From contig JAYTHY010000092.1 in NCBI GenBank assembly GCA_043732185.1, forward strand, positions 1 through 64,000: a stretch of DNA of 64,000 nucleotides, in the 5' to 3' direction. The number at the start of each line of letters is the position of its first letter. Positions within the stretch are counted from its first letter, which is position 1. This DNA comes from Fibrobacteria bacterium (GTDB taxonomy: Bacteria > Fibrobacterota > Fibrobacteria > UBA11236). A model generated the notes under the pieces. That model was not told where the DNA came from. It saw nothing but the letters and a program-made list of their open reading frames with translations, and searched no databases. A program made the translations under genes and the position numbers. This document shows positions 1 through 64,000 of the stretch, in pieces.

Positions 1-96
1 TACAATGCGTAAGCGAGGAATATCAATTCTGGAAGGGCTTCAACAAGCTCTCATCGGGGTAAACCCAATATCAGCAATGTCAAGCTGAGTAGTTAC
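1..96 (+). mobile_element. Probable right end of an IS66-family element: transposase C-terminus (<2..88) and terminal inverted repeat ending at 96
   Basis: Frame 2 reads TMRKRGISILEGLQQALIGVNPISAMSS*, like IS66 transposase C-termini (ST.RK.G..VL.AL..AL.G.P). Positions 85-96 read GTAACTACTCAG on the minus strand; IS66 ends begin GTAA. Confidence 0.65.
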
Positions 97-428
97 GAAT
101 AAAGATTGATAGTGGCGCCAAGTTTAGTTGGATTGGAACTATACCCATTGCGGCCTTGTACTGTCGTAGCTACACCGGTGGGTACGACAGAATTTGGACT
201 GGCATCTCTAGCAGCCTGGGTGGGAACGTCCACTCCACTTTCCTGAGCCTGCTTCGACAACTCAAGTCTTGCGGACACCTGCTCGAATTGAGGTGACGAC
301 GGGGGATTACTCTGGGTGACACCGGAATCCGACACAGGAGGATTGGAACGCCTTGGGTTTGGAGCATATTGTGTGCCCTGGATAAGCACACCCTGACTGG
401 AAAAAACTCTTGCTAATTCAGAAAACAT
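93..428 (-). CDS. Hypothetical low-complexity protein (111 aa)
   Basis: ORF with a GGGGGAG RBS-like sequence upstream, divergent from proS; S/P/Q/T-rich; stop codon lies inside the putative IS end. Confidence 0.55.
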   Translation of the reverse strand: MFSELARVFSSQGVLIQGTQYAPNPRRSNPPVSDSGVTQSNPPSSPQFEQVSARLELSKQAQESGVDVPTQAARDASPNSVVPTGVATTVQGRNGYSSNPTKLGATINLYS

Positions 429-533
429 GGTGGGATGGGTCTCCCCCTTCTGTACTATTCTACGAGGTGGATCCTCCAGAATCCAAGGGATTATGGGTTT
501 TTGGGAAATGGGGCCTTTTTCTATCTTCAGTCC

Positions 534-2246
534 ATGCTGGTATCCAAATATTTATTAAAGACACTGCGAGAAGCCCCATCGGGCGCCGAACTTTCAAGCC
601 ATATTTTCCTCCTCCGTGGCGGGTATGTTAAACAACTCGCCTCCGGCCTCTATTCCGTGCTGCCCCTGGGCAAACGTGTCCTGGCCAAAATTGAACGATT
701 GATTCGCGAAGAGATGAACCAGGTGGACGGACAGGAAGTTGACTTGCCGTTGGTGCAGCCGGCGGAACTCTGGATGGAGTCTGGGCGCTATGCGGCTATT
801 GGACCGGAGCTTCTCCGCTTCAAGGATAGGAGCGATCATCACATGGTACTGGCGATGACGCATGAAGAGGCTATTACCGACTTGGTCCGTTTTGTCTTGT
901 CTTCCTATAAGCAATTGCCCTTCATGATTTATCAGTTTAAACTGAAGTTTCGTGACGAACCTCGCGCCCGTGGTGGACTCGTGCGTGTGCGCGAATTCAT
1001 GATGAAGGATGGGTATAGCTTTCATCGCAGCGAAGAGGATCTGGACCAGTATTATGACCGGGTCTACAAAGCCTACACGAATATTTTTTCTCGCGTCGGC
1101 ATCAAACCCATCATTGTCAAATCCGATACCGGGATCATGGGTGGCAAGGTCGCGCATGAATTCATGCTGGAAACCGGCCATGGTGAAGATTACTTGATCA
1201 TTTCCGAAGACGGTACGTATTCCGCCAACCAAGAAATCGCCGAGTTCACCCGGCTGCATGACAAAGCCACTCCGCTTCCCTTAGAAAGAATCGCCACCCC
1301 CGGCCAAAAGACCATAGATGAAGTGTCCCAATTCCTTAAAGTGGATGTGCGTCATACCATGAAAGCTGTTCTCTTTGAGATCGAGCAAGACAAACGTCGC
1401 TGCCTGGTGCTTGCGCTCATCCGCGGCGATCTTGAAATCAGCGAAATCAAACTCCGTAATTATCTAAAAGTCCCGTTTTTACTGCCTGCGGCAGAGGACT
1501 TCATTCGAACCTTTGGTGTGGTACCAGGGTATGCCTCGCCACTTGGCGTTACGGCTCGCCCCGACTTGCTCATTCTTGCGGACCTGTCCATCGCGGAAGG
1601 AAATAATTTCGTGGGCGGTGCCAATGAAGACGGCTTTCATGTCAAGAATGTCAATTTCCGTCGTGATTTCCAAACGCCACATTGTGGAGACTTTGCCAAG
1701 GCCCAGGCCGGCTATTTGGCCCCTGATGGCAAGTCCACATTAAGAGCTGTTCGCGGCATCGAAATAGGCAATATTTTCAAATTGGGGACAAAGTTCAGCG
1801 AGTCCATGAAATGCACCTATCTCGATGAAGAAGGCAAACATCAAACCCCTACCATGGGATGTTATGGCATTGGCTTGGGTCGGCTTATGGCCGCTGCCGT
1901 TGAAAACTCACATGATGAATTTGGACCGATTTGGCCCAAGGAGATTGCGCCATTCCATGTGCACATGCTCAATATTGGCCGTGAACCCGAAGTTTTGGAA
2001 ACCTGCGCCAAACTCATTTTGGAATGGGAAGCCCTGGGACTGGAAGTCTTGTTCGACGATCGCGACGAACGCCCGGGGGTTAAATTCAAGGATGCGGATT
2101 TATGGGGCATCCCGATTCGCATCGCCATTGGAAAAAAGGGGCTGGCCGAAGGCATGGCGGAGTGGAAACCCCGAGACAGCAAAGATTTAGTCAAGGTTCC
2201 GGTGGGCGAGCTGGGCTTAAAGCTCAAAGAGTTTTACCGCACTTAG
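534..2246 (+). CDS. proS: Proline--tRNA ligase (bacterial type with INS editing domain)
   Basis: Motifs MTHEE, KFRDEPRARGGLVRVREFMMKDGYSF, GIEIGNIFKLGTKFS, MGCYGIG, DDRDERPGVKFKDADLWGIP. Start placed at ATG 534 (MLVSK) rather than 435. Confidence 0.97.
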   Translation: MLVSKYLLKTLREAPSGAELSSHIFLLRGGYVKQLASGLYSVLPLGKRVLAKIERLIREEMNQVDGQEVDLPLVQPAELWMESGRYAAIGPELLRFKDRSDHHMVLAMTHEEAITDLVRFVLSSYKQLPFMIYQFKLKFRDEPRARGGLVRVREFMMKDGYSFHRSEEDLDQYYDRVYKAYTNIFSRVGIKPIIVKSDTGIMGGKVAHEFMLETGHGEDYLIISEDGTYSANQEIAEFTRLHDKATPLPLERIATPGQKTIDEVSQFLKVDVRHTMKAVLFEIEQDKRRCLVLALIRGDLEISEIKLRNYLKVPFLLPAAEDFIRTFGVVPGYASPLGVTARPDLLILADLSIAEGNNFVGGANEDGFHVKNVNFRRDFQTPHCGDFAKAQAGYLAPDGKSTLRAVRGIEIGNIFKLGTKFSESMKCTYLDEEGKHQTPTMGCYGIGLGRLMAAAVENSHDEFGPIWPKEIAPFHVHMLNIGREPEVLETCAKLILEWEALGLEVLFDDRDERPGVKFKDADLWGIPIRIAIGKKGLAEGMAEWKPRDSKDLVKVPVGELGLKLKEFYRT

Positions 2247-2342
2247 GCCTGAAATCCGCCTTTCTCCCCCGGCAAGATCACAAATTTATTGTGGATAGGG
2301 CAGGAAATGGGGTAAGATGTTGCAAATGGTGGCCAGCAAAGC

Positions 2343-3200
2343 ATGATCCTCAAGTTTTGGGGGGTAAGGGGAAGCATTCCCACACCTTCCCCGCATACAA
2401 TTCGGTTCGGCGGTAATACCTCATGCCTATCCGCTGATTTTGGCAGCAATATCGTCATCTTTGACGCCGGTACCGGTATTCGAAATCTGGGCAACACCAT
2501 ACTGGAAAGAGCGGATAAACCAAAACTGGATATGTTTTTAAGTCATGTGCATTGGGATCATATCCAGGGTTTCCCGTTTTTTGGGCCCGGCTATCGGGAA
2601 GGCTATACCATCGATGTGCATGGACGTGGAAAGGCCGACAATACCTTAGGCGAGATTTTAGCCGGCCAAATGGAAGGTCCCAATTTTCCCGTTTCACTGC
2701 ACCAACTGGGAGCCACATTCTCATATTCGGATATTGTGCCCGGTCAATCTATGACCATTAAAAGTAGTGATGGAATTCCGATAGCAAAAGTGACCTGCGC
2801 GGCCGGGCGACATCCCAATGGCGTTTTGGTCTATCGCTTGGATGATTTGCGCAATGGTACTGCCTTGGTTTACGCCACCGACACAGAACACCTGCCGGAA
2901 AAATTGGATCTCAACATTGGGGACTTGGCCAAAGGGGTTGACCTACTCATTTACGATGGCATGTATACACCCGAGGAGTATGAGACGAAATACAAGGGCT
3001 GGGGTCATTCCACTTGGGAAAAAGGTTTTGAATTAGCCAAATACGCCGGAGTCAAAAAATACGTGGTCTTTCACCATGACCCCAATCACACCGATGATTT
3101 TCTCGATGCCTACGAAGCTGAGGTGCGCGAAAAGTGCAGAGGGAAAATGCCCACATTAGAGGTTTCCTTTGCGCGAGAACTGGTCGAAATCCACCTTTAG
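2343..3200 (+). CDS. MBL-fold metallo-hydrolase (FWGVRGSIP subfamily, putative phosphodiesterase)
   Basis: FWGVRGSIP...GGNTSC, DAGTG, SHVHWDHIQG (HxHxDH), TDTEH, WGHST, FHHDP. Confidence 0.9.
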   Translation: MILKFWGVRGSIPTPSPHTIRFGGNTSCLSADFGSNIVIFDAGTGIRNLGNTILERADKPKLDMFLSHVHWDHIQGFPFFGPGYREGYTIDVHGRGKADNTLGEILAGQMEGPNFPVSLHQLGATFSYSDIVPGQSMTIKSSDGIPIAKVTCAAGRHPNGVLVYRLDDLRNGTALVYATDTEHLPEKLDLNIGDLAKGVDLLIYDGMYTPEEYETKYKGWGHSTWEKGFELAKYAGVKKYVVFHHDPNHTDDFLDAYEAEVREKCRGKMPTLEVSFARELVEIHL

Positions 3201-3228
3201 TCTTGGACTTTAATTAGAACATTAGCTC

Positions 3229-5586
3229 CTAAAAAGTTTTGCGCACCCGATGATCCGGTGACTTTTCTTTGGGTTTAACTTTCTCCTTTTCTTTACCTTT
3301 GCCGTTCTCGGCCTCTGCCCCGGCAGCGGCATGATGGTCCTTATGCTGATTGGCTGTAAAGAGGTCCTGTCCAGATTTGGATTGTGAATGCATCTCTGGA
3401 GTACACGCTTCCGTAGGTTCATGACCCATTATGTAATAATCAGAAGTAGTCAATTTGCAAAAAGGCCTCGCCAGCAAGCCTGATGTTTGGCAGACGGTAG
3501 CCTCAACCACACCCTCTGGGCGTGGAAAGGGAAGCGCCGTTTTGCCTTTTTCGGCATGGGTCATAACAGAAAGCCACACCGGCACAGCATCATCCGCGCC
3601 GGTATGTCCGGGACCCATTCCCTTATGGTTGTCCGCACCCACCCAAACGCCCATGGTCAAGCGCTTGGTAAAACCGATGTACCATGCATCCGTAAAATCA
3701 TTGGTTGTGCCAGTTTTCCCACCGGAAGGATGGTTGAATCCGCTGGCCCAGATGGAAGCTGCAGTACCGTGAATATTGACATCCCTTAACATGGTGCACA
3801 TGATCCAGGCCGCTTCCTTCCGGATCACTTCTTGGGTTTGCGGAACATTTTGGTAAATCGATTGACCATTCTTATCGACGATTTTTTCGACCATGTACGG
3901 CAATGGCCGCACGCCACCATCTGGAAAGGCCGTATACGCCGACGTCAATTCCATCAAGGTGGCTTCGCAGGAACCGATGCCCAAAGATGGGACGGGTGGC
4001 ACATTGTGGGTCAAACCGAATTTTCTGGCATAGGAAACTACTGTATTCAAACCATATTTAATGGCTACTTCAATTGCGGGTAGGTTTTTTGATTTATATA
4101 ATGCACGCCGCATGCTGATTTTTCCATCAAACCCGGCATCGAAATTATGCGGCCGCCAAAATTTAGTTGAATCCATGGGATCCGGTATGGTGATGGGTTG
4201 GTCGTTCAAAATATCCCCGGGACTTGCGCCGTTATCAACGGCGGCAGCATAGACAAAGGGCTTAAATGAGGAGCCGGGTGAGCGAACGGCTTGAACGGCG
4301 CGATTGTATTTGGACTTCTCAAAATTCTCTCCACCCACCATGGCCCGCACGGCGCCGGTTTCATTGTCAAGAATGAGCAATGCCGATTCCACATGGACGT
4401 ATTTGAGGGAATCGGGAAAACGCGGGTGTTCGGTAGAGGTGTCCTTTTGCATAAATAACGTGTCGAATTTGGGGTAGTATTGGTCCCAATGACGGACAAT
4501 GGTATCGATGTTGACTTTGAGGTTACCGGCCATATTAAAGGAACGAGCAGTACGGTAACGGAGCCGATTGCGCGTATGGCGGAGGTTTTCAACCAAAGTC
4601 GATTCTGCAAAAGTTTGCAAGGCGGAATCCAAGGTTGTATACACGGTGACGCCTTGATTATAGATCAAATCCTCATTCCACTGCTTTTCCATGAATTGGC
4701 GAACCGTCTCCACGTAGTATGCCCCTAGCCCGGTGGGTGGCATCCACATCTTGAGATCCAGGGGGGATTTAACGGCTTCTTTCCATTGCTTGCGGTCTAT
4801 GTAACCCATGGACTTCATTGCCCCGAGAACGATATTGCGTCTCTCGCGACCTGCCTCAGGACTCAAGTCGGGTCGATAGGCTTCAGGCCTTTGCAATAGA
4901 CCGGCTAATAGAGCATACTGGCTGATGGAAAGGGAATCAAGCGGCTTAGAAAAATAACGCTCGGCAGCCGCCGCAAAACCATATGCGCCAGCGCCAAGAT
5001 ACACTTGATTAAAATAAAATTCCAATATTTCGTCTTTGGTGTAGGTCTTTTCGATTTGAATCGCGACCATGACTTCCTTTAGCTTGCGAACAATCGAACG
5101 CTCTGAAGTCAAAAACAGATTCTTGGCGAGCTGCTGCGTGAGAGTAGACGCACCTCGCGCACGTCTGCCCAAAAGGGCTGGCAGCAATGCGGAAGGATAG
5201 GCGGCCAAATCGACGCCCCAATGCTGATAAAAATGTTGATCTTCAATGGCGAATACCGCTTGTTTTTGAGCTAAAGGAATCTTATTGGCAGGTGTCCAAA
5301 TTCGGCGTTGGGTGTAAAATTCATGAACCAATGCCGAATCTTTATCATACACACGCGTGATAAGGTTGGGAGTGATGCGTTCCAGTGTCTCCAGGGACGG
5401 CAAAGATCGGGAATAGTAAATAACGATTCCAGCTATCAGAACCACGCCCAGTAAAGGCAGAATCCCCAGTATTAAAAACCATTTTCGAATGCTACGCCGA
5501 TAAGCTGCCTTACCTAAATTTCCACGCACTTGGCGAAGCCATTCGGTGAATTGGGATTTTATCGCCCGAAACAACTTTTTAAACAT
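3229..5586 (-). CDS. Class A penicillin-binding protein (PBP1A family)
   Basis: N-terminal TM; transglycosylase EDQHFYQHWG, GASTLTQQLAKN, RKLKE; transpeptidase GSSFKPF (SxxK), SKN, KTGT. Confidence 0.95.
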   Translation of the reverse strand: MFKKLFRAIKSQFTEWLRQVRGNLGKAAYRRSIRKWFLILGILPLLGVVLIAGIVIYYSRSLPSLETLERITPNLITRVYDKDSALVHEFYTQRRIWTPANKIPLAQKQAVFAIEDQHFYQHWGVDLAAYPSALLPALLGRRARGASTLTQQLAKNLFLTSERSIVRKLKEVMVAIQIEKTYTKDEILEFYFNQVYLGAGAYGFAAAAERYFSKPLDSLSISQYALLAGLLQRPEAYRPDLSPEAGRERRNIVLGAMKSMGYIDRKQWKEAVKSPLDLKMWMPPTGLGAYYVETVRQFMEKQWNEDLIYNQGVTVYTTLDSALQTFAESTLVENLRHTRNRLRYRTARSFNMAGNLKVNIDTIVRHWDQYYPKFDTLFMQKDTSTEHPRFPDSLKYVHVESALLILDNETGAVRAMVGGENFEKSKYNRAVQAVRSPGSSFKPFVYAAAVDNGASPGDILNDQPITIPDPMDSTKFWRPHNFDAGFDGKISMRRALYKSKNLPAIEVAIKYGLNTVVSYARKFGLTHNVPPVPSLGIGSCEATLMELTSAYTAFPDGGVRPLPYMVEKIVDKNGQSIYQNVPQTQEVIRKEAAWIMCTMLRDVNIHGTAASIWASGFNHPSGGKTGTTNDFTDAWYIGFTKRLTMGVWVGADNHKGMGPGHTGADDAVPVWLSVMTHAEKGKTALPFPRPEGVVEATVCQTSGLLARPFCKLTTSDYYIMGHEPTEACTPEMHSQSKSGQDLFTANQHKDHHAAAGAEAENGKGKEKEKVKPKEKSPDHRVRKTF

Positions 5587-5729
5587 GGGTTCCTAAGGTA
5601 AAAACATTGCCGCGAATTACTTATTTTTAAGCAATCGTATTACCCGGTTTCTGGTGGATCGTTCATCCCTTTTTAAGCGGTGGAACCGTCCAAAGAATTT
5701 CGGGGAAACCCCAGTTAGGAGCTCCCCGT

Positions 5730-6626
5730 ATGCAAATTCAAAAATGGAACCAAATACTGGCCTTCGCCTTTTCCAGCAGCCTGGCCTTGGGACTTCTGGC
5801 CTGTAACTCCACAGCACCAGATAAGACACCCCCAACTTATACCATCAATTTATTGCAATCCCAAGGAAAATATCTATTCGGAATAACCGATACCATCGCA
5901 ATAACCTTCTCAGAGAAAATTGACACCTCTGCTCTGGCTGTGGAATGCACACCGTCGGCAGGAATCGCCAACCGCTTCATTGACGGCAACAGGCTCCAAA
6001 TTTATGGTAAAAACCAAACCTACGGAACAGGACACTTCAACATCAATTCTCCGTTCACGGCCGTACTGACAGGCTTGCGCGATACGCATGGAAATGGTCT
6101 GCCGAGAATTGAAACCCAGTTCTCGCCTTTTCCCTGGGTGGATCGGGACCGCATTGATTCGACTTTCAGCGGCATTGACACTCTCTTTCTCTCTCCGACC
6201 ACCTGGATGGACGGTAGCCCCGTAACCGATTCCTTGACCACGGAAGGGGAATTGGATTTTAAAAAGCTTTCGGGAATTTTGGATTATTCCGATCTGAAAG
6301 TCATGACTTTGACCGGTGGGGACACACTTTTCCTCAGCCTAACTACGCGAAAGGATTTGGATTTGACCTTAAAGGTCGCGGGCCCCTATTCACAAGCTGG
6401 GTTGGATTCGATTATGGCCCTCAACAATGATCCCGACGCTGTAGTCGTCACGCTACAAACCGGAACCAAAGGGGTGGCTTCGGCAAAAATTCCGGCCGAT
6501 TTGGCTGAATACAAACGGAAATTCAAGGACCCGGGAGCCCAGGGTCTGTACCTTATTATTCTTCGGATTCCTCAATTTAAAGAAGGCTTTTATCAATTGG
6601 GAACGCGCATTCACGCCTTCCAGTGA
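5730..6626 (+). CDS. Lipoprotein with probable Ig-like domain, function unknown
   Basis: Lipobox LLAC; ITFSEKIDTSAL and LTGLRDTHGNGL resemble Big_5-type Ig-like domains. Confidence 0.7.
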   Translation: MQIQKWNQILAFAFSSSLALGLLACNSTAPDKTPPTYTINLLQSQGKYLFGITDTIAITFSEKIDTSALAVECTPSAGIANRFIDGNRLQIYGKNQTYGTGHFNINSPFTAVLTGLRDTHGNGLPRIETQFSPFPWVDRDRIDSTFSGIDTLFLSPTTWMDGSPVTDSLTTEGELDFKKLSGILDYSDLKVMTLTGGDTLFLSLTTRKDLDLTLKVAGPYSQAGLDSIMALNNDPDAVVVTLQTGTKGVASAKIPADLAEYKRKFKDPGAQGLYLIILRIPQFKEGFYQLGTRIHAFQ

Positions 6627-6685
6627 CCGCTAACCTGACAAGCTGGGGGGCTTTTAGTACCTTAGGCTTTCCATCGGAAAAATAC

Positions 6686-6759
6686 GCAGGTGTGGCCAAA
6701 CTGGATAAGGCATCTGACTACGAATCAGAAGACTCCAGGTTCGAATCCTGGCACTTGCA
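6686..6759 (+). tRNA. tRNA-Arg(ACG), CCA not encoded
   Basis: Acceptor stem GCAGGTG/CACTTGC; D-arm GCCAAACTGGATAAGGC; anticodon arm TCTGA-CTACGAA-TCAGA; T-arm CCAGG-TTCGAAT-CCTGG. Confidence 0.97.
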
Positions 6760-6789
6760 ATTTTATAGGCCCTGGAACCTTAGAAGCCC

Positions 6790-7050
6790 TTAATCCTCTA
6801 TTCCGTGATGTACGGTGGCCTCTTTCATCGACACCAGCGCTTCCATGATGTATTCGCATTTCTTGATAAACTCCAGCCTTGTTTGCTGCTCGTTCACATA
6901 GTCGCGTTCTACGAAAATTCTTGCGGAGTCCCGGATGACTGCTTCCATTTGTTGGGCAGTTAGAAAATCCGAATAATGATCGAGCAGCTCCAATAAGGTC
7001 TGGAAGCGGAAGGTATGATTTCTGCGTTCAGATGCACTCATGGGTCGCAT
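6790..7050 (-). CDS. Small helical hypothetical protein (86 aa)
   Basis: GGAG RBS upstream of ATG; fills an otherwise empty gap; helical composition. Confidence 0.6.
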   Translation of the reverse strand: MRPMSASERRNHTFRFQTLLELLDHYSDFLTAQQMEAVIRDSARIFVERDYVNEQQTRLEFIKKCEYIMEALVSMKEATVHHGIED

Positions 7051-7184
7051 ATCTACTCCAACGTTTAGCCTATCGAACCGAAAACTGTCCTACCTAGGCA
7101 ATGTTAAAGCACGGCTGTGTGCCTGCGCCAGGCAAAACGCATTTTATTCCTAGATATCCCGCCTCTAATACCTATATTTGGCCT

Positions 7185-7514
7185 ATGAGCATAGACACCA
7201 TCGCTTCAGTCATCCTTGAAAAACTGCGAAGTATCGCCCAAACGGATACGGTCATCGGTAAGCCCATTGTGCTGGACCAGGTTACTTTAATTCCGGTTTC
7301 GAAAGTTTCTGTGGGTTTTGGCCTAGGGTCCAACACCGGCAAATCGGAAATGGCCGGCTCTGGCGGTGGTTTGAGCGTTGAACCCATCGCCTTCATCGTT
7401 GTCAGTGATGGAAAGGCTCAGTTGATGAGTTTGACCCGTGAAAGAGATGTTTTCGGGAAGGCCATTGACTTGGTTCCGGAAGTACTGGCTCTGTTGAAAA
7501 AAGGTAAAGGCTAA
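7185..7514 (+). CDS. GerW/YtfJ-family protein
   Basis: TDTVIGKPI, TLIPVSKVSVGFGLG, GSGGGLSVEPIAFIVV, IDLVPEV. Start placed at ATG 7185. Confidence 0.85.
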   Translation: MSIDTIASVILEKLRSIAQTDTVIGKPIVLDQVTLIPVSKVSVGFGLGSNTGKSEMAGSGGGLSVEPIAFIVVSDGKAQLMSLTRERDVFGKAIDLVPEVLALLKKGKG

Positions 7515-8845
7515 TCCTTAAGCATTTCCTTAAATCGTTTTTCCAAAATCGCCCGCACCTGCCCCACATCCGCTGCACATTCTGAAATAGGATTTGCGAA
7601 TTCCGGATGGATGTCCGCCATTTCCTTTTTATGATAGCGCGTTTTGAATTCGGAAAACTTTAGTCCATGCGCGGTCGAGACCACAACGATCCGGTCTCGG
7701 CGCGTCACGGATTTGTCCTCCACCATTTGGAGTAAAGCCCCCAAGGCAACGCCGGTATGTGGATCACAATAAAGGCCGGTTCTATCCGCCATATGGGCGG
7801 CATTTGCCAATTGCTCCTCAGTAACCTGATACACTTGTCCCGAGTATCTTTTCAAAACCTTGACGGCGCGATCATAGCTTACTGGATTGCCGATTTGAAT
7901 GGCAGAGGCCTCCGTTTTCTTGGCCTGCATTGGGACAAGCTTGGCAAATCCTTGTTGATAGGATTGATACAACGGATTGGCATTAGCCGCCTGAGCCACC
8001 ACCAAACGAGGCTTTTTTGTGATGAGGCCGAGCTCCAACAGCATATCGAAGCCCATTCCCAAAGCGGAAACATTTCCCAAATTCCCACCAGGGATGATGA
8101 GGACATCGGGCACTTCCCAGCCGAATTGTTGACAAATCTCTATGCTGATCGTTTTCTGGCCTTCAATGCGCAGCGAGTTCATGGAATTTGCCAAATACAG
8201 ACTTTTGTCTTCGGTAATTTCCTGCACGACCTTCATGCAGCCATCGAAATCCGTATCCAAGGACAAGACAATGGCTCCGTTGGAAATCGGCTGTATCAGC
8301 TGGGCAACGCTGATTTTATTGCTCGGCAAGAATACGACCGCAGGAATACCGGCGGCGGCGCAATAGGCGGCCAAGGCAGCGGAAGTGTCTCCGGTGGACG
8401 CGCAAGCCACGGCCTTGATGGGTACGCCTCGTTTTCGCATATGGTTTACTTGGGAAACCAGCACCGTCATTCCCAAGTCCTTGAAAGAACCCGTATGGCT
8501 ATTGCCACACAGCTTAACCCATAAATCGTCCAAGCCGAGATGTTTTCCCAGTCGCTGGGCATAGAAAAGATTCGTCCAGCCTTCATTGAGTGAAACGATG
8601 TCTTCGGCCGGAATGCCCGGCAAAACCCATTCCTGCTTGCCCCAAATGCCCGAAGCCAAAGGCCACTGGTGCGAACCACTCCGCGACTCAAAGAGATTCT
8701 TCCAGTCTTGGGCTGACCGGTCTCGCAACGCATTTAGATCATGGACAACCTCGAGTAAGCCGTCTTCTGAATCTTTATAGACGATTTGATCGAGAGAATA
8801 CGTCTCACCGGTGCGAGATCCTTTGAAACATGCACTGAAAGCCAT
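7511..8845 (-). CDS. thrC: Threonine synthase
   Basis: HTGSFKDLGMT (PLP Lys), ACASTGDTSAALAAY, NSMNSLRIEGQKT, PGGNLGN, STAHGLKF. Confidence 0.95.
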   Translation of the reverse strand: MAFSACFKGSRTGETYSLDQIVYKDSEDGLLEVVHDLNALRDRSAQDWKNLFESRSGSHQWPLASGIWGKQEWVLPGIPAEDIVSLNEGWTNLFYAQRLGKHLGLDDLWVKLCGNSHTGSFKDLGMTVLVSQVNHMRKRGVPIKAVACASTGDTSAALAAYCAAAGIPAVVFLPSNKISVAQLIQPISNGAIVLSLDTDFDGCMKVVQEITEDKSLYLANSMNSLRIEGQKTISIEICQQFGWEVPDVLIIPGGNLGNVSALGMGFDMLLELGLITKKPRLVVAQAANANPLYQSYQQGFAKLVPMQAKKTEASAIQIGNPVSYDRAVKVLKRYSGQVYQVTEEQLANAAHMADRTGLYCDPHTGVALGALLQMVEDKSVTRRDRIVVVSTAHGLKFSEFKTRYHKKEMADIHPEFANPISECAADVGQVRAILEKRFKEMLKD

Positions 8846-8964
8846 ACTTCAAATGTAGGAAATTTTATATTTTGAGCCCGTTCTCCCTGAAGAGGGAACA
8901 ACTGGAAAGGGATGGTTCCCCTCCATTCGCAAAATTTTGATTTGCGGAAAGTCGGATTTCCCCT

Positions 8965-10866
8965 ATGGATTCCAAATTTTCTATTGCTCTTCCCCATTGG
9001 ATCCGTAATCATCGGGTCCGTAATATTTCTGGACTGGCTCCAAGACTTTTCGGACTTGGGTTTGCCCTATGGCTATTGTCTTCCTGCATTTCTGATGGCC
9101 CCAATCAAACCGGTGGCCAATATCTTGCCAAGCACGATATCCTCCTAAAAAATCCACTTTACCATGTCGTGCTGCCATCGTTTCCCGTGGACAGTTTTTG
9201 GAATTCAGATGCCGAACGCAACCATTTAGGCGATACAATTTTGATGGCCGGAATCGCTGGAAATTTTACTGGTCAGGTTCGCATGGCATTTGATTTAGCC
9301 GATACAAGTTTCCTAGATAGCCTTAGCGACAGTGCGGCTTCTCTTCGGCTATCTGTCGGGGCTGTACCGACCACTGGAGTGGGATTGGCAGAGTTAATCG
9401 GAACAGTTGGCGACACCGGCCTTGATACTACCAAAACGTATCGCGACAGTCTGGCCTTTTTGGTGGAAACCTGGGCTGTACCCGATCGGGCAACTGCTGG
9501 GTCGGTCCAAACGGACGCGGCGCGCCAAGACACTTTTAATCTTTATAATAGACGCTTTCTCATCCATCAAGATACCACTGCTACACTACCCAAGCCCACT
9601 GTATTGGATACGATCAAATTGCAGATCAAGGGGGCGTATGCCAAAGATAACTTGCAAGCCAAATCGCTTCCTCATCTTCTCAACTTTTTAAGAAGCAAAT
9701 CCACTTCCACCAAATGGCTGATTCAAATTCAGTTGACTCCAATTCCCGATGGCTCTAAATCAGGACTTGCGATGTTGCGACTAGGTGGTGAAATCACTTC
9801 CAGTTATGGTCCAGCCCTGCTCTTTGGAAAAACAAACTTCAACCCTGCCAGCGCATCCTCAAAGCAAAAACTCGGGACCCTTACCACCGTGGGAATCAGG
9901 GGTGTGAATTACACCTTGAAATACAAAGGCTCTCGCTTTGATATACTACCCGCCAAGATGCGTGGATTACACTTGTTATTGGACAGGTCAAGGCTACTGG
10001 ATAGCCTGGATGCGGCTTTGCTTCGACAAGGTATCACGCCACCGTCGCGCGCGATTCAGGGTCATTTCGATCTCACTTATTTCATTCCATTTGGCCAAAT
10101 CAGTTTGCCGCTTGCTGACTCCTTAACTTTGGAAGGCAGCTTGCCATTGGACATGCGTTTGGCCTCTGATATCGATTCTACCTTACCGGGCACCCCATCA
10201 GGCGCCTTAGGCCTCAAAATCATCCCGCTTGATGTACCCACCGTGATCGGTTACAACTACGAAAATGGCAACTACTCGAAAGTATTGGATAGCATCTCGC
10301 TCTTTTACAGAAAGGTACCCGCACTGGATTCTGGATTGAATCAGATTATTGTCCGGTTTGGAAAGGATACCTTAAAGAATGATTCGGAATTTGTCCATGT
10401 AGGGGAAACCAAGGAAATCATAATCGCCAATGCATCTGGTTCCTTACCCCTCATTCTTACCCTAACGGCAGGAAAAAACACAGCGCAAGCTGAATACTAC
10501 TTAAGCAGCCATGCAGTAGCCGAGAACAATGATTTTCGCGATGAAAAAACCGGAGAACTGCTCTCCACACTTTCCAAGAAGTTGTCCCACCTTCTGTTTC
10601 CTAGCCAAAAAACTCTCAATTTACGTGCTACAACTGGACTACAAAGACTGCTGAACCGAGCTGATGCAGGTCAAAATGTTTTCCCCGATTTATTGATTCA
10701 GCCGGCATTTCAATCAGCAATAGACACCGCTGTAACAACAGGATCCGTTACCCAGCCACAGCGCATACCATTTCCCATTCTTTCTGTCATTCCGCCTAAA
10801 ATTCAAGGCGGCAAACTGACAATAGGCCTTGATCTGTATCTCTACCCCTTGAAGAAGGAGCTCTAA
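8965..10866 (+). CDS. Large lipoprotein of unknown function
   Basis: 633-aa ORF; lipobox-like LLSSC after a hydrophobic stretch; beta-rich; 1 nt from the next gene. Start uncertain. Confidence 0.7.
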   Translation: MDSKFSIALPHWIRNHRVRNISGLAPRLFGLGFALWLLSSCISDGPNQTGGQYLAKHDILLKNPLYHVVLPSFPVDSFWNSDAERNHLGDTILMAGIAGNFTGQVRMAFDLADTSFLDSLSDSAASLRLSVGAVPTTGVGLAELIGTVGDTGLDTTKTYRDSLAFLVETWAVPDRATAGSVQTDAARQDTFNLYNRRFLIHQDTTATLPKPTVLDTIKLQIKGAYAKDNLQAKSLPHLLNFLRSKSTSTKWLIQIQLTPIPDGSKSGLAMLRLGGEITSSYGPALLFGKTNFNPASASSKQKLGTLTTVGIRGVNYTLKYKGSRFDILPAKMRGLHLLLDRSRLLDSLDAALLRQGITPPSRAIQGHFDLTYFIPFGQISLPLADSLTLEGSLPLDMRLASDIDSTLPGTPSGALGLKIIPLDVPTVIGYNYENGNYSKVLDSISLFYRKVPALDSGLNQIIVRFGKDTLKNDSEFVHVGETKEIIIANASGSLPLILTLTAGKNTAQAEYYLSSHAVAENNDFRDEKTGELLSTLSKKLSHLLFPSQKTLNLRATTGLQRLLNRADAGQNVFPDLLIQPAFQSAIDTAVTTGSVTQPQRIPFPILSVIPPKIQGGKLTIGLDLYLYPLKKEL

Positions 10867-10867
10867 A

Positions 10868-12082
10868 ATGGGGTCCCGGAGAGTATTCCTTACCCGTAGT
10901 ATTTTTTCTCTTGTCGTGATTTCCTTGGCCTCAGTTCAAGCTGAGACATCCCCGTTAAGCGTTCTTTCGGAAGGCTATGGGCTGTCTGTTAGCTCCTACA
11001 ATGCGCGTGAACGGGCCATGGGTGAAGCCGGTATGGCATCGGTCAATAAATCTGGTCCGTCAATTCCCAACCCGTCCCGCACGGCCTGGAACGATAAGAC
11101 GTCCTTCGCGGCCACCTTTGAAAGCGATATCGATTACCTACAGGACGCTCAAACGTCCAATCGAACCACTTCCTTTTTACTCCCTGCCATTGCCATGAAT
11201 TTTCAAACGCATTGGCCCATGAACATTGGCCTTTTATATCGACAACTGTTCCATCGCAATTACAGCTTTACACCTTTTGAAGCTCCAAATCCTTCCTCGG
11301 TACAATCTATTGATGCAGAAGGTGGCTTGTATGAAATCGCTGGAACCATTGCCTATGCGCCTATGCCCATCCTTTCCTTGGCACTCGGCTATCATTATAT
11401 ACTTGGCCGCGAACGAACCATAGAAAGCAGTGTTTTCAATGCTAGCCCAAATAATTTGGATCTTTATAACGGGGTAAACTTAATCGGAGATACCTTGTCT
11501 ACCCGTAGCAATGGAGGCTACCCTTCCGCCTCCATGACATTTCGGCAGAAACAATTTAGCCTGGCCGCCTCCGGTGCCTTGGGAGCCACCTTGGAGAGAA
11601 CCCTTCGGCGCACGGTCACTGGATTAGGATCTGGACAAGACTCTACTACGGAACGTGAATTGCCTTGGTCGGCAGCCATAGGGGGTGCCTTTAAAATTAA
11701 GCCCAATCAAACACTGGTCGCAGATTTTTCCTGGGAATCCTGGCAAAAAACCTCTCAAACTGTTCTTAATCCGGCCTTTCACATGGGCACCGGTTATGAA
11801 TATCAGGGTCTAGGCGGTCCCTACGAACGCTATTTTCGAAAAGTTTCCTATCGCACAGGCTTAGGATTTGAACGTCTCTATTTGGATCAAACTGACCTGT
11901 ACTATCTGACTGCCGGAGCCGGCCTACCTTTGGGAAGGAGAGGAAACTTAGTGGATGTTTCCTTAAAGTATGGACATCGTGGGTCCTTGGAAAGTAGTTT
12001 TTGGACAGAAGATTTTATTAAGCTATCTGTAACATTGACCGGCGTAGGCATCTGGGGCCAACCGGTTCGAAAAAGACGGTAG
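10868..12082 (+). CDS. Outer-membrane beta-barrel (FadL/PorV-like)
   Basis: Signal peptide; ARERAMGEAG...NPS N-terminal plug-type motif; alternating amphipathic strands. Confidence 0.7.
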   Translation: MGSRRVFLTRSIFSLVVISLASVQAETSPLSVLSEGYGLSVSSYNARERAMGEAGMASVNKSGPSIPNPSRTAWNDKTSFAATFESDIDYLQDAQTSNRTTSFLLPAIAMNFQTHWPMNIGLLYRQLFHRNYSFTPFEAPNPSSVQSIDAEGGLYEIAGTIAYAPMPILSLALGYHYILGRERTIESSVFNASPNNLDLYNGVNLIGDTLSTRSNGGYPSASMTFRQKQFSLAASGALGATLERTLRRTVTGLGSGQDSTTERELPWSAAIGGAFKIKPNQTLVADFSWESWQKTSQTVLNPAFHMGTGYEYQGLGGPYERYFRKVSYRTGLGFERLYLDQTDLYYLTAGAGLPLGRRGNLVDVSLKYGHRGSLESSFWTEDFIKLSVTLTGVGIWGQPVRKRR

Positions 12083-12102
12083 CTTTGGCATTGGGGGTTT
12101 GA

Positions 12103-13302
12103 ATGTTGAATCGTAAACCAAAAAAAACCGCCAAAATTCCGTTGAAGAAATCCAAACCAAAAAAAGAGGCTCCAGCCAAAGAAAATAAAAAGGCTAAACC
12201 CAAACCTACAGCGAAGCCAAAGTCCACCACTAAAGCGTCTGCACCTAAATCTGCATCGGCGACTAAACCGGCTGCCAAAGCTAAATCGGCACCAGCCCAA
12301 AAGGCAAAATCCAAATTACCGGTCAAAGCCACCAACAAGACCAAAACAAATATCAAGGCCAAGCCAACCTCTCCCATTAAATCCGTTATTAAAGCCATCT
12401 CAAAAAAAATAAAAGAGGCTGCCCTCGGCTTGGAGGAATTTACTCTTTCGATTTTAAGGCCAGGCAAAAGTAAAGAGAAAATTTGGCGAACAAAAAATTT
12501 TCAACAGCTTCCCGCGCAGAGCGAAATTGGCTTTCCAGAACAAACTCCAGAATTGCCAAATCTTTATAGCGAGTCAAAATTGGTATTAATGCCCAAGGAT
12601 CCGGATTATATGTTCTCCTACTGGGAACTCACGCCAGACCTTATCGCCGAAAAAGCCAAGGCCCGAGTGGAAAATGGAAATTATCGTGAAACCCTGAAAA
12701 TCAATTGGGAATCCAAATCTCTGTTCGAGCCAAACTTCACCTTCATTCCGGTTTTTTTCTGGGCGCGCAAATGGTATTTCGGAGTACCTCAAGTTGGACA
12801 ACGCTATCAAGTGGAGCTCGGTTGGCTCAGCGATAGCGGTCATTTTATCTCCATCCTTCCTTCCAATCTGTCGGAGTTGCCTGAAAGCTGGGCGAATACT
12901 CAAAAAAGATTATCCGACCAGGGTGATGTGTTGGTCTACTCCTCACAGCATACCAAAACGCTGGGAAGCTCAGAGCATATTGTGGTTGAGGACCACCGTG
13001 CATTTGTTCCGGAATGGAATCTCAGTTCGGAAAGTTTGAGCTCCTCTTCCTGGTCGCGTTCAGACCGTTCCGAAAACACCAGTAAGCGTGTCGCAGCACC
13101 TAAAACCCGTTTGGAAGTTTCCGGAAAGGTTTTACCCGGAACCTTAATCCGAATTGGCGGCAAGAGCATGGCTATAAGCAAACACGGAAAGTTTAGTGTC
13201 GAGATTCCCTATGACCAGGAAATTTTAACCTTGGAATTGACATCCCGTTCCGGTGCTAGCCGTTCCTTGACTTACAACCTGAAGGAGTTGGTCCTAAACT
13301 GA
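12103..13302 (+). CDS. DUF4912 domain protein with Lys/Ala/Pro-rich N-terminal tail
   Basis: ELPNLYSESKLVLMPKDPDYMFSYWEL and WYF...YQVELG...FISILPSN match DUF4912; first ~105 aa are K/A/P/T-rich. Confidence 0.85.
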   Translation: MLNRKPKKTAKIPLKKSKPKKEAPAKENKKAKPKPTAKPKSTTKASAPKSASATKPAAKAKSAPAQKAKSKLPVKATNKTKTNIKAKPTSPIKSVIKAISKKIKEAALGLEEFTLSILRPGKSKEKIWRTKNFQQLPAQSEIGFPEQTPELPNLYSESKLVLMPKDPDYMFSYWELTPDLIAEKAKARVENGNYRETLKINWESKSLFEPNFTFIPVFFWARKWYFGVPQVGQRYQVELGWLSDSGHFISILPSNLSELPESWANTQKRLSDQGDVLVYSSQHTKTLGSSEHIVVEDHRAFVPEWNLSSESLSSSSWSRSDRSENTSKRVAAPKTRLEVSGKVLPGTLIRIGGKSMAISKHGKFSVEIPYDQEILTLELTSRSGASRSLTYNLKELVLN

Positions 13303-14870
13303 TGGGATATTTGAATTTCGTCCTGCACGCCCATCTGCCTTACGTCCGACACCCCGAACACGCCCGCTTCCTCGAAGAGGATTGGTTTTTTGAAGCCATA
13401 ACGGAAACCTATATCCCACTTTTGCAGGTATTTGAAGCCCTGCACCGGGACGGCCTCCCTTTTAAAATCACCATGAGCCTCACTCCGCCGTTATGCGAAA
13501 TGCTAGCGGACGAATTATTGCAAACCCGTTACATAAATCACATTAACCGGTTACGGGAACTGGCCGAAAAGGAGTGCACGCGCACAAAGAATGATCCCTC
13601 CTTCTGCTATTTGGCCGCCATGTACCGGAATCTATTTGAAGAGTGCCACAAAGTCTTTAACAAATACCACCGTAACCTTTTGAATGGGTTCCGCAAATTC
13701 CAAAAGCTGGGTAACCTGGAAATCATCACGTGCGGAGCCACGCATGGCTTCTTGCCTAATTTAAGACAGTCGCCGCGTTCGGTGGAAGGGCAGCTAGGGG
13801 TTGCCGTCCAAAACTATTGGAAGCACTTCGGTCAGGAACCGTGGGGCATATGGTTGGGAGAATGCGGTTATTACCCAGGCCTGGATAAACATATCAAGGA
13901 GGCGGGCCTTCGCTATTTTTTCGTGGACACGCATGGCATCCTGCAAGGCCATCCGCCTTCTCCAAAGGGCAACTATGCGCCAATCGAAACACCGCATGGC
14001 GTCTACGCCTTCGCCCGGGACCAGGAGTCGTCCAAAGCCGTCTGGTCGGCGGAAGAAGGCTATCCGGGAGATTTTCGATATCGGGAATTCTATCGAGATA
14101 TCGGTTTTGATCTGGACCTGCCCTACATCGCTCCCTATATTCATCCCATGGGACTTCGTATCAATACTGGCATCAAATATTTTCGCATCACAGGGAAGGG
14201 CAATTACAAGGAGCCCTATGTGGAGGACTGGGCCCGCCAGGCCACGCAGGAACATGCGGAAAACTTTGTTTTTAATCGGGATACCCAGGTTGAGTGGCTT
14301 AAAGGCCGGATGGATACCCCGCCCTGTATCGTCTGCCCCTATGATGCCGAGTTGTTTGGCCATTGGTGGTATGAAGGCCCGATCTTTTTAGGAAAAGTAA
14401 TGCGCCAAGTGTTAACGGGATCACATAGCGTACAGCTTTCCACTCCTCGGGACTATCTCATGAATCATCAGGGAATTCCCCATTCCGATCCCGCCTTTTC
14501 CTCCTGGGGTGCGGGAGGTTACGGGGATGTTTGGCTCAACGCAAAGAACGACTGGATTTACCCCCACTTGCATAAGGCCGGTGAACTAATGCATGAAGTG
14601 GCGAAGCTTCCGCCAGCAGGAGAGCAGGACCGGCGCGCCCGCAACCAAATGGCCCGGGAGCTGCTTTTGGCCCAGGCTTCGGATTGGGCTTTCATAATGA
14701 AAACTGGAACGATGGTCGATTATGCGGTCCGGCGCACAAAGGTACATGTCCACAATTGCCTGGAACTCTATCGGCAAATTCGAAGCGGAAATATCTATGA
14801 GCCTTATCTAGCCAACTTAGAAGCAACTGATAATATTTTTCCAGAGATTAGCTATCACACATACGCCTGA
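13302..14870 (+). CDS. GH57 1,4-alpha-glucan branching enzyme (DUF1957 domain)
   Basis: HAHLPY, CGATHGFLP, WLGECGY (nucleophile Glu), PYDAELFGHWWYEG (acid/base Asp), AQASDWAF; TGATG overlap with the upstream gene. Confidence 0.93.
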   Translation: MGYLNFVLHAHLPYVRHPEHARFLEEDWFFEAITETYIPLLQVFEALHRDGLPFKITMSLTPPLCEMLADELLQTRYINHINRLRELAEKECTRTKNDPSFCYLAAMYRNLFEECHKVFNKYHRNLLNGFRKFQKLGNLEIITCGATHGFLPNLRQSPRSVEGQLGVAVQNYWKHFGQEPWGIWLGECGYYPGLDKHIKEAGLRYFFVDTHGILQGHPPSPKGNYAPIETPHGVYAFARDQESSKAVWSAEEGYPGDFRYREFYRDIGFDLDLPYIAPYIHPMGLRINTGIKYFRITGKGNYKEPYVEDWARQATQEHAENFVFNRDTQVEWLKGRMDTPPCIVCPYDAELFGHWWYEGPIFLGKVMRQVLTGSHSVQLSTPRDYLMNHQGIPHSDPAFSSWGAGGYGDVWLNAKNDWIYPHLHKAGELMHEVAKLPPAGEQDRRARNQMARELLLAQASDWAFIMKTGTMVDYAVRRTKVHVHNCLELYRQIRSGNIYEPYLANLEATDNIFPEISYHTYA

Positions 14871-15045
14871 TTCAGGCGCAGACTCGGTAACCCTGAATAC
14901 AAAAATATTCTGGTCTAAAATCGGGACTTTTCCCTACAAAAGCTCATTTTTAATCCGAAAATACTTGTGAATCGTCAGGCAATTCAATTCATTGAGATTT
15001 ATTTTAGGCATTAGATTCAAGGGGTAGAAGGACCGAAGACGCGAG

Positions 15046-15318
15046 ATGGGAAATTTTAACGCTACACTGCTGGTGCTTGTATTAGCTGTAATGGGCGTTG
15101 TAGTTACTGTGCTTTTACTGGCAGTATTTAGAGAGACGCTATTTTGGTACTGGCGTTCAAAGGGTATTCTTAAAGAGCCAAAGGATATGCTAAATCAAAC
15201 CCATGAAACGGCCCTATTCATTCGAAAAAATATTGCAGGGCTTAAAGCAGCGGAGTCGGCTTCCGGATTAACCAAAGGCAAACAATCACCTCCCATGGGC
15301 ATGGATATACCCGCATAA
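15046..15318 (+). CDS. Small single-TM hypothetical protein
   Basis: Hydrophobic N-terminal helix followed by FRETLFWYWR. Confidence 0.5.
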   Translation: MGNFNATLLVLVLAVMGVVVTVLLLAVFRETLFWYWRSKGILKEPKDMLNQTHETALFIRKNIAGLKAAESASGLTKGKQSPPMGMDIPA

Positions 15319-15374
15319 TTTTAGCTCATGGAATGATGGTTTAATTGGCAGGTTGGCGCCCGATATATCGGCCA

Positions 15375-16679
15375 TTATTTGCGGAGTAAATTATGTACGC
15401 GCATCATTAATTCTTGAGCGGTAAACGGCTTTACGATGTAGTCGTCGGCGCCTTGAGCAAATCCCCTCTCCACATCACTTTCCGTCCCCAATGACGTTGT
15501 CATCAATACAGGAATCATTTTCCCATGCGGCGTTCGACGAATTTCTGTGATTAGACTTTTGCTGTACTTTGCCTCTTCTTTCAAATCCAAGATTAGCAAG
15601 GAAAAGAATGTATCGAACGCTAATTTCAAGGCAGAGGAGCCCTTGGGAGAAACTTGAACGACAAACCCTTCTCGTTCCAAGCTTTCTGTTATGGCTTTGG
15701 CAATGCTCGGTTCGCCTTCAACCAGTAAAATGCTTTGCTGAATTATAATGTTCTGATCGGATTCAGACACCAGCGAACCCCGACGCGAAGATTTAGCCAC
15801 ATACAGATACCGATCGGCTTCCGCTACAACTTTTTCCACACTGGAACCTGGAGGAGCCGAAACCAATCCAGCGGAAAAGGATAAGGGAACGGGCCTGCCA
15901 TCCAAGGTGCGAAAAGGCGAGGACGCCAAGGCACTGAACATTTTTCCCACTGCGGATCGTGCTCCATCAATACCCGTATCAGGAAGGAGCAGGACAAATT
16001 CATCTCCACCCCAGCGCGCCAGATAATCCGATCGACGCAGAGCATCAGTAAATGCCCGCGCAGCATGCCGCAAAGCGGCATCACCGGCCACATGTCCCAA
16101 GGATTCATTGATACGCCTTAAAAGGTCGAAGTCCAGCAATGCCAGTGACAGGGGTTCGGGTTTTCTAGTGGACAATGCCAACGCTCGTTGGAATCCTTCG
16201 CAAAAAGAGGCCCGATTAGGTAGGCCAGTAAGTGCATCTTGGCGCGTTTCACGTCTCATAGCCATCGATTTGTGCAAGCGAGCGGCTACAGCTGCTTTGA
16301 GTACTTCTGGTGCAATGGGTTTTTCAAAATAGGCGTCGGCTCCCAAAGCAAAGCATTCTGCTTTGGGCTGTGGACCGCCCATTGCGGAAAGTATAATGAC
16401 TGGAATGCCCGCAGTTACGGAGCGTTCGCGCAAGGTCGCCAAAAAACTCCTGCCATCCAAATCTGGTAAGGATAAATTGAGTATGATCAGCATCACCGAA
16501 TGTGCTTCGAGCAGAATCATTGCCTCACCGGCCGAAGTAGCCAGAAAAATCTCCCGATCGGAAGCGGACAAAATAGTTTTAAGCAAACGGGACATTTGTT
16601 GATCCTGTTCAACAATTAATAGGCACGGGCGTTCCCGCATATCCATATTGCCGAAAACGCTGGAACTGGATCCATTCAT
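15375..16679 (-). CDS. REC-GGDEF-REC diguanylate cyclase response regulator
   Basis: DALTGLPNR, GHVAGD, RRSD I-site, RWGGDEF; two receiver domains ending GADAYFEKP and GADDYIVKPF. Confidence 0.92.
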   Translation of the reverse strand: MNGSSSSVFGNMDMRERPCLLIVEQDQQMSRLLKTILSASDREIFLATSAGEAMILLEAHSVMLIILNLSLPDLDGRSFLATLRERSVTAGIPVIILSAMGGPQPKAECFALGADAYFEKPIAPEVLKAAVAARLHKSMAMRRETRQDALTGLPNRASFCEGFQRALALSTRKPEPLSLALLDFDLLRRINESLGHVAGDAALRHAARAFTDALRRSDYLARWGGDEFVLLLPDTGIDGARSAVGKMFSALASSPFRTLDGRPVPLSFSAGLVSAPPGSSVEKVVAEADRYLYVAKSSRRGSLVSESDQNIIIQQSILLVEGEPSIAKAITESLEREGFVVQVSPKGSSALKLAFDTFFSLLILDLKEEAKYSKSLITEIRRTPHGKMIPVLMTTSLGTESDVERGFAQGADDYIVKPFTAQELMMRVHNLLRK

Positions 16680-16718
16680 TCGTGATGATTTCCCTGATTT
16701 AACATAGTAGCATCAAAG

Positions 16719-17894
16719 CTACCTCACTTCCGTATCGGATTGTTCTTCAATATCCTGAAATCCCAGATGGCGGAAAGCAAATTCTCCTTTGATTCCAAAG
16801 CCGACATACTGTTTTCCTGCGAAGCCGCCATAAAGAAAGGAGCCCGTAGCCCGAATGCGGTGAACTTCCCAAATTTTTAAGCCCACCCCCAATCCTGCCT
16901 CCGTCTCAAATCCAATGGCTGCCCCCTTCACCGCAACCAGGGCCTTGGGCAATAAATGGATGCGCCAAAGAATATCCGGGTCCGGTATCCAGGAAAGGGC
17001 TAGTTCCCCGTAAACCCTCTGCACATTGTCATTACTTGCCGTTTTTTCCAACGGAGATCTCAGTTTGAGTTTTCGGTTTGCGTCCGGCATTCGCATCACT
17101 AATCCTATACCAGATTGCCAGCCGACCTTTCCATGCGATCGCAAATAACCATATCGCAGTTGCCATAAATCGCCTTCATCATGTGCCGGAATCCGCTGAG
17201 AGTTGTCTTCAGAACTGTACCAAACAGATTTTACATCAAAGCGATGACGTGATGTTCCAGTTTCCAGAATGGCCCGTCCTGCCAAGCCAAAGTAAGGTGA
17301 TGTATAAAATGGACTTCCGGGAAGCCCCGTGAAACGAGCCGGGCGTGCATAAAGAAATCCACCTAATGTACTCCACGATGTCCAGCTATACCGGGCGAAG
17401 ACTTCGGCCTGAATCGCGCGTGGGGAAAGGAAGTCAGAAAAGGGCAAAGGACAGTATTCGCTGACTGCCTGATAAATGGCCAAGGTATCCTGAGAGCTAA
17501 GGGTGCCGGCGTAGACAGGTATATTTCCGCCCAATGAAACAAATAGAAAATCGCGGATGAGCTCAGTGGTAGCCGCTAACTTGATTGCGAATGGCTCACG
17601 GTACGCCTTAGTAAAACCCGGCGCTAAAGTTTCTCGCGAACGAAGTCCCATGTGGAAGGATGCAAAACTCAGTGACTGGATTGTAAATCCTTGGTATAAT
17701 GAAACCTGATAAGGTTGGAAGCCGACCACTTCAGTTGGTGATGTCAAATAGAAGGCATCCACTGAGCTATGGGCAATCCAGGGGTACCCCTTTTCTTGTC
17801 CGGAATCCAAGGAATCCGCTTTTTCAGCCAGTACATTGCAAACCAAACCGATGCATGCAGCCGCCAATGCCCATTTAAACGCCCGTAGTTTCAA
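16719..17894 (-). CDS. Exported, probable outer-membrane beta-barrel protein
   Basis: Signal-like KWALAAACIGLVCNVLA; aromatic alternating strands. Start moved to TTG 17894, which overlaps the upstream TGA (TTGA). Confidence 0.65.
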   Translation of the reverse strand: MKLRAFKWALAAACIGLVCNVLAEKADSLDSGQEKGYPWIAHSSVDAFYLTSPTEVVGFQPYQVSLYQGFTIQSLSFASFHMGLRSRETLAPGFTKAYREPFAIKLAATTELIRDFLFVSLGGNIPVYAGTLSSQDTLAIYQAVSEYCPLPFSDFLSPRAIQAEVFARYSWTSWSTLGGFLYARPARFTGLPGSPFYTSPYFGLAGRAILETGTSRHRFDVKSVWYSSEDNSQRIPAHDEGDLWQLRYGYLRSHGKVGWQSGIGLVMRMPDANRKLKLRSPLEKTASNDNVQRVYGELALSWIPDPDILWRIHLLPKALVAVKGAAIGFETEAGLGVGLKIWEVHRIRATGSFLYGGFAGKQYVGFGIKGEFAFRHLGFQDIEEQSDTEVR

Positions 17895-19573
17895 GGCCCA
17901 AGCCTGTCTGGACTGCAAAGGTAACACCCAGCTTCCTGGGAACCTGTACGAAACGTTCCATTGAATTCTGTCCATGCCTCTTTTTCTGAGGAGAGCACAT
18001 CCATTTCCATGTCCAATTCCCTGAATTCACCGGCCATAAATGCCTGTATGGGTCGGTCAGCGGTGCGAAGTGAGGAACCGTTAGCGAAAAACTTTCCGGG
18101 CAGGAACTGGATAAAATTGCGGCCACCCTTCGCTGGATTCGCATCTTCCAGTTCGCGCAAAATGTGGTCCCCACGCATGGGATTTAGGCGCTCTTGTTTC
18201 AATGAATACCCTCTCGTGCGAGCTGTATGTAAAGGGCCAATGTTCACCGGCTCCTGAGAACTCAGCAAGGGTTGCAGAGACATACTACCCTTGACGACCT
18301 CCATAGTTGAAATCCTGCCTTCGTGCCGAAAAAGTACAGCCTGAGGTTGGCCCCTGGAAATAAATGAGGGAGTGAGCACAACGGAATTATCCTGAAATGC
18401 CAAGAGTCCGAGTTTTTTCCAAATGCTATTGCTATCCAGAGATGCTATTTGGTTGAGTTTTTGCCAGAGAAGATTTGTACTGTCCAAGGTGGATACCTGA
18501 CCTAATCCCTTCCAGACCAAATTACTGCTATCCAACGCTGCCACTTGAGTCAAGGTGCGTAGCAATAGGTTGGTGGTGTCCATCGCCGTAACCTTACCAA
18601 GTGTTTTGAAAAGGACATTCGTGCTATCCAGTGCCGTTACTTTAGCCAGGTTTTTAAGAATCAAATTATGGCTATCCAATGAAGTCACTCTCCCCAATCC
18701 CTTCCAGAGTACGTTGGTGCTATCCAATGCCGCCACATTGGCCAAGGAACGCCATATCAAATTACTGTTGTCCAGAGCGGTTACGGACCGTAGCTTCCCC
18801 TCTACCGATCCGGAGTCAATGCCTTTAAGAATACCCAACGTTCCAAAATTGAGCTGAACAACCTTGGGTAACATGTAGGTATATGAGGAGTGTGGATAAA
18901 GCATGTAATGCACATTTTCCATGCTGATAACGGATATTCTCGGTGCGTCTCCAATCACCAAAGTAAAACCAATGGGTATGTCCTCGATTTTTCCGCTTTT
19001 TAAAATCTGAAGTCCACGAACCAACATTGCCGGATTGACTGGTGGTTTGAGCTTCAACAAGCCCATGCCTGTTGTTTGAATCTTTTTATTTGAAAAATGG
19101 GCAATGATGGGTGTAGCCAGCGCTTGACTAAACTGTCGACGTTTGTCACCCGCTTCGGGCAACATATGCACGGTGTCAATGAGATTGGCTTTGCCGTTGG
19201 CCAAGTCGACAACTTCCAAATGACATCGGATTTCTGCTTTAAGCTCTTGGCATTCAACGAGTACGCCCCATTTCACTAACCCTCCGGAAATGCCTGCAAG
19301 TAAGGACGGGTCTTTAAGTTTGCCCATGCCATGCGCGGAATCGATTACAGTGAAATTCTTTTTGCGGAGATCATAAACAGTAAGGGAGCTGTCTTCCGCC
19401 AAATCTTGACCCAAATCCTGATTCAAGCCCTGGATAAATGCAGAGTCTTTTCCAGCCAGATAAATACCCAGCATGCTGACGGATAGTTTTCCCCAGCTTG
19501 CTCCATGCAGAATGGATAAACACAGAGCGCCGACAGCGAAGTAGGCGTGACGGGAAAAGTTGGGGGCTTTCAC
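17891..19573 (-). CDS. Exported protein: TolB-N/CsgG-like domain plus FecR-like domain interrupted by 16-aa tandem repeats
   Basis: Signal peptide; HLEVVDLANGK; FecR-like halves (LVIGD...LYPHS...LNFGTL / VLTPS...TMEVVKGSMSL) flank eight repeats. Confidence 0.7.
   Translation of the reverse strand: MKAPNFSRHAYFAVGALCLSILHGASWGKLSVSMLGIYLAGKDSAFIQGLNQDLGQDLAEDSSLTVYDLRKKNFTVIDSAHGMGKLKDPSLLAGISGGLVKWGVLVECQELKAEIRCHLEVVDLANGKANLIDTVHMLPEAGDKRRQFSQALATPIIAHFSNKKIQTTGMGLLKLKPPVNPAMLVRGLQILKSGKIEDIPIGFTLVIGDAPRISVISMENVHYMLYPHSSYTYMLPKVVQLNFGTLGILKGIDSGSVEGKLRSVTALDNSNLIWRSLANVAALDSTNVLWKGLGRVTSLDSHNLILKNLAKVTALDSTNVLFKTLGKVTAMDTTNLLLRTLTQVAALDSSNLVWKGLGQVSTLDSTNLLWQKLNQIASLDSNSIWKKLGLLAFQDNSVVLTPSFISRGQPQAVLFRHEGRISTMEVVKGSMSLQPLLSSQEPVNIGPLHTARTRGYSLKQERLNPMRGDHILRELEDANPAKGGRNFIQFLPGKFFANGSSLRTADRPIQAFMAGEFRELDMEMDVLSSEKEAWTEFNGTFRTGSQEAGCYLCSPDRLGP
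18407..18784 (-). repeat. Eight 48-nt (16-aa) degenerate tandem coding repeats
   Basis: A CTATCC-like motif recurs at 18432, 18480, 18528...18768 (period 48); protein consensus V(T/A)ALDS(T/S)NLxWKxLG(K/Q). Confidence 0.95.
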
Positions 19574-19728
19574 TCGGCAATTATACTCTTTCTAATCAGA
19601 GCATGGCCAACGGCCAATCTATACCGAAATACCCTCAACCCTAATGTTTTGAATTCTTCAAGGTTGCCATGGATACTCTGCCATCTCTCGATCCTGGCCA
19701 TCTCTAGCCGTGTAGTTGGTCCAATCCA

Positions 19729-21126
19729 TCAAGGTGTAGTCGAGAGGATTTTTGGAGTAGACAACGCCGACACTTCCGCCGGAGTCAGAGCCCGGTTGTA
19801 AACCCGGAATTCATCGATATCACCTTGTAAATGAGTGATACTTCTGACGCCCGCCGTGAGGCGAAATCCGCGACCAATACGATTAAAAAGAAAAACTCCA
19901 GACCAGGTTCCAGTACCATCCAGGTTTCCATTTTGGTAAACCTGCAAATCTCCATTTTTTCTGGTTATCGCAACATGCGACCACACATCCGGCACTTGAA
20001 TGGTCTTGCCAATCACTTCATCCCATGAAGGCTTCCCCAGCGTATCGAACATGAACGGAAGCGCACCGGAATAAAGTCGGAAATTTTTTTGGGCAAAATT
20101 TAAGTTGCAACTGTCATCCATTCCCGCCAACACTTGGTTATTATCAATCTGTCCACGCAACCTAACCCAGGCAGAGATGCTAAAATCACTGTCGAGGTAA
20201 AGGGTGGGAATGGCGATATACGCGCCTATACCGTCGAAGGACAGTGCACCGCCAACTTTTCCTTTGCTCCATTTTGGACTTCCCTCTAGACGGCCATCCA
20301 ATCCACCCACCGGATCTACTGTTTCACTCCCAGCGCCTTCATCAAAAGGCCAATAGGCAATCAACCCATCCGGTACCAGGGAAGTAAAATGTGCAGTGGA
20401 CGTGCGGACCAGAACTACAGAATCAATGTTGATGCTGTCCCCGGGAGGAATTTCGATACCATCCAATTCCTTGAATTGTATAAAGGGGACCGGGCTGTAA
20501 ACACGTATGTGGACTCGGCCGGGTGGCAAGGATTGAAACCGGAATCGCCCGGTAACACCATTGACAGCCGCAACCCGATCCATTCCATACACCTGAACAT
20601 ACCCATGCAAAAAGGTGCTGTCCTGTAGAAACGCATTGGCCGGATCAACCGTACCAAGCAAGGTACCGGTAGCCTGTAAGGTATGTTTGCCAGTATGATT
20701 TTCTCCGGAAGCCACGCGTACCGAAATAGGCAGAATCAGTCCCAAATCACTTCTATCCCCAATTTCTAATTGGTACTCTCCAGGAGCCACCGAGTCGATA
20801 CTAAAGCCACCATCACTATCCGTCACGCCATCTCGCGTTCCACTTTGTCCGCTAGCTGCAACCGAAATTTTGGTTAAACCCCGACTGGATGGATCCGCTA
20901 GAAATCGAATATCGCGCAATCGATATTGCACGCCAGCCGCTGGCCCTCCACTTGGAAGCACAACCTGACCAATTACGGTTTCGGAACTAGTGCCCGCTAT
21001 GTCTTGCACGCGATCGGGCCCACATCCAAAAATTACCTGAAGAGCGGCCAAGCAAACGAATTGCACCCAATGAGACAGGGTGGCCGTTTTATTTGCCCCA
21101 TGCATAGGATATTTAATCTGGCGCAT
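19729..21126 (-). CDS. Lipoprotein with carboxypeptidase-regulatory-like Ig domains and C-terminal LamG domain
   Basis: Lipobox IFGC; TDSDGGFSIDSVAPGEYQL; GLIAYWPFDEG, GGALSFDG, FSISAWV, WSHVAIT, GDIDEFRVYNRALT. Confidence 0.88.
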   Translation of the reverse strand: MRQIKYPMHGANKTATLSHWVQFVCLAALQVIFGCGPDRVQDIAGTSSETVIGQVVLPSGGPAAGVQYRLRDIRFLADPSSRGLTKISVAASGQSGTRDGVTDSDGGFSIDSVAPGEYQLEIGDRSDLGLILPISVRVASGENHTGKHTLQATGTLLGTVDPANAFLQDSTFLHGYVQVYGMDRVAAVNGVTGRFRFQSLPPGRVHIRVYSPVPFIQFKELDGIEIPPGDSINIDSVVLVRTSTAHFTSLVPDGLIAYWPFDEGAGSETVDPVGGLDGRLEGSPKWSKGKVGGALSFDGIGAYIAIPTLYLDSDFSISAWVRLRGQIDNNQVLAGMDDSCNLNFAQKNFRLYSGALPFMFDTLGKPSWDEVIGKTIQVPDVWSHVAITRKNGDLQVYQNGNLDGTGTWSGVFLFNRIGRGFRLTAGVRSITHLQGDIDEFRVYNRALTPAEVSALSTPKILSTTP

Positions 21127-21988
21127 TGGGAAGTTTTGTGAGCGGGAAAAGATTATAACTCAACTGATAAACCCGGTCGGGTTTTAAATCTTTTTCAGCC
21201 AGCCCGGATATTTTTTTCCGCAATGCCACAATTTCCTGTTTTACCATTTGGAAAGTCTCGCGGGAAAAGCTCATAGTCAATGTCGACATATCCAAATCCT
21301 TTAACAATGGCGCATCATAGGATTTGGCAGCCATCAGCAACATCGCCTTCTGAAAATTTATCAAATTTAGGGTCTGAACATTGCGTTCGGTATTTCCAGT
21401 TCCAGAGGTAATAATCGCCTCCAAGGGACGATAATTTCCTTGATCATCCTGCGCAATCATCCCCAACTTTTCCAGTACCTTAATGGCTTTCTTAGCTTCG
21501 GCAGCCCGAATTGGAGGACTGAGGGCGCGTGCCAGAGCGGAAAAATCACCGTCACAGGGAAAATAAGAGAGAAGCGCGCGAATCGCGCTGTAATACCACT
21601 TGGAATAAAATTCGTATTGGGTTCCATCGACCTTGTACGCCTTGGAATCATAACTCGACATCAATTTACGGAAATAGATCCGCCTCTCTTCAATGGTCGA
21701 CGCTTCATTGAAAAGTACCATGTTCAAAAAGTATTCCGCCTCGCGATCGTTGAGTTCCAAGGCCTGGGAAAATTTCATCATCAGCCCTCGCCCCAGGCTT
21801 TGCCGGCCTTCAATCACATCCTTATAGAGCCCCACGGAATTGATTCCCGCTTTTCCTGCAAAGTATCGATAAGAAAATGCCTTGGAAATCTTTTTTCTTT
21901 CTTGATAATAGTCCAACAGGTACTTCCGATAATCGGTGTAATCAAATACCCTAACCTTGGCTGTAACACTTCCCTGCGGCTTGACCAT
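21113..21988 (-). CDS. TIGR02147 family protein (HTH + DUF4423)
   Basis: VFDYTDYRKYLLDYY, FSYRYFAGKAG, YEFYSKWYYSAIRALL, LSPPI, DMSTLTMS, DRVYQL. Confidence 0.9.
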   Translation of the reverse strand: MVKPQGSVTAKVRVFDYTDYRKYLLDYYQERKKISKAFSYRYFAGKAGINSVGLYKDVIEGRQSLGRGLMMKFSQALELNDREAEYFLNMVLFNEASTIEERRIYFRKLMSSYDSKAYKVDGTQYEFYSKWYYSAIRALLSYFPCDGDFSALARALSPPIRAAEAKKAIKVLEKLGMIAQDDQGNYRPLEAIITSGTGNTERNVQTLNLINFQKAMLLMAAKSYDAPLLKDLDMSTLTMSFSRETFQMVKQEIVALRKKISGLAEKDLKPDRVYQLSYNLFPLTKLPNAPD

Positions 21989-22099
21989 ACTGGATAAGAT
22001 AAGGCCTGGAATGCGTAAAGGTCGTATGTTTTTTAATTTCCGTTCAGATTACACGGAACAGGTCCGTTGTTTCCAGAAGGAAGGGTACGAAAAGTAAAT

Positions 22100-22912
22100 C
22101 TAGGCGGAAAGTTCGGCGGATCGGGCTACCGCGGCGGCTACGGCATTCATTAAAATGCCTTTAAAACCAGCCGTTTCCAGGACGTGCAGGCCGTGAATGG
22201 TCGTTCCTCCTGGCGAGCAGACCTTGGCGGACCATTGTGCGGGACTGTCCTTACCGCTTTCAAGCAGCTTCAGTGCGCCTTTAGCCGTTTGCATCACCAA
22301 GGCCGAGGCGACATCGCGGGCCAATCCTGCTTTCACACCAGCGAGGATCAATCCATCCAAAAACTCAAAAACATAGGCTGGTCCGCTGCCGGAAAGGCCC
22401 GTCACCGCATCCATTTGATGTGCCGTTACGCGTACGGCTTTGCCGACTGCCTTGAAAATATGTTCGGCGACCAACAAGGTTGCCTCGGAATGCCCATCGA
22501 TTTCAATAGCCGTCGCGCCTTCGCCAACGGATAAAGGCAGGTTCGGCATGACACGGACAATTTGATACTCTTCAGGAAAATGGGCGCGGATATTTTCGCT
22601 TGTGACGCCAGCCATGACGCTTAAAACCACTCGTTCTTTCTCACTGCTTTGAGGTTTTAGTCCTGGCGCTACATGATGAAAAATCTGGGGCTTTACGGCT
22701 AGAATAAGTACATCACTATGGTCCAGCAAGTCATGTGCATGCACTACGGTCTGGACGCCGAGATCTTTTTTAAGCGCATCCATTGCTCCAGCAAAGGTGT
22801 CATAGACATAAATATCTTTTGGCTTTGCGGTTCCAGAGGCAACCAGGCCACGGATCAAAGCTCCGCCCATATTCCCACAGCCTAATACGCCTATGTTTTT
22901 AAGATCAACCAT
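22100..22912 (-). CDS. proC: Pyrroline-5-carboxylate reductase
   Basis: [35 protein letters not shown]. Confidence 0.96.
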
Positions 22913-24359
22913 TCATCGAATCCAGGAAATCTTTGTTGCTCTTACCACTCTTAAGTTTGTCGACTAAGAACTCCATGATTTCCACTGGAGAAAGATCTTG
23001 CAAGTATCGGCGTAAAATCCAAACCCGGCGTAAGTCTTCCGGAGTCATTAACAATTCTTCTTTTCTGGTTCCGGACTTGAATACGTCGATAGCGGGCCAA
23101 ATGCGTTTTTCGGCGATACGACGATCCAAAATCAATTCCATATTTCCCGTGCCCTTGAACTCCTCGAAAATAACTTCATCCATGCGACTGCCCGTTTCAA
23201 TAAGCGCCGTGGCGATAATGGTTAGGCTGCCGCCGTCTTCAATATTTCGAGCCGAACCGAAAAAGCGTTTGGGTTTCTGCAAGGCCATGGCATCCACACC
23301 ACCGGAAAGAATCTTGCCGGAATGCGGAATAACCACGTTATGAGCGCGCGCCAGACGCGTGATGCTATCCAGAAGAATAACCACATGCTGTCCGTGCTCG
23401 ACTAATCTCCGAGCCTTTTCAACAACCATATTGGCCACTTGAATATGGCGTTCCGGGGGTTCATCAAAGGTCGAACTGAACACTTCTGCTGGTACGCTTC
23501 GGCGCATATCCGTAACTTCTTCCGGACGTTCATCAATGAGCAGCACCATGAGCTTGACTTCAGGATGATTCTTGACAATGGCATTGGCGATATTCTGAAG
23601 TAAAATTGTTTTACCCGCTCGCGGAGGCGCGACGATGAGCCCACGTTGTCCGCGCCCAATCGGAGTAAATAGATTCATGATACGGGTACTGATTTCCTTG
23701 GGATCATATTCGACATTGAAGGCCACATCCGGATGGAGTGGAGTCAAATTATCGAAGGAAACCCGGTCCTTGCACACTTCCGGGTCGTCGCCATTTACCT
23801 TTTGGATTCGCAGTAAAGCGAAATACCGCTCATTGTCTTTCGGCGCCCGAACCAATCCTGAAATGGTATCGCCGGTTTGCAGTCCAAAGCGTTTAATTTG
23901 GGTGGATGAGACATACACATCGTCCGGTCCAGCCACATAGGAATGGTCAGAAGAGCGCAAGAAGCCATAGCCTTCATCCATGACTTCCAGCACGCCCTCA
24001 GCATAGATGGAAGCCGTGCCACCGCTTTCGCGCTCGAGAATTGCAAATACCAAAGCTTGTTTTCGCAAGCTGCGGGGATCATTGAGGTTGAGATCGAGGC
24101 CCATATTAATGAGCTCTTTCATCCCAAGTTTTTTCAATTCGAGATAGCGACCCTTGGCCTCTTGCAGAGTGCGCGCATTGCTGCTCTCCTGAGATTCGCC
24201 TCCAACTTCACCGTTCTGCGAATCGTATTCACTCTGCTCCTCTGAGGAATGGGCTTGTTCCTCTGGGGCATCAGCAGCGCCATTTTCCATCCCTGGGTAT
24301 TCCTGGCCTTTGGATTTGTCCGATGATTTTTTAATAGCAGGTTTCGGTTTGGTGGCCAA
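22905..24359 (-). CDS. rho: Transcription termination factor Rho
   Basis: [70 protein letters not shown] start after AAGGAG. Confidence 0.98.
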
Positions 24360-24442
24360 AATGGATCTCCTTCGATACTTTTAAAATTGGGGCCAAATGG
24401 TTTTGATGGCAAGAACGGGATGGATTATCTGGAAAAAGATAT

Positions 24443-24491
24443 AAAAAGGGCCCCTATATTGGACCGATTCAGGTCGGACCGAACAAGGGCC
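24443..24491 (-). promoter_or_regulatory. Imperfect hairpin plus U-tract in the rho 5' leader (possible attenuator)
   Basis: Minus strand GGCCCTTGTTCGGTCCGA-CCTGAA-TCGGTCCAATATAGGGGCC then CTTTTT, about 85 nt before the rho start. Confidence 0.35.
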
Positions 24492-24593
24492 AACTCGTGC
24501 CTAAAGGATAACAATATTTAACCAGATAGGTCTACTCGATTTAAAAATGGTTGGACGAATGATTTTGTCCCATATTTCTATATTTTTTTCTGC

Positions 24594-25772
24594 ATGGCTC
24601 GTCCCGAAACCACGGTCACTTTGGCCCTTGGAAGCAATCTAAATGATCGGGAATCCTACCTCCAAAAGGCCTTGGATGCTCTGCGTACCATTGCCGTTTC
24701 ACCTATAAAGAAAAGCAAGGTATACGAAACGGATCCTGTGGGCCCCGGCACGCAGGGCAAATACCTCAATTTATGCGTTCGTTTTTCCACTCGACTTGAC
24801 CCATTCGCCCTATTAGCGTTTTGCAGCGAGACCGAAAAACGATTGGGGCGCATTTCCGCGGAACGATGGGCTCCCAGAGAAATCGATTTGGACATTTTAG
24901 CCTATGGACGGGAAATCATCCAATCCGATGGCCTGACAGTTCCCCATGCCGCCATTGCGAATCGCCAGTTCGTCTTGTTTCCTTTGGTGGATTTGGATCC
25001 AGGCTTTGTGTTACCCGGGTTTACAGAAACGGTGGAGGCCATGCTGGATCACGCATTGGGTGTTCAAGGACCTCAGGGAATTGAGGAATACCGTCCTTTG
25101 CCAACCACTACCGCTTCCTTGCCAGAACGTGTGCGCTACGTTGCCGTGGAAGGCGTCATTGGCGTGGGGAAATCCACCTTGGTCAAAGCTCTCAGTGAAC
25201 GCATGGGCTGCATGCCGGTTTATGAAGAGTTCGAAAACAATCCGTTTTTGTCCGACTTCTATAAAGACAAAAATCGTTACGCCTTTCAAACCCAAGTCTT
25301 TTTCTTTCTATCCCGCTACCGGCAAATCAAAGAATTATTCCAGCAGCAGGATTTGTTCCACCCGCAGATTATCAGCGATTATATGTTCGCGAAGGATAAA
25401 ATTTTCGCCACTTTGAACCTCGATGAAAACGAGGTGGCCCTGTATTACAAATTCGCCGATTTGATGGAGCGGAGCTTAGTCAAGCCGGATTATGCCGTAT
25501 ATTTGCAGGCCGATACCAAAACTTTGCTGCAACGTATCCGCATGCGAGATCGCGCCTATGAGCGCAGCATCGATGAAAATTACATCGAAGCGCTCAATCA
25601 GGCCTACAATACTTTTTTCCATTATTACACAGCATCGCCGCTGCTTATCATTAACACCAATAATATCGACTTTGTTCGCAACCCACAGGATTTGGAGCTA
25701 TTGACAGAATTGATATCCAAGGTGCCGGAAGGTGTTACGTATTTCTCCCCGACCTCGATGGGGAAAAAGTAG
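24594..25772 (+). CDS. folK: Fused HPPK (FolK) and deoxynucleoside-kinase-like protein
   Basis: ALGSNL, YETDPVG, WAPREIDLDIL, LTVPH, RQFVL; then P-loop EGVIGVGKST, NPFLSDFY, FQTQVFFFLSR, in one ORF. Confidence 0.93.
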   Translation: MARPETTVTLALGSNLNDRESYLQKALDALRTIAVSPIKKSKVYETDPVGPGTQGKYLNLCVRFSTRLDPFALLAFCSETEKRLGRISAERWAPREIDLDILAYGREIIQSDGLTVPHAAIANRQFVLFPLVDLDPGFVLPGFTETVEAMLDHALGVQGPQGIEEYRPLPTTTASLPERVRYVAVEGVIGVGKSTLVKALSERMGCMPVYEEFENNPFLSDFYKDKNRYAFQTQVFFFLSRYRQIKELFQQQDLFHPQIISDYMFAKDKIFATLNLDENEVALYYKFADLMERSLVKPDYAVYLQADTKTLLQRIRMRDRAYERSIDENYIEALNQAYNTFFHYYTASPLLIINTNNIDFVRNPQDLELLTELISKVPEGVTYFSPTSMGKK

Positions 25773-25828
25773 ACTGGATCTCCTTGGTGCTCTAGGGAGT
25801 CAGGAGTCAGGAGTAGGGAGACCAACCT

Positions 25829-26686
25829 ATGGAAATTCTTAAGGACATTACCGCCTATCGCCGTTGGCGCGCAAATCTGAGTGCGCGTGGTACCTTGGGA
25901 AGCGACGTTTCTCTGGGTTTTGTTCCCACCATGGGGGCACTCCATGCGGGGCATCTCAAACTAGTAGCCACCAGTAAGGCAGCTAGCCAAAACACCGTGG
26001 TCTCCATTTTTGTGAATCCGCTTCAGTTTGGCCCAGCAGAAGACTTTTCCAGGTATCCGAGGCCATTGGATCAGGATTTAAAACTCTGCCGAGAAGCCGG
26101 CGTGGACGCCGTTTTCGTCCCGGAAACCCAGGATTTTTATGCCCCCGATCATGCCACTTATGTGCATGTGGAAGGGCTGGATCAACATCTTTGCGGCGCT
26201 GCCCGGCCCGGTCATTTTCGCGGTGTGTGTACCGTCGTGCTGAAGCTTTTACATATCATACAGCCGACCCAGGCCTATTTTGGGCAGAAGGATATTCAGC
26301 AGGCATTGATACTGCGAAAAATGGTGTTGGACCTGTCCTTGAATATCCGTCTCGAAATCGTCGAAACGGTGCGTGAACCTTCCGGGCTTGCCTTAAGTTC
26401 GCGCAATGCATACTTGAGTTCGGATGAAAAAGTGCGGGCCACAGCGCTGTTTCGTGGGTTGAATAGAGCGCAAGCCGCTTATGCAAACGGTGAACGGTCA
26501 GCGGAGAATTTACAGGGCCTGGTTCAAGAGGAAATCAATGCGGCTCACCCGAATCGCATCGATTATATCCAGATGGTATCACAAGGCCTGCTTCAACCCG
26601 TAAAGGTCATTTCAGAACCTGCGGTTTTAGCCTTGGCCGTTTATTTCGGGAAAACGCGACTCATCGATAATCTTCTTATCGGATAA
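25829..26686 (+). CDS. panC: Pantoate--beta-alanine ligase
   Basis: FVPTMGALHAGH, SIFVNPLQF, RPGHFRGV, FGQKD, GLALSSRN, RLIDN. Confidence 0.97.
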   Translation: MEILKDITAYRRWRANLSARGTLGSDVSLGFVPTMGALHAGHLKLVATSKAASQNTVVSIFVNPLQFGPAEDFSRYPRPLDQDLKLCREAGVDAVFVPETQDFYAPDHATYVHVEGLDQHLCGAARPGHFRGVCTVVLKLLHIIQPTQAYFGQKDIQQALILRKMVLDLSLNIRLEIVETVREPSGLALSSRNAYLSSDEKVRATALFRGLNRAQAAYANGERSAENLQGLVQEEINAAHPNRIDYIQMVSQGLLQPVKVISEPAVLALAVYFGKTRLIDNLLIG

Positions 26687-26729
26687 AAGAGATCACGCAA
26701 TTTACGGAACATCTTGACCCTGATCTTAT

Positions 26730-26759
26730 GCCACCCCTTTTATAAATAATCGGGGTGGC
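26730..26759. terminator. GC-rich hairpin between convergent panC and serC
   Basis: GCCACCCC-N14-GGGGTGGC, perfect 8-bp stem; no strong U-tract. Confidence 0.5.
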
Positions 26760-26769
26760 GGCCCTTCCA

Positions 26770-27843
26770 TTACCCGTTTTTCTTGGCGAAATCTTTCATC
26801 ACTTGGACCAAAGCATCAATGCCGTCCAGCTCCATGGCATTGTAAATGGATGCACGGAAACCGCCCACGGATCGATGACCTTTTAAACCCGAGAGTCCAG
26901 CCGCCTCTGCAGCTTTGCCGAACTCATTTTCCAGCTCAGGCTTTTGCATTACAAAGGTGACATTCATGCGGGAACGATCTTCCTTGGCGCAGGTCGCTTT
27001 GAACAGCGGATTTTCATCGATTTCCAAATACAGTCTTCGGGCCTTCTCTTCATTTTTCTTTTGCATGGCGGTCACGCCACCCATTTGTTTGACCCAGCGT
27101 AAGGTTTCCATGGCCATGTAAACGGCAAAGACTGGAGGAGTATTGTACATAGACTCCCCCTCAATATGGATTTTGTAATCCAGCATCGATGGAATCTTGC
27201 GTTTGACTTTACCCAAAAGTTCATCCTTAACGATGACTAAAGTGGTTCCGGCAACGCCCATGTTCTTTTGGGCTCCAGCATAAATAAGGCCGAACTTGGA
27301 GACATCCACCGGGCGGCTGAAAATATCGCTGGACATATCGGCGATAAGGGGCACGGGCGAATCCGGAAAGGTTTGCAGCTGCGTGCCGTAAATGGTATTG
27401 TTGGACGTTACATGGAAGTAACGGGCATCCTTTGGTATTTCATAAGTTTTGGGAATGAAGGTATAGTTGGCTTCCTTGGACGATGCCACCACTTTCACGT
27501 TTCCGAATAACTTGGCTTCTTTAAGGGCTTTATTGGCCCACATCCCGGTGTCGAGATACGCGGCCGTCTCCCCTTCATCGAGCAGATTATAGGGAATCAT
27601 CGCGAACTGCAGGCTGGCTCCACCTTGCAAAAAGGCCACGGAATATCCGGCGGGAACCTGGAGGATTTCTTTGACCAACTTGATGGCTTCATCCATAACG
27701 GCCACGAATTCCTTGCTGCGATGCGAAATTTCCAGAAGTGAAAGTCTCATGCCATTGAATTCAAGACAGGCGCGCGAACCGGCTTCCATGGCTTGTCTGG
27801 GGAGAACGGATGGGCCGGAGCTGAAATTGTAAATCTTTTGCAT
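26770..27843 (-). CDS. serC: Phosphoserine aminotransferase
   Basis: [61 protein letters not shown]. Confidence 0.97.
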
Positions 27844-27903
27844 TTTTGGTTCCTTTGGTTCCTATTGAACGGTTTCTAAAGTAAAACTTGATACGGAGAG
27901 CTT

Positions 27904-28293
27904 CTAGATCCCAAAACGTGCGATGGCAGTGGTTTGAATGCCACCACGCGCATTGAATACGCCGCGCACTTCCATGCTTTTGGGGGCACAGGCCTTGACG
28001 CAATCACCGAGAACGCGGTTGACCACATGTTCATGAAAAATCCCTAGGTCTCTGAAAAAAAGAAAATATTCTTTCAAACTTTTCAGTTCCAAGCAAAGTT
28101 TTTGCGGCACATAAATGATTTCCAAAGTGGCAAAATCCGGCAAGCCCGTTTTCGGGCATATGCACGTGAACTCGGGGATAGCTACTTCCAATCGGGTATT
28201 GCTGCCCGGATACTGGAATTCCCACGCTTCGATTTCAGGCGTCGACAAGGAGGCAATATCCTTCTGCAGGCCTTGATATGAGGATTCGATCAT
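27904..28293 (-). CDS. queF: PreQ0 reductase QueF (short type)
   Basis: EFTCICPKTGLPDFATL (catalytic Cys), ELKSLKEY, FHE, RGGI. Confidence 0.95.
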   Translation of the reverse strand: MIESSYQGLQKDIASLSTPEIEAWEFQYPGSNTRLEVAIPEFTCICPKTGLPDFATLEIIYVPQKLCLELKSLKEYFLFFRDLGIFHEHVVNRVLGDCVKACAPKSMEVRGVFNARGGIQTTAIARFGI

Positions 28294-28370
28294 GTTATCC
28301 CATCTCCTTGATTATGCGCATCAATGCACTCAATTTCATTTAGCTCTACTTCGATTCACAAAACCTGGGT

Positions 28371-29687
28371 TCAAAGGTCCTGAAGGGCCACTATTTTTTG
28401 TTCCCCAGATTGCATATTCTTGACCTCATAGGACCCGAGCGGCGCCTTGTCGGAACCGAAAAACAGGACGCACTTGGCAGCTTGATCATTCGCCTGACCC
28501 ATTTGCTTTTTAAATTTTTCTCCGGAGAGAGAATATCCTACCCTCCGGCCATGGCCTCTAAGGCGTTGTGCCAGGCTAAGGAGATCCGGTTTGGGCAATT
28601 TATCGGCAGCGGGATCGACATCCAAAAGGAAATAATCAATCGGGTCGCGCCCTTCCTTCAGCAAGCCTTTTTCCCTCAGCAGGTCGCCGAGGACCACATC
28701 CCCCATACCAAAACCCACTCCAGTCAAAGACAGCCCGCCCAGACTGGCCAGGAGGTTGTCATAGCGGCCCCCCCCGGCAATGGCGCGCATACTTTTAACC
28801 TTGTCATAGACTTCAAAGACGATGCCGGTGTAATAGGCCAAGCCGCGGACCACGGACAAATCCAATTTCAAATACTCGCCGTATCCAAGTTTGTTCATGT
28901 AGTCGAACACTTTTTCCAATTCCCACAAGCCACTTGTATTCGGTTCCGAAAGTGGTGCGTCGGAAGGTGTGGGTTTCGGAAAATAAACCTGCAATTCTGC
29001 CAGACTGCTGCACTGAAAAAAGGCGTCCAACGCAGCCACGACTTCAGCAGTCAGCCCTTCCTTTTCCAAAAGCTTGCGGAACTCCTCTGGACCGATTTTA
29101 TCGCGTTTATCCAATCCGGCATACACAGGCGGTTTCTTTTCGGCGGAAATACCCTGACCGTCCAGAAACTCGGACAAGAGCTTGCGACTAGAAATGCGAA
29201 TGGAAAAATCTTCCGCGCCCAATCCGAATTTCTTAAGCATCTCGACGATGGCGGATAACAAATCCACTTCGGCCGCAATTCCCTCGCAGCCAATGATGTC
29301 CATATTCAACTGGAAAAACTCACGCAGGCGGCCCCGTTGGGACTTTTCGTATCGAAACAGACGAGGCATAGAAAACCAGCGCAACGGCAGCTTGAGACTG
29401 TTGCCTTTCTGATTGACCATGCGGGCCAGGCTGGGTGTCATTTCCGGCCGAAGCGCCATATCGCGATCGCCCTTGTCTTTGAAGTTGTAAAGCTGGGTTA
29501 CAATTTCCTGGCCGGATTTCTCCGTGAACAATTCCAAGTGTTCAAAGGTGGGGCCTTCATATTCCTCAAATCCAAAATCCAAGCAGGCGGCACGCCATCC
29601 ATTGAAAAGCTGATTTTGCACCCGCATCTCTTCAGGGTAAAAATCCCTAGTGCCTTTGGGTGTTTGCAGTGGCATAGACGCGCTCAT
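28371..29687 (-). CDS. hisS: Histidine--tRNA ligase
   Basis: PKGTRDFYP, ALRPEMT, FRYEKSQRGRLREFFQ, VRGLAYYTG, GGGRYDNL. Confidence 0.97.
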   Translation of the reverse strand: MSASMPLQTPKGTRDFYPEEMRVQNQLFNGWRAACLDFGFEEYEGPTFEHLELFTEKSGQEIVTQLYNFKDKGDRDMALRPEMTPSLARMVNQKGNSLKLPLRWFSMPRLFRYEKSQRGRLREFFQLNMDIIGCEGIAAEVDLLSAIVEMLKKFGLGAEDFSIRISSRKLLSEFLDGQGISAEKKPPVYAGLDKRDKIGPEEFRKLLEKEGLTAEVVAALDAFFQCSSLAELQVYFPKPTPSDAPLSEPNTSGLWELEKVFDYMNKLGYGEYLKLDLSVVRGLAYYTGIVFEVYDKVKSMRAIAGGGRYDNLLASLGGLSLTGVGFGMGDVVLGDLLREKGLLKEGRDPIDYFLLDVDPAADKLPKPDLLSLAQRLRGHGRRVGYSLSGEKFKKQMGQANDQAAKCVLFFGSDKAPLGSYEVKNMQSGEQKIVALQDL

Positions 29688-29893
29688 GGGGTATTAAAAT
29701 TGGGTTGGATCGGGCTAAGCATGCAGGCAAATTAGCTAATGTCACCGCTAGTACAAATGCCCTCTGGAAATCGTATTCCTATTGGCTTTCCAGCTTGGAA
29801 TAGCCCATTAAAATTCCTAGATTTCAGGCGCTGCAAATAGGATTGGATCGATTTGATTTTTAGGCTACAAAAACCAACTTTTCCTCCTTCCGA

Positions 29894-30673
29894 ATGAAGA
29901 TAATTGTCACCAACGACGATGGCATAGACAGCCCCGTTCTGACCGTATTGGCCAATGCACTGAGTCTGGAACACGATGTGCAAGTTGTTGCACCGGCCCA
30001 AGATCAAAGCGGCATGTCCCATTCCTTCACACATGGCATCGATCACCATTTGGCTTATCGTCAGGATACGCTGCTCCCTTACCCGAAATATCAAGTAAGC
30101 GGCACGCCCTGTGATTGCATCAAATTCGCCATCGCCCATTTGCAAACTACCGGGAAGGTCGATTTGGTCCTATCGGGTATCAATCTCGGCGAGAATGCGG
30201 GTATGAGTACGATTTACTCCGGTACTGTAGGCGCGGCGCGGGAAGGCGCAATGTGGGGCATTCCCGCTATTGCCGTTTCCGTGTGGAAAAACACACCGGA
30301 TAGACTAGAACACGCCGTAGCGTGGCTGGTCAAATTGTTGCGAAAAACTAACCCGCTGCCAATACGTGCGGGTGGTCTTTGGAACATCAACTTTCCATCC
30401 TGTGAGCCTGCCTTGATTGAAGGCGTGGAATTCACCAGCATGAGCACAGTTATGTTCGTGGACAGTTACGAACCCGTTCAAACCGAGCACGGCCTTACGC
30501 GCTTCCGCTTGGTAGGCTATAAACCCGGGGATCGATTCCAACCCGGCAGCGATGATTATGCCTTGTCCAGGAACCGTATTTCCATAACGCCTTTGCAGAT
30601 TGACCAATCCGATTCCGAAGAAAAACGGAGACTAGTCGGATTGAATCTAAAATCCTATTGGGATGCACTGTAA
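29894..30673 (+). CDS. surE: 5'/3'-nucleotidase SurE
   Basis: TNDDG, VVAP..QSG, GTPCDC, SGINLGEN, YSGTVGAAREG. Confidence 0.96.
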   Translation: MKIIVTNDDGIDSPVLTVLANALSLEHDVQVVAPAQDQSGMSHSFTHGIDHHLAYRQDTLLPYPKYQVSGTPCDCIKFAIAHLQTTGKVDLVLSGINLGENAGMSTIYSGTVGAAREGAMWGIPAIAVSVWKNTPDRLEHAVAWLVKLLRKTNPLPIRAGGLWNINFPSCEPALIEGVEFTSMSTVMFVDSYEPVQTEHGLTRFRLVGYKPGDRFQPGSDDYALSRNRISITPLQIDQSDSEEKRRLVGLNLKSYWDAL

Positions 30674-30698
30674 CGTGCAGAATACCTGAGGAGAACCC

Positions 30699-33326
30699 AT
30701 GACTACACCGATTACATCCGCATCCGGAAACGACCGCATCATCAATACGATGATAGAGGAGGAAATGAAGATTTCCTATCTCAGGTATTCCATGTCCGTA
30801 ATCGTTTCGCGCGCCTTACCGGATGCCCGCGACGGCCTTAAACCCGTGCACAGGCGTATCCTGTACGGCATGGACACGCTTTCCCTGTACCAGGATCGCC
30901 CATACAAGAAATCCGCCAATATCGTTGGTGAGGTGATGGGCAAGTACCATCCCCATGGCGATGCGTCCATTTACGATTCCATCGTACGCATGGCCCAGGA
31001 ATTTTCCATGCGCTATCCCCTGGTGGATGGTCAAGGCAATTTCGGCTCCATCGACGGAGACCCACCAGCCGCCATGCGGTATACGGAAGCCCGCATGAAG
31101 GCGTTTGCCGAGCTCATGCTCCAGGATTTGGACAAGGAAACGGTCGATTGGTCCCCCAATTACGATTCGTCCCTGGAAGAGCCCAAAGTGCTCCCATCTG
31201 CTTTTCCCAATCTGCTCGTCAACGGCAGCACCGGCATTGCCGTGGGAATGGCCACCAATATTCCTCCGCACAATCTCAATGAAGTCGTCAATGCTTGCCT
31301 GGCAATGCTCGCGAATCCGGAAATCGGAGATGAAGAACTGATCACTCATGTCAGTGGACCCGACTTCCCCACCGGTGGCATTATCCATGGCCGAAACGGA
31401 ATCCGCGCAGCCTATTTGACCGGCCGCGGCAAAGTCCTGGTGCGCGCAAAGCATCATATTGAGCAGCGTGAAAACCGCACCCGCATCGTCGTCACGGAAA
31501 TTCCTTTCCAGGTCAACAAATCCAATTTGCTGGAAAAAATGGCTTCGCTCGTGCGCGACAAAATCGTGGAAGGCATCTCCGATTTACGCGATGAAAGCGA
31601 CAAGGATGGGATGAGTATCATCATCGAGCTCAAGCGCGATGCATTCCCGGATATCATTCTCAACCTCCTGTACAAGCACACTCAGCTTCAGGATACCTTC
31701 TCGATTCACAATCTGGCCTTGTCCGGCGGACGCCCGCGCACTTTAAGCCTGCGTGAATTGATCCGCCTCTTTATCGATCATCGCCATGAAGTGGTCGAAC
31801 GGCGCACGCGTTTTCAACTCCGCAAAGCGGAAGAACGAGCCCATATCCTGGAAGGCTTGCGCATCGCCCTCGACCATATAGACGAAATCATCAAGCTGAT
31901 CCGCGCTTCCGAAACTACCGCCCTGGCCCGTGCAGGTCTGATGGAAAACTTCTCCCTCTCCGAAATCCAAGCCGATGCCATTCTGGAAATGCGCCTGCAA
32001 CGCCTGACAGGACTGGAACGCGACAAAATTGAACAAGAGTATCAGGAATTGGTCCTGCTGATTGCCGATCTAAAGGACATCCTAGCCAATCGCGAGCGCC
32101 GCGTTGCCATCATCTCCCAAGAATTGCGGGAAATCGTACTCAAGCACGGCGACGAACGCCGTACCCAAATCGAAGATGCCGCAGACGACATCACCTACCT
32201 CGACCTCATCGCTAATGAGCCCATGGTGGTTACCGTTTCGCATACCGGCTATATCAAACGTATAGGCACGGATGCGTACAAGATTCAAGGCCGCGGCGGC
32301 AAGGGCATTTCTGCCACGGGTCTCAAGGATGAGGACTTTGTCGAGCATCTCTTTATCGCTTGGGCGCATAGCTACATCCTCGTATTCACCAATATGGGAC
32401 GCTGCCATTGGCTCAAGGTGTACGAATTGCCGGAAGCGGCGCGCACCTCCAAGGGCAAAGCCCTGGTTAACTTCATCAATCTACAAGAGGGCGAACAGGT
32501 CAGCGCCTTTGTACCCGTCAAGGATTTCGAAGATGCCCGCTCCATCGTGCTGGTCACGGACAAGGGTATCATCAACAAAATGTCGCTGGACTCCTTCTCC
32601 CGTCCGCGCACCAACGGCATCAACGCTTTGACCTTGGATGAAGGCGACAGCCTCACGCAAGTGGTCTTGGCCTCGGAAGCCGATGATGTCATGATTGGAA
32701 CTAAGCTAGGCCAAGCCATCCGCTTCGCCATGTCCAAATTCCGCCAAACCGGCCGCGGTACCCGTGGGGTCAGAGGCATTTCGCTTGACGACGGCGATGG
32801 TGTCATTGGCATGATCGTGGTTGAAAAAGGTTGCGCGGTTCTGACCATCACGGAAAAAGGCTATGGCAAACGGTCGGATCCGGACGAGTACCGGATTACC
32901 GGTCGCGGTGGCAAAGGAGTTCGTAACATCAAAGTTACGGAGAAGAACGGTCCGGCCATCTGTATCGAATCCGTGCGCGAAGGACAAGAAATCTTGGTTA
33001 TCACCAAGGAAGGCAATGTCATTCGCCTGCAAGTATCCGACATCAGCGTGATTGGACGGGATACTCAGGGAGTGCGCGTCATTCGCACCAATGAAGCTGA
33101 TTTAGTGACGGATGTGGCTGTGGTTGAAAGCGAAGACGTGGATCCCACTGTGTTGGAAACGGAAGAAAGCCTAAAGGCAGGAATCGCCGAAGCCGCTGCC
33201 CGCTTGGCCGGAAATGCCCTGGAAGGAAGTCCGGAATCGGATGCGGGTGAGATGGAAGGGGAAACGAGTGAAACCGATGGGGATTCTGATGCGGAAATTT
33301 CCGATGAGGATCCGGAAACCGTTTAA
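30699..33326 (+). CDS. gyrA: DNA gyrase subunit A
   Basis: [31 protein letters not shown] (catalytic Tyr), GyrA-box QGRGGKG, acidic tail. Confidence 0.97.
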
Positions 33327-34344
33327 AACCAGGTCGATTCTTCTTCCGCTTTTGGCCGCTGGAACCATCCTGTGGCCAGAGCTTGGTTGGGCTATCCACT
33401 TTCCTGATAGTGTTGAGTTTTTAAAAGAGTACCATCTCGCTGCCCGTAAAGATGGAAAGCCCATTGATTTATACCATCGTGTCAACGGGGATTCCGCCAG
33501 CCTGCATCTGGACTGGAAAAGCACGGCGCCAATTGCAGCCCGCTTTGAACAAGGTTTTGAGTTCGCACCGGACAGCTTTACGGCACTCACATCCGCATTT
33601 GGTGGAGGTGGCGCTTGGCATGAATTGCCGCTTGTGAAAGAAGACTCGTCCTTGCGTAAAGCGTACCCTGGACTGGAGCAGCAATGGCTGCTCAAAGGGT
33701 ATGGCGGAGAAAAGGGTTGGGTCGGCTCCGGCTTACAACGCGGCCGTTTTTTTCTGGTTTTCAGAGAAACAGCTCCTGTGCTCAAACCACCACAAACATT
33801 CGGTCCTTTACACCTTGGCCGCAATTTTTTTGCGAGCCTAGACAGCTCTTCGGAATGGCTGCATGTTTCCTGCAAAGACATTCGTCCGGGAACCCACCCT
33901 GTTTGTTTTATCCCCGGACAGGATATCCACAGCCGCATTCGTATCCGCATCCAGCGCCAATCGCCTATGCTTCTGGATCTTTGGTGGGAAGAAGGGGAAA
34001 GTGGCTCGCTATTGGCGATAAAAGACGCCTTGCATTCCATTCCCGACCTGTCTCAATCGGAATATGCTCAGGATTTGTCGAACATGCTGCTAGGTGAGGC
34101 ACAACTTTTTTTAGTGAAGGTGACCCAGCGGTTTCCCAGCTTATTCAACTGGCCTTCCTGGCAATGGCAAGATTGCAAAGCGGGTCGCATACCAAAGGAA
34201 ACGCTTTTGGAACGCATTCATCATCCGGAAACCATGGGGGAATTTCTTCCCGCCTTCCGCTTTAAGGAACAAGCTGGTGTTTGGTTAAATGTAGACTTGT
34301 ACTTTAATGGAACGCTGCACTTAGAAGTGGAAGACCGTCAATGA
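33304..34344 (+). CDS. Exported hypothetical protein
   Basis: Signal-like [18 protein letters not shown] overlap with the VanZ gene; start uncertain (33289 or 33304). Confidence 0.6.
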
Positions 34345-34772
34345 GTACCTCCCGAAAAGTTGCCCTATCCTGGTTGCCTGCTTCAGCATACATGGGCATT
34401 TTGTTTTATTTGTCCAGTTTGTCCGGTGATGAAGTCAAGCTTCCGGATTTTACGATGAGCGACAAAGTCATTCATTTTATGGCCTACGCTGGCTTGGGTT
34501 GCCTCATCTCTAGTCGCTTATACCTGCGTAACATACAATCCGGACATTGGCTTCTAAATAGTTTACGTGAGTCCGGAGCTGTGGGAAATTTTAGCGATCG
34601 ATTTGGGCCGATGGTAGGAATCCTTTATGGAGCCAGCGATGAAATACACCAGATGTTTGTGCCGATACGTGAAGCCAGCAGCCTTGATTGGGCGGCGGAT
34701 ACGCTAGGAGTTTTGGCAGGATGCTGGCTTTGCCATTTCCTTGTTAAAAAATGGCTTATTGTCGCAGGCTGA
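34341..34772 (+). CDS. VanZ-family membrane protein
   Basis: DKVIHFMAYAGLG, YGASDEIHQMFVP.R, DWAAD. Confidence 0.9.
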   Translation: MSTSRKVALSWLPASAYMGILFYLSSLSGDEVKLPDFTMSDKVIHFMAYAGLGCLISSRLYLRNIQSGHWLLNSLRESGAVGNFSDRFGPMVGILYGASDEIHQMFVPIREASSLDWAADTLGVLAGCWLCHFLVKKWLIVAG

Positions 34773-36150
34773 CAGGGACCCGATTGGCGTCGCCGCCTTT
34801 ACGAACAAAGTTTGCGAAATATACACGGGCTTCATCCGGCCTGCTCAGATTCAATAATGTTGTTCCCAAGATAAAATAGGGTTCCAAGGCTTCATAGCAG
34901 TAAATGGTTGCATTGCGGGCATAGGGCAATAATTCCTGCTCATTTTTTTGAGCGTAATGGAAATTCATGGCCAAAAGGTTTGCGTCGCAGGAAAGAGGAT
35001 CGCGTTCGAACATAGCCTTCAAGTTGTCCGTAAGTGTTTGAAAATCTTCGTTACCCATTAAGTCATCCCAAAGGCCCTTGACAGCGGCAATATTGCCCGG
35101 TCTGCGACGCAACACAACACGGAAAAAATATTTGGATTGTTTTTCATAACCAAGGCTTTGAAGTTGCAGTGCCATAAACTCCTGAATTTCAGGGTCCTTA
35201 TTCTGGTATTCTTCTTTTAGATTGTCCCAAATTTGGTCTGCTTTGAACTTATTCCCCGTACTGGCATACAACCGGTATAAATCCACGTCAACAACAACTC
35301 GCAAATGTTCCCACGGCGTTTGCTGAGCCTGCAGATAATGTTCCACAGCGTCCTCATTGCGATCTTCCGAGGCGGCTTGCATTGCCAAAATCAGATGATA
35401 GTAGTCTCGATAACTGAGTGATTTCGACTCTTTTTTAAGATAGTCTTTAACCGGACTCCACTTGCTCTGTTGCGCGAAGTTGAGATGGACCAATGCATTC
35501 ACTTCCGCCACAGGAAACTTCTTCAAAAAGTAATTGAGCGTTTTTTGTACGATATTCCCATTGATGAAGAAGCCAATCAAGAGAAGATTGGTAGCCCCTT
35601 CCTGATCGAGTTGCTCTGCAAAGTGGTTCAGAATGGAATAGCATAAAGCCAGATCTCCTTGGCGAAAAGCTAGCATGGCGGTTTTTTGATTTACTGGCTG
35701 ATAAGATTTTGTCATCATGCCAAGGCTGCGCAACGCTAACAGCTGGGCGGAAAACAACTTCTCTTTCTCCAATCCAAACTGCAATTGGTCCAGATGAACG
35801 GGATCAAGATGCGCCAGATTCGGCATTAAGTACGGCAAACTATTACGCACACGCCCAAGAGACAGCCACAAGGTCCCAACTTCCAATATCGATTTGCCGG
35901 AATTACCCGAAACCTTTATGCCTTCGTCAAAATAACCTTTGGCCAAATCGATCTGATTCCCTTTTGCCGCCAAAGTTCCCAGCCGAAACCAAAGTTCAGC
36001 ATTGTCGGGTTCACGACTCACCATAGCTTGCAAAGAGTCTTCGCTGAATTCTTTATCCTTACCACGCGCAGTGGCGATGGCAGAAATTATCAGGCATAGC
36101 CAAAAGACTTTAAGGTATAGGAAATGAAATTGCGCCTTTTGAAAAGCCAA
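34756..36150 (-). CDS. Exported TPR/helical repeat protein
   Basis: Signal-like N-terminus; PDNAELWFRLG, EPYFILGTTLLNLSRPDEA. Confidence 0.75.
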   Translation of the reverse strand: MAFQKAQFHFLYLKVFWLCLIISAIATARGKDKEFSEDSLQAMVSREPDNAELWFRLGTLAAKGNQIDLAKGYFDEGIKVSGNSGKSILEVGTLWLSLGRVRNSLPYLMPNLAHLDPVHLDQLQFGLEKEKLFSAQLLALRSLGMMTKSYQPVNQKTAMLAFRQGDLALCYSILNHFAEQLDQEGATNLLLIGFFINGNIVQKTLNYFLKKFPVAEVNALVHLNFAQQSKWSPVKDYLKKESKSLSYRDYYHLILAMQAASEDRNEDAVEHYLQAQQTPWEHLRVVVDVDLYRLYASTGNKFKADQIWDNLKEEYQNKDPEIQEFMALQLQSLGYEKQSKYFFRVVLRRRPGNIAAVKGLWDDLMGNEDFQTLTDNLKAMFERDPLSCDANLLAMNFHYAQKNEQELLPYARNATIYCYEALEPYFILGTTLLNLSRPDEARVYFANFVRKGGDANRVPVSLRQ

Positions 36151-36348
36151 TACTTGCTCCTACAGGTCGAGGCCTTTGGTCTCTACCCTCACGACCCACG
36201 CAAGGACGGGGTTTTCCCAGACATAACCTTGAAAAATATATTAAAAAACCCATTTTTCCGACCCAGAAAGAGGGAAAGCTACAAAGGGAAAATGTATACT
36301 TTTGGCTGACTAGAGCTAAAAATTTTCGCTTTCTTAAGAGGGGTATCC

Positions 36349-38349
36349 ATGAGCGCAAACCCACAATACGCTGTTGGTGAAGTAATCGCCAATAAATATG
36401 TCGTGGAAGGTCTATTGGGGGAGTCCCCATCGGGGCATGTTTACCTGGCCAACAGCGGAATTGGCGGACAAAAAATTGCCGTAAAGTGCTATCGAACGGA
36501 CGTGTCCGCACGGTTGTTGGAGTCACCGGACTTTTTCCTAAAGGCAGCGGCCATGACGGAAATTGAGCACGATAACATTTGTTCATGCCTTGATGTACAA
36601 GAGGAAATGGGGTCGGTTTTTGTGGCAAGAGCGTATGCTGAAGGTCAAACCTTTGAGGAATGGCTGAAGCAAGCGCGCCCGGACAGCAACTATTATCCTC
36701 GAGGTATTGAACTCTTATGGCAGATATCTCAAGGACTTGCGACCCTTCACGAGAAAACCCGGCACCTGAATATTCATCCCGGCAATCTAATTGTAGGGCC
36801 ACTCACGGCTAAACTTTGCGACTGGGATCCACGAGCTCTACATACAGTAGAAATGACTCCTGAATCCATGCCTTGGCGGAGTGAATACCGGGGTTATCGC
36901 GCTCCAGAAGCCTCGAGCCAAGGCAGTTTTCTAAGCTATCCCAGCACCGATCTGTTTGCTGTGGCTGGATTACTGTATCGATTGGTTAAAGGCGAAAACC
37001 CATCTTCAAATTCTGCGCAAACCATTCAAGAATCGCGAGGTTTTGATAAAGAAATTGCCAACTTTCTAGCCAAGGCGCTGCAACCGAAGCCTGAGGATAG
37101 ATTTCAGGAAGCAAGCAATTTTTCCGACGCCCTTTGGGATTTGAAATCTGCCATGCAAAGGCTGCAGGAGCGAAACGTCCGATCACCCATTCAAAAACCA
37201 GTTGAGCTACAACTAGCCACGGCACCTGCCGCAAAAGAGGTGGAAAGAAACTTATCCGGTAAAGAACCTACTTTGATGGGGCTAACCCAAGCACCAGCCT
37301 CTGGAAACGACACGTTTTTCAGCGAATTCGCCACCCCAGAGGTTCCAGTAAAACCTCAAGCCAAGCCTGTCGTAGCCAAGTCAAGTTCGGACACTTTATT
37401 TGGCACGCCCGTCTTTCCAAGCTCAATGGAAGATTCCAAGAGCCTGGCTTCCTCGGGAACGTTGTTTGGTTCGCAGCCTCCGCTCTTTGCTGAACCTGTT
37501 AAACCCAAAAAGAAAGCGGAGCCAATTAAACCTATACCTGACAAGCCTATAGCTGTCAGCATTTCCTCTTTGGAAAGAGACCCATTGGACATGGCAGGCG
37601 GAAATGCCACAGGCGGCTTTACCCAGTTCGGATTTAAAGGCGCGGGAGAAAATCGAACTGGTATTTTCATTCCCGAACCAAAAGGGCTCTCTCCGCGGGC
37701 AAAGCTGATGATTACATTGGCTGCTGTAGGTGGTTTGCTTTTGCTGCTCTGCTTGGGCGGGCTTTTCCTTTTCTTACGAAAGTCCACGACCTCTCCTGAA
37801 GCACAGGCTGTGACCGCTCCTCCTCCATCGGTTCAAGACAATTCTTTACCTTCGAATCCGGGGCCACAATCCGTTCCCGACCCTACTCCAGTTGCCGCCG
37901 CTCCACCCGAGGCCAAACCTGTAGCGCCCCCTCCTAAACCGACTCCTGTGGAAGTACGGCAGACACCGAAACCTCCAGTTGTAAAAGCCAACATTGAAGT
38001 CGAACAACCTGTAGCCACAAAACAAGTCAACTCGAAAATATCCTCTGAAAGGATCGCCAAGCTCATGACCATGGTGGAAACCCGTACATGGCCCGCCACA
38101 GCGGTCGAGCGTTTGCGAGCAGCAGATGATTTCAACGATTTGCATAAAACAGCGGAAGCCAATATGGCGTATGGAAAAACGTTGGCTGCCGGCGACGTAA
38201 CAGAAAAGCAAAAAATTTTGGCGCTTGGGGGGTTGGCTGTCACCTTCCAAGCGATGGGCATGCCGGACCAGGCCAAAGAATCCGTAGACCGTATTTTGGC
38301 AATCAATCCCCGTAATGCCTTCGCCCTGAAATTAAAAGAAAAGATGTGA
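36349..38349 (+). CDS. Hanks-type kinase-fold membrane protein (probable pseudokinase), TM and C-terminal TPR
   Basis: IAVK, HDNI, YRAPE, TDLFAVA, PEDR; catalytic loop HLNIHPGN and DWD; TM LAAVGGLLLLLCLGGLFLF; terminal TPR. Confidence 0.85.
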   Translation: MSANPQYAVGEVIANKYVVEGLLGESPSGHVYLANSGIGGQKIAVKCYRTDVSARLLESPDFFLKAAAMTEIEHDNICSCLDVQEEMGSVFVARAYAEGQTFEEWLKQARPDSNYYPRGIELLWQISQGLATLHEKTRHLNIHPGNLIVGPLTAKLCDWDPRALHTVEMTPESMPWRSEYRGYRAPEASSQGSFLSYPSTDLFAVAGLLYRLVKGENPSSNSAQTIQESRGFDKEIANFLAKALQPKPEDRFQEASNFSDALWDLKSAMQRLQERNVRSPIQKPVELQLATAPAAKEVERNLSGKEPTLMGLTQAPASGNDTFFSEFATPEVPVKPQAKPVVAKSSSDTLFGTPVFPSSMEDSKSLASSGTLFGSQPPLFAEPVKPKKKAEPIKPIPDKPIAVSISSLERDPLDMAGGNATGGFTQFGFKGAGENRTGIFIPEPKGLSPRAKLMITLAAVGGLLLLLCLGGLFLFLRKSTTSPEAQAVTAPPPSVQDNSLPSNPGPQSVPDPTPVAAAPPEAKPVAPPPKPTPVEVRQTPKPPVVKANIEVEQPVATKQVNSKISSERIAKLMTMVETRTWPATAVERLRAADDFNDLHKTAEANMAYGKTLAAGDVTEKQKILALGGLAVTFQAMGMPDQAKESVDRILAINPRNAFALKLKEKM

Positions 38350-38387
38350 GGGCAAAAAATTGGAAAAAAAAATTGGTGTAAGGCGGA

Positions 38388-38834
38388 TTAAATAATCGAA
38401 TAGGGTTTAGGGGAATTTTCCGGCATCCAGGCCACCTCCTGGCCCCCGGTAAGCTGCTCCCCATTTTTGATAGTGATGGCGATTCTGGAAAGGGATTCAA
38501 GGCTTCCTTTCTCTTTCCCAAAGCGACCCATCGCTTCAACAGCCACACGCAAAGTAGGATCTATCCCCCCTGAAAAAAAAACATTGGGAAAGCCCAACCA
38601 ACAGGCTAGCAGATTTTCTCCATCACTGCGCCACTCATAACACCAGCGCTCTCCGCGAAAGGGTCGCGGCAATCCGGATGCTCCCAATTCGATGAACGAT
38701 TGTAAACAATGCCCGGAGGACTTCGCCTGCGATATCATTACACCAGCCAACACAGGCATCCGCACGGGCGTTTGTAGGCGAGTGCGCAAGGGTAATATGA
38801 CCCGAGTGCTATTGGAAAGTACGATAAAGCTCAT
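38388..38834 (-). CDS. Hypothetical protein (148 aa)
   Basis: ATGA overlap with the upstream 445-aa ORF. Confidence 0.55.
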   Translation of the reverse strand: MSFIVLSNSTRVILPLRTRLQTPVRMPVLAGVMISQAKSSGHCLQSFIELGASGLPRPFRGERWCYEWRSDGENLLACWLGFPNVFFSGGIDPTLRVAVEAMGRFGKEKGSLESLSRIAITIKNGEQLTGGQEVAWMPENSPKPYSII

Positions 38835-40168
38835 TGTGGCCCAACTTGTCCAAGACCTTCAAGACCAAGCACACCGTGAGCCTCTCTCGACATTTCAGCC
38901 AAATACCCAACCAAAGTCTGGCGCAAGGGCTCGCCCACTGCATCCCAAGCGGAATACCCATAAGTCTTTTCAAAAAGGGATTCCAATGCTCGAAGAATTT
39001 CCCCATGAGTTTGATACAACTCTTTGATGGCCCCTTCCAATCCACCTTGTGGCGCCGCGGAATTGGGCAACTGTGACCAAATAGCATGGGCCGGTTCCCA
39101 TCTAGCATTTTGCAAATCGGTTTGAAAGTCGGTTAAAATACGGGCCATCTGTGAGAGTGCGGCCACGCTTTGCCGCGCAGGCAATCCAGATAGCGAAATC
39201 AATTCCGGACTGGAAAGAGTACTGGCGTTCCGGTGAGCCAGCAGTCGGTGTAAGATGGGGTGCCTAACGGAAATGCGCCGGTCCTGTCCACTCTTAACCT
39301 GTTTTACGTCATTGAAGACCTGCGACAAAACGACGGGGTCCAATGCGTACGAACCGTGTGGTTCCAGCCAGAACACCCAGGCGCCGTTTTCACCACCACC
39401 CATGGTGCGAATTTTTTCCATGGCCGCGGCTCGGAAGTTTTTTTCTTCCAAGCCGATGGAACCGCCAAACCAATGGGTTATTTTACGACTGCGGGTATAG
39501 AAACATCCCCCCCGGATGGTGAAATACACGTTCGGCGCCACGTTTTCCACCACTGCATGAATCCAATTATTGGGTTCCCAATGTTTTTCCAAACTCACTG
39601 GAATGCGCGCGGCGGCATCCATTTGCAAGTCGGTCATCAGAACCAACTGCCTTTTATCCTGAAACTCGAAAACATCCAGAGTATTGTTGGCAATGAAATT
39701 TTGTGGCAATAAAGTGGGGAAAAAAAGTTCGCTCAAGTTGAGGAATCCGGGAATGAGCGGAGATACTACTTGAGATTGTAAAGCGATATCTTCGCCGCCG
39801 GAAAAGGACTCACGCCCCGTCAAGGGAGACGTACCGACCACTTGGATTGAAAGGGATCGCGCAGCCGGCTTTGTAACCTCCTCAGAAAAAAACGAGTCGG
39901 GGACACCTAAATAATAAACGTGCAAACCCTGGCTGGTTTTTTGCGCAATCAGTTCCCATTCTTCTCCTAAGTAGGCATTGGACGAAAGCTGATCGATTTT
40001 TAAAGGAAAGAATTCTTGAGTAAAGGTTCCGTTTGCGGATACTTGAATGAGCAATGCTGTGGCTGTATCCAGTTTAGCAATAGCGCCCGTCAATCGCTCC
40101 CCATCGCGGCCAGAAAGCGCTATAGGCACTAGGACGTTTCTGGAATTTAGGGTAACCTGGTAGGACAT
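38831..40168 (-). CDS. Hypothetical protein (445 aa), no recognised family
   Basis: Long ORF with GAGAGG RBS; no signal peptide or TM seen. Confidence 0.75.
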   Translation of the reverse strand: MSYQVTLNSRNVLVPIALSGRDGERLTGAIAKLDTATALLIQVSANGTFTQEFFPLKIDQLSSNAYLGEEWELIAQKTSQGLHVYYLGVPDSFFSEEVTKPAARSLSIQVVGTSPLTGRESFSGGEDIALQSQVVSPLIPGFLNLSELFFPTLLPQNFIANNTLDVFEFQDKRQLVLMTDLQMDAAARIPVSLEKHWEPNNWIHAVVENVAPNVYFTIRGGCFYTRSRKITHWFGGSIGLEEKNFRAAAMEKIRTMGGGENGAWVFWLEPHGSYALDPVVLSQVFNDVKQVKSGQDRRISVRHPILHRLLAHRNASTLSSPELISLSGLPARQSVAALSQMARILTDFQTDLQNARWEPAHAIWSQLPNSAAPQGGLEGAIKELYQTHGEILRALESLFEKTYGYSAWDAVGEPLRQTLVGYLAEMSREAHGVLGLEGLGQVGPQ

Positions 40169-40325
40169 GGATTCCTCTCACAGCCAAACCCAAAGTAACT
40201 AATCGAAGTGAAACAACCCGTTTTTCAATTGTGAAAATAGGGGGTTAAAGTTACCCAAAGTAAAATATCACAAAGCTAAAGTGGCGCGATTACCCGAAAT
40301 TTGGCGTTTGCGCTGCCGTCGACTC

Positions 40326-41336
40326 TCAGGGCAAAACGGCTTCACAGGCAATCAAGGTGCCCTCCACCGCGCTGCCTTTCATTCCATTTGGAACCGTCTG
40401 ACCTGTCACGGCTTCACCTGATTCGGCCGAGCCCGCCCCATCAAAATCTTCCGGTAAGGCCATGGGGCTAAACTGGGTTGGCGGCCGTCCAGCCTTAGTT
40501 AAAGAATCAATTATGCGACTATGAAACTGATCCTGCGTAATTTGGCCGAAATTAGTTAAGGCATGAATTCTACCCCCGGGCCGAATGGCCAAGGCGCACT
40601 TTTCCAGCAAGCGAAAATAATCGTCCTCAAAGCTATATGTCCCGGTTTTAGAACGTGAAAAGCTTGGGGGATCCAGAATGATGACGTCGTAGGAAAGGCC
40701 TTTCTTGCCCGCCCAATCCAAATATTTTTCCGCATCCATTCTCAGAAATTTTGTCGCCTCCGGATCCAAACCATTCGCCGTGGTATTCTCCTTGCCCCAT
40801 CCTAAATAGCGCGCCGAAATATCCACATTCACCACGGCACCTTGGTTTCGAAAGGACGCCGCCACTCCCAGCGAACAGGAATAGCTGAACAGATTGAGAA
40901 CGTCATGGTGCCGACAATGATCCAATAAACTCTCACGAAGTGGCCGGGTATCGAGAAACAGACCCACGTTTCGGGGGTGCTGCAAATGGACGAGGAATTT
41001 CAATACCCCTTCGCGCACTTCCACGGTTTCTGGTACTTCCCCAATCAGGGCCCGGCCCCCTTCCCTGCCCTCTTCACCCTTGGTACTGCGGTCCTTAAGG
41101 GCAATGCCGCGTGCGCCGCATACTTCGGTTAGATCGCGAGGGAAATCGCCATAGTGTTCCCGCAAATCCTTGTCATAGGCGTAAACGACCAGGTAATCCC
41201 CAAATTTGTCGACGATGAGTCCGGGCGTACCGGATGCCGCACCATTTAAAATTCTCAAAGCTGTAGTTTTCTCTCTGAGGGCCGTGCGCTTTTTCCAGGC
41301 GGCCTCCAATGCAGTTCGAAAAGTCGTTTTTTTCAT
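40326..41336 (-). CDS. RlmI/RlmK-like SAM-dependent methyltransferase
   Basis: PGLIVDKFG, GLFLDTR, VLNLFSYS, VDIS, YDVIILDPPSF. Confidence 0.9.
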   Translation of the reverse strand: MKKTTFRTALEAAWKKRTALREKTTALRILNGAASGTPGLIVDKFGDYLVVYAYDKDLREHYGDFPRDLTEVCGARGIALKDRSTKGEEGREGGRALIGEVPETVEVREGVLKFLVHLQHPRNVGLFLDTRPLRESLLDHCRHHDVLNLFSYSCSLGVAASFRNQGAVVNVDISARYLGWGKENTTANGLDPEATKFLRMDAEKYLDWAGKKGLSYDVIILDPPSFSRSKTGTYSFEDDYFRLLEKCALAIRPGGRIHALTNFGQITQDQFHSRIIDSLTKAGRPPTQFSPMALPEDFDGAGSAESGEAVTGQTVPNGMKGSAVEGTLIACEAVLP

Positions 41337-41414
41337 ATCGCAAGTTTTCCGATTTGCTCGAGGACCAAGGCTTAAAATTTATAATTTTCTTGGACACCAA
41401 CCCGGGAATGTTCC

Positions 41415-42956
41415 ATGGCAATGACCACTGAAGATAAAAGCCGGAGTACGTCCAATTTTTTCCATACCAAAGGCCGCTGCCCGGATGATTGTCTAATCAT
41501 TATTTTTGGCGGGTCCGGCGATCTGGCCAAACGGAAGTTGTTTCCCGCTCTCGGAAACCTTCTGTTCAAAAAGCTTCTGCCGGCCAACTTCAGGATTATC
41601 GGTGTGGGACGCAAGCCCATGGAGCCGCAGCAACTCCTCTCCATGGGTAAGTATCCTTCCGAGTTTGAAAAACATTTTCTGTACCTGCAAACCGATTATA
41701 GCCCATCGGGAATCCAGAAGCTCAAAGAAACCTGTGATCAAATCTGCAAGGACACGGGGATTCCTCCCAACTACCTTTTCTATTTGGCCATTCCACCGGG
41801 CGGCTATGCCGAGGTAGCCGCAGCCCTCAAAAAGGGTGGCATGATTCATGGGCCTCAAGTCACGCATTGGAGCCGATTGGTAGTGGAAAAACCCTATGGT
41901 CGTGACATTGAAACGGCCACGGCCCTGAACGAAAATCTACTGGCCTGCTTCCGGGAAAAACAGATCTACCGCATCGATCATTATTTGGGCAAAGAAGCAG
42001 TACAAAATCTCCTAGTCTTCCGTTTTGCCAATTCGGTATTTGAACCCCTGTGGAACCACCATTACATCGACCATGTACAAATCAGTTCCTCGGAACTTTT
42101 GGGGGCCGAGGACCGGGCGGAATACTACGACAATAGCGGTCTATTAAGGGATATGATCCAAAATCACCTGATGCAAATCTTCTGCTTAGTGACCATGGAA
42201 CCGCCCGTGTCCTTGTCCGCTGACGCCATTAGGGATGAAAAGGTCAAAGTGCTGAGAAGCTTACGCCCGCTGGATTTGCAGGCTGTGCCGCCTCCCGCCA
42301 TTCGCGGCCAATATGGCCCCGGGACTATCAAAGAGGCCCCGGTCGTTGGCTATCGCCAAGAGAAAGGCGTTGCCAAGGATACCAGTACGGAAACTTTTGT
42401 GGCGCTTAGGATGAATATCGACAACAACCGTTGGGCCGGCGTTCCCTTTTATTTGCGATCCGGTAAACGGCTTGGCCGCAAAGGGACGGAAGTGGTCATC
42501 ACCTTCAAGCACCTTCCCAAGACTCTTTTCAACAGCAAGCAAGTGCCGGTTAAAAACAACCGTATCGTCTTTAAAATCCAGCCTCAGGAAGCCATTCTCC
42601 TGGAATTGACCAGCAAGAATCCCGGTCAAAGTTTTGAGCTGTCCGATACGTCCATGAATTTTTGTTACAGCGACCATTTTGACACCAGTGCGGATGCGTA
42701 TGAGCGCTTGCTGATGGATTCGATTTCCGGGGATCCGACACTATTCGTCCGCTCCGATGAAACCGAGCTCTCTTGGAAATACCTGGATCCACTTTTCAAG
42801 AATTGGCCAGTGCAACCCATGGGCGACAAATTTCCAAACTATGCAGCCGGTTCCGAAGGTCCAGCCGAAGCAGCCGATATTCTGATTCAGGGGGAGGAAA
42901 AGGTCGAGTGGCTCGACTTCTCCAAGTACGACAATATTTGCCTGCCGGAAACTTAA
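41415..42956 (+). CDS. zwf: Glucose-6-phosphate 1-dehydrogenase
   Basis: GGSGDLAKRKLFPAL, VEKPYG, RIDHYLGKE, RDMIQNHL, WAGVPFYLRSGK. Confidence 0.97.
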   Translation: MAMTTEDKSRSTSNFFHTKGRCPDDCLIIIFGGSGDLAKRKLFPALGNLLFKKLLPANFRIIGVGRKPMEPQQLLSMGKYPSEFEKHFLYLQTDYSPSGIQKLKETCDQICKDTGIPPNYLFYLAIPPGGYAEVAAALKKGGMIHGPQVTHWSRLVVEKPYGRDIETATALNENLLACFREKQIYRIDHYLGKEAVQNLLVFRFANSVFEPLWNHHYIDHVQISSSELLGAEDRAEYYDNSGLLRDMIQNHLMQIFCLVTMEPPVSLSADAIRDEKVKVLRSLRPLDLQAVPPPAIRGQYGPGTIKEAPVVGYRQEKGVAKDTSTETFVALRMNIDNNRWAGVPFYLRSGKRLGRKGTEVVITFKHLPKTLFNSKQVPVKNNRIVFKIQPQEAILLELTSKNPGQSFELSDTSMNFCYSDHFDTSADAYERLLMDSISGDPTLFVRSDETELSWKYLDPLFKNWPVQPMGDKFPNYAAGSEGPAEAADILIQGEEKVEWLDFSKYDNICLPET

Positions 42957-44188
42957 GGCTTACGGGAGATTAGGCTCCGCATTTTCCAGATAAGCGACGG
43001 CGAGGACCAAAGGGTCGTCAGGAAAATGCGTGTCATGCTTCTTTTATTTGCGGGAATGCGCGCCAGCTTGAGCGCTGCCTTATTAAAGGTTTCATCTTTG
43101 ACCTCGGAAAACGGACCCTTGGCCTTGTGAATCCGCATATTGGCATGTCCATACGCCGCATCCCAAGCCTGCTTATACCCGATGTAATGCTGCTGCTTTT
43201 GCGATTCCGTATCTAGTTCAATCACTTTGAGTGCGGCCTGCGCTGCCAGTTTCCCGCCTTGCATGGCTTCCAGAATACCGGCACGACTGATAGGATTGAC
43301 CATATTCGCGGCATCGCCAACTTTGAACAAGTTTTCTACGGCCATAGGTTGGTGCGTATAGCCGCAAGGTATGACGCCTCCGTGCAGCGTCTCGATTGTG
43401 GCACCAGGATAGACTTGGGCTAAAAAAGTCTGCATGGTTTTACGCGCTGGGGCCTCTTTGGCAAACCGTTTTCCAATGACAAGCCCGACATTCGCCACTT
43501 CCTGGTCTCGGGGAAATAGCCAAGCATACCCACCTGGGGCATAGCATTTTCCGAAAAACATTTGAATGTAATTGGTGGGATATTTTAGCCCCCGGACTAA
43601 AGCAAAGAGCGCTGGCTCCACGTCAAAATCACCCTGTACGATTTTCTCACCTTGGCCAAAACCGAGTCCGGGACCACTGGCGTCAAGGACAACGCGCGCC
43701 TTAATTTCACCGGAAATATCTCCTGCATAGGCAACGGTCCGGTAGCCACCTGCATACGGCGAAACCGTCACGGCCCGCGCGCGGAAATTGCAATGTACGC
43801 CCTGCTTTTGACACTGCTCCGCCAACTGCTTGTGCATGAGGGCTCGATCGATCAAAAGTCCGCTGCCAGGACTGTCGAATACAACAGCCGTGCCGTTTGG
43901 AGCAATGAAATGGACACCGTCGATGGGACCGCGAATCCAACCTGGCTCTACCTTGGGGACCAACTCCCGCAAGCCTTTGGCGGATACGGCCTCAGCGCAA
44001 GAAACGGGTTCGCGCCACGGGTCGCGTTTGTCCAGCAAGGCAATTCTGTAAGCGCGTGGCTTGCTTCCAGCTATTTGAGAAGTCGAGCCAGTGGAATTAG
44101 CCAACCCCAAATTCAGGGCTGCCAACAAGCCTCCAGGCCCAGCACCAATCACAACAAAATCATATTCGGCCAGTAGCGTGTCTTTCAT
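42953..44188 (-). CDS. Geranylgeranyl-reductase-family FAD oxidoreductase
   Basis: IGAGPGG, PVSCAEA, APGGYAWLFP, VGDAA..VNP...AGI. Confidence 0.88.
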   Translation of the reverse strand: MKDTLLAEYDFVVIGAGPGGLLAALNLGLANSTGSTSQIAGSKPRAYRIALLDKRDPWREPVSCAEAVSAKGLRELVPKVEPGWIRGPIDGVHFIAPNGTAVVFDSPGSGLLIDRALMHKQLAEQCQKQGVHCNFRARAVTVSPYAGGYRTVAYAGDISGEIKARVVLDASGPGLGFGQGEKIVQGDFDVEPALFALVRGLKYPTNYIQMFFGKCYAPGGYAWLFPRDQEVANVGLVIGKRFAKEAPARKTMQTFLAQVYPGATIETLHGGVIPCGYTHQPMAVENLFKVGDAANMVNPISRAGILEAMQGGKLAAQAALKVIELDTESQKQQHYIGYKQAWDAAYGHANMRIHKAKGPFSEVKDETFNKAALKLARIPANKRSMTRIFLTTLWSSPSLIWKMRSLISRKP

Positions 44189-44257
44189 CGATTCCTAAAA
44201 TTCTTCATAGTGACCTAAATGTAGTGGCAAGCCACTCAGAATACCAGGCGAACAATC

Positions 44258-44950
44258 CTAAACCAATGGCAACTGCCAATCAATTGCTGCTTGTCCCGAA
44301 GCCAGTAATAATTTATTCGTTTGCGAAAAATGTCGGCATCCCAAAAAGCCTGTATGCGCGGAAAAGGGCGACGGATGGGGTGCGGTTAAGACATGGTGGC
44401 GCTTGGCATCGATGATGGCGCCTTTCTGTTGGGCTGGTTTGCCCCAGAGGAGAAATACCAGGCCCTTTTTTTCAGCATTGAGAGATTGGATCACGGCATC
44501 AGTGAAAGCCTCCCAGCCTTTCCCATGATGGGAGGCTGCCTGTCCGGCCCGCACTGTCAAAACCGAATTCAACAGCAATACGCCTTGGGTAGCCCAAGAC
44601 TCGAGGTTGCCGTGCGTGGGCGCCGTGCATCCGACATCGGTTAGCAATTCCTTATAAATATTCATTAGGCTTGGTGGCGGCTTAACACCTCGCAATACAG
44701 AAAAACAAAGTCCATGCGCTTGGCCCGCACCATGATACGGATCCTGACCGAGTATCACCACTTTGACGGCATCAAAGGGCGTCTTGGCAAAGGCATTGAA
44801 AATAAGTGATCCCGCTGGGTAGAGGACCTCTCCCAGTTGCCTTTCCTCGAGTAGAAATCGACGCAGCTCAATGAAATAGGGCTTGGTGAACTCGCCTTTG
44901 AGTTTGGCTTTCCACGAGGGTTCCATTTTTGGGTCGATGTTATTTTCCAC
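44258..44950 (-). CDS. ung: Uracil-DNA glycosylase (family 1)
   Basis: [29 protein letters not shown]; start placed at GTG 44950. Confidence 0.96.
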
Positions 44951-44952
44951 TT

Positions 44953-46818
44953 TTACAGCAAGCCCCACAGCCCACGGCCCCGCGCAGCCATAGCCTCTAC
45001 CCTACGCACCACGTCAGGATCCGATTCCAAAGCAGGCGCATGATGCGGCTTTATTCTGGCATCCACAATCAAGGGACCGCGGCAACCCCAATGTTTGTCT
45101 TCCGTAAACGCCCAAATTCCATGGATATCCCGGGCTGGATCGGACCTAGTAAAAGTGACCCACAGGAAATTATCCAACCGTTCAGCCGAAAAGCGAACCT
45201 CATCGACCAAGACAAGCATTGCCAATCCCCGGAAAAACTCCGCATCCGCCGCATCAGGCTGCATGCCCGCGCTTTCACAGGCTGTCACTAAGCGCCCCAC
45301 GTCGGCTTTGCCTTTTACCCCATCGCGAAAGGCTGGCGAAGCCACTACCAGTATTCCTGGTAAGGCCATTTCCACACCGGTAAAACCGTCCGGCAACAAC
45401 TGAACAAAACGCGCCGGGACTTCGGTTGCCAACGCCCGCCTCTTAGGTCCGGCAGCCGCGATCACCACTTTAGATCCTGCATTAAGCCCTGTACCGGTAT
45501 AATCTAGGGTATCTTGCGTGGTACAGGTTTGGAAATGCAAATCCGTGCGCCAATCGACGCGTTCCAGAACGTGGGTAAAAAAATCCGCCACATTCCGGAT
45601 ATCCAAATCCGGCTTATCTTCCTTGGCTGACAATAAAAGGAATTTCGCCAAAGACAGCTGACCATATCCGAGTATCGCATTGGCTAAGGTCAGCAATTCG
45701 CGGGGTTTGCGTTCCGCATATGGCACATAACGTTCGCTACCGATAGCCAATAAGAGCGGATGCACTCCCGAGGCTTCCACCGCATGCACGGCGTGCAGGC
45801 CCGGGATTTCCACGGGCAATAGCGGTCCCGCCAATTCATGGATGAGCTCGGCAAAATGGGAATCCTCTTGAGGGGGCCTTCCGACCACGGTAAAAGGCCA
45901 AATCGCATCTTTACGGTGGTAGACCTTTTCCACTTCCATGACTGGAAAAGGATGGGTCAAACTGTAATAACCTAGATGGTCCCCAAAGGGGCCTTCCGGC
46001 AAGGTGTGCCCGGGATCGATGGTTCCCACTATACAGAAGTCCGCGTCTGCGGAGAGCAAATGTCCACCCTCGCGGGTATATCCAAACCTGCGGCCTGCCA
46101 ACATCCCTGCAAAAAAAATTTCCGGCATGCCTTCCGGCAACGGCATCACCGCAGCCAAAGCATGAGCCGGCGGCCCGCCCACAAAAATGGAAACCTTAAG
46201 TTTCTCACCTCGGTTGATGGACGCATGGTGGTGCACGCCAATGCCTCGGTGAATTTGGTAATGGAGACCTACTTGCGCTCCAGGCTGATACTGGCCCCCG
46301 GATAGCTGTATGCGATACATCCCCAAATTGGAATGCCGGATACCGGGATGATCCGGATGTTCCGTGTACACCTGTGGAAGGGTGATAAAAGCCCCGCCGT
46401 CTTTGGGCCATCCCACGATTTTAGGAAGACCATTTAGACTGGTTGTACATTCCATCACCCCGGCACGGTTCACTTGCCTAGGCAAACCATGCCATGCCGT
46501 CCAGGGCAACTTCCACTGCCGCCAAGGCTGCCGGGTCCACGCCATGGGATCCCGCTTTAAATCGAGCACCGCTTTTACGTTGGTCAATGTATGTCTAAAT
46601 AGAAAGTGGGTCCTTTTTTGTGTGCCGTAAAGATTGGCAAGGCATGGGAATCCAGTTCCCTTCACACGCGTGAACAGCAACGCCGGGCCTTGGGCCGCAT
46701 AAACCCGTCTTTGAATTTCGGCCATTTCCAGATGGGGATCGACTTCCTCATCGACGCGGCGCAACTGGCCATGCCGTTCCAAATCCTCAACACAATCCCG
46801 CAAACTGGAATAGGCCAT
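44953..46818 (-). CDS. UbiD-family (prFMN) decarboxylase
   Basis: [43 protein letters not shown]. Confidence 0.92.
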
Positions 46819-46837
46819 GACTACTTCTGAACCAGAA

Positions 46838-47218
46838 TCATAGGACTACGGCATCCGCCTCGATCTCCACCAACATCTCTGGTGCAATGAGCCGCTTGAC
46901 TTCCACCATGGTGGTCACGGGACGAATATCCCCGAAAACTTCTCCATGCGCTTTCCCAGCAGCTTCCCAAGCCGAGATATCCGTCATGAAAATGCGGGTC
47001 CGAACCACGTTCTGCAAACCGGCTCCGGCTTGACCTAATGCGGATGCGATGTTTTGCAGCGCTTGCTTCGTTTGCGCATAGGTGTCGCCCGTGACCTTAC
47101 CGGTCGCATCGGACCCGGTTGTCCCGGACACAAAAACTTGATTGCCGATTCGGACCGCACGCGAATAACCGATGATGGGTTCCCATTTGGAACCGGTGGA
47201 TATGTTCTTTCTTTCCAT
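46838..47218 (-). CDS. RidA/YjgF-family protein
   Basis: WEPIIGYSRAVR, VSGTT, VVRTRIF, RPVTTMVEV, LVEIEADA. Confidence 0.92.
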   Translation of the reverse strand: MERKNISTGSKWEPIIGYSRAVRIGNQVFVSGTTGSDATGKVTGDTYAQTKQALQNIASALGQAGAGLQNVVRTRIFMTDISAWEAAGKAHGEVFGDIRPVTTMVEVKRLIAPEMLVEIEADAVVL

Positions 47219-47315
47219 ATATAGACTCCGGATGGTAAAGTGGAAGGGCAAATATATTAGTTAATGACCGCGGCTCCCACCTATAAGTCCGAACTCCCAC
47301 CCAACTCGCGCAGTA

Positions 47316-48515
47316 TCACGAATTGAGCAGCAGCTTGGCCACAATTGGAGAGTAACGCTTTTGCACCCAAGCCGGATCCGGAGCGGCTTTTCCCCGTAAA
47401 CACGCTTTCAAATCCGCATCAAGCATAAAAAGGAAGCTGGCCCATTCACGATGCAAGGGAGAAACCCAGTCCCAAATCAAGGGGTGCAGGGCTTTACGCA
47501 GTACGGCCACCGAGTCTGCTTTCAAATCTGAGTCAGCGGCGCGAAAAAATGGGGATTCCAGAAAACGAGCCACCTTTTTGAAATCATCCGGAACAGCAAA
47601 TGCATCCAGGGTTTGCCGCCAAGCTTTTTCCGGACTCAAGCCAGCGCGAAAGGCCGCTAGTAAAGACAGGAGAAACATATCCGTTACCGGTAATCCCGTA
47701 GGATTGAGAAGCACGCCCCGCGTCCATTTCCAAAGGCCTTGAGTGCGGCCTCGGTAAGGACCCACGAACAATTTGTTCGGACAATAATCATTGGCATACA
47801 AGTTGTCCCAGATCACCACATTGCCGTTAAAAAGTTTTGCCACAGAGCGAATCGCTTCGGCCGACAAATTTTCGGAAATAATATTCGGACCCGTCCACAT
47901 CACGGTAACTTCTTTGGGCAAAGTGGCTGCCAAATCGAGCAGGTAGATATCCTCTGCAGGCTTGCCTGGTTTTCCTTTGGCATTGCGGGCAAATTGGTCC
48001 GTATACACGGTGGGACAGAACCACAAACGGCAAGCCTGGCCGGAGCGATTCAAATCTTCTAGGAGTCGGGCCACCAATTGGCCATGGGCTTGACCTAGGC
48101 TGTGAAATGCATTTCGGCAGGCCGCAGGTAGATCCGGCGGAATATCGTCCATAAGTAAGGCCATAAGAGTGCTACCGGCATCCCGAAAAACCGAAAACTT
48201 TTGCAAGAGTGAGCGATAATCTTTTTCATTCAGATACTCAAAGGAAAGTCCTGGAGCCAATCCTGGTATGGCTTGTACATTATGGCGCGCAGCCTTGGCA
48301 GTGAAGCTGGACCAATTCTCGAGCCATTTTTTTCCATAGGGTGTGCGCCACTCGCGACGATGCAGGGGATCCTCTTTAGGCGCATAGAGATAGCTGTCAC
48401 CCCCCAGCTTTCCCAAATGCTCGACCAGCATATGGCGATCTTCCCAGTCCATCAGGCGCCAATAATAGCCCTCGATATATCCCCAATGCGAATTTGGTTT
48501 TGCTTGTCTAGCCAT
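47316..48515 (-). CDS. GH84 beta-N-acetylglucosaminidase (O-GlcNAcase-like), no signal peptide
   Basis: GYIEGYY, YLYAPKEDPLHRREWR, catalytic LMDDI, FCPTVY, WTGP, WDNLYANDY. Confidence 0.9.
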   Translation of the reverse strand: MARQAKPNSHWGYIEGYYWRLMDWEDRHMLVEHLGKLGGDSYLYAPKEDPLHRREWRTPYGKKWLENWSSFTAKAARHNVQAIPGLAPGLSFEYLNEKDYRSLLQKFSVFRDAGSTLMALLMDDIPPDLPAACRNAFHSLGQAHGQLVARLLEDLNRSGQACRLWFCPTVYTDQFARNAKGKPGKPAEDIYLLDLAATLPKEVTVMWTGPNIISENLSAEAIRSVAKLFNGNVVIWDNLYANDYCPNKLFVGPYRGRTQGLWKWTRGVLLNPTGLPVTDMFLLSLLAAFRAGLSPEKAWRQTLDAFAVPDDFKKVARFLESPFFRAADSDLKADSVAVLRKALHPLIWDWVSPLHREWASFLFMLDADLKACLRGKAAPDPAWVQKRYSPIVAKLLLNS

Positions 48516-48533
48516 GCGTTCGCTTGCTGTCCT

Positions 48534-49334
48534 TCACCTAGCCGGTTCGAGGCCGTTCAATTTCAGCATATAGCCACCGGCCACATCCAGGTTCACGCCC
48601 GTGACGTAACCGGCACGTTCCCCCACCAAAAATTCAACAGCATCACAGACATCTTCGCATTTCCCCAATCGCTCCAGGGGAATATGGTCTTTGGGATGCT
48701 GGGGCAGCTCCACGCTATTGTCCAGTATACCCGGCGAAACCATGTTGACTCGAATAGCCCGTGGTCCCAATGCCTGCGCCAACGATTTGGTCAGTACCAA
48801 TAATCCATTTTTGGAAATGAGATACGCTGTATTGTGAACGCTGGCTGACTGATTCTCAATTCCGGCATAGCCGATATTCACAATCGACCCACCGGCCTTG
48901 GGGAAAAGCGGCAAACAACTTTGCGACAAATGAAAGGCCGCCACCAAATTGGTCTGAAGCGTAGCGGCGAAATCCTCTATGGAATACTCAAGTAGGCTTC
49001 CGGTGCGATAGATGCCGACATTATTGACAAGAACATCCAACCGTCCGGATTGCATCCTGATTTTTTCCACCAGCGCTCGCACCTCGCCCGCTACGGCAAC
49101 ATCTGCCTGTACCAAGGCACCTCTGCCGCCCTTGGAATGGATTAGCGCCAATACGGCTTCCGCCTCACTTTTCGAGGACAGGTAATGCACCCAGGTAAAA
49201 TAGCCCGCACTCGCCAGGCGCATCGCCAGGGCCTTGCCCAGACGTTTGGCGGAACCGGTTACCAGCGCCGCTTTTTCCACCGAGGATTCGCTCAAGTTAT
49301 CTTTAGAGACAGAAACGTCAACACCATCCATCAT
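48534..49334 (-). CDS. SDR oxidoreductase, pteridine/dihydrofolate reductase-like
   Basis: TGSAKRLG, VHY..S, LVNNVG, IVNIGYAG, YLISK (YxxxK), DVAGG; ATGA overlap with folB; start uncertain. Confidence 0.8.
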   Translation of the reverse strand: MMDGVDVSVSKDNLSESSVEKAALVTGSAKRLGKALAMRLASAGYFTWVHYLSSKSEAEAVLALIHSKGGRGALVQADVAVAGEVRALVEKIRMQSGRLDVLVNNVGIYRTGSLLEYSIEDFAATLQTNLVAAFHLSQSCLPLFPKAGGSIVNIGYAGIENQSASVHNTAYLISKNGLLVLTKSLAQALGPRAIRVNMVSPGILDNSVELPQHPKDHIPLERLGKCEDVCDAVEFLVGERAGYVTGVNLDVAGGYMLKLNGLEPAR

Positions 49335-49690
49335 TGCCCAGCAGTCCATTCCGAGGTAACCGAGGCGTAACTGGCTTTAGGCAGGGCGGAAGGTTTTTTG
49401 ATGGTGACTCTGCAATAGCTGATTTGGGGCCATTCGTCGGTGATTAAAATACAGGCCCGGGTGGCCAAGGTTTCAATCAGTTGGAATTTCTCCCTTTGCA
49501 TCCAAAGCTCCAACATATGCGCCAAGCGAGTATAGTCGATGGTGAGATCGATCCTGTCGGTATGCGCTGCTTCGCTGAAATCAAATTTTAGATTCAGATC
49601 GACCAGCAGGTCCTGCTCGATTTTGCGCTCTTGATTGTGCACACCGACAATACACCGGATACGTAAATCGTGAACATCCAAAACACCCAT
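49331..49690 (-). CDS. folB: Dihydroneopterin aldolase
   Basis: CIVGVHNQER..EQ, TIDY, FQLIETLA, IKKPSA. Confidence 0.92.
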   Translation of the reverse strand: MGVLDVHDLRIRCIVGVHNQERKIEQDLLVDLNLKFDFSEAAHTDRIDLTIDYTRLAHMLELWMQREKFQLIETLATRACILITDEWPQISYCRVTIKKPSALPKASYASVTSEWTAGQ

Positions 49691-50577
49691 CAGGTTGCCT
49701 CACTTTCCAGGATTTTTTCCAAGAGCGATCGCGTTGGACCATTCAAAGCCAAGCCCATGGCCTCACGCGGCGCGACCCAAAGATACGCTTCACTTTCATA
49801 ATTCAGCTTTACGTGTGGTTGAGAACCGACGACCTTGGCTGTATAGTTGACCAGTAAAAAATGCCGTGGCCGATAAAACTCGGGATGCTCAATGCAGTCA
49901 TGAATCATCACGAAACGCACGTCTTCAATGTCCAATCCGGTTTCTTCCTTGATTTCCCGGACAAAGGCAGCCTGCATGGATTCTCCATATTCGATTTTCC
50001 CGCCAGGTATGCCATATAGATTGGACCATTTACGCGTACGCACCAGCAAGGCTTTCCCTTGGTCGTCAAAAATAAGCCCCCCAACCGTTGCCACCGGAAA
50101 GTGCCGACTTTCCACAAACGCCATTTTATTGAGGTAGCGCAACAATTCCGGAAAGGAATTGAAAAGCATATCCGGTTCCGAGGCAGACAATTCAGCAGCT
50201 GGGGTATGCCCATAGGCAACCGCCAGGGATTGCACACCGGCGGCTTTGGCGGCTAGGATGTCCTGCGGCATGTCTCCCACCGCCACGGTTTCATCCTGGC
50301 TTAATCCCAGGTCTTTAATTAGGATCGGTAATGCGGAGACTTTGTCAACCACCGAGCCATACACACTCTGGAAATACTGTCTCACTTCCAGCAGATTCAA
50401 GGACTCTTCCAGCAGGGATTGGTTTATTCTTGAGACCAAAAAAAGTTTGTGGTTGCAGGCCAGACAGGCCAATCCTTCGCGCACACCCGGCAATAATGCA
50501 AACTGCGTGGGTGAGGCCCTTAGGGATAGCCCTTGATCCGCTGCCAAGGTGCCGGCCCAATCCAGAATAATATTCAT
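49690..50577 (-). CDS. HAD-phosphatase-like and Nudix hydrolase fusion
   Basis: HAD motifs DWAGT, LVS, K, VGDMPQD; complete Nudix box GKIEYGESMQAAFVREIKEETGL. Confidence 0.9.
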   Translation of the reverse strand: MNIILDWAGTLAADQGLSLRASPTQFALLPGVREGLACLACNHKLFLVSRINQSLLEESLNLLEVRQYFQSVYGSVVDKVSALPILIKDLGLSQDETVAVGDMPQDILAAKAAGVQSLAVAYGHTPAAELSASEPDMLFNSFPELLRYLNKMAFVESRHFPVATVGGLIFDDQGKALLVRTRKWSNLYGIPGGKIEYGESMQAAFVREIKEETGLDIEDVRFVMIHDCIEHPEFYRPRHFLLVNYTAKVVGSQPHVKLNYESEAYLWVAPREAMGLALNGPTRSLLEKILESEAT

Positions 50578-51173
50578 CGGCTTTGCGCGAGTAGATTCAA
50601 TGCGTTTTCAATGCGGTAGTGAAGCGATCGAGATTCCAATAAACGTTGCAGATAAATAGGCGGGAGGTGCAGGCACCCACATAAAAACAGGGAATAATTC
50701 TCGCGATCCATATCCGCGCGCAGCCCGGCCATCACTTCAAGGACGCCCTGACTTTCTTCAGGACCCAATACTATGGCCATTTTCAGTATTTCCGCTTCAA
50801 GTAGCGGAAGCTTGTCTGCGGCACCAGAAATCTCGGGTTCATCCCGATATTCCGAGCATTCTGCTGCCAGGTACACGTGCGATTCACGATTGAAGGCGTC
50901 CAAATACACCCGATGCAATCCCCGAGGTTTGATGAATTGAAAATCACCTTGTCGCTGAATGGATTCCACCTCCACCAAACAGCCTACGCGATAGGGAGTC
51001 GCCTCGCTGCCAGCCTCCTCACCCGAGCTTATCAAGGAAATAACGAAGCGCGAGTCGCTTTCAATATCCCTGAGCATGCGGGAATACCGGTCCTCGAATA
51101 TCTTGAGGGGGATCTTATGCCCAGGGAAACACAGTGTTTTCAACGGAAATACGGGAAATTCCCCCAGACTCAT
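50574..51173 (-). CDS. Stand-alone LON substrate-binding domain protein
   Basis: PVFPL...FPG..IPLKIFEDRY..M, QRLLE; ATGA overlap with the HAD-Nudix gene. Confidence 0.88.
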   Translation of the reverse strand: MSLGEFPVFPLKTLCFPGHKIPLKIFEDRYSRMLRDIESDSRFVISLISSGEEAGSEATPYRVGCLVEVESIQRQGDFQFIKPRGLHRVYLDAFNRESHVYLAAECSEYRDEPEISGAADKLPLLEAEILKMAIVLGPEESQGVLEVMAGLRADMDRENYSLFLCGCLHLPPIYLQRLLESRSLHYRIENALNLLAQSR

Positions 51174-51248
51174 GCTGCAAATATAACACGAAAACCGGTC
51201 TAGTACTATTGCGGATTTCCTTTGGGCTTCTTGTTAGATTATGCTGCA

Positions 51249-52412
51249 ATGTCGCGTACTGTCTGGCTTGGGTTTTTACTTCTTTGCGCTGTGCAAGCGT
51301 CCAAGGCTGAAAATTTGGATGGTCTCAACCAGGCCCAGGGTGTCAACTTAAGCTTGGAAGAAGGCTTTGGGGCTCGCCCAGCCGGAATGGCGATTGGTTT
51401 CGCGGGATTCCAGCGGGATGCCGACGCCGTGGCCAATGCTCCAGCCTCCATGAATGACATCGATGACTTTACCTTTTCTACCGCGCATGCGGAAAAATTC
51501 GGGTCAGCAAAATTCGATGACTTCGCGTTTCTCTTACCGTTCCAAACGAACAGCACTTTGGGTCTGGGCATTTCCAGGTACGGAGTCAGTGGCATAGATT
51601 TGCGTCCTGAAGGGACTTCGGTCCAACAGTCGCAGCCTACGGAATTGTTCTCCGTTGCCGATTATTTGGTAGTGGCCGCATTTTCCAGGCGCTGGGGAGG
51701 CCTGGATGTGGGCATGAATTTCAACCTGCTCTACCGCCAACTCGACCAAGACGGAATCGGCATGCGCGGTGACGCCATGGCGCAATACACCTGGGGAGGA
51801 TGGTTGCGTGTAAATGCGTTGATAAAGGGTCTGGTTCCTTCTTCTACATCCTGGGAATCCGGGTATAAAGAATATGAACCTTCCGATATATACCTAGGGG
51901 CTGCCGCGCGAGTGCCCACCCCTTATTTTTACGGCTCCCTGCAATTAGCCGCACAAACGGAAGGATTGTTCCAGAACCAGGCCAAATCCATCAACTCCCT
52001 GCAGGGATCGCGAATTTATACCGACCCTCAGGAAATCTTGGCCACCATGAATCTCGGGCTGGAATATCTTTTTGATTTTGGCCTGTCTTGCCGCTTTGGA
52101 GTGAATGAATTCGCCCTCTCTAAATCGATTTCCTCGCTAACAACTTTTGGTATCGGATATACTTGGCACAAAACTCTGGGGTTGGATTATAGCTTTACTC
52201 CCCATCCTGATCTCCTGTCCACGCACCGAGTTTCTTTGCAGTTCACTCCGGTTTTTCCCAAATTCAGCGGTCGAAATTTCCGGCCGAAATTGCTGCCCCA
52301 CTCTACCCCACCAGCGGCAACGCAATCCGAATCCTCTCTAGTTCCGGCAATCGACAAATCTAAACCCGCTGGCGGAAAAGAAATACTCGAGGAAGAGGAA
52401 GAGTCTCCCTAA
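51249..52412 (+). CDS. PorV/UPF0164-like outer-membrane protein
   Basis: Signal peptide; GFGARPAGMA...DADAVANAPA; LDYSF...LLSTHRVSL. Confidence 0.8.
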   Translation: MSRTVWLGFLLLCAVQASKAENLDGLNQAQGVNLSLEEGFGARPAGMAIGFAGFQRDADAVANAPASMNDIDDFTFSTAHAEKFGSAKFDDFAFLLPFQTNSTLGLGISRYGVSGIDLRPEGTSVQQSQPTELFSVADYLVVAAFSRRWGGLDVGMNFNLLYRQLDQDGIGMRGDAMAQYTWGGWLRVNALIKGLVPSSTSWESGYKEYEPSDIYLGAAARVPTPYFYGSLQLAAQTEGLFQNQAKSINSLQGSRIYTDPQEILATMNLGLEYLFDFGLSCRFGVNEFALSKSISSLTTFGIGYTWHKTLGLDYSFTPHPDLLSTHRVSLQFTPVFPKFSGRNFRPKLLPHSTPPAATQSESSLVPAIDKSKPAGGKEILEEEEESP

Positions 52413-52484
52413 GGGATTCCATACAAACACCTTGGATAGCTCCAAATTCTGCTCAAATGCGATGCTTGGCTTGGGCCGGCCTGC

Positions 52485-52961
52485 TCAGACCAGGGCTTCC
52501 TGATATTTTTCCAAACTTGGAACGATTTTCATCACACGATCTAAATCCATAATTTGCAAACTCTCCAGGGTGGCAGGCTCTGCGGCAATGATGAAAATAG
52601 GTTTGCCGTGGATGGAAAGCGATTGCATAGTTCTAACCAACAAGCCGATTAGGCTGCTGTTGAGGTGGGCAGAATTGCGAAATTCAAATGCAATAGAGTC
52701 GGTTTCCAGCATGGATAGTTCATCGATTTGAGCTCTTAACGCTTCCAATTCCTCTACTTTATGGGCTGGGCCAAGCACAGAAAAAAGCACGTGTCTCCCC
52801 TGCCTAGCCAACTTAAAGTGGCCCACATTAAGCGCCTGCGTCTGGGATGGCACCTGACAATTTGGACAGGCATTCTGTCCCGATAGGGATCCCGTATAAA
52901 CCTGCCCGCAAGCCCGGCACTTGTGAAACTTAACTGTTGGGAAATCTTCTTCGTTTCTCAA
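52485..52961 (-). CDS. Zn-ribbon plus STAS (anti-anti-sigma-like) protein
   Basis: CRAC...CPNC; HLNSSLIGLLV, LQIMDLDRVMKIV. Confidence 0.8.
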   Translation of the reverse strand: MRNEEDFPTVKFHKCRACGQVYTGSLSGQNACPNCQVPSQTQALNVGHFKLARQGRHVLFSVLGPAHKVEELEALRAQIDELSMLETDSIAFEFRNSAHLNSSLIGLLVRTMQSLSIHGKPIFIIAAEPATLESLQIMDLDRVMKIVPSLEKYQEALV

Positions 52962-53181
52962 AGCGGTTTGCTCCGTTCATTAAAAAAATTTAAGGGTTCG
53001 AGCTGGTAAGCCACTATACCCCTACTAAATGGCCAAACCAAGCCAAAAACACAATTTTTTCCCCTAAATATACTTTGCCTAATGAATAATTTTGTAACTT
53101 TTTGGCTATCTGTCGCGAACATTCCCTATCTAGGGCAGGGCATGGTCTACCCGATATTAAGGGTAATACCCGGGGGTACTT

Positions 53182-55560
53182 ATCAAATTTGATATTCGTT
53201 CTGTAGGTATTTTCGACGTCGTTTCCGCCCGGCTGGGCGATACCGAAGTTTTCGACTCCGCCAAACTCAAGAACACGGTTCGATTCCTAATTGAAAACGA
53301 CATGAGAAATGTCGTCATCGATCTCGGTAACCTTGAGTATCTCTACAGCGATACTATCAATGCGTTCATCGCATCGAATCGGCATATGCTGGAGGTGAGC
53401 GGACGCATCGCAATCCTGACAGAACATCCCAAGGTACAAGATATTCTCAAACGCGCCGGCTTAGACAACATCATGCGTATCTACCGCTCGGAAGCGGAAA
53501 TGATTGCGGACTCGAAAGAAATCCTTCGACAAACCTCCAGCTATCGCATCGAAGAATTACAGAAATTTTCAAATCAGGAGCCGGAGCAACCACAAATTCC
53601 CCGCACGGAATTCGATGATTTCAAAGCCGAAATGGGCCAACGCCTCAGTACCAAGCTCGATAATAATGAGCTTCCTCAGTACCAGCTTGGTACCCAACCC
53701 AGTTCCAATCCTGGTATTCCTCCACAGCCGCCCCGCGATGCAAATGCCGCATACCCCACCTTTCTCGCGCCAAAATTTCCTGCGCCGCAGCTTCCGGATG
53801 CCCCTTCACAAAATTATCTCCAAGGCCAAAAACCACCGGCGTACGATCCCTATAACACTCAGGCTCCAGGAAACGCTGGTCCAACTTTTACGCCGCCGCC
53901 TCCCCCGAACTTCAATCAAGGTCCGGCAAACTTTGATTACCCTACCGTGCAGTTGCCAGTAGGTCAGTTTGGGGCATCTACACCACAACCTCCTACGCCG
54001 CCTGTGCAAAATCCTTCCGATCAGGGCTACACCACCCAAGAACCCAGAGAAGAAAATGGCCCTGTCGATCCACGTCAGCGTATGCCAGCTCAGGATAGAA
54101 TGCGCAGTCCGAATTCACGGAGACCACCTGGCCGAAGGGCTGGAGGTCGAGATTTCCAGGAGCAGGATGAACAGCAGGAAGTCCAGGCCCCATTAGGTCG
54201 AGTTGAGGAAAAAATTCCTACGCCTTCAATGCGGGAACCGGAAAGGCAGCCCCCTGTAGATTTGCCTCCACTGCATACAGAAAACCTGGCGGAAGAATCG
54301 CATTTTTTTGCCAAGCTCATTGTCGCCATTCTCCTGCTCGCAGCAGTAGGTGGCGGATACCTGTTCTTTACCGGAAAAATCGGTACGTTTACTGTCCCAG
54401 CGAACTCAACGCCAGTTATTCCTGAAGCGACCGTACCACCCCCAATCGATGAGCCATCGCTCCCACCTACTGAACCTCTGCCGCCACTCGTTACGGAGCC
54501 AGTGGCTCCAAGTACGGCCGTTCAAACGCCGACGCAAGTCCCCGCCGCCAAGCAGCCAGTCAGCAAAAAACCACCTGTAGCAAAAACTGCCGAAATTCCG
54601 AAGCCGGTAAGGGAACCGGCAAAAGCCGTTGCGCCGCCTGCTGAAGAGCCCTCCCAGGTAACACCGTTGGTACCGGTATCCAAGCATGTCGCAGCTCCTG
54701 TCGCCACCCCAAAACCGGTCAAAACGACTGCCCACGTTAAACCAGTAAAAGCAGCTAAGCCGGAAAAAGTTGAAAAGCCGGCTGCTCAACCGAAAGTGGC
54801 TAAAGAACCTGAACAAAGCGAAATGACGGCCGGTCTACATATTACCAGCAATCCGCCGGGTGCAGAAGTTCTCATCAATTTTTCCAAACGCGGAAACACT
54901 CCGTTAGACATTACACTCACGAACAATTCCAATAAAATTATAGTGCGACTGCCGGGTTACAAAAGGTATGAGGTTACCTTACCCAAAAACCACCCGGATC
55001 ATGAGCTGGACATCGACTTGGAAAAGGAAGAGTCTTCGGAACCTAAGGCTGTCACTAAACAAGAACCGAAACAAGAATCAAAACCAGAACCCAAGGCAGA
55101 ACCTAAACAAGAACCAAAGGTAATTGCTAAGCCGGAACCAAAAATCATTGCCAAGCCAGAACCAAAACCAGAGCCCAAAGTCATTGCCAAGCCCGAGCCC
55201 AAAGTGGAAAAGAAACCCACTCCCGAGCCCGAACATGAAAAATATCAGGAGCCCGAAGACCTACCTGTAGCCAAAGCCAAGCCTGAAAAGGCTGAGCGGG
55301 CGCCAACTCCAGCCGTTTCACGGCCAGAGCCAGAGGCACCGACTGGAGATGGACCGATTGGAATCATTTTCCTTTCTAGCAGCCCCGCTCGCGCAAATAT
55401 TATTATCGATGGAAAGGATACCGGTAAACTAACACCCGCCAAACTAGAGTTGCCTTCCGGAAGCCACCGCATTGAAATGTCCCTCAAGGGCCAAAAGAAT
55501 TCGGTGACTCAAATCGTAAATGAAGGAAAGAACAAGGCCGTCCATTTGACCTTGCAATAA
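53182..55560 (+). CDS. STAS - Pro-rich linker - TM - Pro-rich linker - two PEGA domains; start probably upstream of ATG 53302
   Basis: VVIDLGNLEYLYS (STAS); TM LIVAILLLAAVGGGYLFF; PEGA ITSNPPGAEV...GNTP and LSSSPARANIIIDG...TP. The frame is open 40 codons upstream of the ATG with STAS-like sequence. Confidence 0.85.
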   Translation: MKFDIRSVGIFDVVSARLGDTEVFDSAKLKNTVRFLIENDMRNVVIDLGNLEYLYSDTINAFIASNRHMLEVSGRIAILTEHPKVQDILKRAGLDNIMRIYRSEAEMIADSKEILRQTSSYRIEELQKFSNQEPEQPQIPRTEFDDFKAEMGQRLSTKLDNNELPQYQLGTQPSSNPGIPPQPPRDANAAYPTFLAPKFPAPQLPDAPSQNYLQGQKPPAYDPYNTQAPGNAGPTFTPPPPPNFNQGPANFDYPTVQLPVGQFGASTPQPPTPPVQNPSDQGYTTQEPREENGPVDPRQRMPAQDRMRSPNSRRPPGRRAGGRDFQEQDEQQEVQAPLGRVEEKIPTPSMREPERQPPVDLPPLHTENLAEESHFFAKLIVAILLLAAVGGGYLFFTGKIGTFTVPANSTPVIPEATVPPPIDEPSLPPTEPLPPLVTEPVAPSTAVQTPTQVPAAKQPVSKKPPVAKTAEIPKPVREPAKAVAPPAEEPSQVTPLVPVSKHVAAPVATPKPVKTTAHVKPVKAAKPEKVEKPAAQPKVAKEPEQSEMTAGLHITSNPPGAEVLINFSKRGNTPLDITLTNNSNKIIVRLPGYKRYEVTLPKNHPDHELDIDLEKEESSEPKAVTKQEPKQESKPEPKAEPKQEPKVIAKPEPKIIAKPEPKPEPKVIAKPEPKVEKKPTPEPEHEKYQEPEDLPVAKAKPEKAERAPTPAVSRPEPEAPTGDGPIGIIFLSSSPARANIIIDGKDTGKLTPAKLELPSGSHRIEMSLKGQKNSVTQIVNEGKNKAVHLTLQ
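55039..55233 (+). repeat. TonB-like EPK / (V/I)IAKPEPK coding repeats
   Basis: EPKAVTKQEPKQESKPEPKAEPKQEPKVIAKPEPKIIAKPEPKPEPKVIAKPEPKVEKKPTPEPE. Confidence 0.85.
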
Positions 55561-55563
55561 TCG

Positions 55564-56586
55564 GTGAAACTGTCCCATAGGGATTTTCGGCCACAAAAAC
55601 GTTTTAAGTACGTCGCTCAGCCTTCTAAGCGACGGCCTACTATTCGAATTTTGGTGCTGGTTGCTTTCGGTGTCCTTGTCTATCTCAAATTTGATAGCGT
55701 ATTCTCCTCTAAAATCGCGCAGTCCGTGCTTCACCCGGGACGCTTATTTACCGGTTTAAAAAATCCTTCAGACCGTTTAGCCGTTACCCCTAACGTCATT
55801 GCCGGTACTCAAACGTCTCCTAACCCGTCCCTAAACCTACGGTGGTCTACGGATTCACTGCAAGTGGATTTGTTATGCCCTACAGATAATGTGAAGGAAT
55901 GTTTGCGTTCCGCTCAGGGCTTGGATTCCAGCTTAGCCGGGAACCTGCGGGGATTGATTCACAAAGTGGCGTTACAGTGGAACAGAACCCCGTTAAAGGG
56001 GTTTTCGGTTCACTTCATCAGTGACACCGCATCACGTGATACTCCCATTCGCTTCGCCTTGCAAAGCCTAGAATTCATGTCGAGCGAAGGGCCTTTGATA
56101 CTCAATCGAAAGGTAACGGGAACAAGTAATCAGTACTGTTCTGCCCGTAGCTGCTTGGACGACCTAACACCACAATTGCCAATTTGGGATTTCCATGGAC
56201 TGCAATCGACTTTGCAACATCCTGTGGGTGTGCGATACACTGCGCTGGCTCCTTCGGTTTTTCATCCTATGCTGGCTGGACAAGTAGTGTTCATTGATTC
56301 ACAAGCCCAACGATTAAAAATGTACCACGGGCACAATATTTTTTCTGATTATGCTGGGTCTATAAAATTGTCCTTAAATCTTAAGGTGGGCAGTAAAGTT
56401 GAGGCGCAGGATACCTTGGGAATCGCGGGCGTGGAAGGCGATTCACTTTCCGGCCTCATATTTCATATTGAAAAAAATGGACTGTACCTGGATCCAAGGG
56501 ATTTTATTCCGACGCCGGGTCTTGCCGTCCATGCGGATAATGCGGAAGTCTCTTTAGGAAAGGCAGTCGTGGCAAATGGGCAATGA
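55564..56586 (+). CDS. Membrane-anchored protein with degenerate M23/LytM-like C-terminal domain
   Basis: N-terminal TM; AGQVVF...YHG....SDY...KVGSKV...LG..G...LIFHIEKNG..LDP..FI. Confidence 0.7.
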   Translation: MKLSHRDFRPQKRFKYVAQPSKRRPTIRILVLVAFGVLVYLKFDSVFSSKIAQSVLHPGRLFTGLKNPSDRLAVTPNVIAGTQTSPNPSLNLRWSTDSLQVDLLCPTDNVKECLRSAQGLDSSLAGNLRGLIHKVALQWNRTPLKGFSVHFISDTASRDTPIRFALQSLEFMSSEGPLILNRKVTGTSNQYCSARSCLDDLTPQLPIWDFHGLQSTLQHPVGVRYTALAPSVFHPMLAGQVVFIDSQAQRLKMYHGHNIFSDYAGSIKLSLNLKVGSKVEAQDTLGIAGVEGDSLSGLIFHIEKNGLYLDPRDFIPTPGLAVHADNAEVSLGKAVVANGQ

Positions 56587-56920
56587 TCTTCGCATGGCTT
56601 ACCTGGAAATGCGAAAGGCTGGAAAAGATCGATTCCCACCGCAATGCTGGGAATACCTTTATCGTTTTGTCTTTCAAGCTTCGCTGAACGGCAAGGATTT
56701 TCAGCATCTTTCCGCACGCGATCTTTGCCCCGCGTTTTCTGCTCAAGTTCGCACGGATTTTGGGGAAATGACCGGCCAAATCCTGGAACACTGGGGGCTT
56801 CAGTCTTATGGTGATCTTGGCCATGCCATCTTCCTATTGGCGGAATACAACTGTTTCAAACTCAATTCCACGGACAATTTGGAGGAATACATTGCGGCCG
56901 GCCCAATTCACTTTGCTTAA
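56576..56920 (+). CDS. Minf_1886-family protein
   Basis: RFPPQCWEYL, HLSARDLC...DFGEMTGQILEHWGL....DLG.AIF.L. Confidence 0.75.
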   Translation: MGNDLRMAYLEMRKAGKDRFPPQCWEYLYRFVFQASLNGKDFQHLSARDLCPAFSAQVRTDFGEMTGQILEHWGLQSYGDLGHAIFLLAEYNCFKLNSTDNLEEYIAAGPIHFA

Positions 56921-57638
56921 TGCATGCACGCTTTCCCTTTCTGCCCTGGCAATTATTTGGGCCGCGATTTTTTCCGGATGCGGACAGAGCACCTGGTCGG
57001 ACCGCCAACCTGCAATTGTTGAAGGCATCCGTGTCGATTCCCTTCGCTTTGTGCCCGCGCATTCTCGTTTCGTACTTCTCGATTCTGCTAGCAAAGTTCT
57101 TTTCAAAGGGTACCATGTCGGATACGGACTCCATGCCGGTTACGACTGCATCGAAATCCTAGACATGAAATTAGAATCACTTTCTAAAAGTCAGCCGGCC
57201 GCCTTTGGCCCTAAAACCAGAGTAAGGCTTCCAACTGGGGTGGATTGCCCCTTGGACACCGCCGGCCAGGACAGCCTGCTCACCTATGTATTTCCTGCCG
57301 GTGGGGATTCCATCATTCGACTCCGTAATTCTTCGGGTCGTTTAACCGATTCCGCCATGCTAGTTCGAGGCCGATTTTTCCAGGATAGCCTGAAGGGAAA
57401 ACCCTCCGGGGAAACACATGTATTCGCACAAGGGCACTGGAGCTTTTTGGATTCGACAGCAACAATTCGCCGTCGTTTATTTGTGGATTCACTGGGATGT
57501 AATGATTTTTTGAACCAGGGAACTTATGCCATTAAGTTGGATACCGTGAAGGTACGTGTTTCCTGGGTTACCCTGGATTCTCCGTGTCAGGGATCACCCC
57601 ATACACAAGAAATCGTACTGGAGCAGGCCACTTACTGA
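56913..57638 (+). CDS. Lipoprotein of unknown function
   Basis: Lipobox IFSGC; start placed at TTG 56913 (uncertain). Confidence 0.6.
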   Translation: MLNACTLSLSALAIIWAAIFSGCGQSTWSDRQPAIVEGIRVDSLRFVPAHSRFVLLDSASKVLFKGYHVGYGLHAGYDCIEILDMKLESLSKSQPAAFGPKTRVRLPTGVDCPLDTAGQDSLLTYVFPAGGDSIIRLRNSSGRLTDSAMLVRGRFFQDSLKGKPSGETHVFAQGHWSFLDSTATIRRRLFVDSLGCNDFLNQGTYAIKLDTVKVRVSWVTLDSPCQGSPHTQEIVLEQATY

Positions 57639-57699
57639 AACCCGGATGAATCGATTTCAGTAAGCCCTGCCGGCAATCGTGACTACTAGGAGTGAGCAA

Positions 57700-58815
57700 C
57701 TAGGAGTGAGCTAATAGGGGCAGCACCGCCGCCCGCAATGCACTTTCTAAATCATATTCCAGAATCCGTGGAAAACCGGTTTGTAAGGCAGAAAGGTATT
57801 TTTGTCTTTCGGAGGGTATGGTCCAAAGTTTTTCCATGGCCTCGGCCAATTGATTAGTATTGGAACAGTCTACGGCCAAAGCGAACCCCGAAGCAAATTC
57901 AGCTTGACTGGAATCACCGTGGTAGATGGCTGGTCGGCCCAATGCCAACGCTTCAAACAGTGGCAGCCCCCATCCTTCATAAAGTGAACTAGAAATGAAT
58001 AACGTGCAATGAGCCACGTAGGCATTTCGATCGGCATCGGAAAGGTATCCGGTAAAATAAATAGAATCTGCAATTCCAAATTGTGTGACAGCCGCCCACG
58101 CATCAGGAAAACCCCAAGCCTTATGCCCTACAATATACAGGGGGGGCGTGTCCGGGTGCTTTTTTTTGAGCGTCGCGTATGCTGCTATTAAGCCAGGAAA
58201 GTTTTTGCGAGGTTCGACATTTCCCACTGCAAGGAAATAGCTTCCGTTGGGAAAAAGGCTGCTTTCCAGTAGCCCGGCGTCCGCCGAATTATAATTGCTA
58301 AACCAATCCAAATGAATAGGCCGCACCACCTCAATCCGATTTGGAAGAATGCCTAATATATTGTTTATGCGTTTTTTTGTGAATGCGGCATTGGTTAAAA
58401 TAAGATTGGCCTTTTGTGGCATGCGTCGCAGCCAATTGCGATTGGCTTTGTCCCGACTGGACATGGGGAAAGCGGTGGCTTCCAAAGGTCCCACATCGGC
58501 AATTAAAAGTCCATATTGCGCCGGGGGGCGGTAAAGCGGCAGAGTCCAACCCAGACAGAGCACAGCTTTTGGCTGCAATTTTCTAATCAGCCAGGGAAAT
58601 GCAGTCTGCGTCCAGAGCCGCATGGGACGGGGCTGAACTTGGATGGGAAGGCAATGAGGGCCGACGTTGAAATCGGAATCAGTAGGGACGATTACTTTGA
58701 TATCCGCATAATCGGCCAAACCTTTTAGACCATGAACAAACATTCGGACAAGTTTGCCAAGGCCGGAATCGTTTCGCGTCGCCAAGGCTTCGACTAAAAG
58801 TAAAGGACGCGTCAT
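57700..58815 (-). CDS. GT4 glycosyltransferase (group 1)
   Basis: VGNVEPRKN, FTGYLSD, SLYEGWGLPLFEA (EX7E). Confidence 0.92.
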   Translation of the reverse strand: MTRPLLLVEALATRNDSGLGKLVRMFVHGLKGLADYADIKVIVPTDSDFNVGPHCLPIQVQPRPMRLWTQTAFPWLIRKLQPKAVLCLGWTLPLYRPPAQYGLLIADVGPLEATAFPMSSRDKANRNWLRRMPQKANLILTNAAFTKKRINNILGILPNRIEVVRPIHLDWFSNYNSADAGLLESSLFPNGSYFLAVGNVEPRKNFPGLIAAYATLKKKHPDTPPLYIVGHKAWGFPDAWAAVTQFGIADSIYFTGYLSDADRNAYVAHCTLFISSSLYEGWGLPLFEALALGRPAIYHGDSSQAEFASGFALAVDCSNTNQLAEAMEKLWTIPSERQKYLSALQTGFPRILEYDLESALRAAVLPLLAHS

Positions 58816-59063
58816 GTTGCCCTTAAATCCATCGCTGATGCGGGTCTTAAACGCCGAAAACCAACTGTGACAAGTCGCCCATAGGTCCTGGCAAAGTGTA
58901 ACAGTGAAATCCCTCCGGACGGATTCCCTTCGCAGAAATGGAATTGGAAGACATTCACGTAGGGCATACCTGTTTAGGATACTATAATTATTTACTGAAT
59001 GTTTATGTACTCCTTACCCAGCCAGCCACTCGCCGAGATTCGATCCATTCAACGGTGTGGCAT

Positions 59064-60302
59064 ATGCCAATGGGTGGCAATTTGATCTACCGCGGCCGCT
59101 ACTTGCTGTCCATGCTTGGCCCGCCCATACCTTGGGGCTGCCTGCGGATACATGAGGATCGAGTGATCCAAGTCGGCACGTTGGACGAATTGTCGTATTC
59201 CCCCGGCGAAAATATCCGGGATTTTCCCGACGCCGTGCTCATGCCGGGCTTGATCAATGCCCATTGTCATTTGGAACTGGGAATGGCACGAGGGGTTTTG
59301 CCGCGTGGCGAGCCTTTTCCAAAATGGGTTTCACGACTTAGAAAAGCGCTGGAGGGCACGCAGCAGAATCAGTTCTCGGAGGCAACCCGACTGGGCATTC
59401 TAGAGTGTCTGAAGAACGGTACGACCACTCTAATCGACGTAGGGAACTCCGGCCAGGCCCTGGTGGAGTTGGCATCCTTGCCTATCCGCTCCTTCCCTTA
59501 TTTGGAGTTGATTGGCCTTGATCCGGCGCTTGCTTCTGAACGTTTTCTCCAGGCTAAAGCGAAGCTTGCTTCCCTGCCTGCCCCAACGGATCTTTATCAC
59601 CCGGGCCTGACCTGTCATGCGCCTTATTCTTGCTCCATTGAATTGCTGCGACAGATCTCCACTAACCACGGACTGCGTCAGGGGCCGTATACCTTGCATG
59701 TTGCCGAAAGCGCCGAGGAAATGGCCATGTTTGCAACCGGTCAAGGCGCCTTAATGGACTTTTGCCGGCGCATATTTCCGGCGCTACAATTTGAAGAACT
59801 TTCCAGCCCCATCCACTTTCTAAAACGCAATGGGCTTATCCCGAGGGGAGCATTATTCGCCCATTGCAATTATGCCGATCAGGCCGATGTCCAAATCCTA
59901 GCGGATCTGGAAACCTCAGTTGTCCACTGTCCCCGAAGCAAGGCTTTTTTCAACCATGCAGGTTTTCCACTGGAACTGTTTCGCGAGGCTGGGGTGAATC
60001 TTTGCTTAGGTACGGACAGCCTGGCCTCAAATGACGGTTTGAATGTATTCGACGAAATGGCGGAATTGCACAGGAATGCTCCCAACCTTTCGTGCCAGGA
60101 AATTCTTTCCATGGCTACGCTAAACGGGGCCAGAGCCTTAGGACGATCCGGTGAACTTGGATGCCTTCAAGCCGGGTCCCGCGCCGATTTCATCGCCATC
60201 GGACTCCGCCATCATCCTGAATATGACATCTACGAAGAAATAGTGAGCGAAGCGCATGATATACTGTTTGTTTGTGTAGGCGGTGAAGAGGTTGTTTCGT
60301 GA
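59064..60302 (+). CDS. Amidohydrolase-family deaminase (aminodeoxyfutalosine/MTA-deaminase-like)
   Basis: PGLINAHCHLE, HAPYS, HVAES.EE, HCPRS, GTDSLASN; start placed at ATG 59064. Confidence 0.85.
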   Translation: MPMGGNLIYRGRYLLSMLGPPIPWGCLRIHEDRVIQVGTLDELSYSPGENIRDFPDAVLMPGLINAHCHLELGMARGVLPRGEPFPKWVSRLRKALEGTQQNQFSEATRLGILECLKNGTTTLIDVGNSGQALVELASLPIRSFPYLELIGLDPALASERFLQAKAKLASLPAPTDLYHPGLTCHAPYSCSIELLRQISTNHGLRQGPYTLHVAESAEEMAMFATGQGALMDFCRRIFPALQFEELSSPIHFLKRNGLIPRGALFAHCNYADQADVQILADLETSVVHCPRSKAFFNHAGFPLELFREAGVNLCLGTDSLASNDGLNVFDEMAELHRNAPNLSCQEILSMATLNGARALGRSGELGCLQAGSRADFIAIGLRHHPEYDIYEEIVSEAHDILFVCVGGEEVVS

Positions 60303-61588
60303 AAACAGGCTATCTTAAAATCATGCGATTGAAAAGGATTCTGGTCTTTCTAATTCTCACCAACCTATTTGCATTTGTGAATGCCGATCGCCTGCTCATA
60401 CCCATGGACCTTGCACAGACCAATCATCTCAAAGCCTATGGAATTGCGTATCTATCCGTGGCCGGTGGACATCCCGTGGAATGGCTGCTCAACTACCGCG
60501 GCGGAAGCTTTCTGCTGGAAGACCTCCCTACCGTAAAACGCGAAGCGGCCAAGCGGGGCGTTTTGTTTGAAACCCTCAGTGATGAGGATGTGGATCGCGC
60601 TTATACAGAAATTGATGCTGGAAATATGGATAAGGTTCTGCTCGAAAAAGCGCCTCGCATCGCCGTCTACACTCCCCTGACCAAGCAGCCTTGGGACGAT
60701 GCCGTGACCTTGGCAATGACCTATTCCGAAATACCTTACACCAAGATTTATGACAAGGAAATCATTGAGGGCAAACTTTCAGAATACGATTGGCTGCATT
60801 TGCATCACGAGGATTTTACCGGCCAATATTCAAAATTCTTTTCTTCTTTCCGGTCTGCGCCTTGGTATGTCAATCAGGTGGCCTCCAGTGAAAAGCTTGC
60901 TGTGGACTTGGGTTTTCGCAATAACGTCATGCTTAAAAAGGCTGTGGCATTATCCATCCGAAATTTTGTTGAAAAAGGAGGATTCCTTTTTGCCATGTGC
61001 CTGGCCTGCAATACCCTGGACATCGCTTTGGCCACTTCCAAAACCGATGGCGTGGACGCCCTATTTGATGGAACACCTCCGAGTCCCAATCTCGCTAAGG
61101 AATTAGATTACTCTCTCTCCCTAGCCTTCACGGGTTTTACAGTTGATGCGGATCCTATGTCCCCGACCCATGGCGATATCGATTACAACCAGGTAAACGC
61201 TGGACCCTTAAAAAGAAAACCAGCCAATGATTTCGTTCTATTTGATTTCGCTCCCAAATACGATCCCGTCCCCGCCATGCTGTGCCAAAATCATACCGAT
61301 TTGATCAAAGGGTTTTTCGGACTCGCAACATCCTTTCCCAACGATAAGATTAAAAAGTCCATTACTATTCTGGGGCAAGCCAACGGCCAAAATGCCGTGC
61401 GCTATTTGCATGGTAATTTAGGACAAGGCCAATTCACCTATTATGGTGGTCATGATCCGGAAGACTATTCACATGCCGTAGGCGATCGTCCTACCGATTT
61501 AAGCCTGTGCAAAAACTCTCCCGGTTATCGTCTCATTCTCAACAATATTCTCTACCCCGCTGCCCGACAGAAAAAACGCAAAACATGA
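60299..61588 (+). CDS. Conserved exported FCB-group protein (family often labelled 'asparagine synthetase B'; no synthetase motifs seen)
   Basis: Signal peptide; LIPMD..QTNHLKAYG, WLLNYRGGSF, PWDDAVT, WLHLHHEDFTGQY, GGHDPEDY, SPGYRLILNNIL.PAA. Confidence 0.8.
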   Translation: MKTGYLKIMRLKRILVFLILTNLFAFVNADRLLIPMDLAQTNHLKAYGIAYLSVAGGHPVEWLLNYRGGSFLLEDLPTVKREAAKRGVLFETLSDEDVDRAYTEIDAGNMDKVLLEKAPRIAVYTPLTKQPWDDAVTLAMTYSEIPYTKIYDKEIIEGKLSEYDWLHLHHEDFTGQYSKFFSSFRSAPWYVNQVASSEKLAVDLGFRNNVMLKKAVALSIRNFVEKGGFLFAMCLACNTLDIALATSKTDGVDALFDGTPPSPNLAKELDYSLSLAFTGFTVDADPMSPTHGDIDYNQVNAGPLKRKPANDFVLFDFAPKYDPVPAMLCQNHTDLIKGFFGLATSFPNDKIKKSITILGQANGQNAVRYLHGNLGQGQFTYYGGHDPEDYSHAVGDRPTDLSLCKNSPGYRLILNNILYPAARQKKRKT

Positions 61589-61600
61589 TCCGCTTTCAGA

Positions 61601-62752
61601 ATGGCTGAAATGCATAGCCCGCTGCGCCGGGAAGACCTTCAGGATTTTTTCGCAAGTAAGCCCCGCATTCTTGAATGGGGTATTGCTAAAGCGGGTAAGA
61701 CGCCAAACGCCGATAAATTGCAAAACTGGATCAGCCAAGGCCATCATGGAAAACTGACCTACATGGAAACTAGGCTACAGGAACGCATGAATCCTCAAGC
61801 CTTTCATCCCTGGGCAAAGTCCGTGGTGATCTTTAGTTTTCCCTACGCCCGCGCATTGGGCGACGGCAACTTCAAACCGATTCCTGGCGAGGCAAACGGT
61901 CCTCGCTACCGCGTCGCAGCTTATGCCGGTGCGAGGGATTATCATGATGAAGCGCGGGCTATTCTTAAGGAAGCCGAAGCGTTCCTCAAAATACGCACCA
62001 GCCATCCCGACCTCAAGTTTTATGGATTCGTGGATACTGCGCCAATTTTTGAACGCGATTTAGCCACAGAAGCCGGCCTAGGATGGCGAGGAAAAAATTG
62101 TTGCACATTAAGCAGAGAACACGGTTCTGCATTCCATTTAGCTGGCTTCCTGCTCGATGCGGAATTGCCAGTGGCTACGCCAAGCCAAGAATTTTGCGGC
62201 GGTTGCACACGCTGTTTGGACGAATGTCCCACCGACGCATTTATGGGGCCTGGACACCTGGACGCGACTAAATGCATTTCCTATTGGACCATCGAAGCCA
62301 AATCGGAACCGCCGGCGGAGCTCACGCCAAAATTTGGAAGTTGGATTTTTGGCTGCGATGTTTGCCAGGACGTTTGCCCGTGGAATCAAAAAGCTGCGCG
62401 TGATAAAGCGGTTGCTGAACGATCGCTGCACCTCTCGAACACGGACATAGATGATGAAGATGGAATGTTTCCAGAGGATGGTCTCGCATGGTTACGACTC
62501 CTTCGTAAGGGCGGCGGCTTGCAGAGCCGTTTCCGGCACAGTCCTTTACTACGCGCCGGTCGAAAAAGTTTGCTCCGAAATCTAGCTGTGGCAGCGGGGA
62601 ATTTGCGTGACCTATCTCTTTTGAAACCACTACAAGAGCTGCTTCCCCAAGAAGAGGACCCGGCCGTTCGAAAGGAAATCGAAAAGGCTATTTTAACATT
62701 TTTGACTCTTCCGGAATCCGGAGCGGACTCCGAGGCTATTCCAGGCCGGTAA
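61601..62752 (+). CDS. queG: Epoxyqueuosine reductase
   Basis: DYH, VDTAPIFER, AGLGWRGKN, CGGCTRCLDECPT, CISYWTIE, GCDVCQDVCPWN. Confidence 0.95.
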   Translation: MAEMHSPLRREDLQDFFASKPRILEWGIAKAGKTPNADKLQNWISQGHHGKLTYMETRLQERMNPQAFHPWAKSVVIFSFPYARALGDGNFKPIPGEANGPRYRVAAYAGARDYHDEARAILKEAEAFLKIRTSHPDLKFYGFVDTAPIFERDLATEAGLGWRGKNCCTLSREHGSAFHLAGFLLDAELPVATPSQEFCGGCTRCLDECPTDAFMGPGHLDATKCISYWTIEAKSEPPAELTPKFGSWIFGCDVCQDVCPWNQKAARDKAVAERSLHLSNTDIDDEDGMFPEDGLAWLRLLRKGGGLQSRFRHSPLLRAGRKSLLRNLAVAAGNLRDLSLLKPLQELLPQEEDPAVRKEIEKAILTFLTLPESGADSEAIPGR

Positions 62753-62859
62753 TTGCTGCCAATTGACGCCTCTTAGCCAAAACCGGTGTCGAATTTGGCA
62801 CCAAAGCAAGGGCAACTTGAGTACATTATTGGTTCAGCATCAACCGAGGTGGGAAAAGA

Positions 62860-64000
62860 ATGTTAAAGGAAATTCTAACTTTTAAACGGCTTTTGATTTC
62901 AACGTTGCTTTTAGCCAGCACCTCGATTTACAGCCAGACTTTGCCAGTAAGTTGGGCGCCCTTCTACGATACAGCATTCGTCAACTTCCGAAAAGCGAGA
63001 GTGATTGAAATCTGGATGGGTGAAGTACCCGGAAAAACCCAATATTTCTGGGTGTTGGGCCAAGAGGGGACGCTTTGGTCCCTGTATCCGACCAGCACGA
63101 CTAACGCAATGAAATATGAGAAAAAACCATTGTTCAACATCAGCGCTCGGGTGCCCTTGCAGCTCAGTTCTGAATATGGATCCTATGACGTCGCTTTTCA
63201 TCCGGATTTTATAAAAAACAAAAAGTTTTATGTGCTAACTATGGTTTACCGCGACCTTAATAATAAATCGTGGTCTCAAAGTGATCTCGTACTGGAAGAA
63301 TGGCAAGCCAAAGGTGCACTCTCAGACACGGTAACCTTTACCAAAGAAATTATGCGCATACCGCATGCTTCGGAATCTTTCGGGACGTCCTCAATGCTAT
63401 TCGGTGCAGATGGATATCTTTATTTATCGGTTTCCGATTATTACAAAAATGGCTGGGACTTGAAGGATCTAGGTCGAAAGGTATTGCGCATCGATGTCAA
63501 CAAGAAAGATGCCGGAAAGGAATACGGCATTCCTAGCGACAACCCCTACGCCAGCAATCCCAGTGATACCATTCGCAAAGAAATTTGGGCTTCCGGTTTC
63601 CGCAACGGCTGGTCAATGACTTTAGCCCCTAATGGCGATTTGTGGTTGGGTGATGTCGGCCAATGGCAGAATGAAGAAATCAACTTAGTGAAACCAGGAC
63701 TTAATTATGGTTGGCGCGATGGCGGGGATGCATGGGACCAAGTAAAGGTGACCTGGAAAGCCCAATACGGACTGGATTGGGCCGATCAGAGCAGAGGATT
63801 CGAAGGATTTTGTGCAGATAGACTATCCTATGGGAATGCAGCTGCGCTTCCTGGCCTGAATTGCAGCAATTTCAAAGACCCCATGTGGCGCTTCAAGAAT
63901 CGCGTAGCCGTTCCTTTTCATATCGATTGTGTTATAGTGGGGCCGGTGATCAATGGTAAATCGACTGATCCATTGTACGGGAAACTCATGTTTGCTGATA
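62860..64000 (+). CDS. Exported PQQ-dependent sugar dehydrogenase-like beta-propeller (partial; absent from ORF track because it has no stop in the window)
   Basis: Manual translation from ATG 62860: signal peptide, AFHPDF, FGADGYLY, KVLRIDV, YGIPSDNPY, EIWASGFRNGW, GDVGQ, EEIN, NYGW. Confidence 0.88.
   Translation, partial: MLKEILTFKRLLISTLLLASTSIYSQTLPVSWAPFYDTAFVNFRKARVIEIWMGEVPGKTQYFWVLGQEGTLWSLYPTSTTNAMKYEKKPLFNISARVPLQLSSEYGSYDVAFHPDFIKNKKFYVLTMVYRDLNNKSWSQSDLVLEEWQAKGALSDTVTFTKEIMRIPHASESFGTSSMLFGADGYLYLSVSDYYKNGWDLKDLGRKVLRIDVNKKDAGKEYGIPSDNPYASNPSDTIRKEIWASGFRNGWSMTLAPNGDLWLGDVGQWQNEEINLVKPGLNYGWRDGGDAWDQVKVTWKAQYGLDWADQSRGFEGFCADRLSYGNAAALPGLNCSNFKDPMWRFKNRVAVPFHIDCVIVGPVINGKSTDPLYGKLMFAD

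Follow-up and report, generated by a model that had tools for sequence, protein, structure and literature searches.

On balance, we favour the reading that the 295-aa HAD-Nudix protein encoded next to folB in the 64,000-nt window (the whole stretch of DNA analysed here) is a reduced, FolB-linked protein whose Nudix half would perform the FolQ/NudB step and whose HAD half would be impaired. In this scheme, FolE2 would make 7,8-dihydroneopterin triphosphate, the Nudix half would hydrolyse it to the monophosphate and pyrophosphate, the last phosphate would in this genome largely fall to other phosphatases, in line with the textbook pathway, and the resulting dihydroneopterin would pass to the sole FolB of the genome. 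The strongest candidate for the dihydroneopterin-monophosphate phosphatase would be the HAD half of the full-length relatives (about 348 aa), with its DW[A/S]GT and GDxxHD motifs and C1 cap. We infer all substrates and activities from sequence, against an observed background of gene order, domains, residue states, synteny, fusions and pathway state. A sequence-only reading of this DNA had proposed that the single protein carries out both dephosphorylations before FolB; its Nudix part holds up as a FolQ/NudB candidate, but its HAD part fits poorly with a domain that lacks 53 cap residues, the motif-IV His and an Asp at nucleophile+2. A two-step role is easier to reconcile with the full-length relatives than with the 295-aa protein.

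The locus is a minus-strand quartet. A LON-N-domain-only protein of 199 aa (50574..51173; PF02190, LON_substr_bdg, 1.1e-18, profile positions 2-199 of 200), whose sole PDB sequence match was 7cay (2.3e-8), is followed by the HAD-Nudix fusion P0001 (49690..50577; NUDIX 1.3e-20 and HAD_2 4.5e-13 in one Pfam-annotated reading frame), by the 119-aa dihydroneopterin aldolase FolB (49331..49690; TIGR00525 and PF02152, the latter at 1e-28), and by a FolM/PTR1-type short-chain reductase (SDR; 48534..49334; adh_short_C2 1.7e-47, best model NF012208). The few-nucleotide overlaps described in the sequence-only reading were found at all three junctions: ATGA is common to the LON-N stop and the fusion start, TGATG joins the fusion stop to the FolB start by 1 nt, and the FolB stop lies within ATGATG, which gives an ATGA overlap if the SDR starts at 49334. 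A start at 49331 is also a candidate, and the true SDR start is uncertain because the longest ORF (48534-49349, 271 aa) begins at 49349 and would overlap FolB by 19 nt. A promoter and terminator scan of positions 42500-53500 gave no excess over shuffles (8 vs a mean of 10.2; 20 vs 13.8) and is uninformative on the limits of the operon. The fusion, FolB and the reductase are most likely co-translated.

The Nudix domain occupies residues 158-295 plus the stop codon (49690..50106, minus strand), with PF00293 matching residues 163-276 at 74.2 bits against a cut-off of 21.1, which places it in the Nudix superfamily. Its Nudix box, G193-x5-E199-x7-R207-E208-x2-E211-E212-x-G214-L215, was read from the translation at 49933..50001 on the same strand and fits the consensus GX5EX7REUXEEXGU; all 110 family members share G193, E199, R207, E208, E211 and E212, and G214 is present outside this invariant set. 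The half is not a NudB orthologue, scoring 26 bits on the NudB model NF006961 against a cut-off of 103; nevertheless, among the six Nudix genes of the genome only the fusion touches that model (25.3 bits), and a profile search of the genome returned no NudB orthologue. Arabidopsis NUDX1 was among its best PDB sequence matches (1.5e-8) and also among its fold matches, and this enzyme is reported in PMC1971073 to hydrolyse dihydroneopterin triphosphate. The same paper cautions that Nudix substrates are not readable from sequence. Clustering or fusion with genes of the folate pterin branch is a further mark of FolQ/NudB enzymes, and here the gene adjoins folB and its relatives are fused to FolB. 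The Nudix half is thus most likely a FolQ-type dihydroneopterin-triphosphate pyrophosphatase and the best candidate for the FolQ/NudB step. Foldseek searches of the PDB returned single-domain Nudix or HAD matches and no solved HAD-Nudix architecture, and the two-domain NadM matches superposed at an rmsd of ~18 Å.

The protein family to which the fusion belongs is large and uncurated, and we define it by motif I DW[A/S]GT, motif IV GDxxHD, a C-terminal Nudix domain with KWSxxxGxPGGK, and FolB downstream. The 295-aa protein has DWAGT, the Nudix part and the synteny, and lacks GDxxHD; it aligns to the 348-aa P0004 at 59% identity over 100% of the query, and by these sequence relationships it is a reduced family member by descent. 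Source annotations call family proteins 'phosphoglycolate phosphatase', 'NUDIX domain-containing protein' or 'dihydroneopterin aldolase', and a literature search found no paper naming the FolB-linked HAD subfamily. The synteny survey that the sequence-only reading had proposed came out positive: among the best 80 of at least 530 loci, a same-strand FolB lay no more than 300 nt downstream in 70 of the 77 that could be assessed and an adjacent FolB was absent in five, and no other neighbour was conserved across phyla among the surveyed loci. Of 13 loci from the same genus, 12 preserve the gene order LON-N, fusion, FolB and the thirteenth is truncated by a contig end; the LON-N gene also lies directly upstream of the fusion in loci L100 and L104. 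The gene overlap is therefore beyond chance, given this conserved order in congeners and the recurrence of FolB after the fusion elsewhere.

Gene fusions point in the same direction. The best 150 cluster representatives include seven HAD-Nudix-FolB, 19 Nudix-FolB and 15 HAD-FolB proteins, and from these three architectures it follows that each half is tied to FolB independently. DW[S/C]GT and GDxxHD occur in all 22 HAD-bearing FolB fusions, and because HAD-FolB fusions without a Nudix domain link the HAD subfamily directly to FolB, a dedicated monophosphatase is the favoured function in full-length relatives. A complex prediction for the fusion with FolB, run without controls, scored 0.00 and was counted neither for nor against.

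The HAD half of the 295-aa protein departs from this pattern. Alignments and column counts delimit a reduced core at residues 1-150 (50128..50577, minus strand), with motif I DWAGT read from the translation at residues 6-10 (50548..50562, minus strand) and an in-frame deletion at residues ~20-27 (50497..50520, minus strand), where relatives have 53 extra residues. The lost segment comprises every conserved cap position (53 cap columns), so that no C1 helical cap, which in HAD subfamily I closes over the substrate, follows motif I; the cap is absent in five of 110 family members. The Pfam HAD_2 match spans only profile positions 77-178 because the cap is missing, a point that the sequence-only reading had not noticed. 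An AlphaFold2 model was confident (mean pLDDT 94.1, pTM 0.86) and has no helix within residues 12-31. An assembly or frame artefact was ruled out as the source of the deletion, since the 888-nt gene is overlapped by both neighbours and the same cap-less gene occurs in two further genomes (G006 and G012).

The core retains the nucleophile D6, S49, K79, and the acidic pair D102 and D106, that is, the Asp, Ser/Thr, Lys and acidic residues of motifs I-IV; nucleophile and metal ligands are in place. Motif IV, however, reads GDMPQD rather than GDxxHD, with Gln105 at the family His position, and Ala8 stands at nucleophile+2, where the DxD general acid/base Asp would be expected. The motif-IV His is near-invariant, being kept in 105/110 members; the five exceptions include all four cap-less proteins, reading Q, L, I and N, and position 105 varies between Q, L and I among proteins 87-92% identical. 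The lack of an Asp at nucleophile+2 is family-wide: motif I position 6 is Asp in 109/110 members and Asp+2 is Ala in 64, Ser in 45 and Asp in none. PMC10541634 and PMC11084212 assign the Asp+2 of HAD enzymes a general acid/base role; the latter also describes the Sav2152 D12A variant, one reported case showing that HAD phosphatase activity can survive the replacement of Asp+2 by Ala. Because the cap and the motif-IV His are lost, the HAD half in this genome is probably, as far as the alignments indicate, a weak, unspecific or merely structural remnant.

Selection on the core was gauged among the three cap-less genomes, where dN/dS was 0.22-0.29 (about 0.25) for the HAD core, indicating purifying selection, and 0.08-0.14 for the Nudix domain. 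The apparent HAD/Nudix ratio was 2.6-fold against 1.4-fold in a baseline of full-length congeners, whose dS of 0.85-1.2 is near saturation, and for that reason relaxed selection on the HAD core is not demonstrated. At a Nudix identity of ~0.8, the HAD-core identity of P0001 was 0.60 (mean 0.69), a divergence only modestly beyond that of the family trend. The retained catalytic residues, the confident fold and the purifying selection mean that the remaining core may still be active as an enzyme, for instance if the Nudix domain or a partner provides the lid that this HAD lacks.

A comparison of 32 genomes of the same taxonomic family puts this reduction in context. The HAD-Nudix protein was full length in 15, reduced in seven, Nudix-only in nine and without a strong match in one; the HAD half is dead or absent in 16 of the 32, with Nudix, FolB and reductase kept. 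Both the nucleophile and motif IV are gone from P0081 and from the L072 protein, and motif I is gone from P0046. The reduced forms require at least four changes on the tree, with at least two forced by the starred branches. In genus g4, FolB is next in 11/11 loci (nine Nudix-only, two with a HAD remnant) and the reductase follows FolB in 10/11; in a sister family, six of seven reduced homologues are not adjacent to FolB. We detected no close HAD paralogue either in the present genome (G000) or in a genome with a dead HAD half. HAD activity is thus dispensable in this bacterial family, because the nucleophile is lost or the half absent in many genomes and no close paralogue replaces it. A series from intact through cap-less and dead to absent, within one bacterial family and with the Nudix-FolB-reductase core kept, shows an activity that helps without being indispensable, in keeping with the long-standing 'non-specific phosphatase' view.

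These data bear directly on whether one polypeptide still performs both steps here, the Nudix half removing pyrophosphate and the cap-less HAD core specifically removing the last phosphate for FolB. We regard this as a minority reading, and a rather doubtful one. The conserved core residues and their purifying selection argue for it, as do the 15 representatives in which a HAD of this subfamily has joined FolB independently and the Sav2152 precedent, and the predicted pTM would be consistent with a fixed two-domain arrangement. Against these stand the loss of all conserved cap positions and of His105, the absence at Asp+2 of a general acid to protonate an alcohol leaving group, and the independent decay or loss of the HAD half in genomes that keep the rest of the module. 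Going further, and with less conviction, one may speculate that the DW[A/S]GT/GDxxHD HAD is the missing dedicated dihydroneopterin-monophosphate phosphatase, working without Asp+2 and possibly using the motif-IV His as a substitute acid, that the cap-less form still works with its site closed by Nudix or FolB, and that one polypeptide channels the triphosphate to the FolB substrate.

The absence of Asp+2 across the family also lends itself to a different interpretation, namely that the family HAD half is not a dihydroneopterin-monophosphate phosphatase at all and that its substrate either carries a good leaving group or is a C2 by-product. Pyrophosphate from the Nudix half would be one such substrate; glycolaldehyde phosphate would be another if FolB cleaved the monophosphate directly, in which case a monophosphatase would not be needed. 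Asp at Asp+2 in 0/110 members is what would be expected if leaving-group protonation were unneeded, and phosphoglycolate phosphatase and the pyrophosphatase PpaX are the curated HAD models that come closest, although all score far below their cut-offs. Phosphonoacetaldehyde hydrolase, whose substrate is a C2 aldehyde, is another HAD enzyme with Ala at Asp+2; the phosphonatase model TIGR01422 matched the HAD half in fragments only. HAD-FolB fusions that lack a Nudix domain count against linking the HAD role to pyrophosphate, the product of the Nudix half, and acceptance of the monophosphate by FolB was not found in the analyses or literature searched; we therefore consider this interpretation improbable.

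The genome (100% complete, 1.21% contamination) encodes FolE2, FolK, FolP and FolA, and FolE-I was not found in it. The aldolase is classed as FolB rather than FolX, with 83.8 bits on TIGR00525 (cut-off 72.15), and is the sole PF02152 match; E21, Y53, E73 and K99, which we take to be the catalytic residues, are invariant across 45 FolBs. FolK, the step after FolB, is encoded elsewhere in the window as HPPK fused to a deoxynucleoside kinase domain (24594..25772, plus strand; PF01288 2.6e-35, PF01712 3.1e-41). The PTPS-III bypass of FolB, whose absence the sequence-only reading had suggested checking, was ruled out for this genome: its single PTPS reads CGRIHGH, of the QueD CxxxHGH type, without the ExxHGH of PTPS-III. 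The earlier assignment of the genes to a pterin operon is supported, here as a pterin/folate operon.

The reductase may mean that the operon also, or instead, serves a reduced non-folate pterin. It scores best of 229 models on NF012208 (TmpR/FolM-type, 222.4 bits, below the cut-off of 325), and its nearest PDB sequences are FabG-type. Its motif TGSAKRLG fits TGX3RXG, given in PMC1971073 as the FolM/PTR1 signature and present in 27/27 FolB-adjacent reductase orthologues. A strong form of this idea, which we judge quite unlikely, makes a tetrahydromonapterin- or tetrahydroneopterin-type pterin the main product and folate a shared side use, with the Nudix/HAD module feeding dihydroneopterin to the FolM-type reductase and FolB acting partly as an epimerase. 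The uniform signature and the conserved Nudix-FolB-reductase core agree with it, as does FolA encoded elsewhere, which means that the reductase is not needed as a DHFR; PMC1971073 likewise contends that FolM normally serves some purpose other than folate reduction. Yet FolB must serve folate, being the sole FolB of a genome with FolK, FolP and FolA, the fusion-FolB pair occurs in Verrucomicrobiota without the reductase, and the reductase falls short of the TmpR model.

PMC1971073 and PMC4161248 leave the loss of the final phosphate ahead of FolB to 'non-specific phosphatases'. As the sole pterin-branch step of folate synthesis still so credited, it gains a concrete candidate in the FolB-joined HAD subfamily. 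The intact-to-absent series within one bacterial family supplies natural controls for assays, and the family-wide absence of Asp+2 is relevant to HAD enzymology.

Among known systems, the protein resembles FolQ (YlgG) of Lactococcus lactis, NudB of E. coli and NUDT1/NUDX1 of Arabidopsis in its intact Nudix box, and L. lactis FolQ also in its folate-cluster location (folQ in folKEPQC, per PMC1971073); unlike these enzymes, it carries an N-terminal HAD domain. The fused FolQ-FolB of Parachlamydia sp. UWE25, compared here by its entry in Table 2 of PMC1971073, similarly joins a pyrophosphatase to FolB, whereas the present genes are separate and overlapping and the Nudix domain bears a HAD remnant. 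The same joining logic is seen in the 19 Nudix-FolB representatives, which are homologous to the Nudix domain of the 295-aa protein. The best sequence matches of the HAD half are COG0546-type enzymes of HAD subfamily IA (Gph, PpaX; PDB 2ah5, 3sd7, 3mc1), with which it shares the Rossmann-like core and motifs I-IV, and whose C1 cap lies at the same place in its full-length relatives. The PDB entries have DLDGT where the family has DW[A/S]GT with motif IV GDxxHD, and the 295-aa protein has no cap and scores far below the curated cut-offs. Finally, the tetrahydromonapterin branch of E. coli and Pseudomonas comprises FolX, FolM and phosphatases. Here, too, genes for a FolB-family protein and a TGX3RXG reductase stand together with those for dephosphorylating enzymes, but the aldolase is FolB rather than FolX, and it is the only one of a complete folate pathway.

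Four minus-strand open reading frames at 48534–51173 encode, in this order, a LON N-terminal-domain-only protein (LON-N), a HAD-Nudix fusion, FolB and a FolM/PTR1-type short-chain reductase (SDR). LON-N (50574–51173, minus strand; PF02190, 1.1e-18) is matched by no NCBIfam model and is translationally coupled to the fusion by an ATGA. The 295-aa fusion protein P0001 (49690–50577, minus strand) begins with a HAD domain matching only positions 77–178 of the profile (PF13419, 4.5e-13), which is followed by Nudix (PF00293, 1.3e-20). FolB, on the same strand, is recognized both by PF02152 (1e-28) and by TIGR00525 above its cut-off (83.8 vs. 72.15 bits), while the best NCBIfam model for the SDR, also on the minus strand, is the TmpR/FolM-type NF012208, at 222 bits under the cut-off of 325. 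The chain of gene overlaps described in the sequence-only reading was borne out at every junction, as ATGA, TGATG and, at the FolB/SDR boundary, ATGATG; since the longest SDR frame begins 15 nt further upstream, the start of that gene is uncertain. LON-N, fusion and FolB stand in this order at 12 of 13 loci of the window's genus, the 13th being cut. The LON-N place before the fusion is kept genus-wide and also at locus L100, from another genus, and at L104.

Downstream of the SDR, all on the same strand, lie a gene for a 399-aa GH84-type N-acetylglucosaminidase-like protein (47316–48515, minus strand; PF07555, 3.7e-58), starting 18 nt past the reductase, then RidA, then a UbiD-family gene. The GH84-type gene also follows the reductase at locus L103 and is 3 kb off at L009. 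Upstream of the operon are a divergent PorV/PorQ-like gene (51222–52412, plus strand; NF033709, 64.5 bits, below cut-off), a small zinc-ribbon plus STAS-like protein gene (52485–52961, minus strand) and a gene for a Pro/Lys-rich, 752-aa PEGA-domain protein (53302–55560, plus strand). PEGA and STAS proteins flank the fusion at loci L012, L072 and L010 as well.

The window's own genome (4.46 Mb, 100% complete, 1.21% contamination) contains FolE2, FolP and FolA, and no type-I GTP cyclohydrolase I was found in it. Its sole HPPK match is a 392-aa frame fusing FolK to a deoxynucleoside kinase domain (24594–25772, plus strand; PF01288 plus PF01712), which adjoins panC (25829–26686, plus strand). The FolB family is represented by exactly one gene, that of the operon. 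The sequence-only reading had proposed checking that a FolB bypass through PTPS-III is absent, and this was confirmed: the only PTPS homologue carries CGRIHGH, which fits the CxxxHGH motif of QueD and not the ExxHGH motif that PMC5041015 gives for FolB-bypassing PTPS-III. Queuosine genes are dispersed, with QueF (27904–28293, minus strand) and QueG (61601–62752, plus strand) in the window and this QueD on another contig, C114 (locus L005, 1489–1851). Six Nudix genes are present, and the NudB model is touched by the fusion alone, at 25 bits, far under its cut-off of 103. From this gene content it follows that the organism is predicted to make folate de novo and to need FolB, and that no stand-alone FolQ/NudB is recognizable. 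The Nudix half of P0001 is, with good probability, the FolQ-type pyrophosphatase feeding the sole FolB. The FolM/PTR1 motif TGX3RXG occurs in 27/27 FolB-adjacent reductases and, FolA being present, the operon may also supply a reduced pterin.

A word-indexed search returned 954 relatives; the 120 listed are mostly of ~348 aa with HAD plus Nudix and, where named at all, are called 'phosphoglycolate phosphatase', 'NUDIX domain-containing protein' or 'hypothetical protein'. Scanning one genome per species gave at least 530 confirmed loci, of which the best 80 were kept for synteny counts (by title five Fibrobacteria, one Planctomycetota and the rest mostly Verrucomicrobiota lineages including Akkermansia); the whole fusion frame was present in 78, and at least 400 nt downstream in 77. 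The proposed association of fusion and folB held across this sample, FolB starting no more than 300 nt downstream, in the same orientation, at 70 of the 77 assessable loci and lying 410 and 684 nt away at two others; at the remaining five (L028, L032, L042, L045, L069) no FolB turned up near the fusion, even when an HMM trained on the initial matches was used. A Pfam scan of 142 flanking frames from 19 loci revealed no conserved neighbour across phyla other than FolB, and a reductase after FolB only in Fibrobacteria and at two more loci, L014 and L030. Eight MAG contigs titled Klebsiella, Bifidobacteriales or Blastochloris (L013, L026, L039, L069, L073, L080, L082, L088) carry the same fusion and are probably mislabelled bins; FolB follows in six, L013 ends at the fusion, and L069 lacks FolB.

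The HAD half of P0001 departs from this family. Between motifs I and II, 53 residues are missing, and with them the greater part of the C1 cap, including all of its near-invariant positions. The deletion is real, because the 888-nt gene is overlapped by both neighbours and the same gene occurs in two further genomes. Among 110 aligned family members the cap region is absent from five, namely P0001–P0003 (87–89% identical to each other), P0050 and P0046; the motif-IV His (His105) is likewise absent from five, P0001 (Gln), P0002 (Leu), P0003 (Ile), P0050 (Asn) and P0067 (Ser), and thus from each of the four cap-less proteins in which motif I survives, with the residue varying even among near-identical ones. 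A confident AlphaFold2 model of P0001 (pLDDT 94.1, pTM 0.86) has no helical cap, and the HAD core retains all five core residues. Across the three cap-less genomes dN/dS was 0.22–0.29 for the HAD core vs. 0.08–0.14 for Nudix, full-length genes being too diverged to serve as a baseline; the remaining core is not decaying freely.

Loss goes further among relatives: in P0081 and the L072 protein neither the nucleophile nor the motif-IV acids remain, and motif I is gone from P0046, with Nudix intact in all three. On a Nudix-domain tree from a quick search, with L072 on a long branch, the reduced forms require at least four changes, at least two of them forced by well-supported branches. We surveyed the fusion state in 61 related genomes. 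Of the 15 genomes in the window's genus, 11 have the full-length form (including the unpublished genome G015) and four a reduced one; the whole taxonomic family of 32 genomes has 15 full-length, seven reduced and nine Nudix-only forms, and one genome without a strong match. In a small-genome genus of this family, FolB follows at all 11 fetched loci (nine Nudix-only, two with a HAD remnant) and the reductase follows FolB at 10, the 11th being cut by a contig end. No close paralogue of the P0001 HAD domain was found in the window's genome or in a genome with a dead HAD domain. The HAD half of P0001 is a remnant without cap or motif-IV His, in a lineage that loses the domain repeatedly, and the specific second dephosphorylation that the sequence-only reading had assigned to it is unlikely in this organism. 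In the sister family f4, six of seven reduced homologues do not adjoin FolB and may therefore serve some other function there; at L112–L116 and L120 the match is confined to P0001 residues ~73–293, inside longer open frames of up to 642 aa.

For the HAD subfamily as a whole, fusions are informative. An exhaustive phmmer search of 1.84 billion representatives, with the triple fusion P0102 as query, found 1122 matches at 1e-10, and a Pfam scan of 44 among the best 150 yielded, P0102 included, seven HAD-Nudix-FolB, 19 Nudix-FolB and 15 HAD-FolB proteins (P0246 matches FolB only in part; P0198 and P0201 are truncated). All 22 HAD-bearing fusions have DW[S/C]GT and GDxxHD. Other architectures were Smr-HAD-Nudix (P0138), tetrapyrrole methylase-Nudix (P0190), Nudix-cytidine deaminase (P0252) and HAD with an unassigned 130-aa C-terminal part (P0122). 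The Nudix-FolB link is already known, since a FolQ-FolB fusion in Parachlamydia is indicated in Table 2 of a 2007 comparative genomics study (PMC1971073); a HAD-FolB link was not found in the open-access literature searched. The 15 HAD-FolB proteins without Nudix (P0174, P0186, P0189, P0191, P0194, P0195, P0197, P0199, P0205, P0206, P0209, P0226, P0228, P0246 and P0249), of ~325–350 aa and named 'phosphoglycolate phosphatase' or 'dihydroneopterin aldolase' in their sources, all have DWSGT and GDxxHD. They argue against a HAD role limited to pyrophosphate, the Nudix product. The occurrence of fusions to FolB even where Nudix is absent makes the HAD subfamily a strong candidate for the dihydroneopterin-monophosphate phosphatase.

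Its catalytic residues are nearly invariant in the 110-member alignment: the nucleophile Asp in 109 (one gap), Ser or Thr at motif II and Lys at motif III in all, the first motif-IV Asp in all and the second in 109, the remaining one having Glu. Two positions past the nucleophile, where an Asp normally acts as general acid/base (PMC11084212 and PMC10541634), the family has Ala in 64, Ser in 45 and Asp in none. In 105/110 a His directly precedes the second motif-IV Asp. The equivalent position contacts the phosphate in phosphoserine phosphatase, which makes this His a candidate substitute acid. No curated NCBIfam HAD model reaches its cut-off, the nearest being those for phosphoglycolate phosphatase and PpaX. 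The nearest solved HADs have DLDGT, whereas the HAD-Nudix family has DWAGT at the same place.
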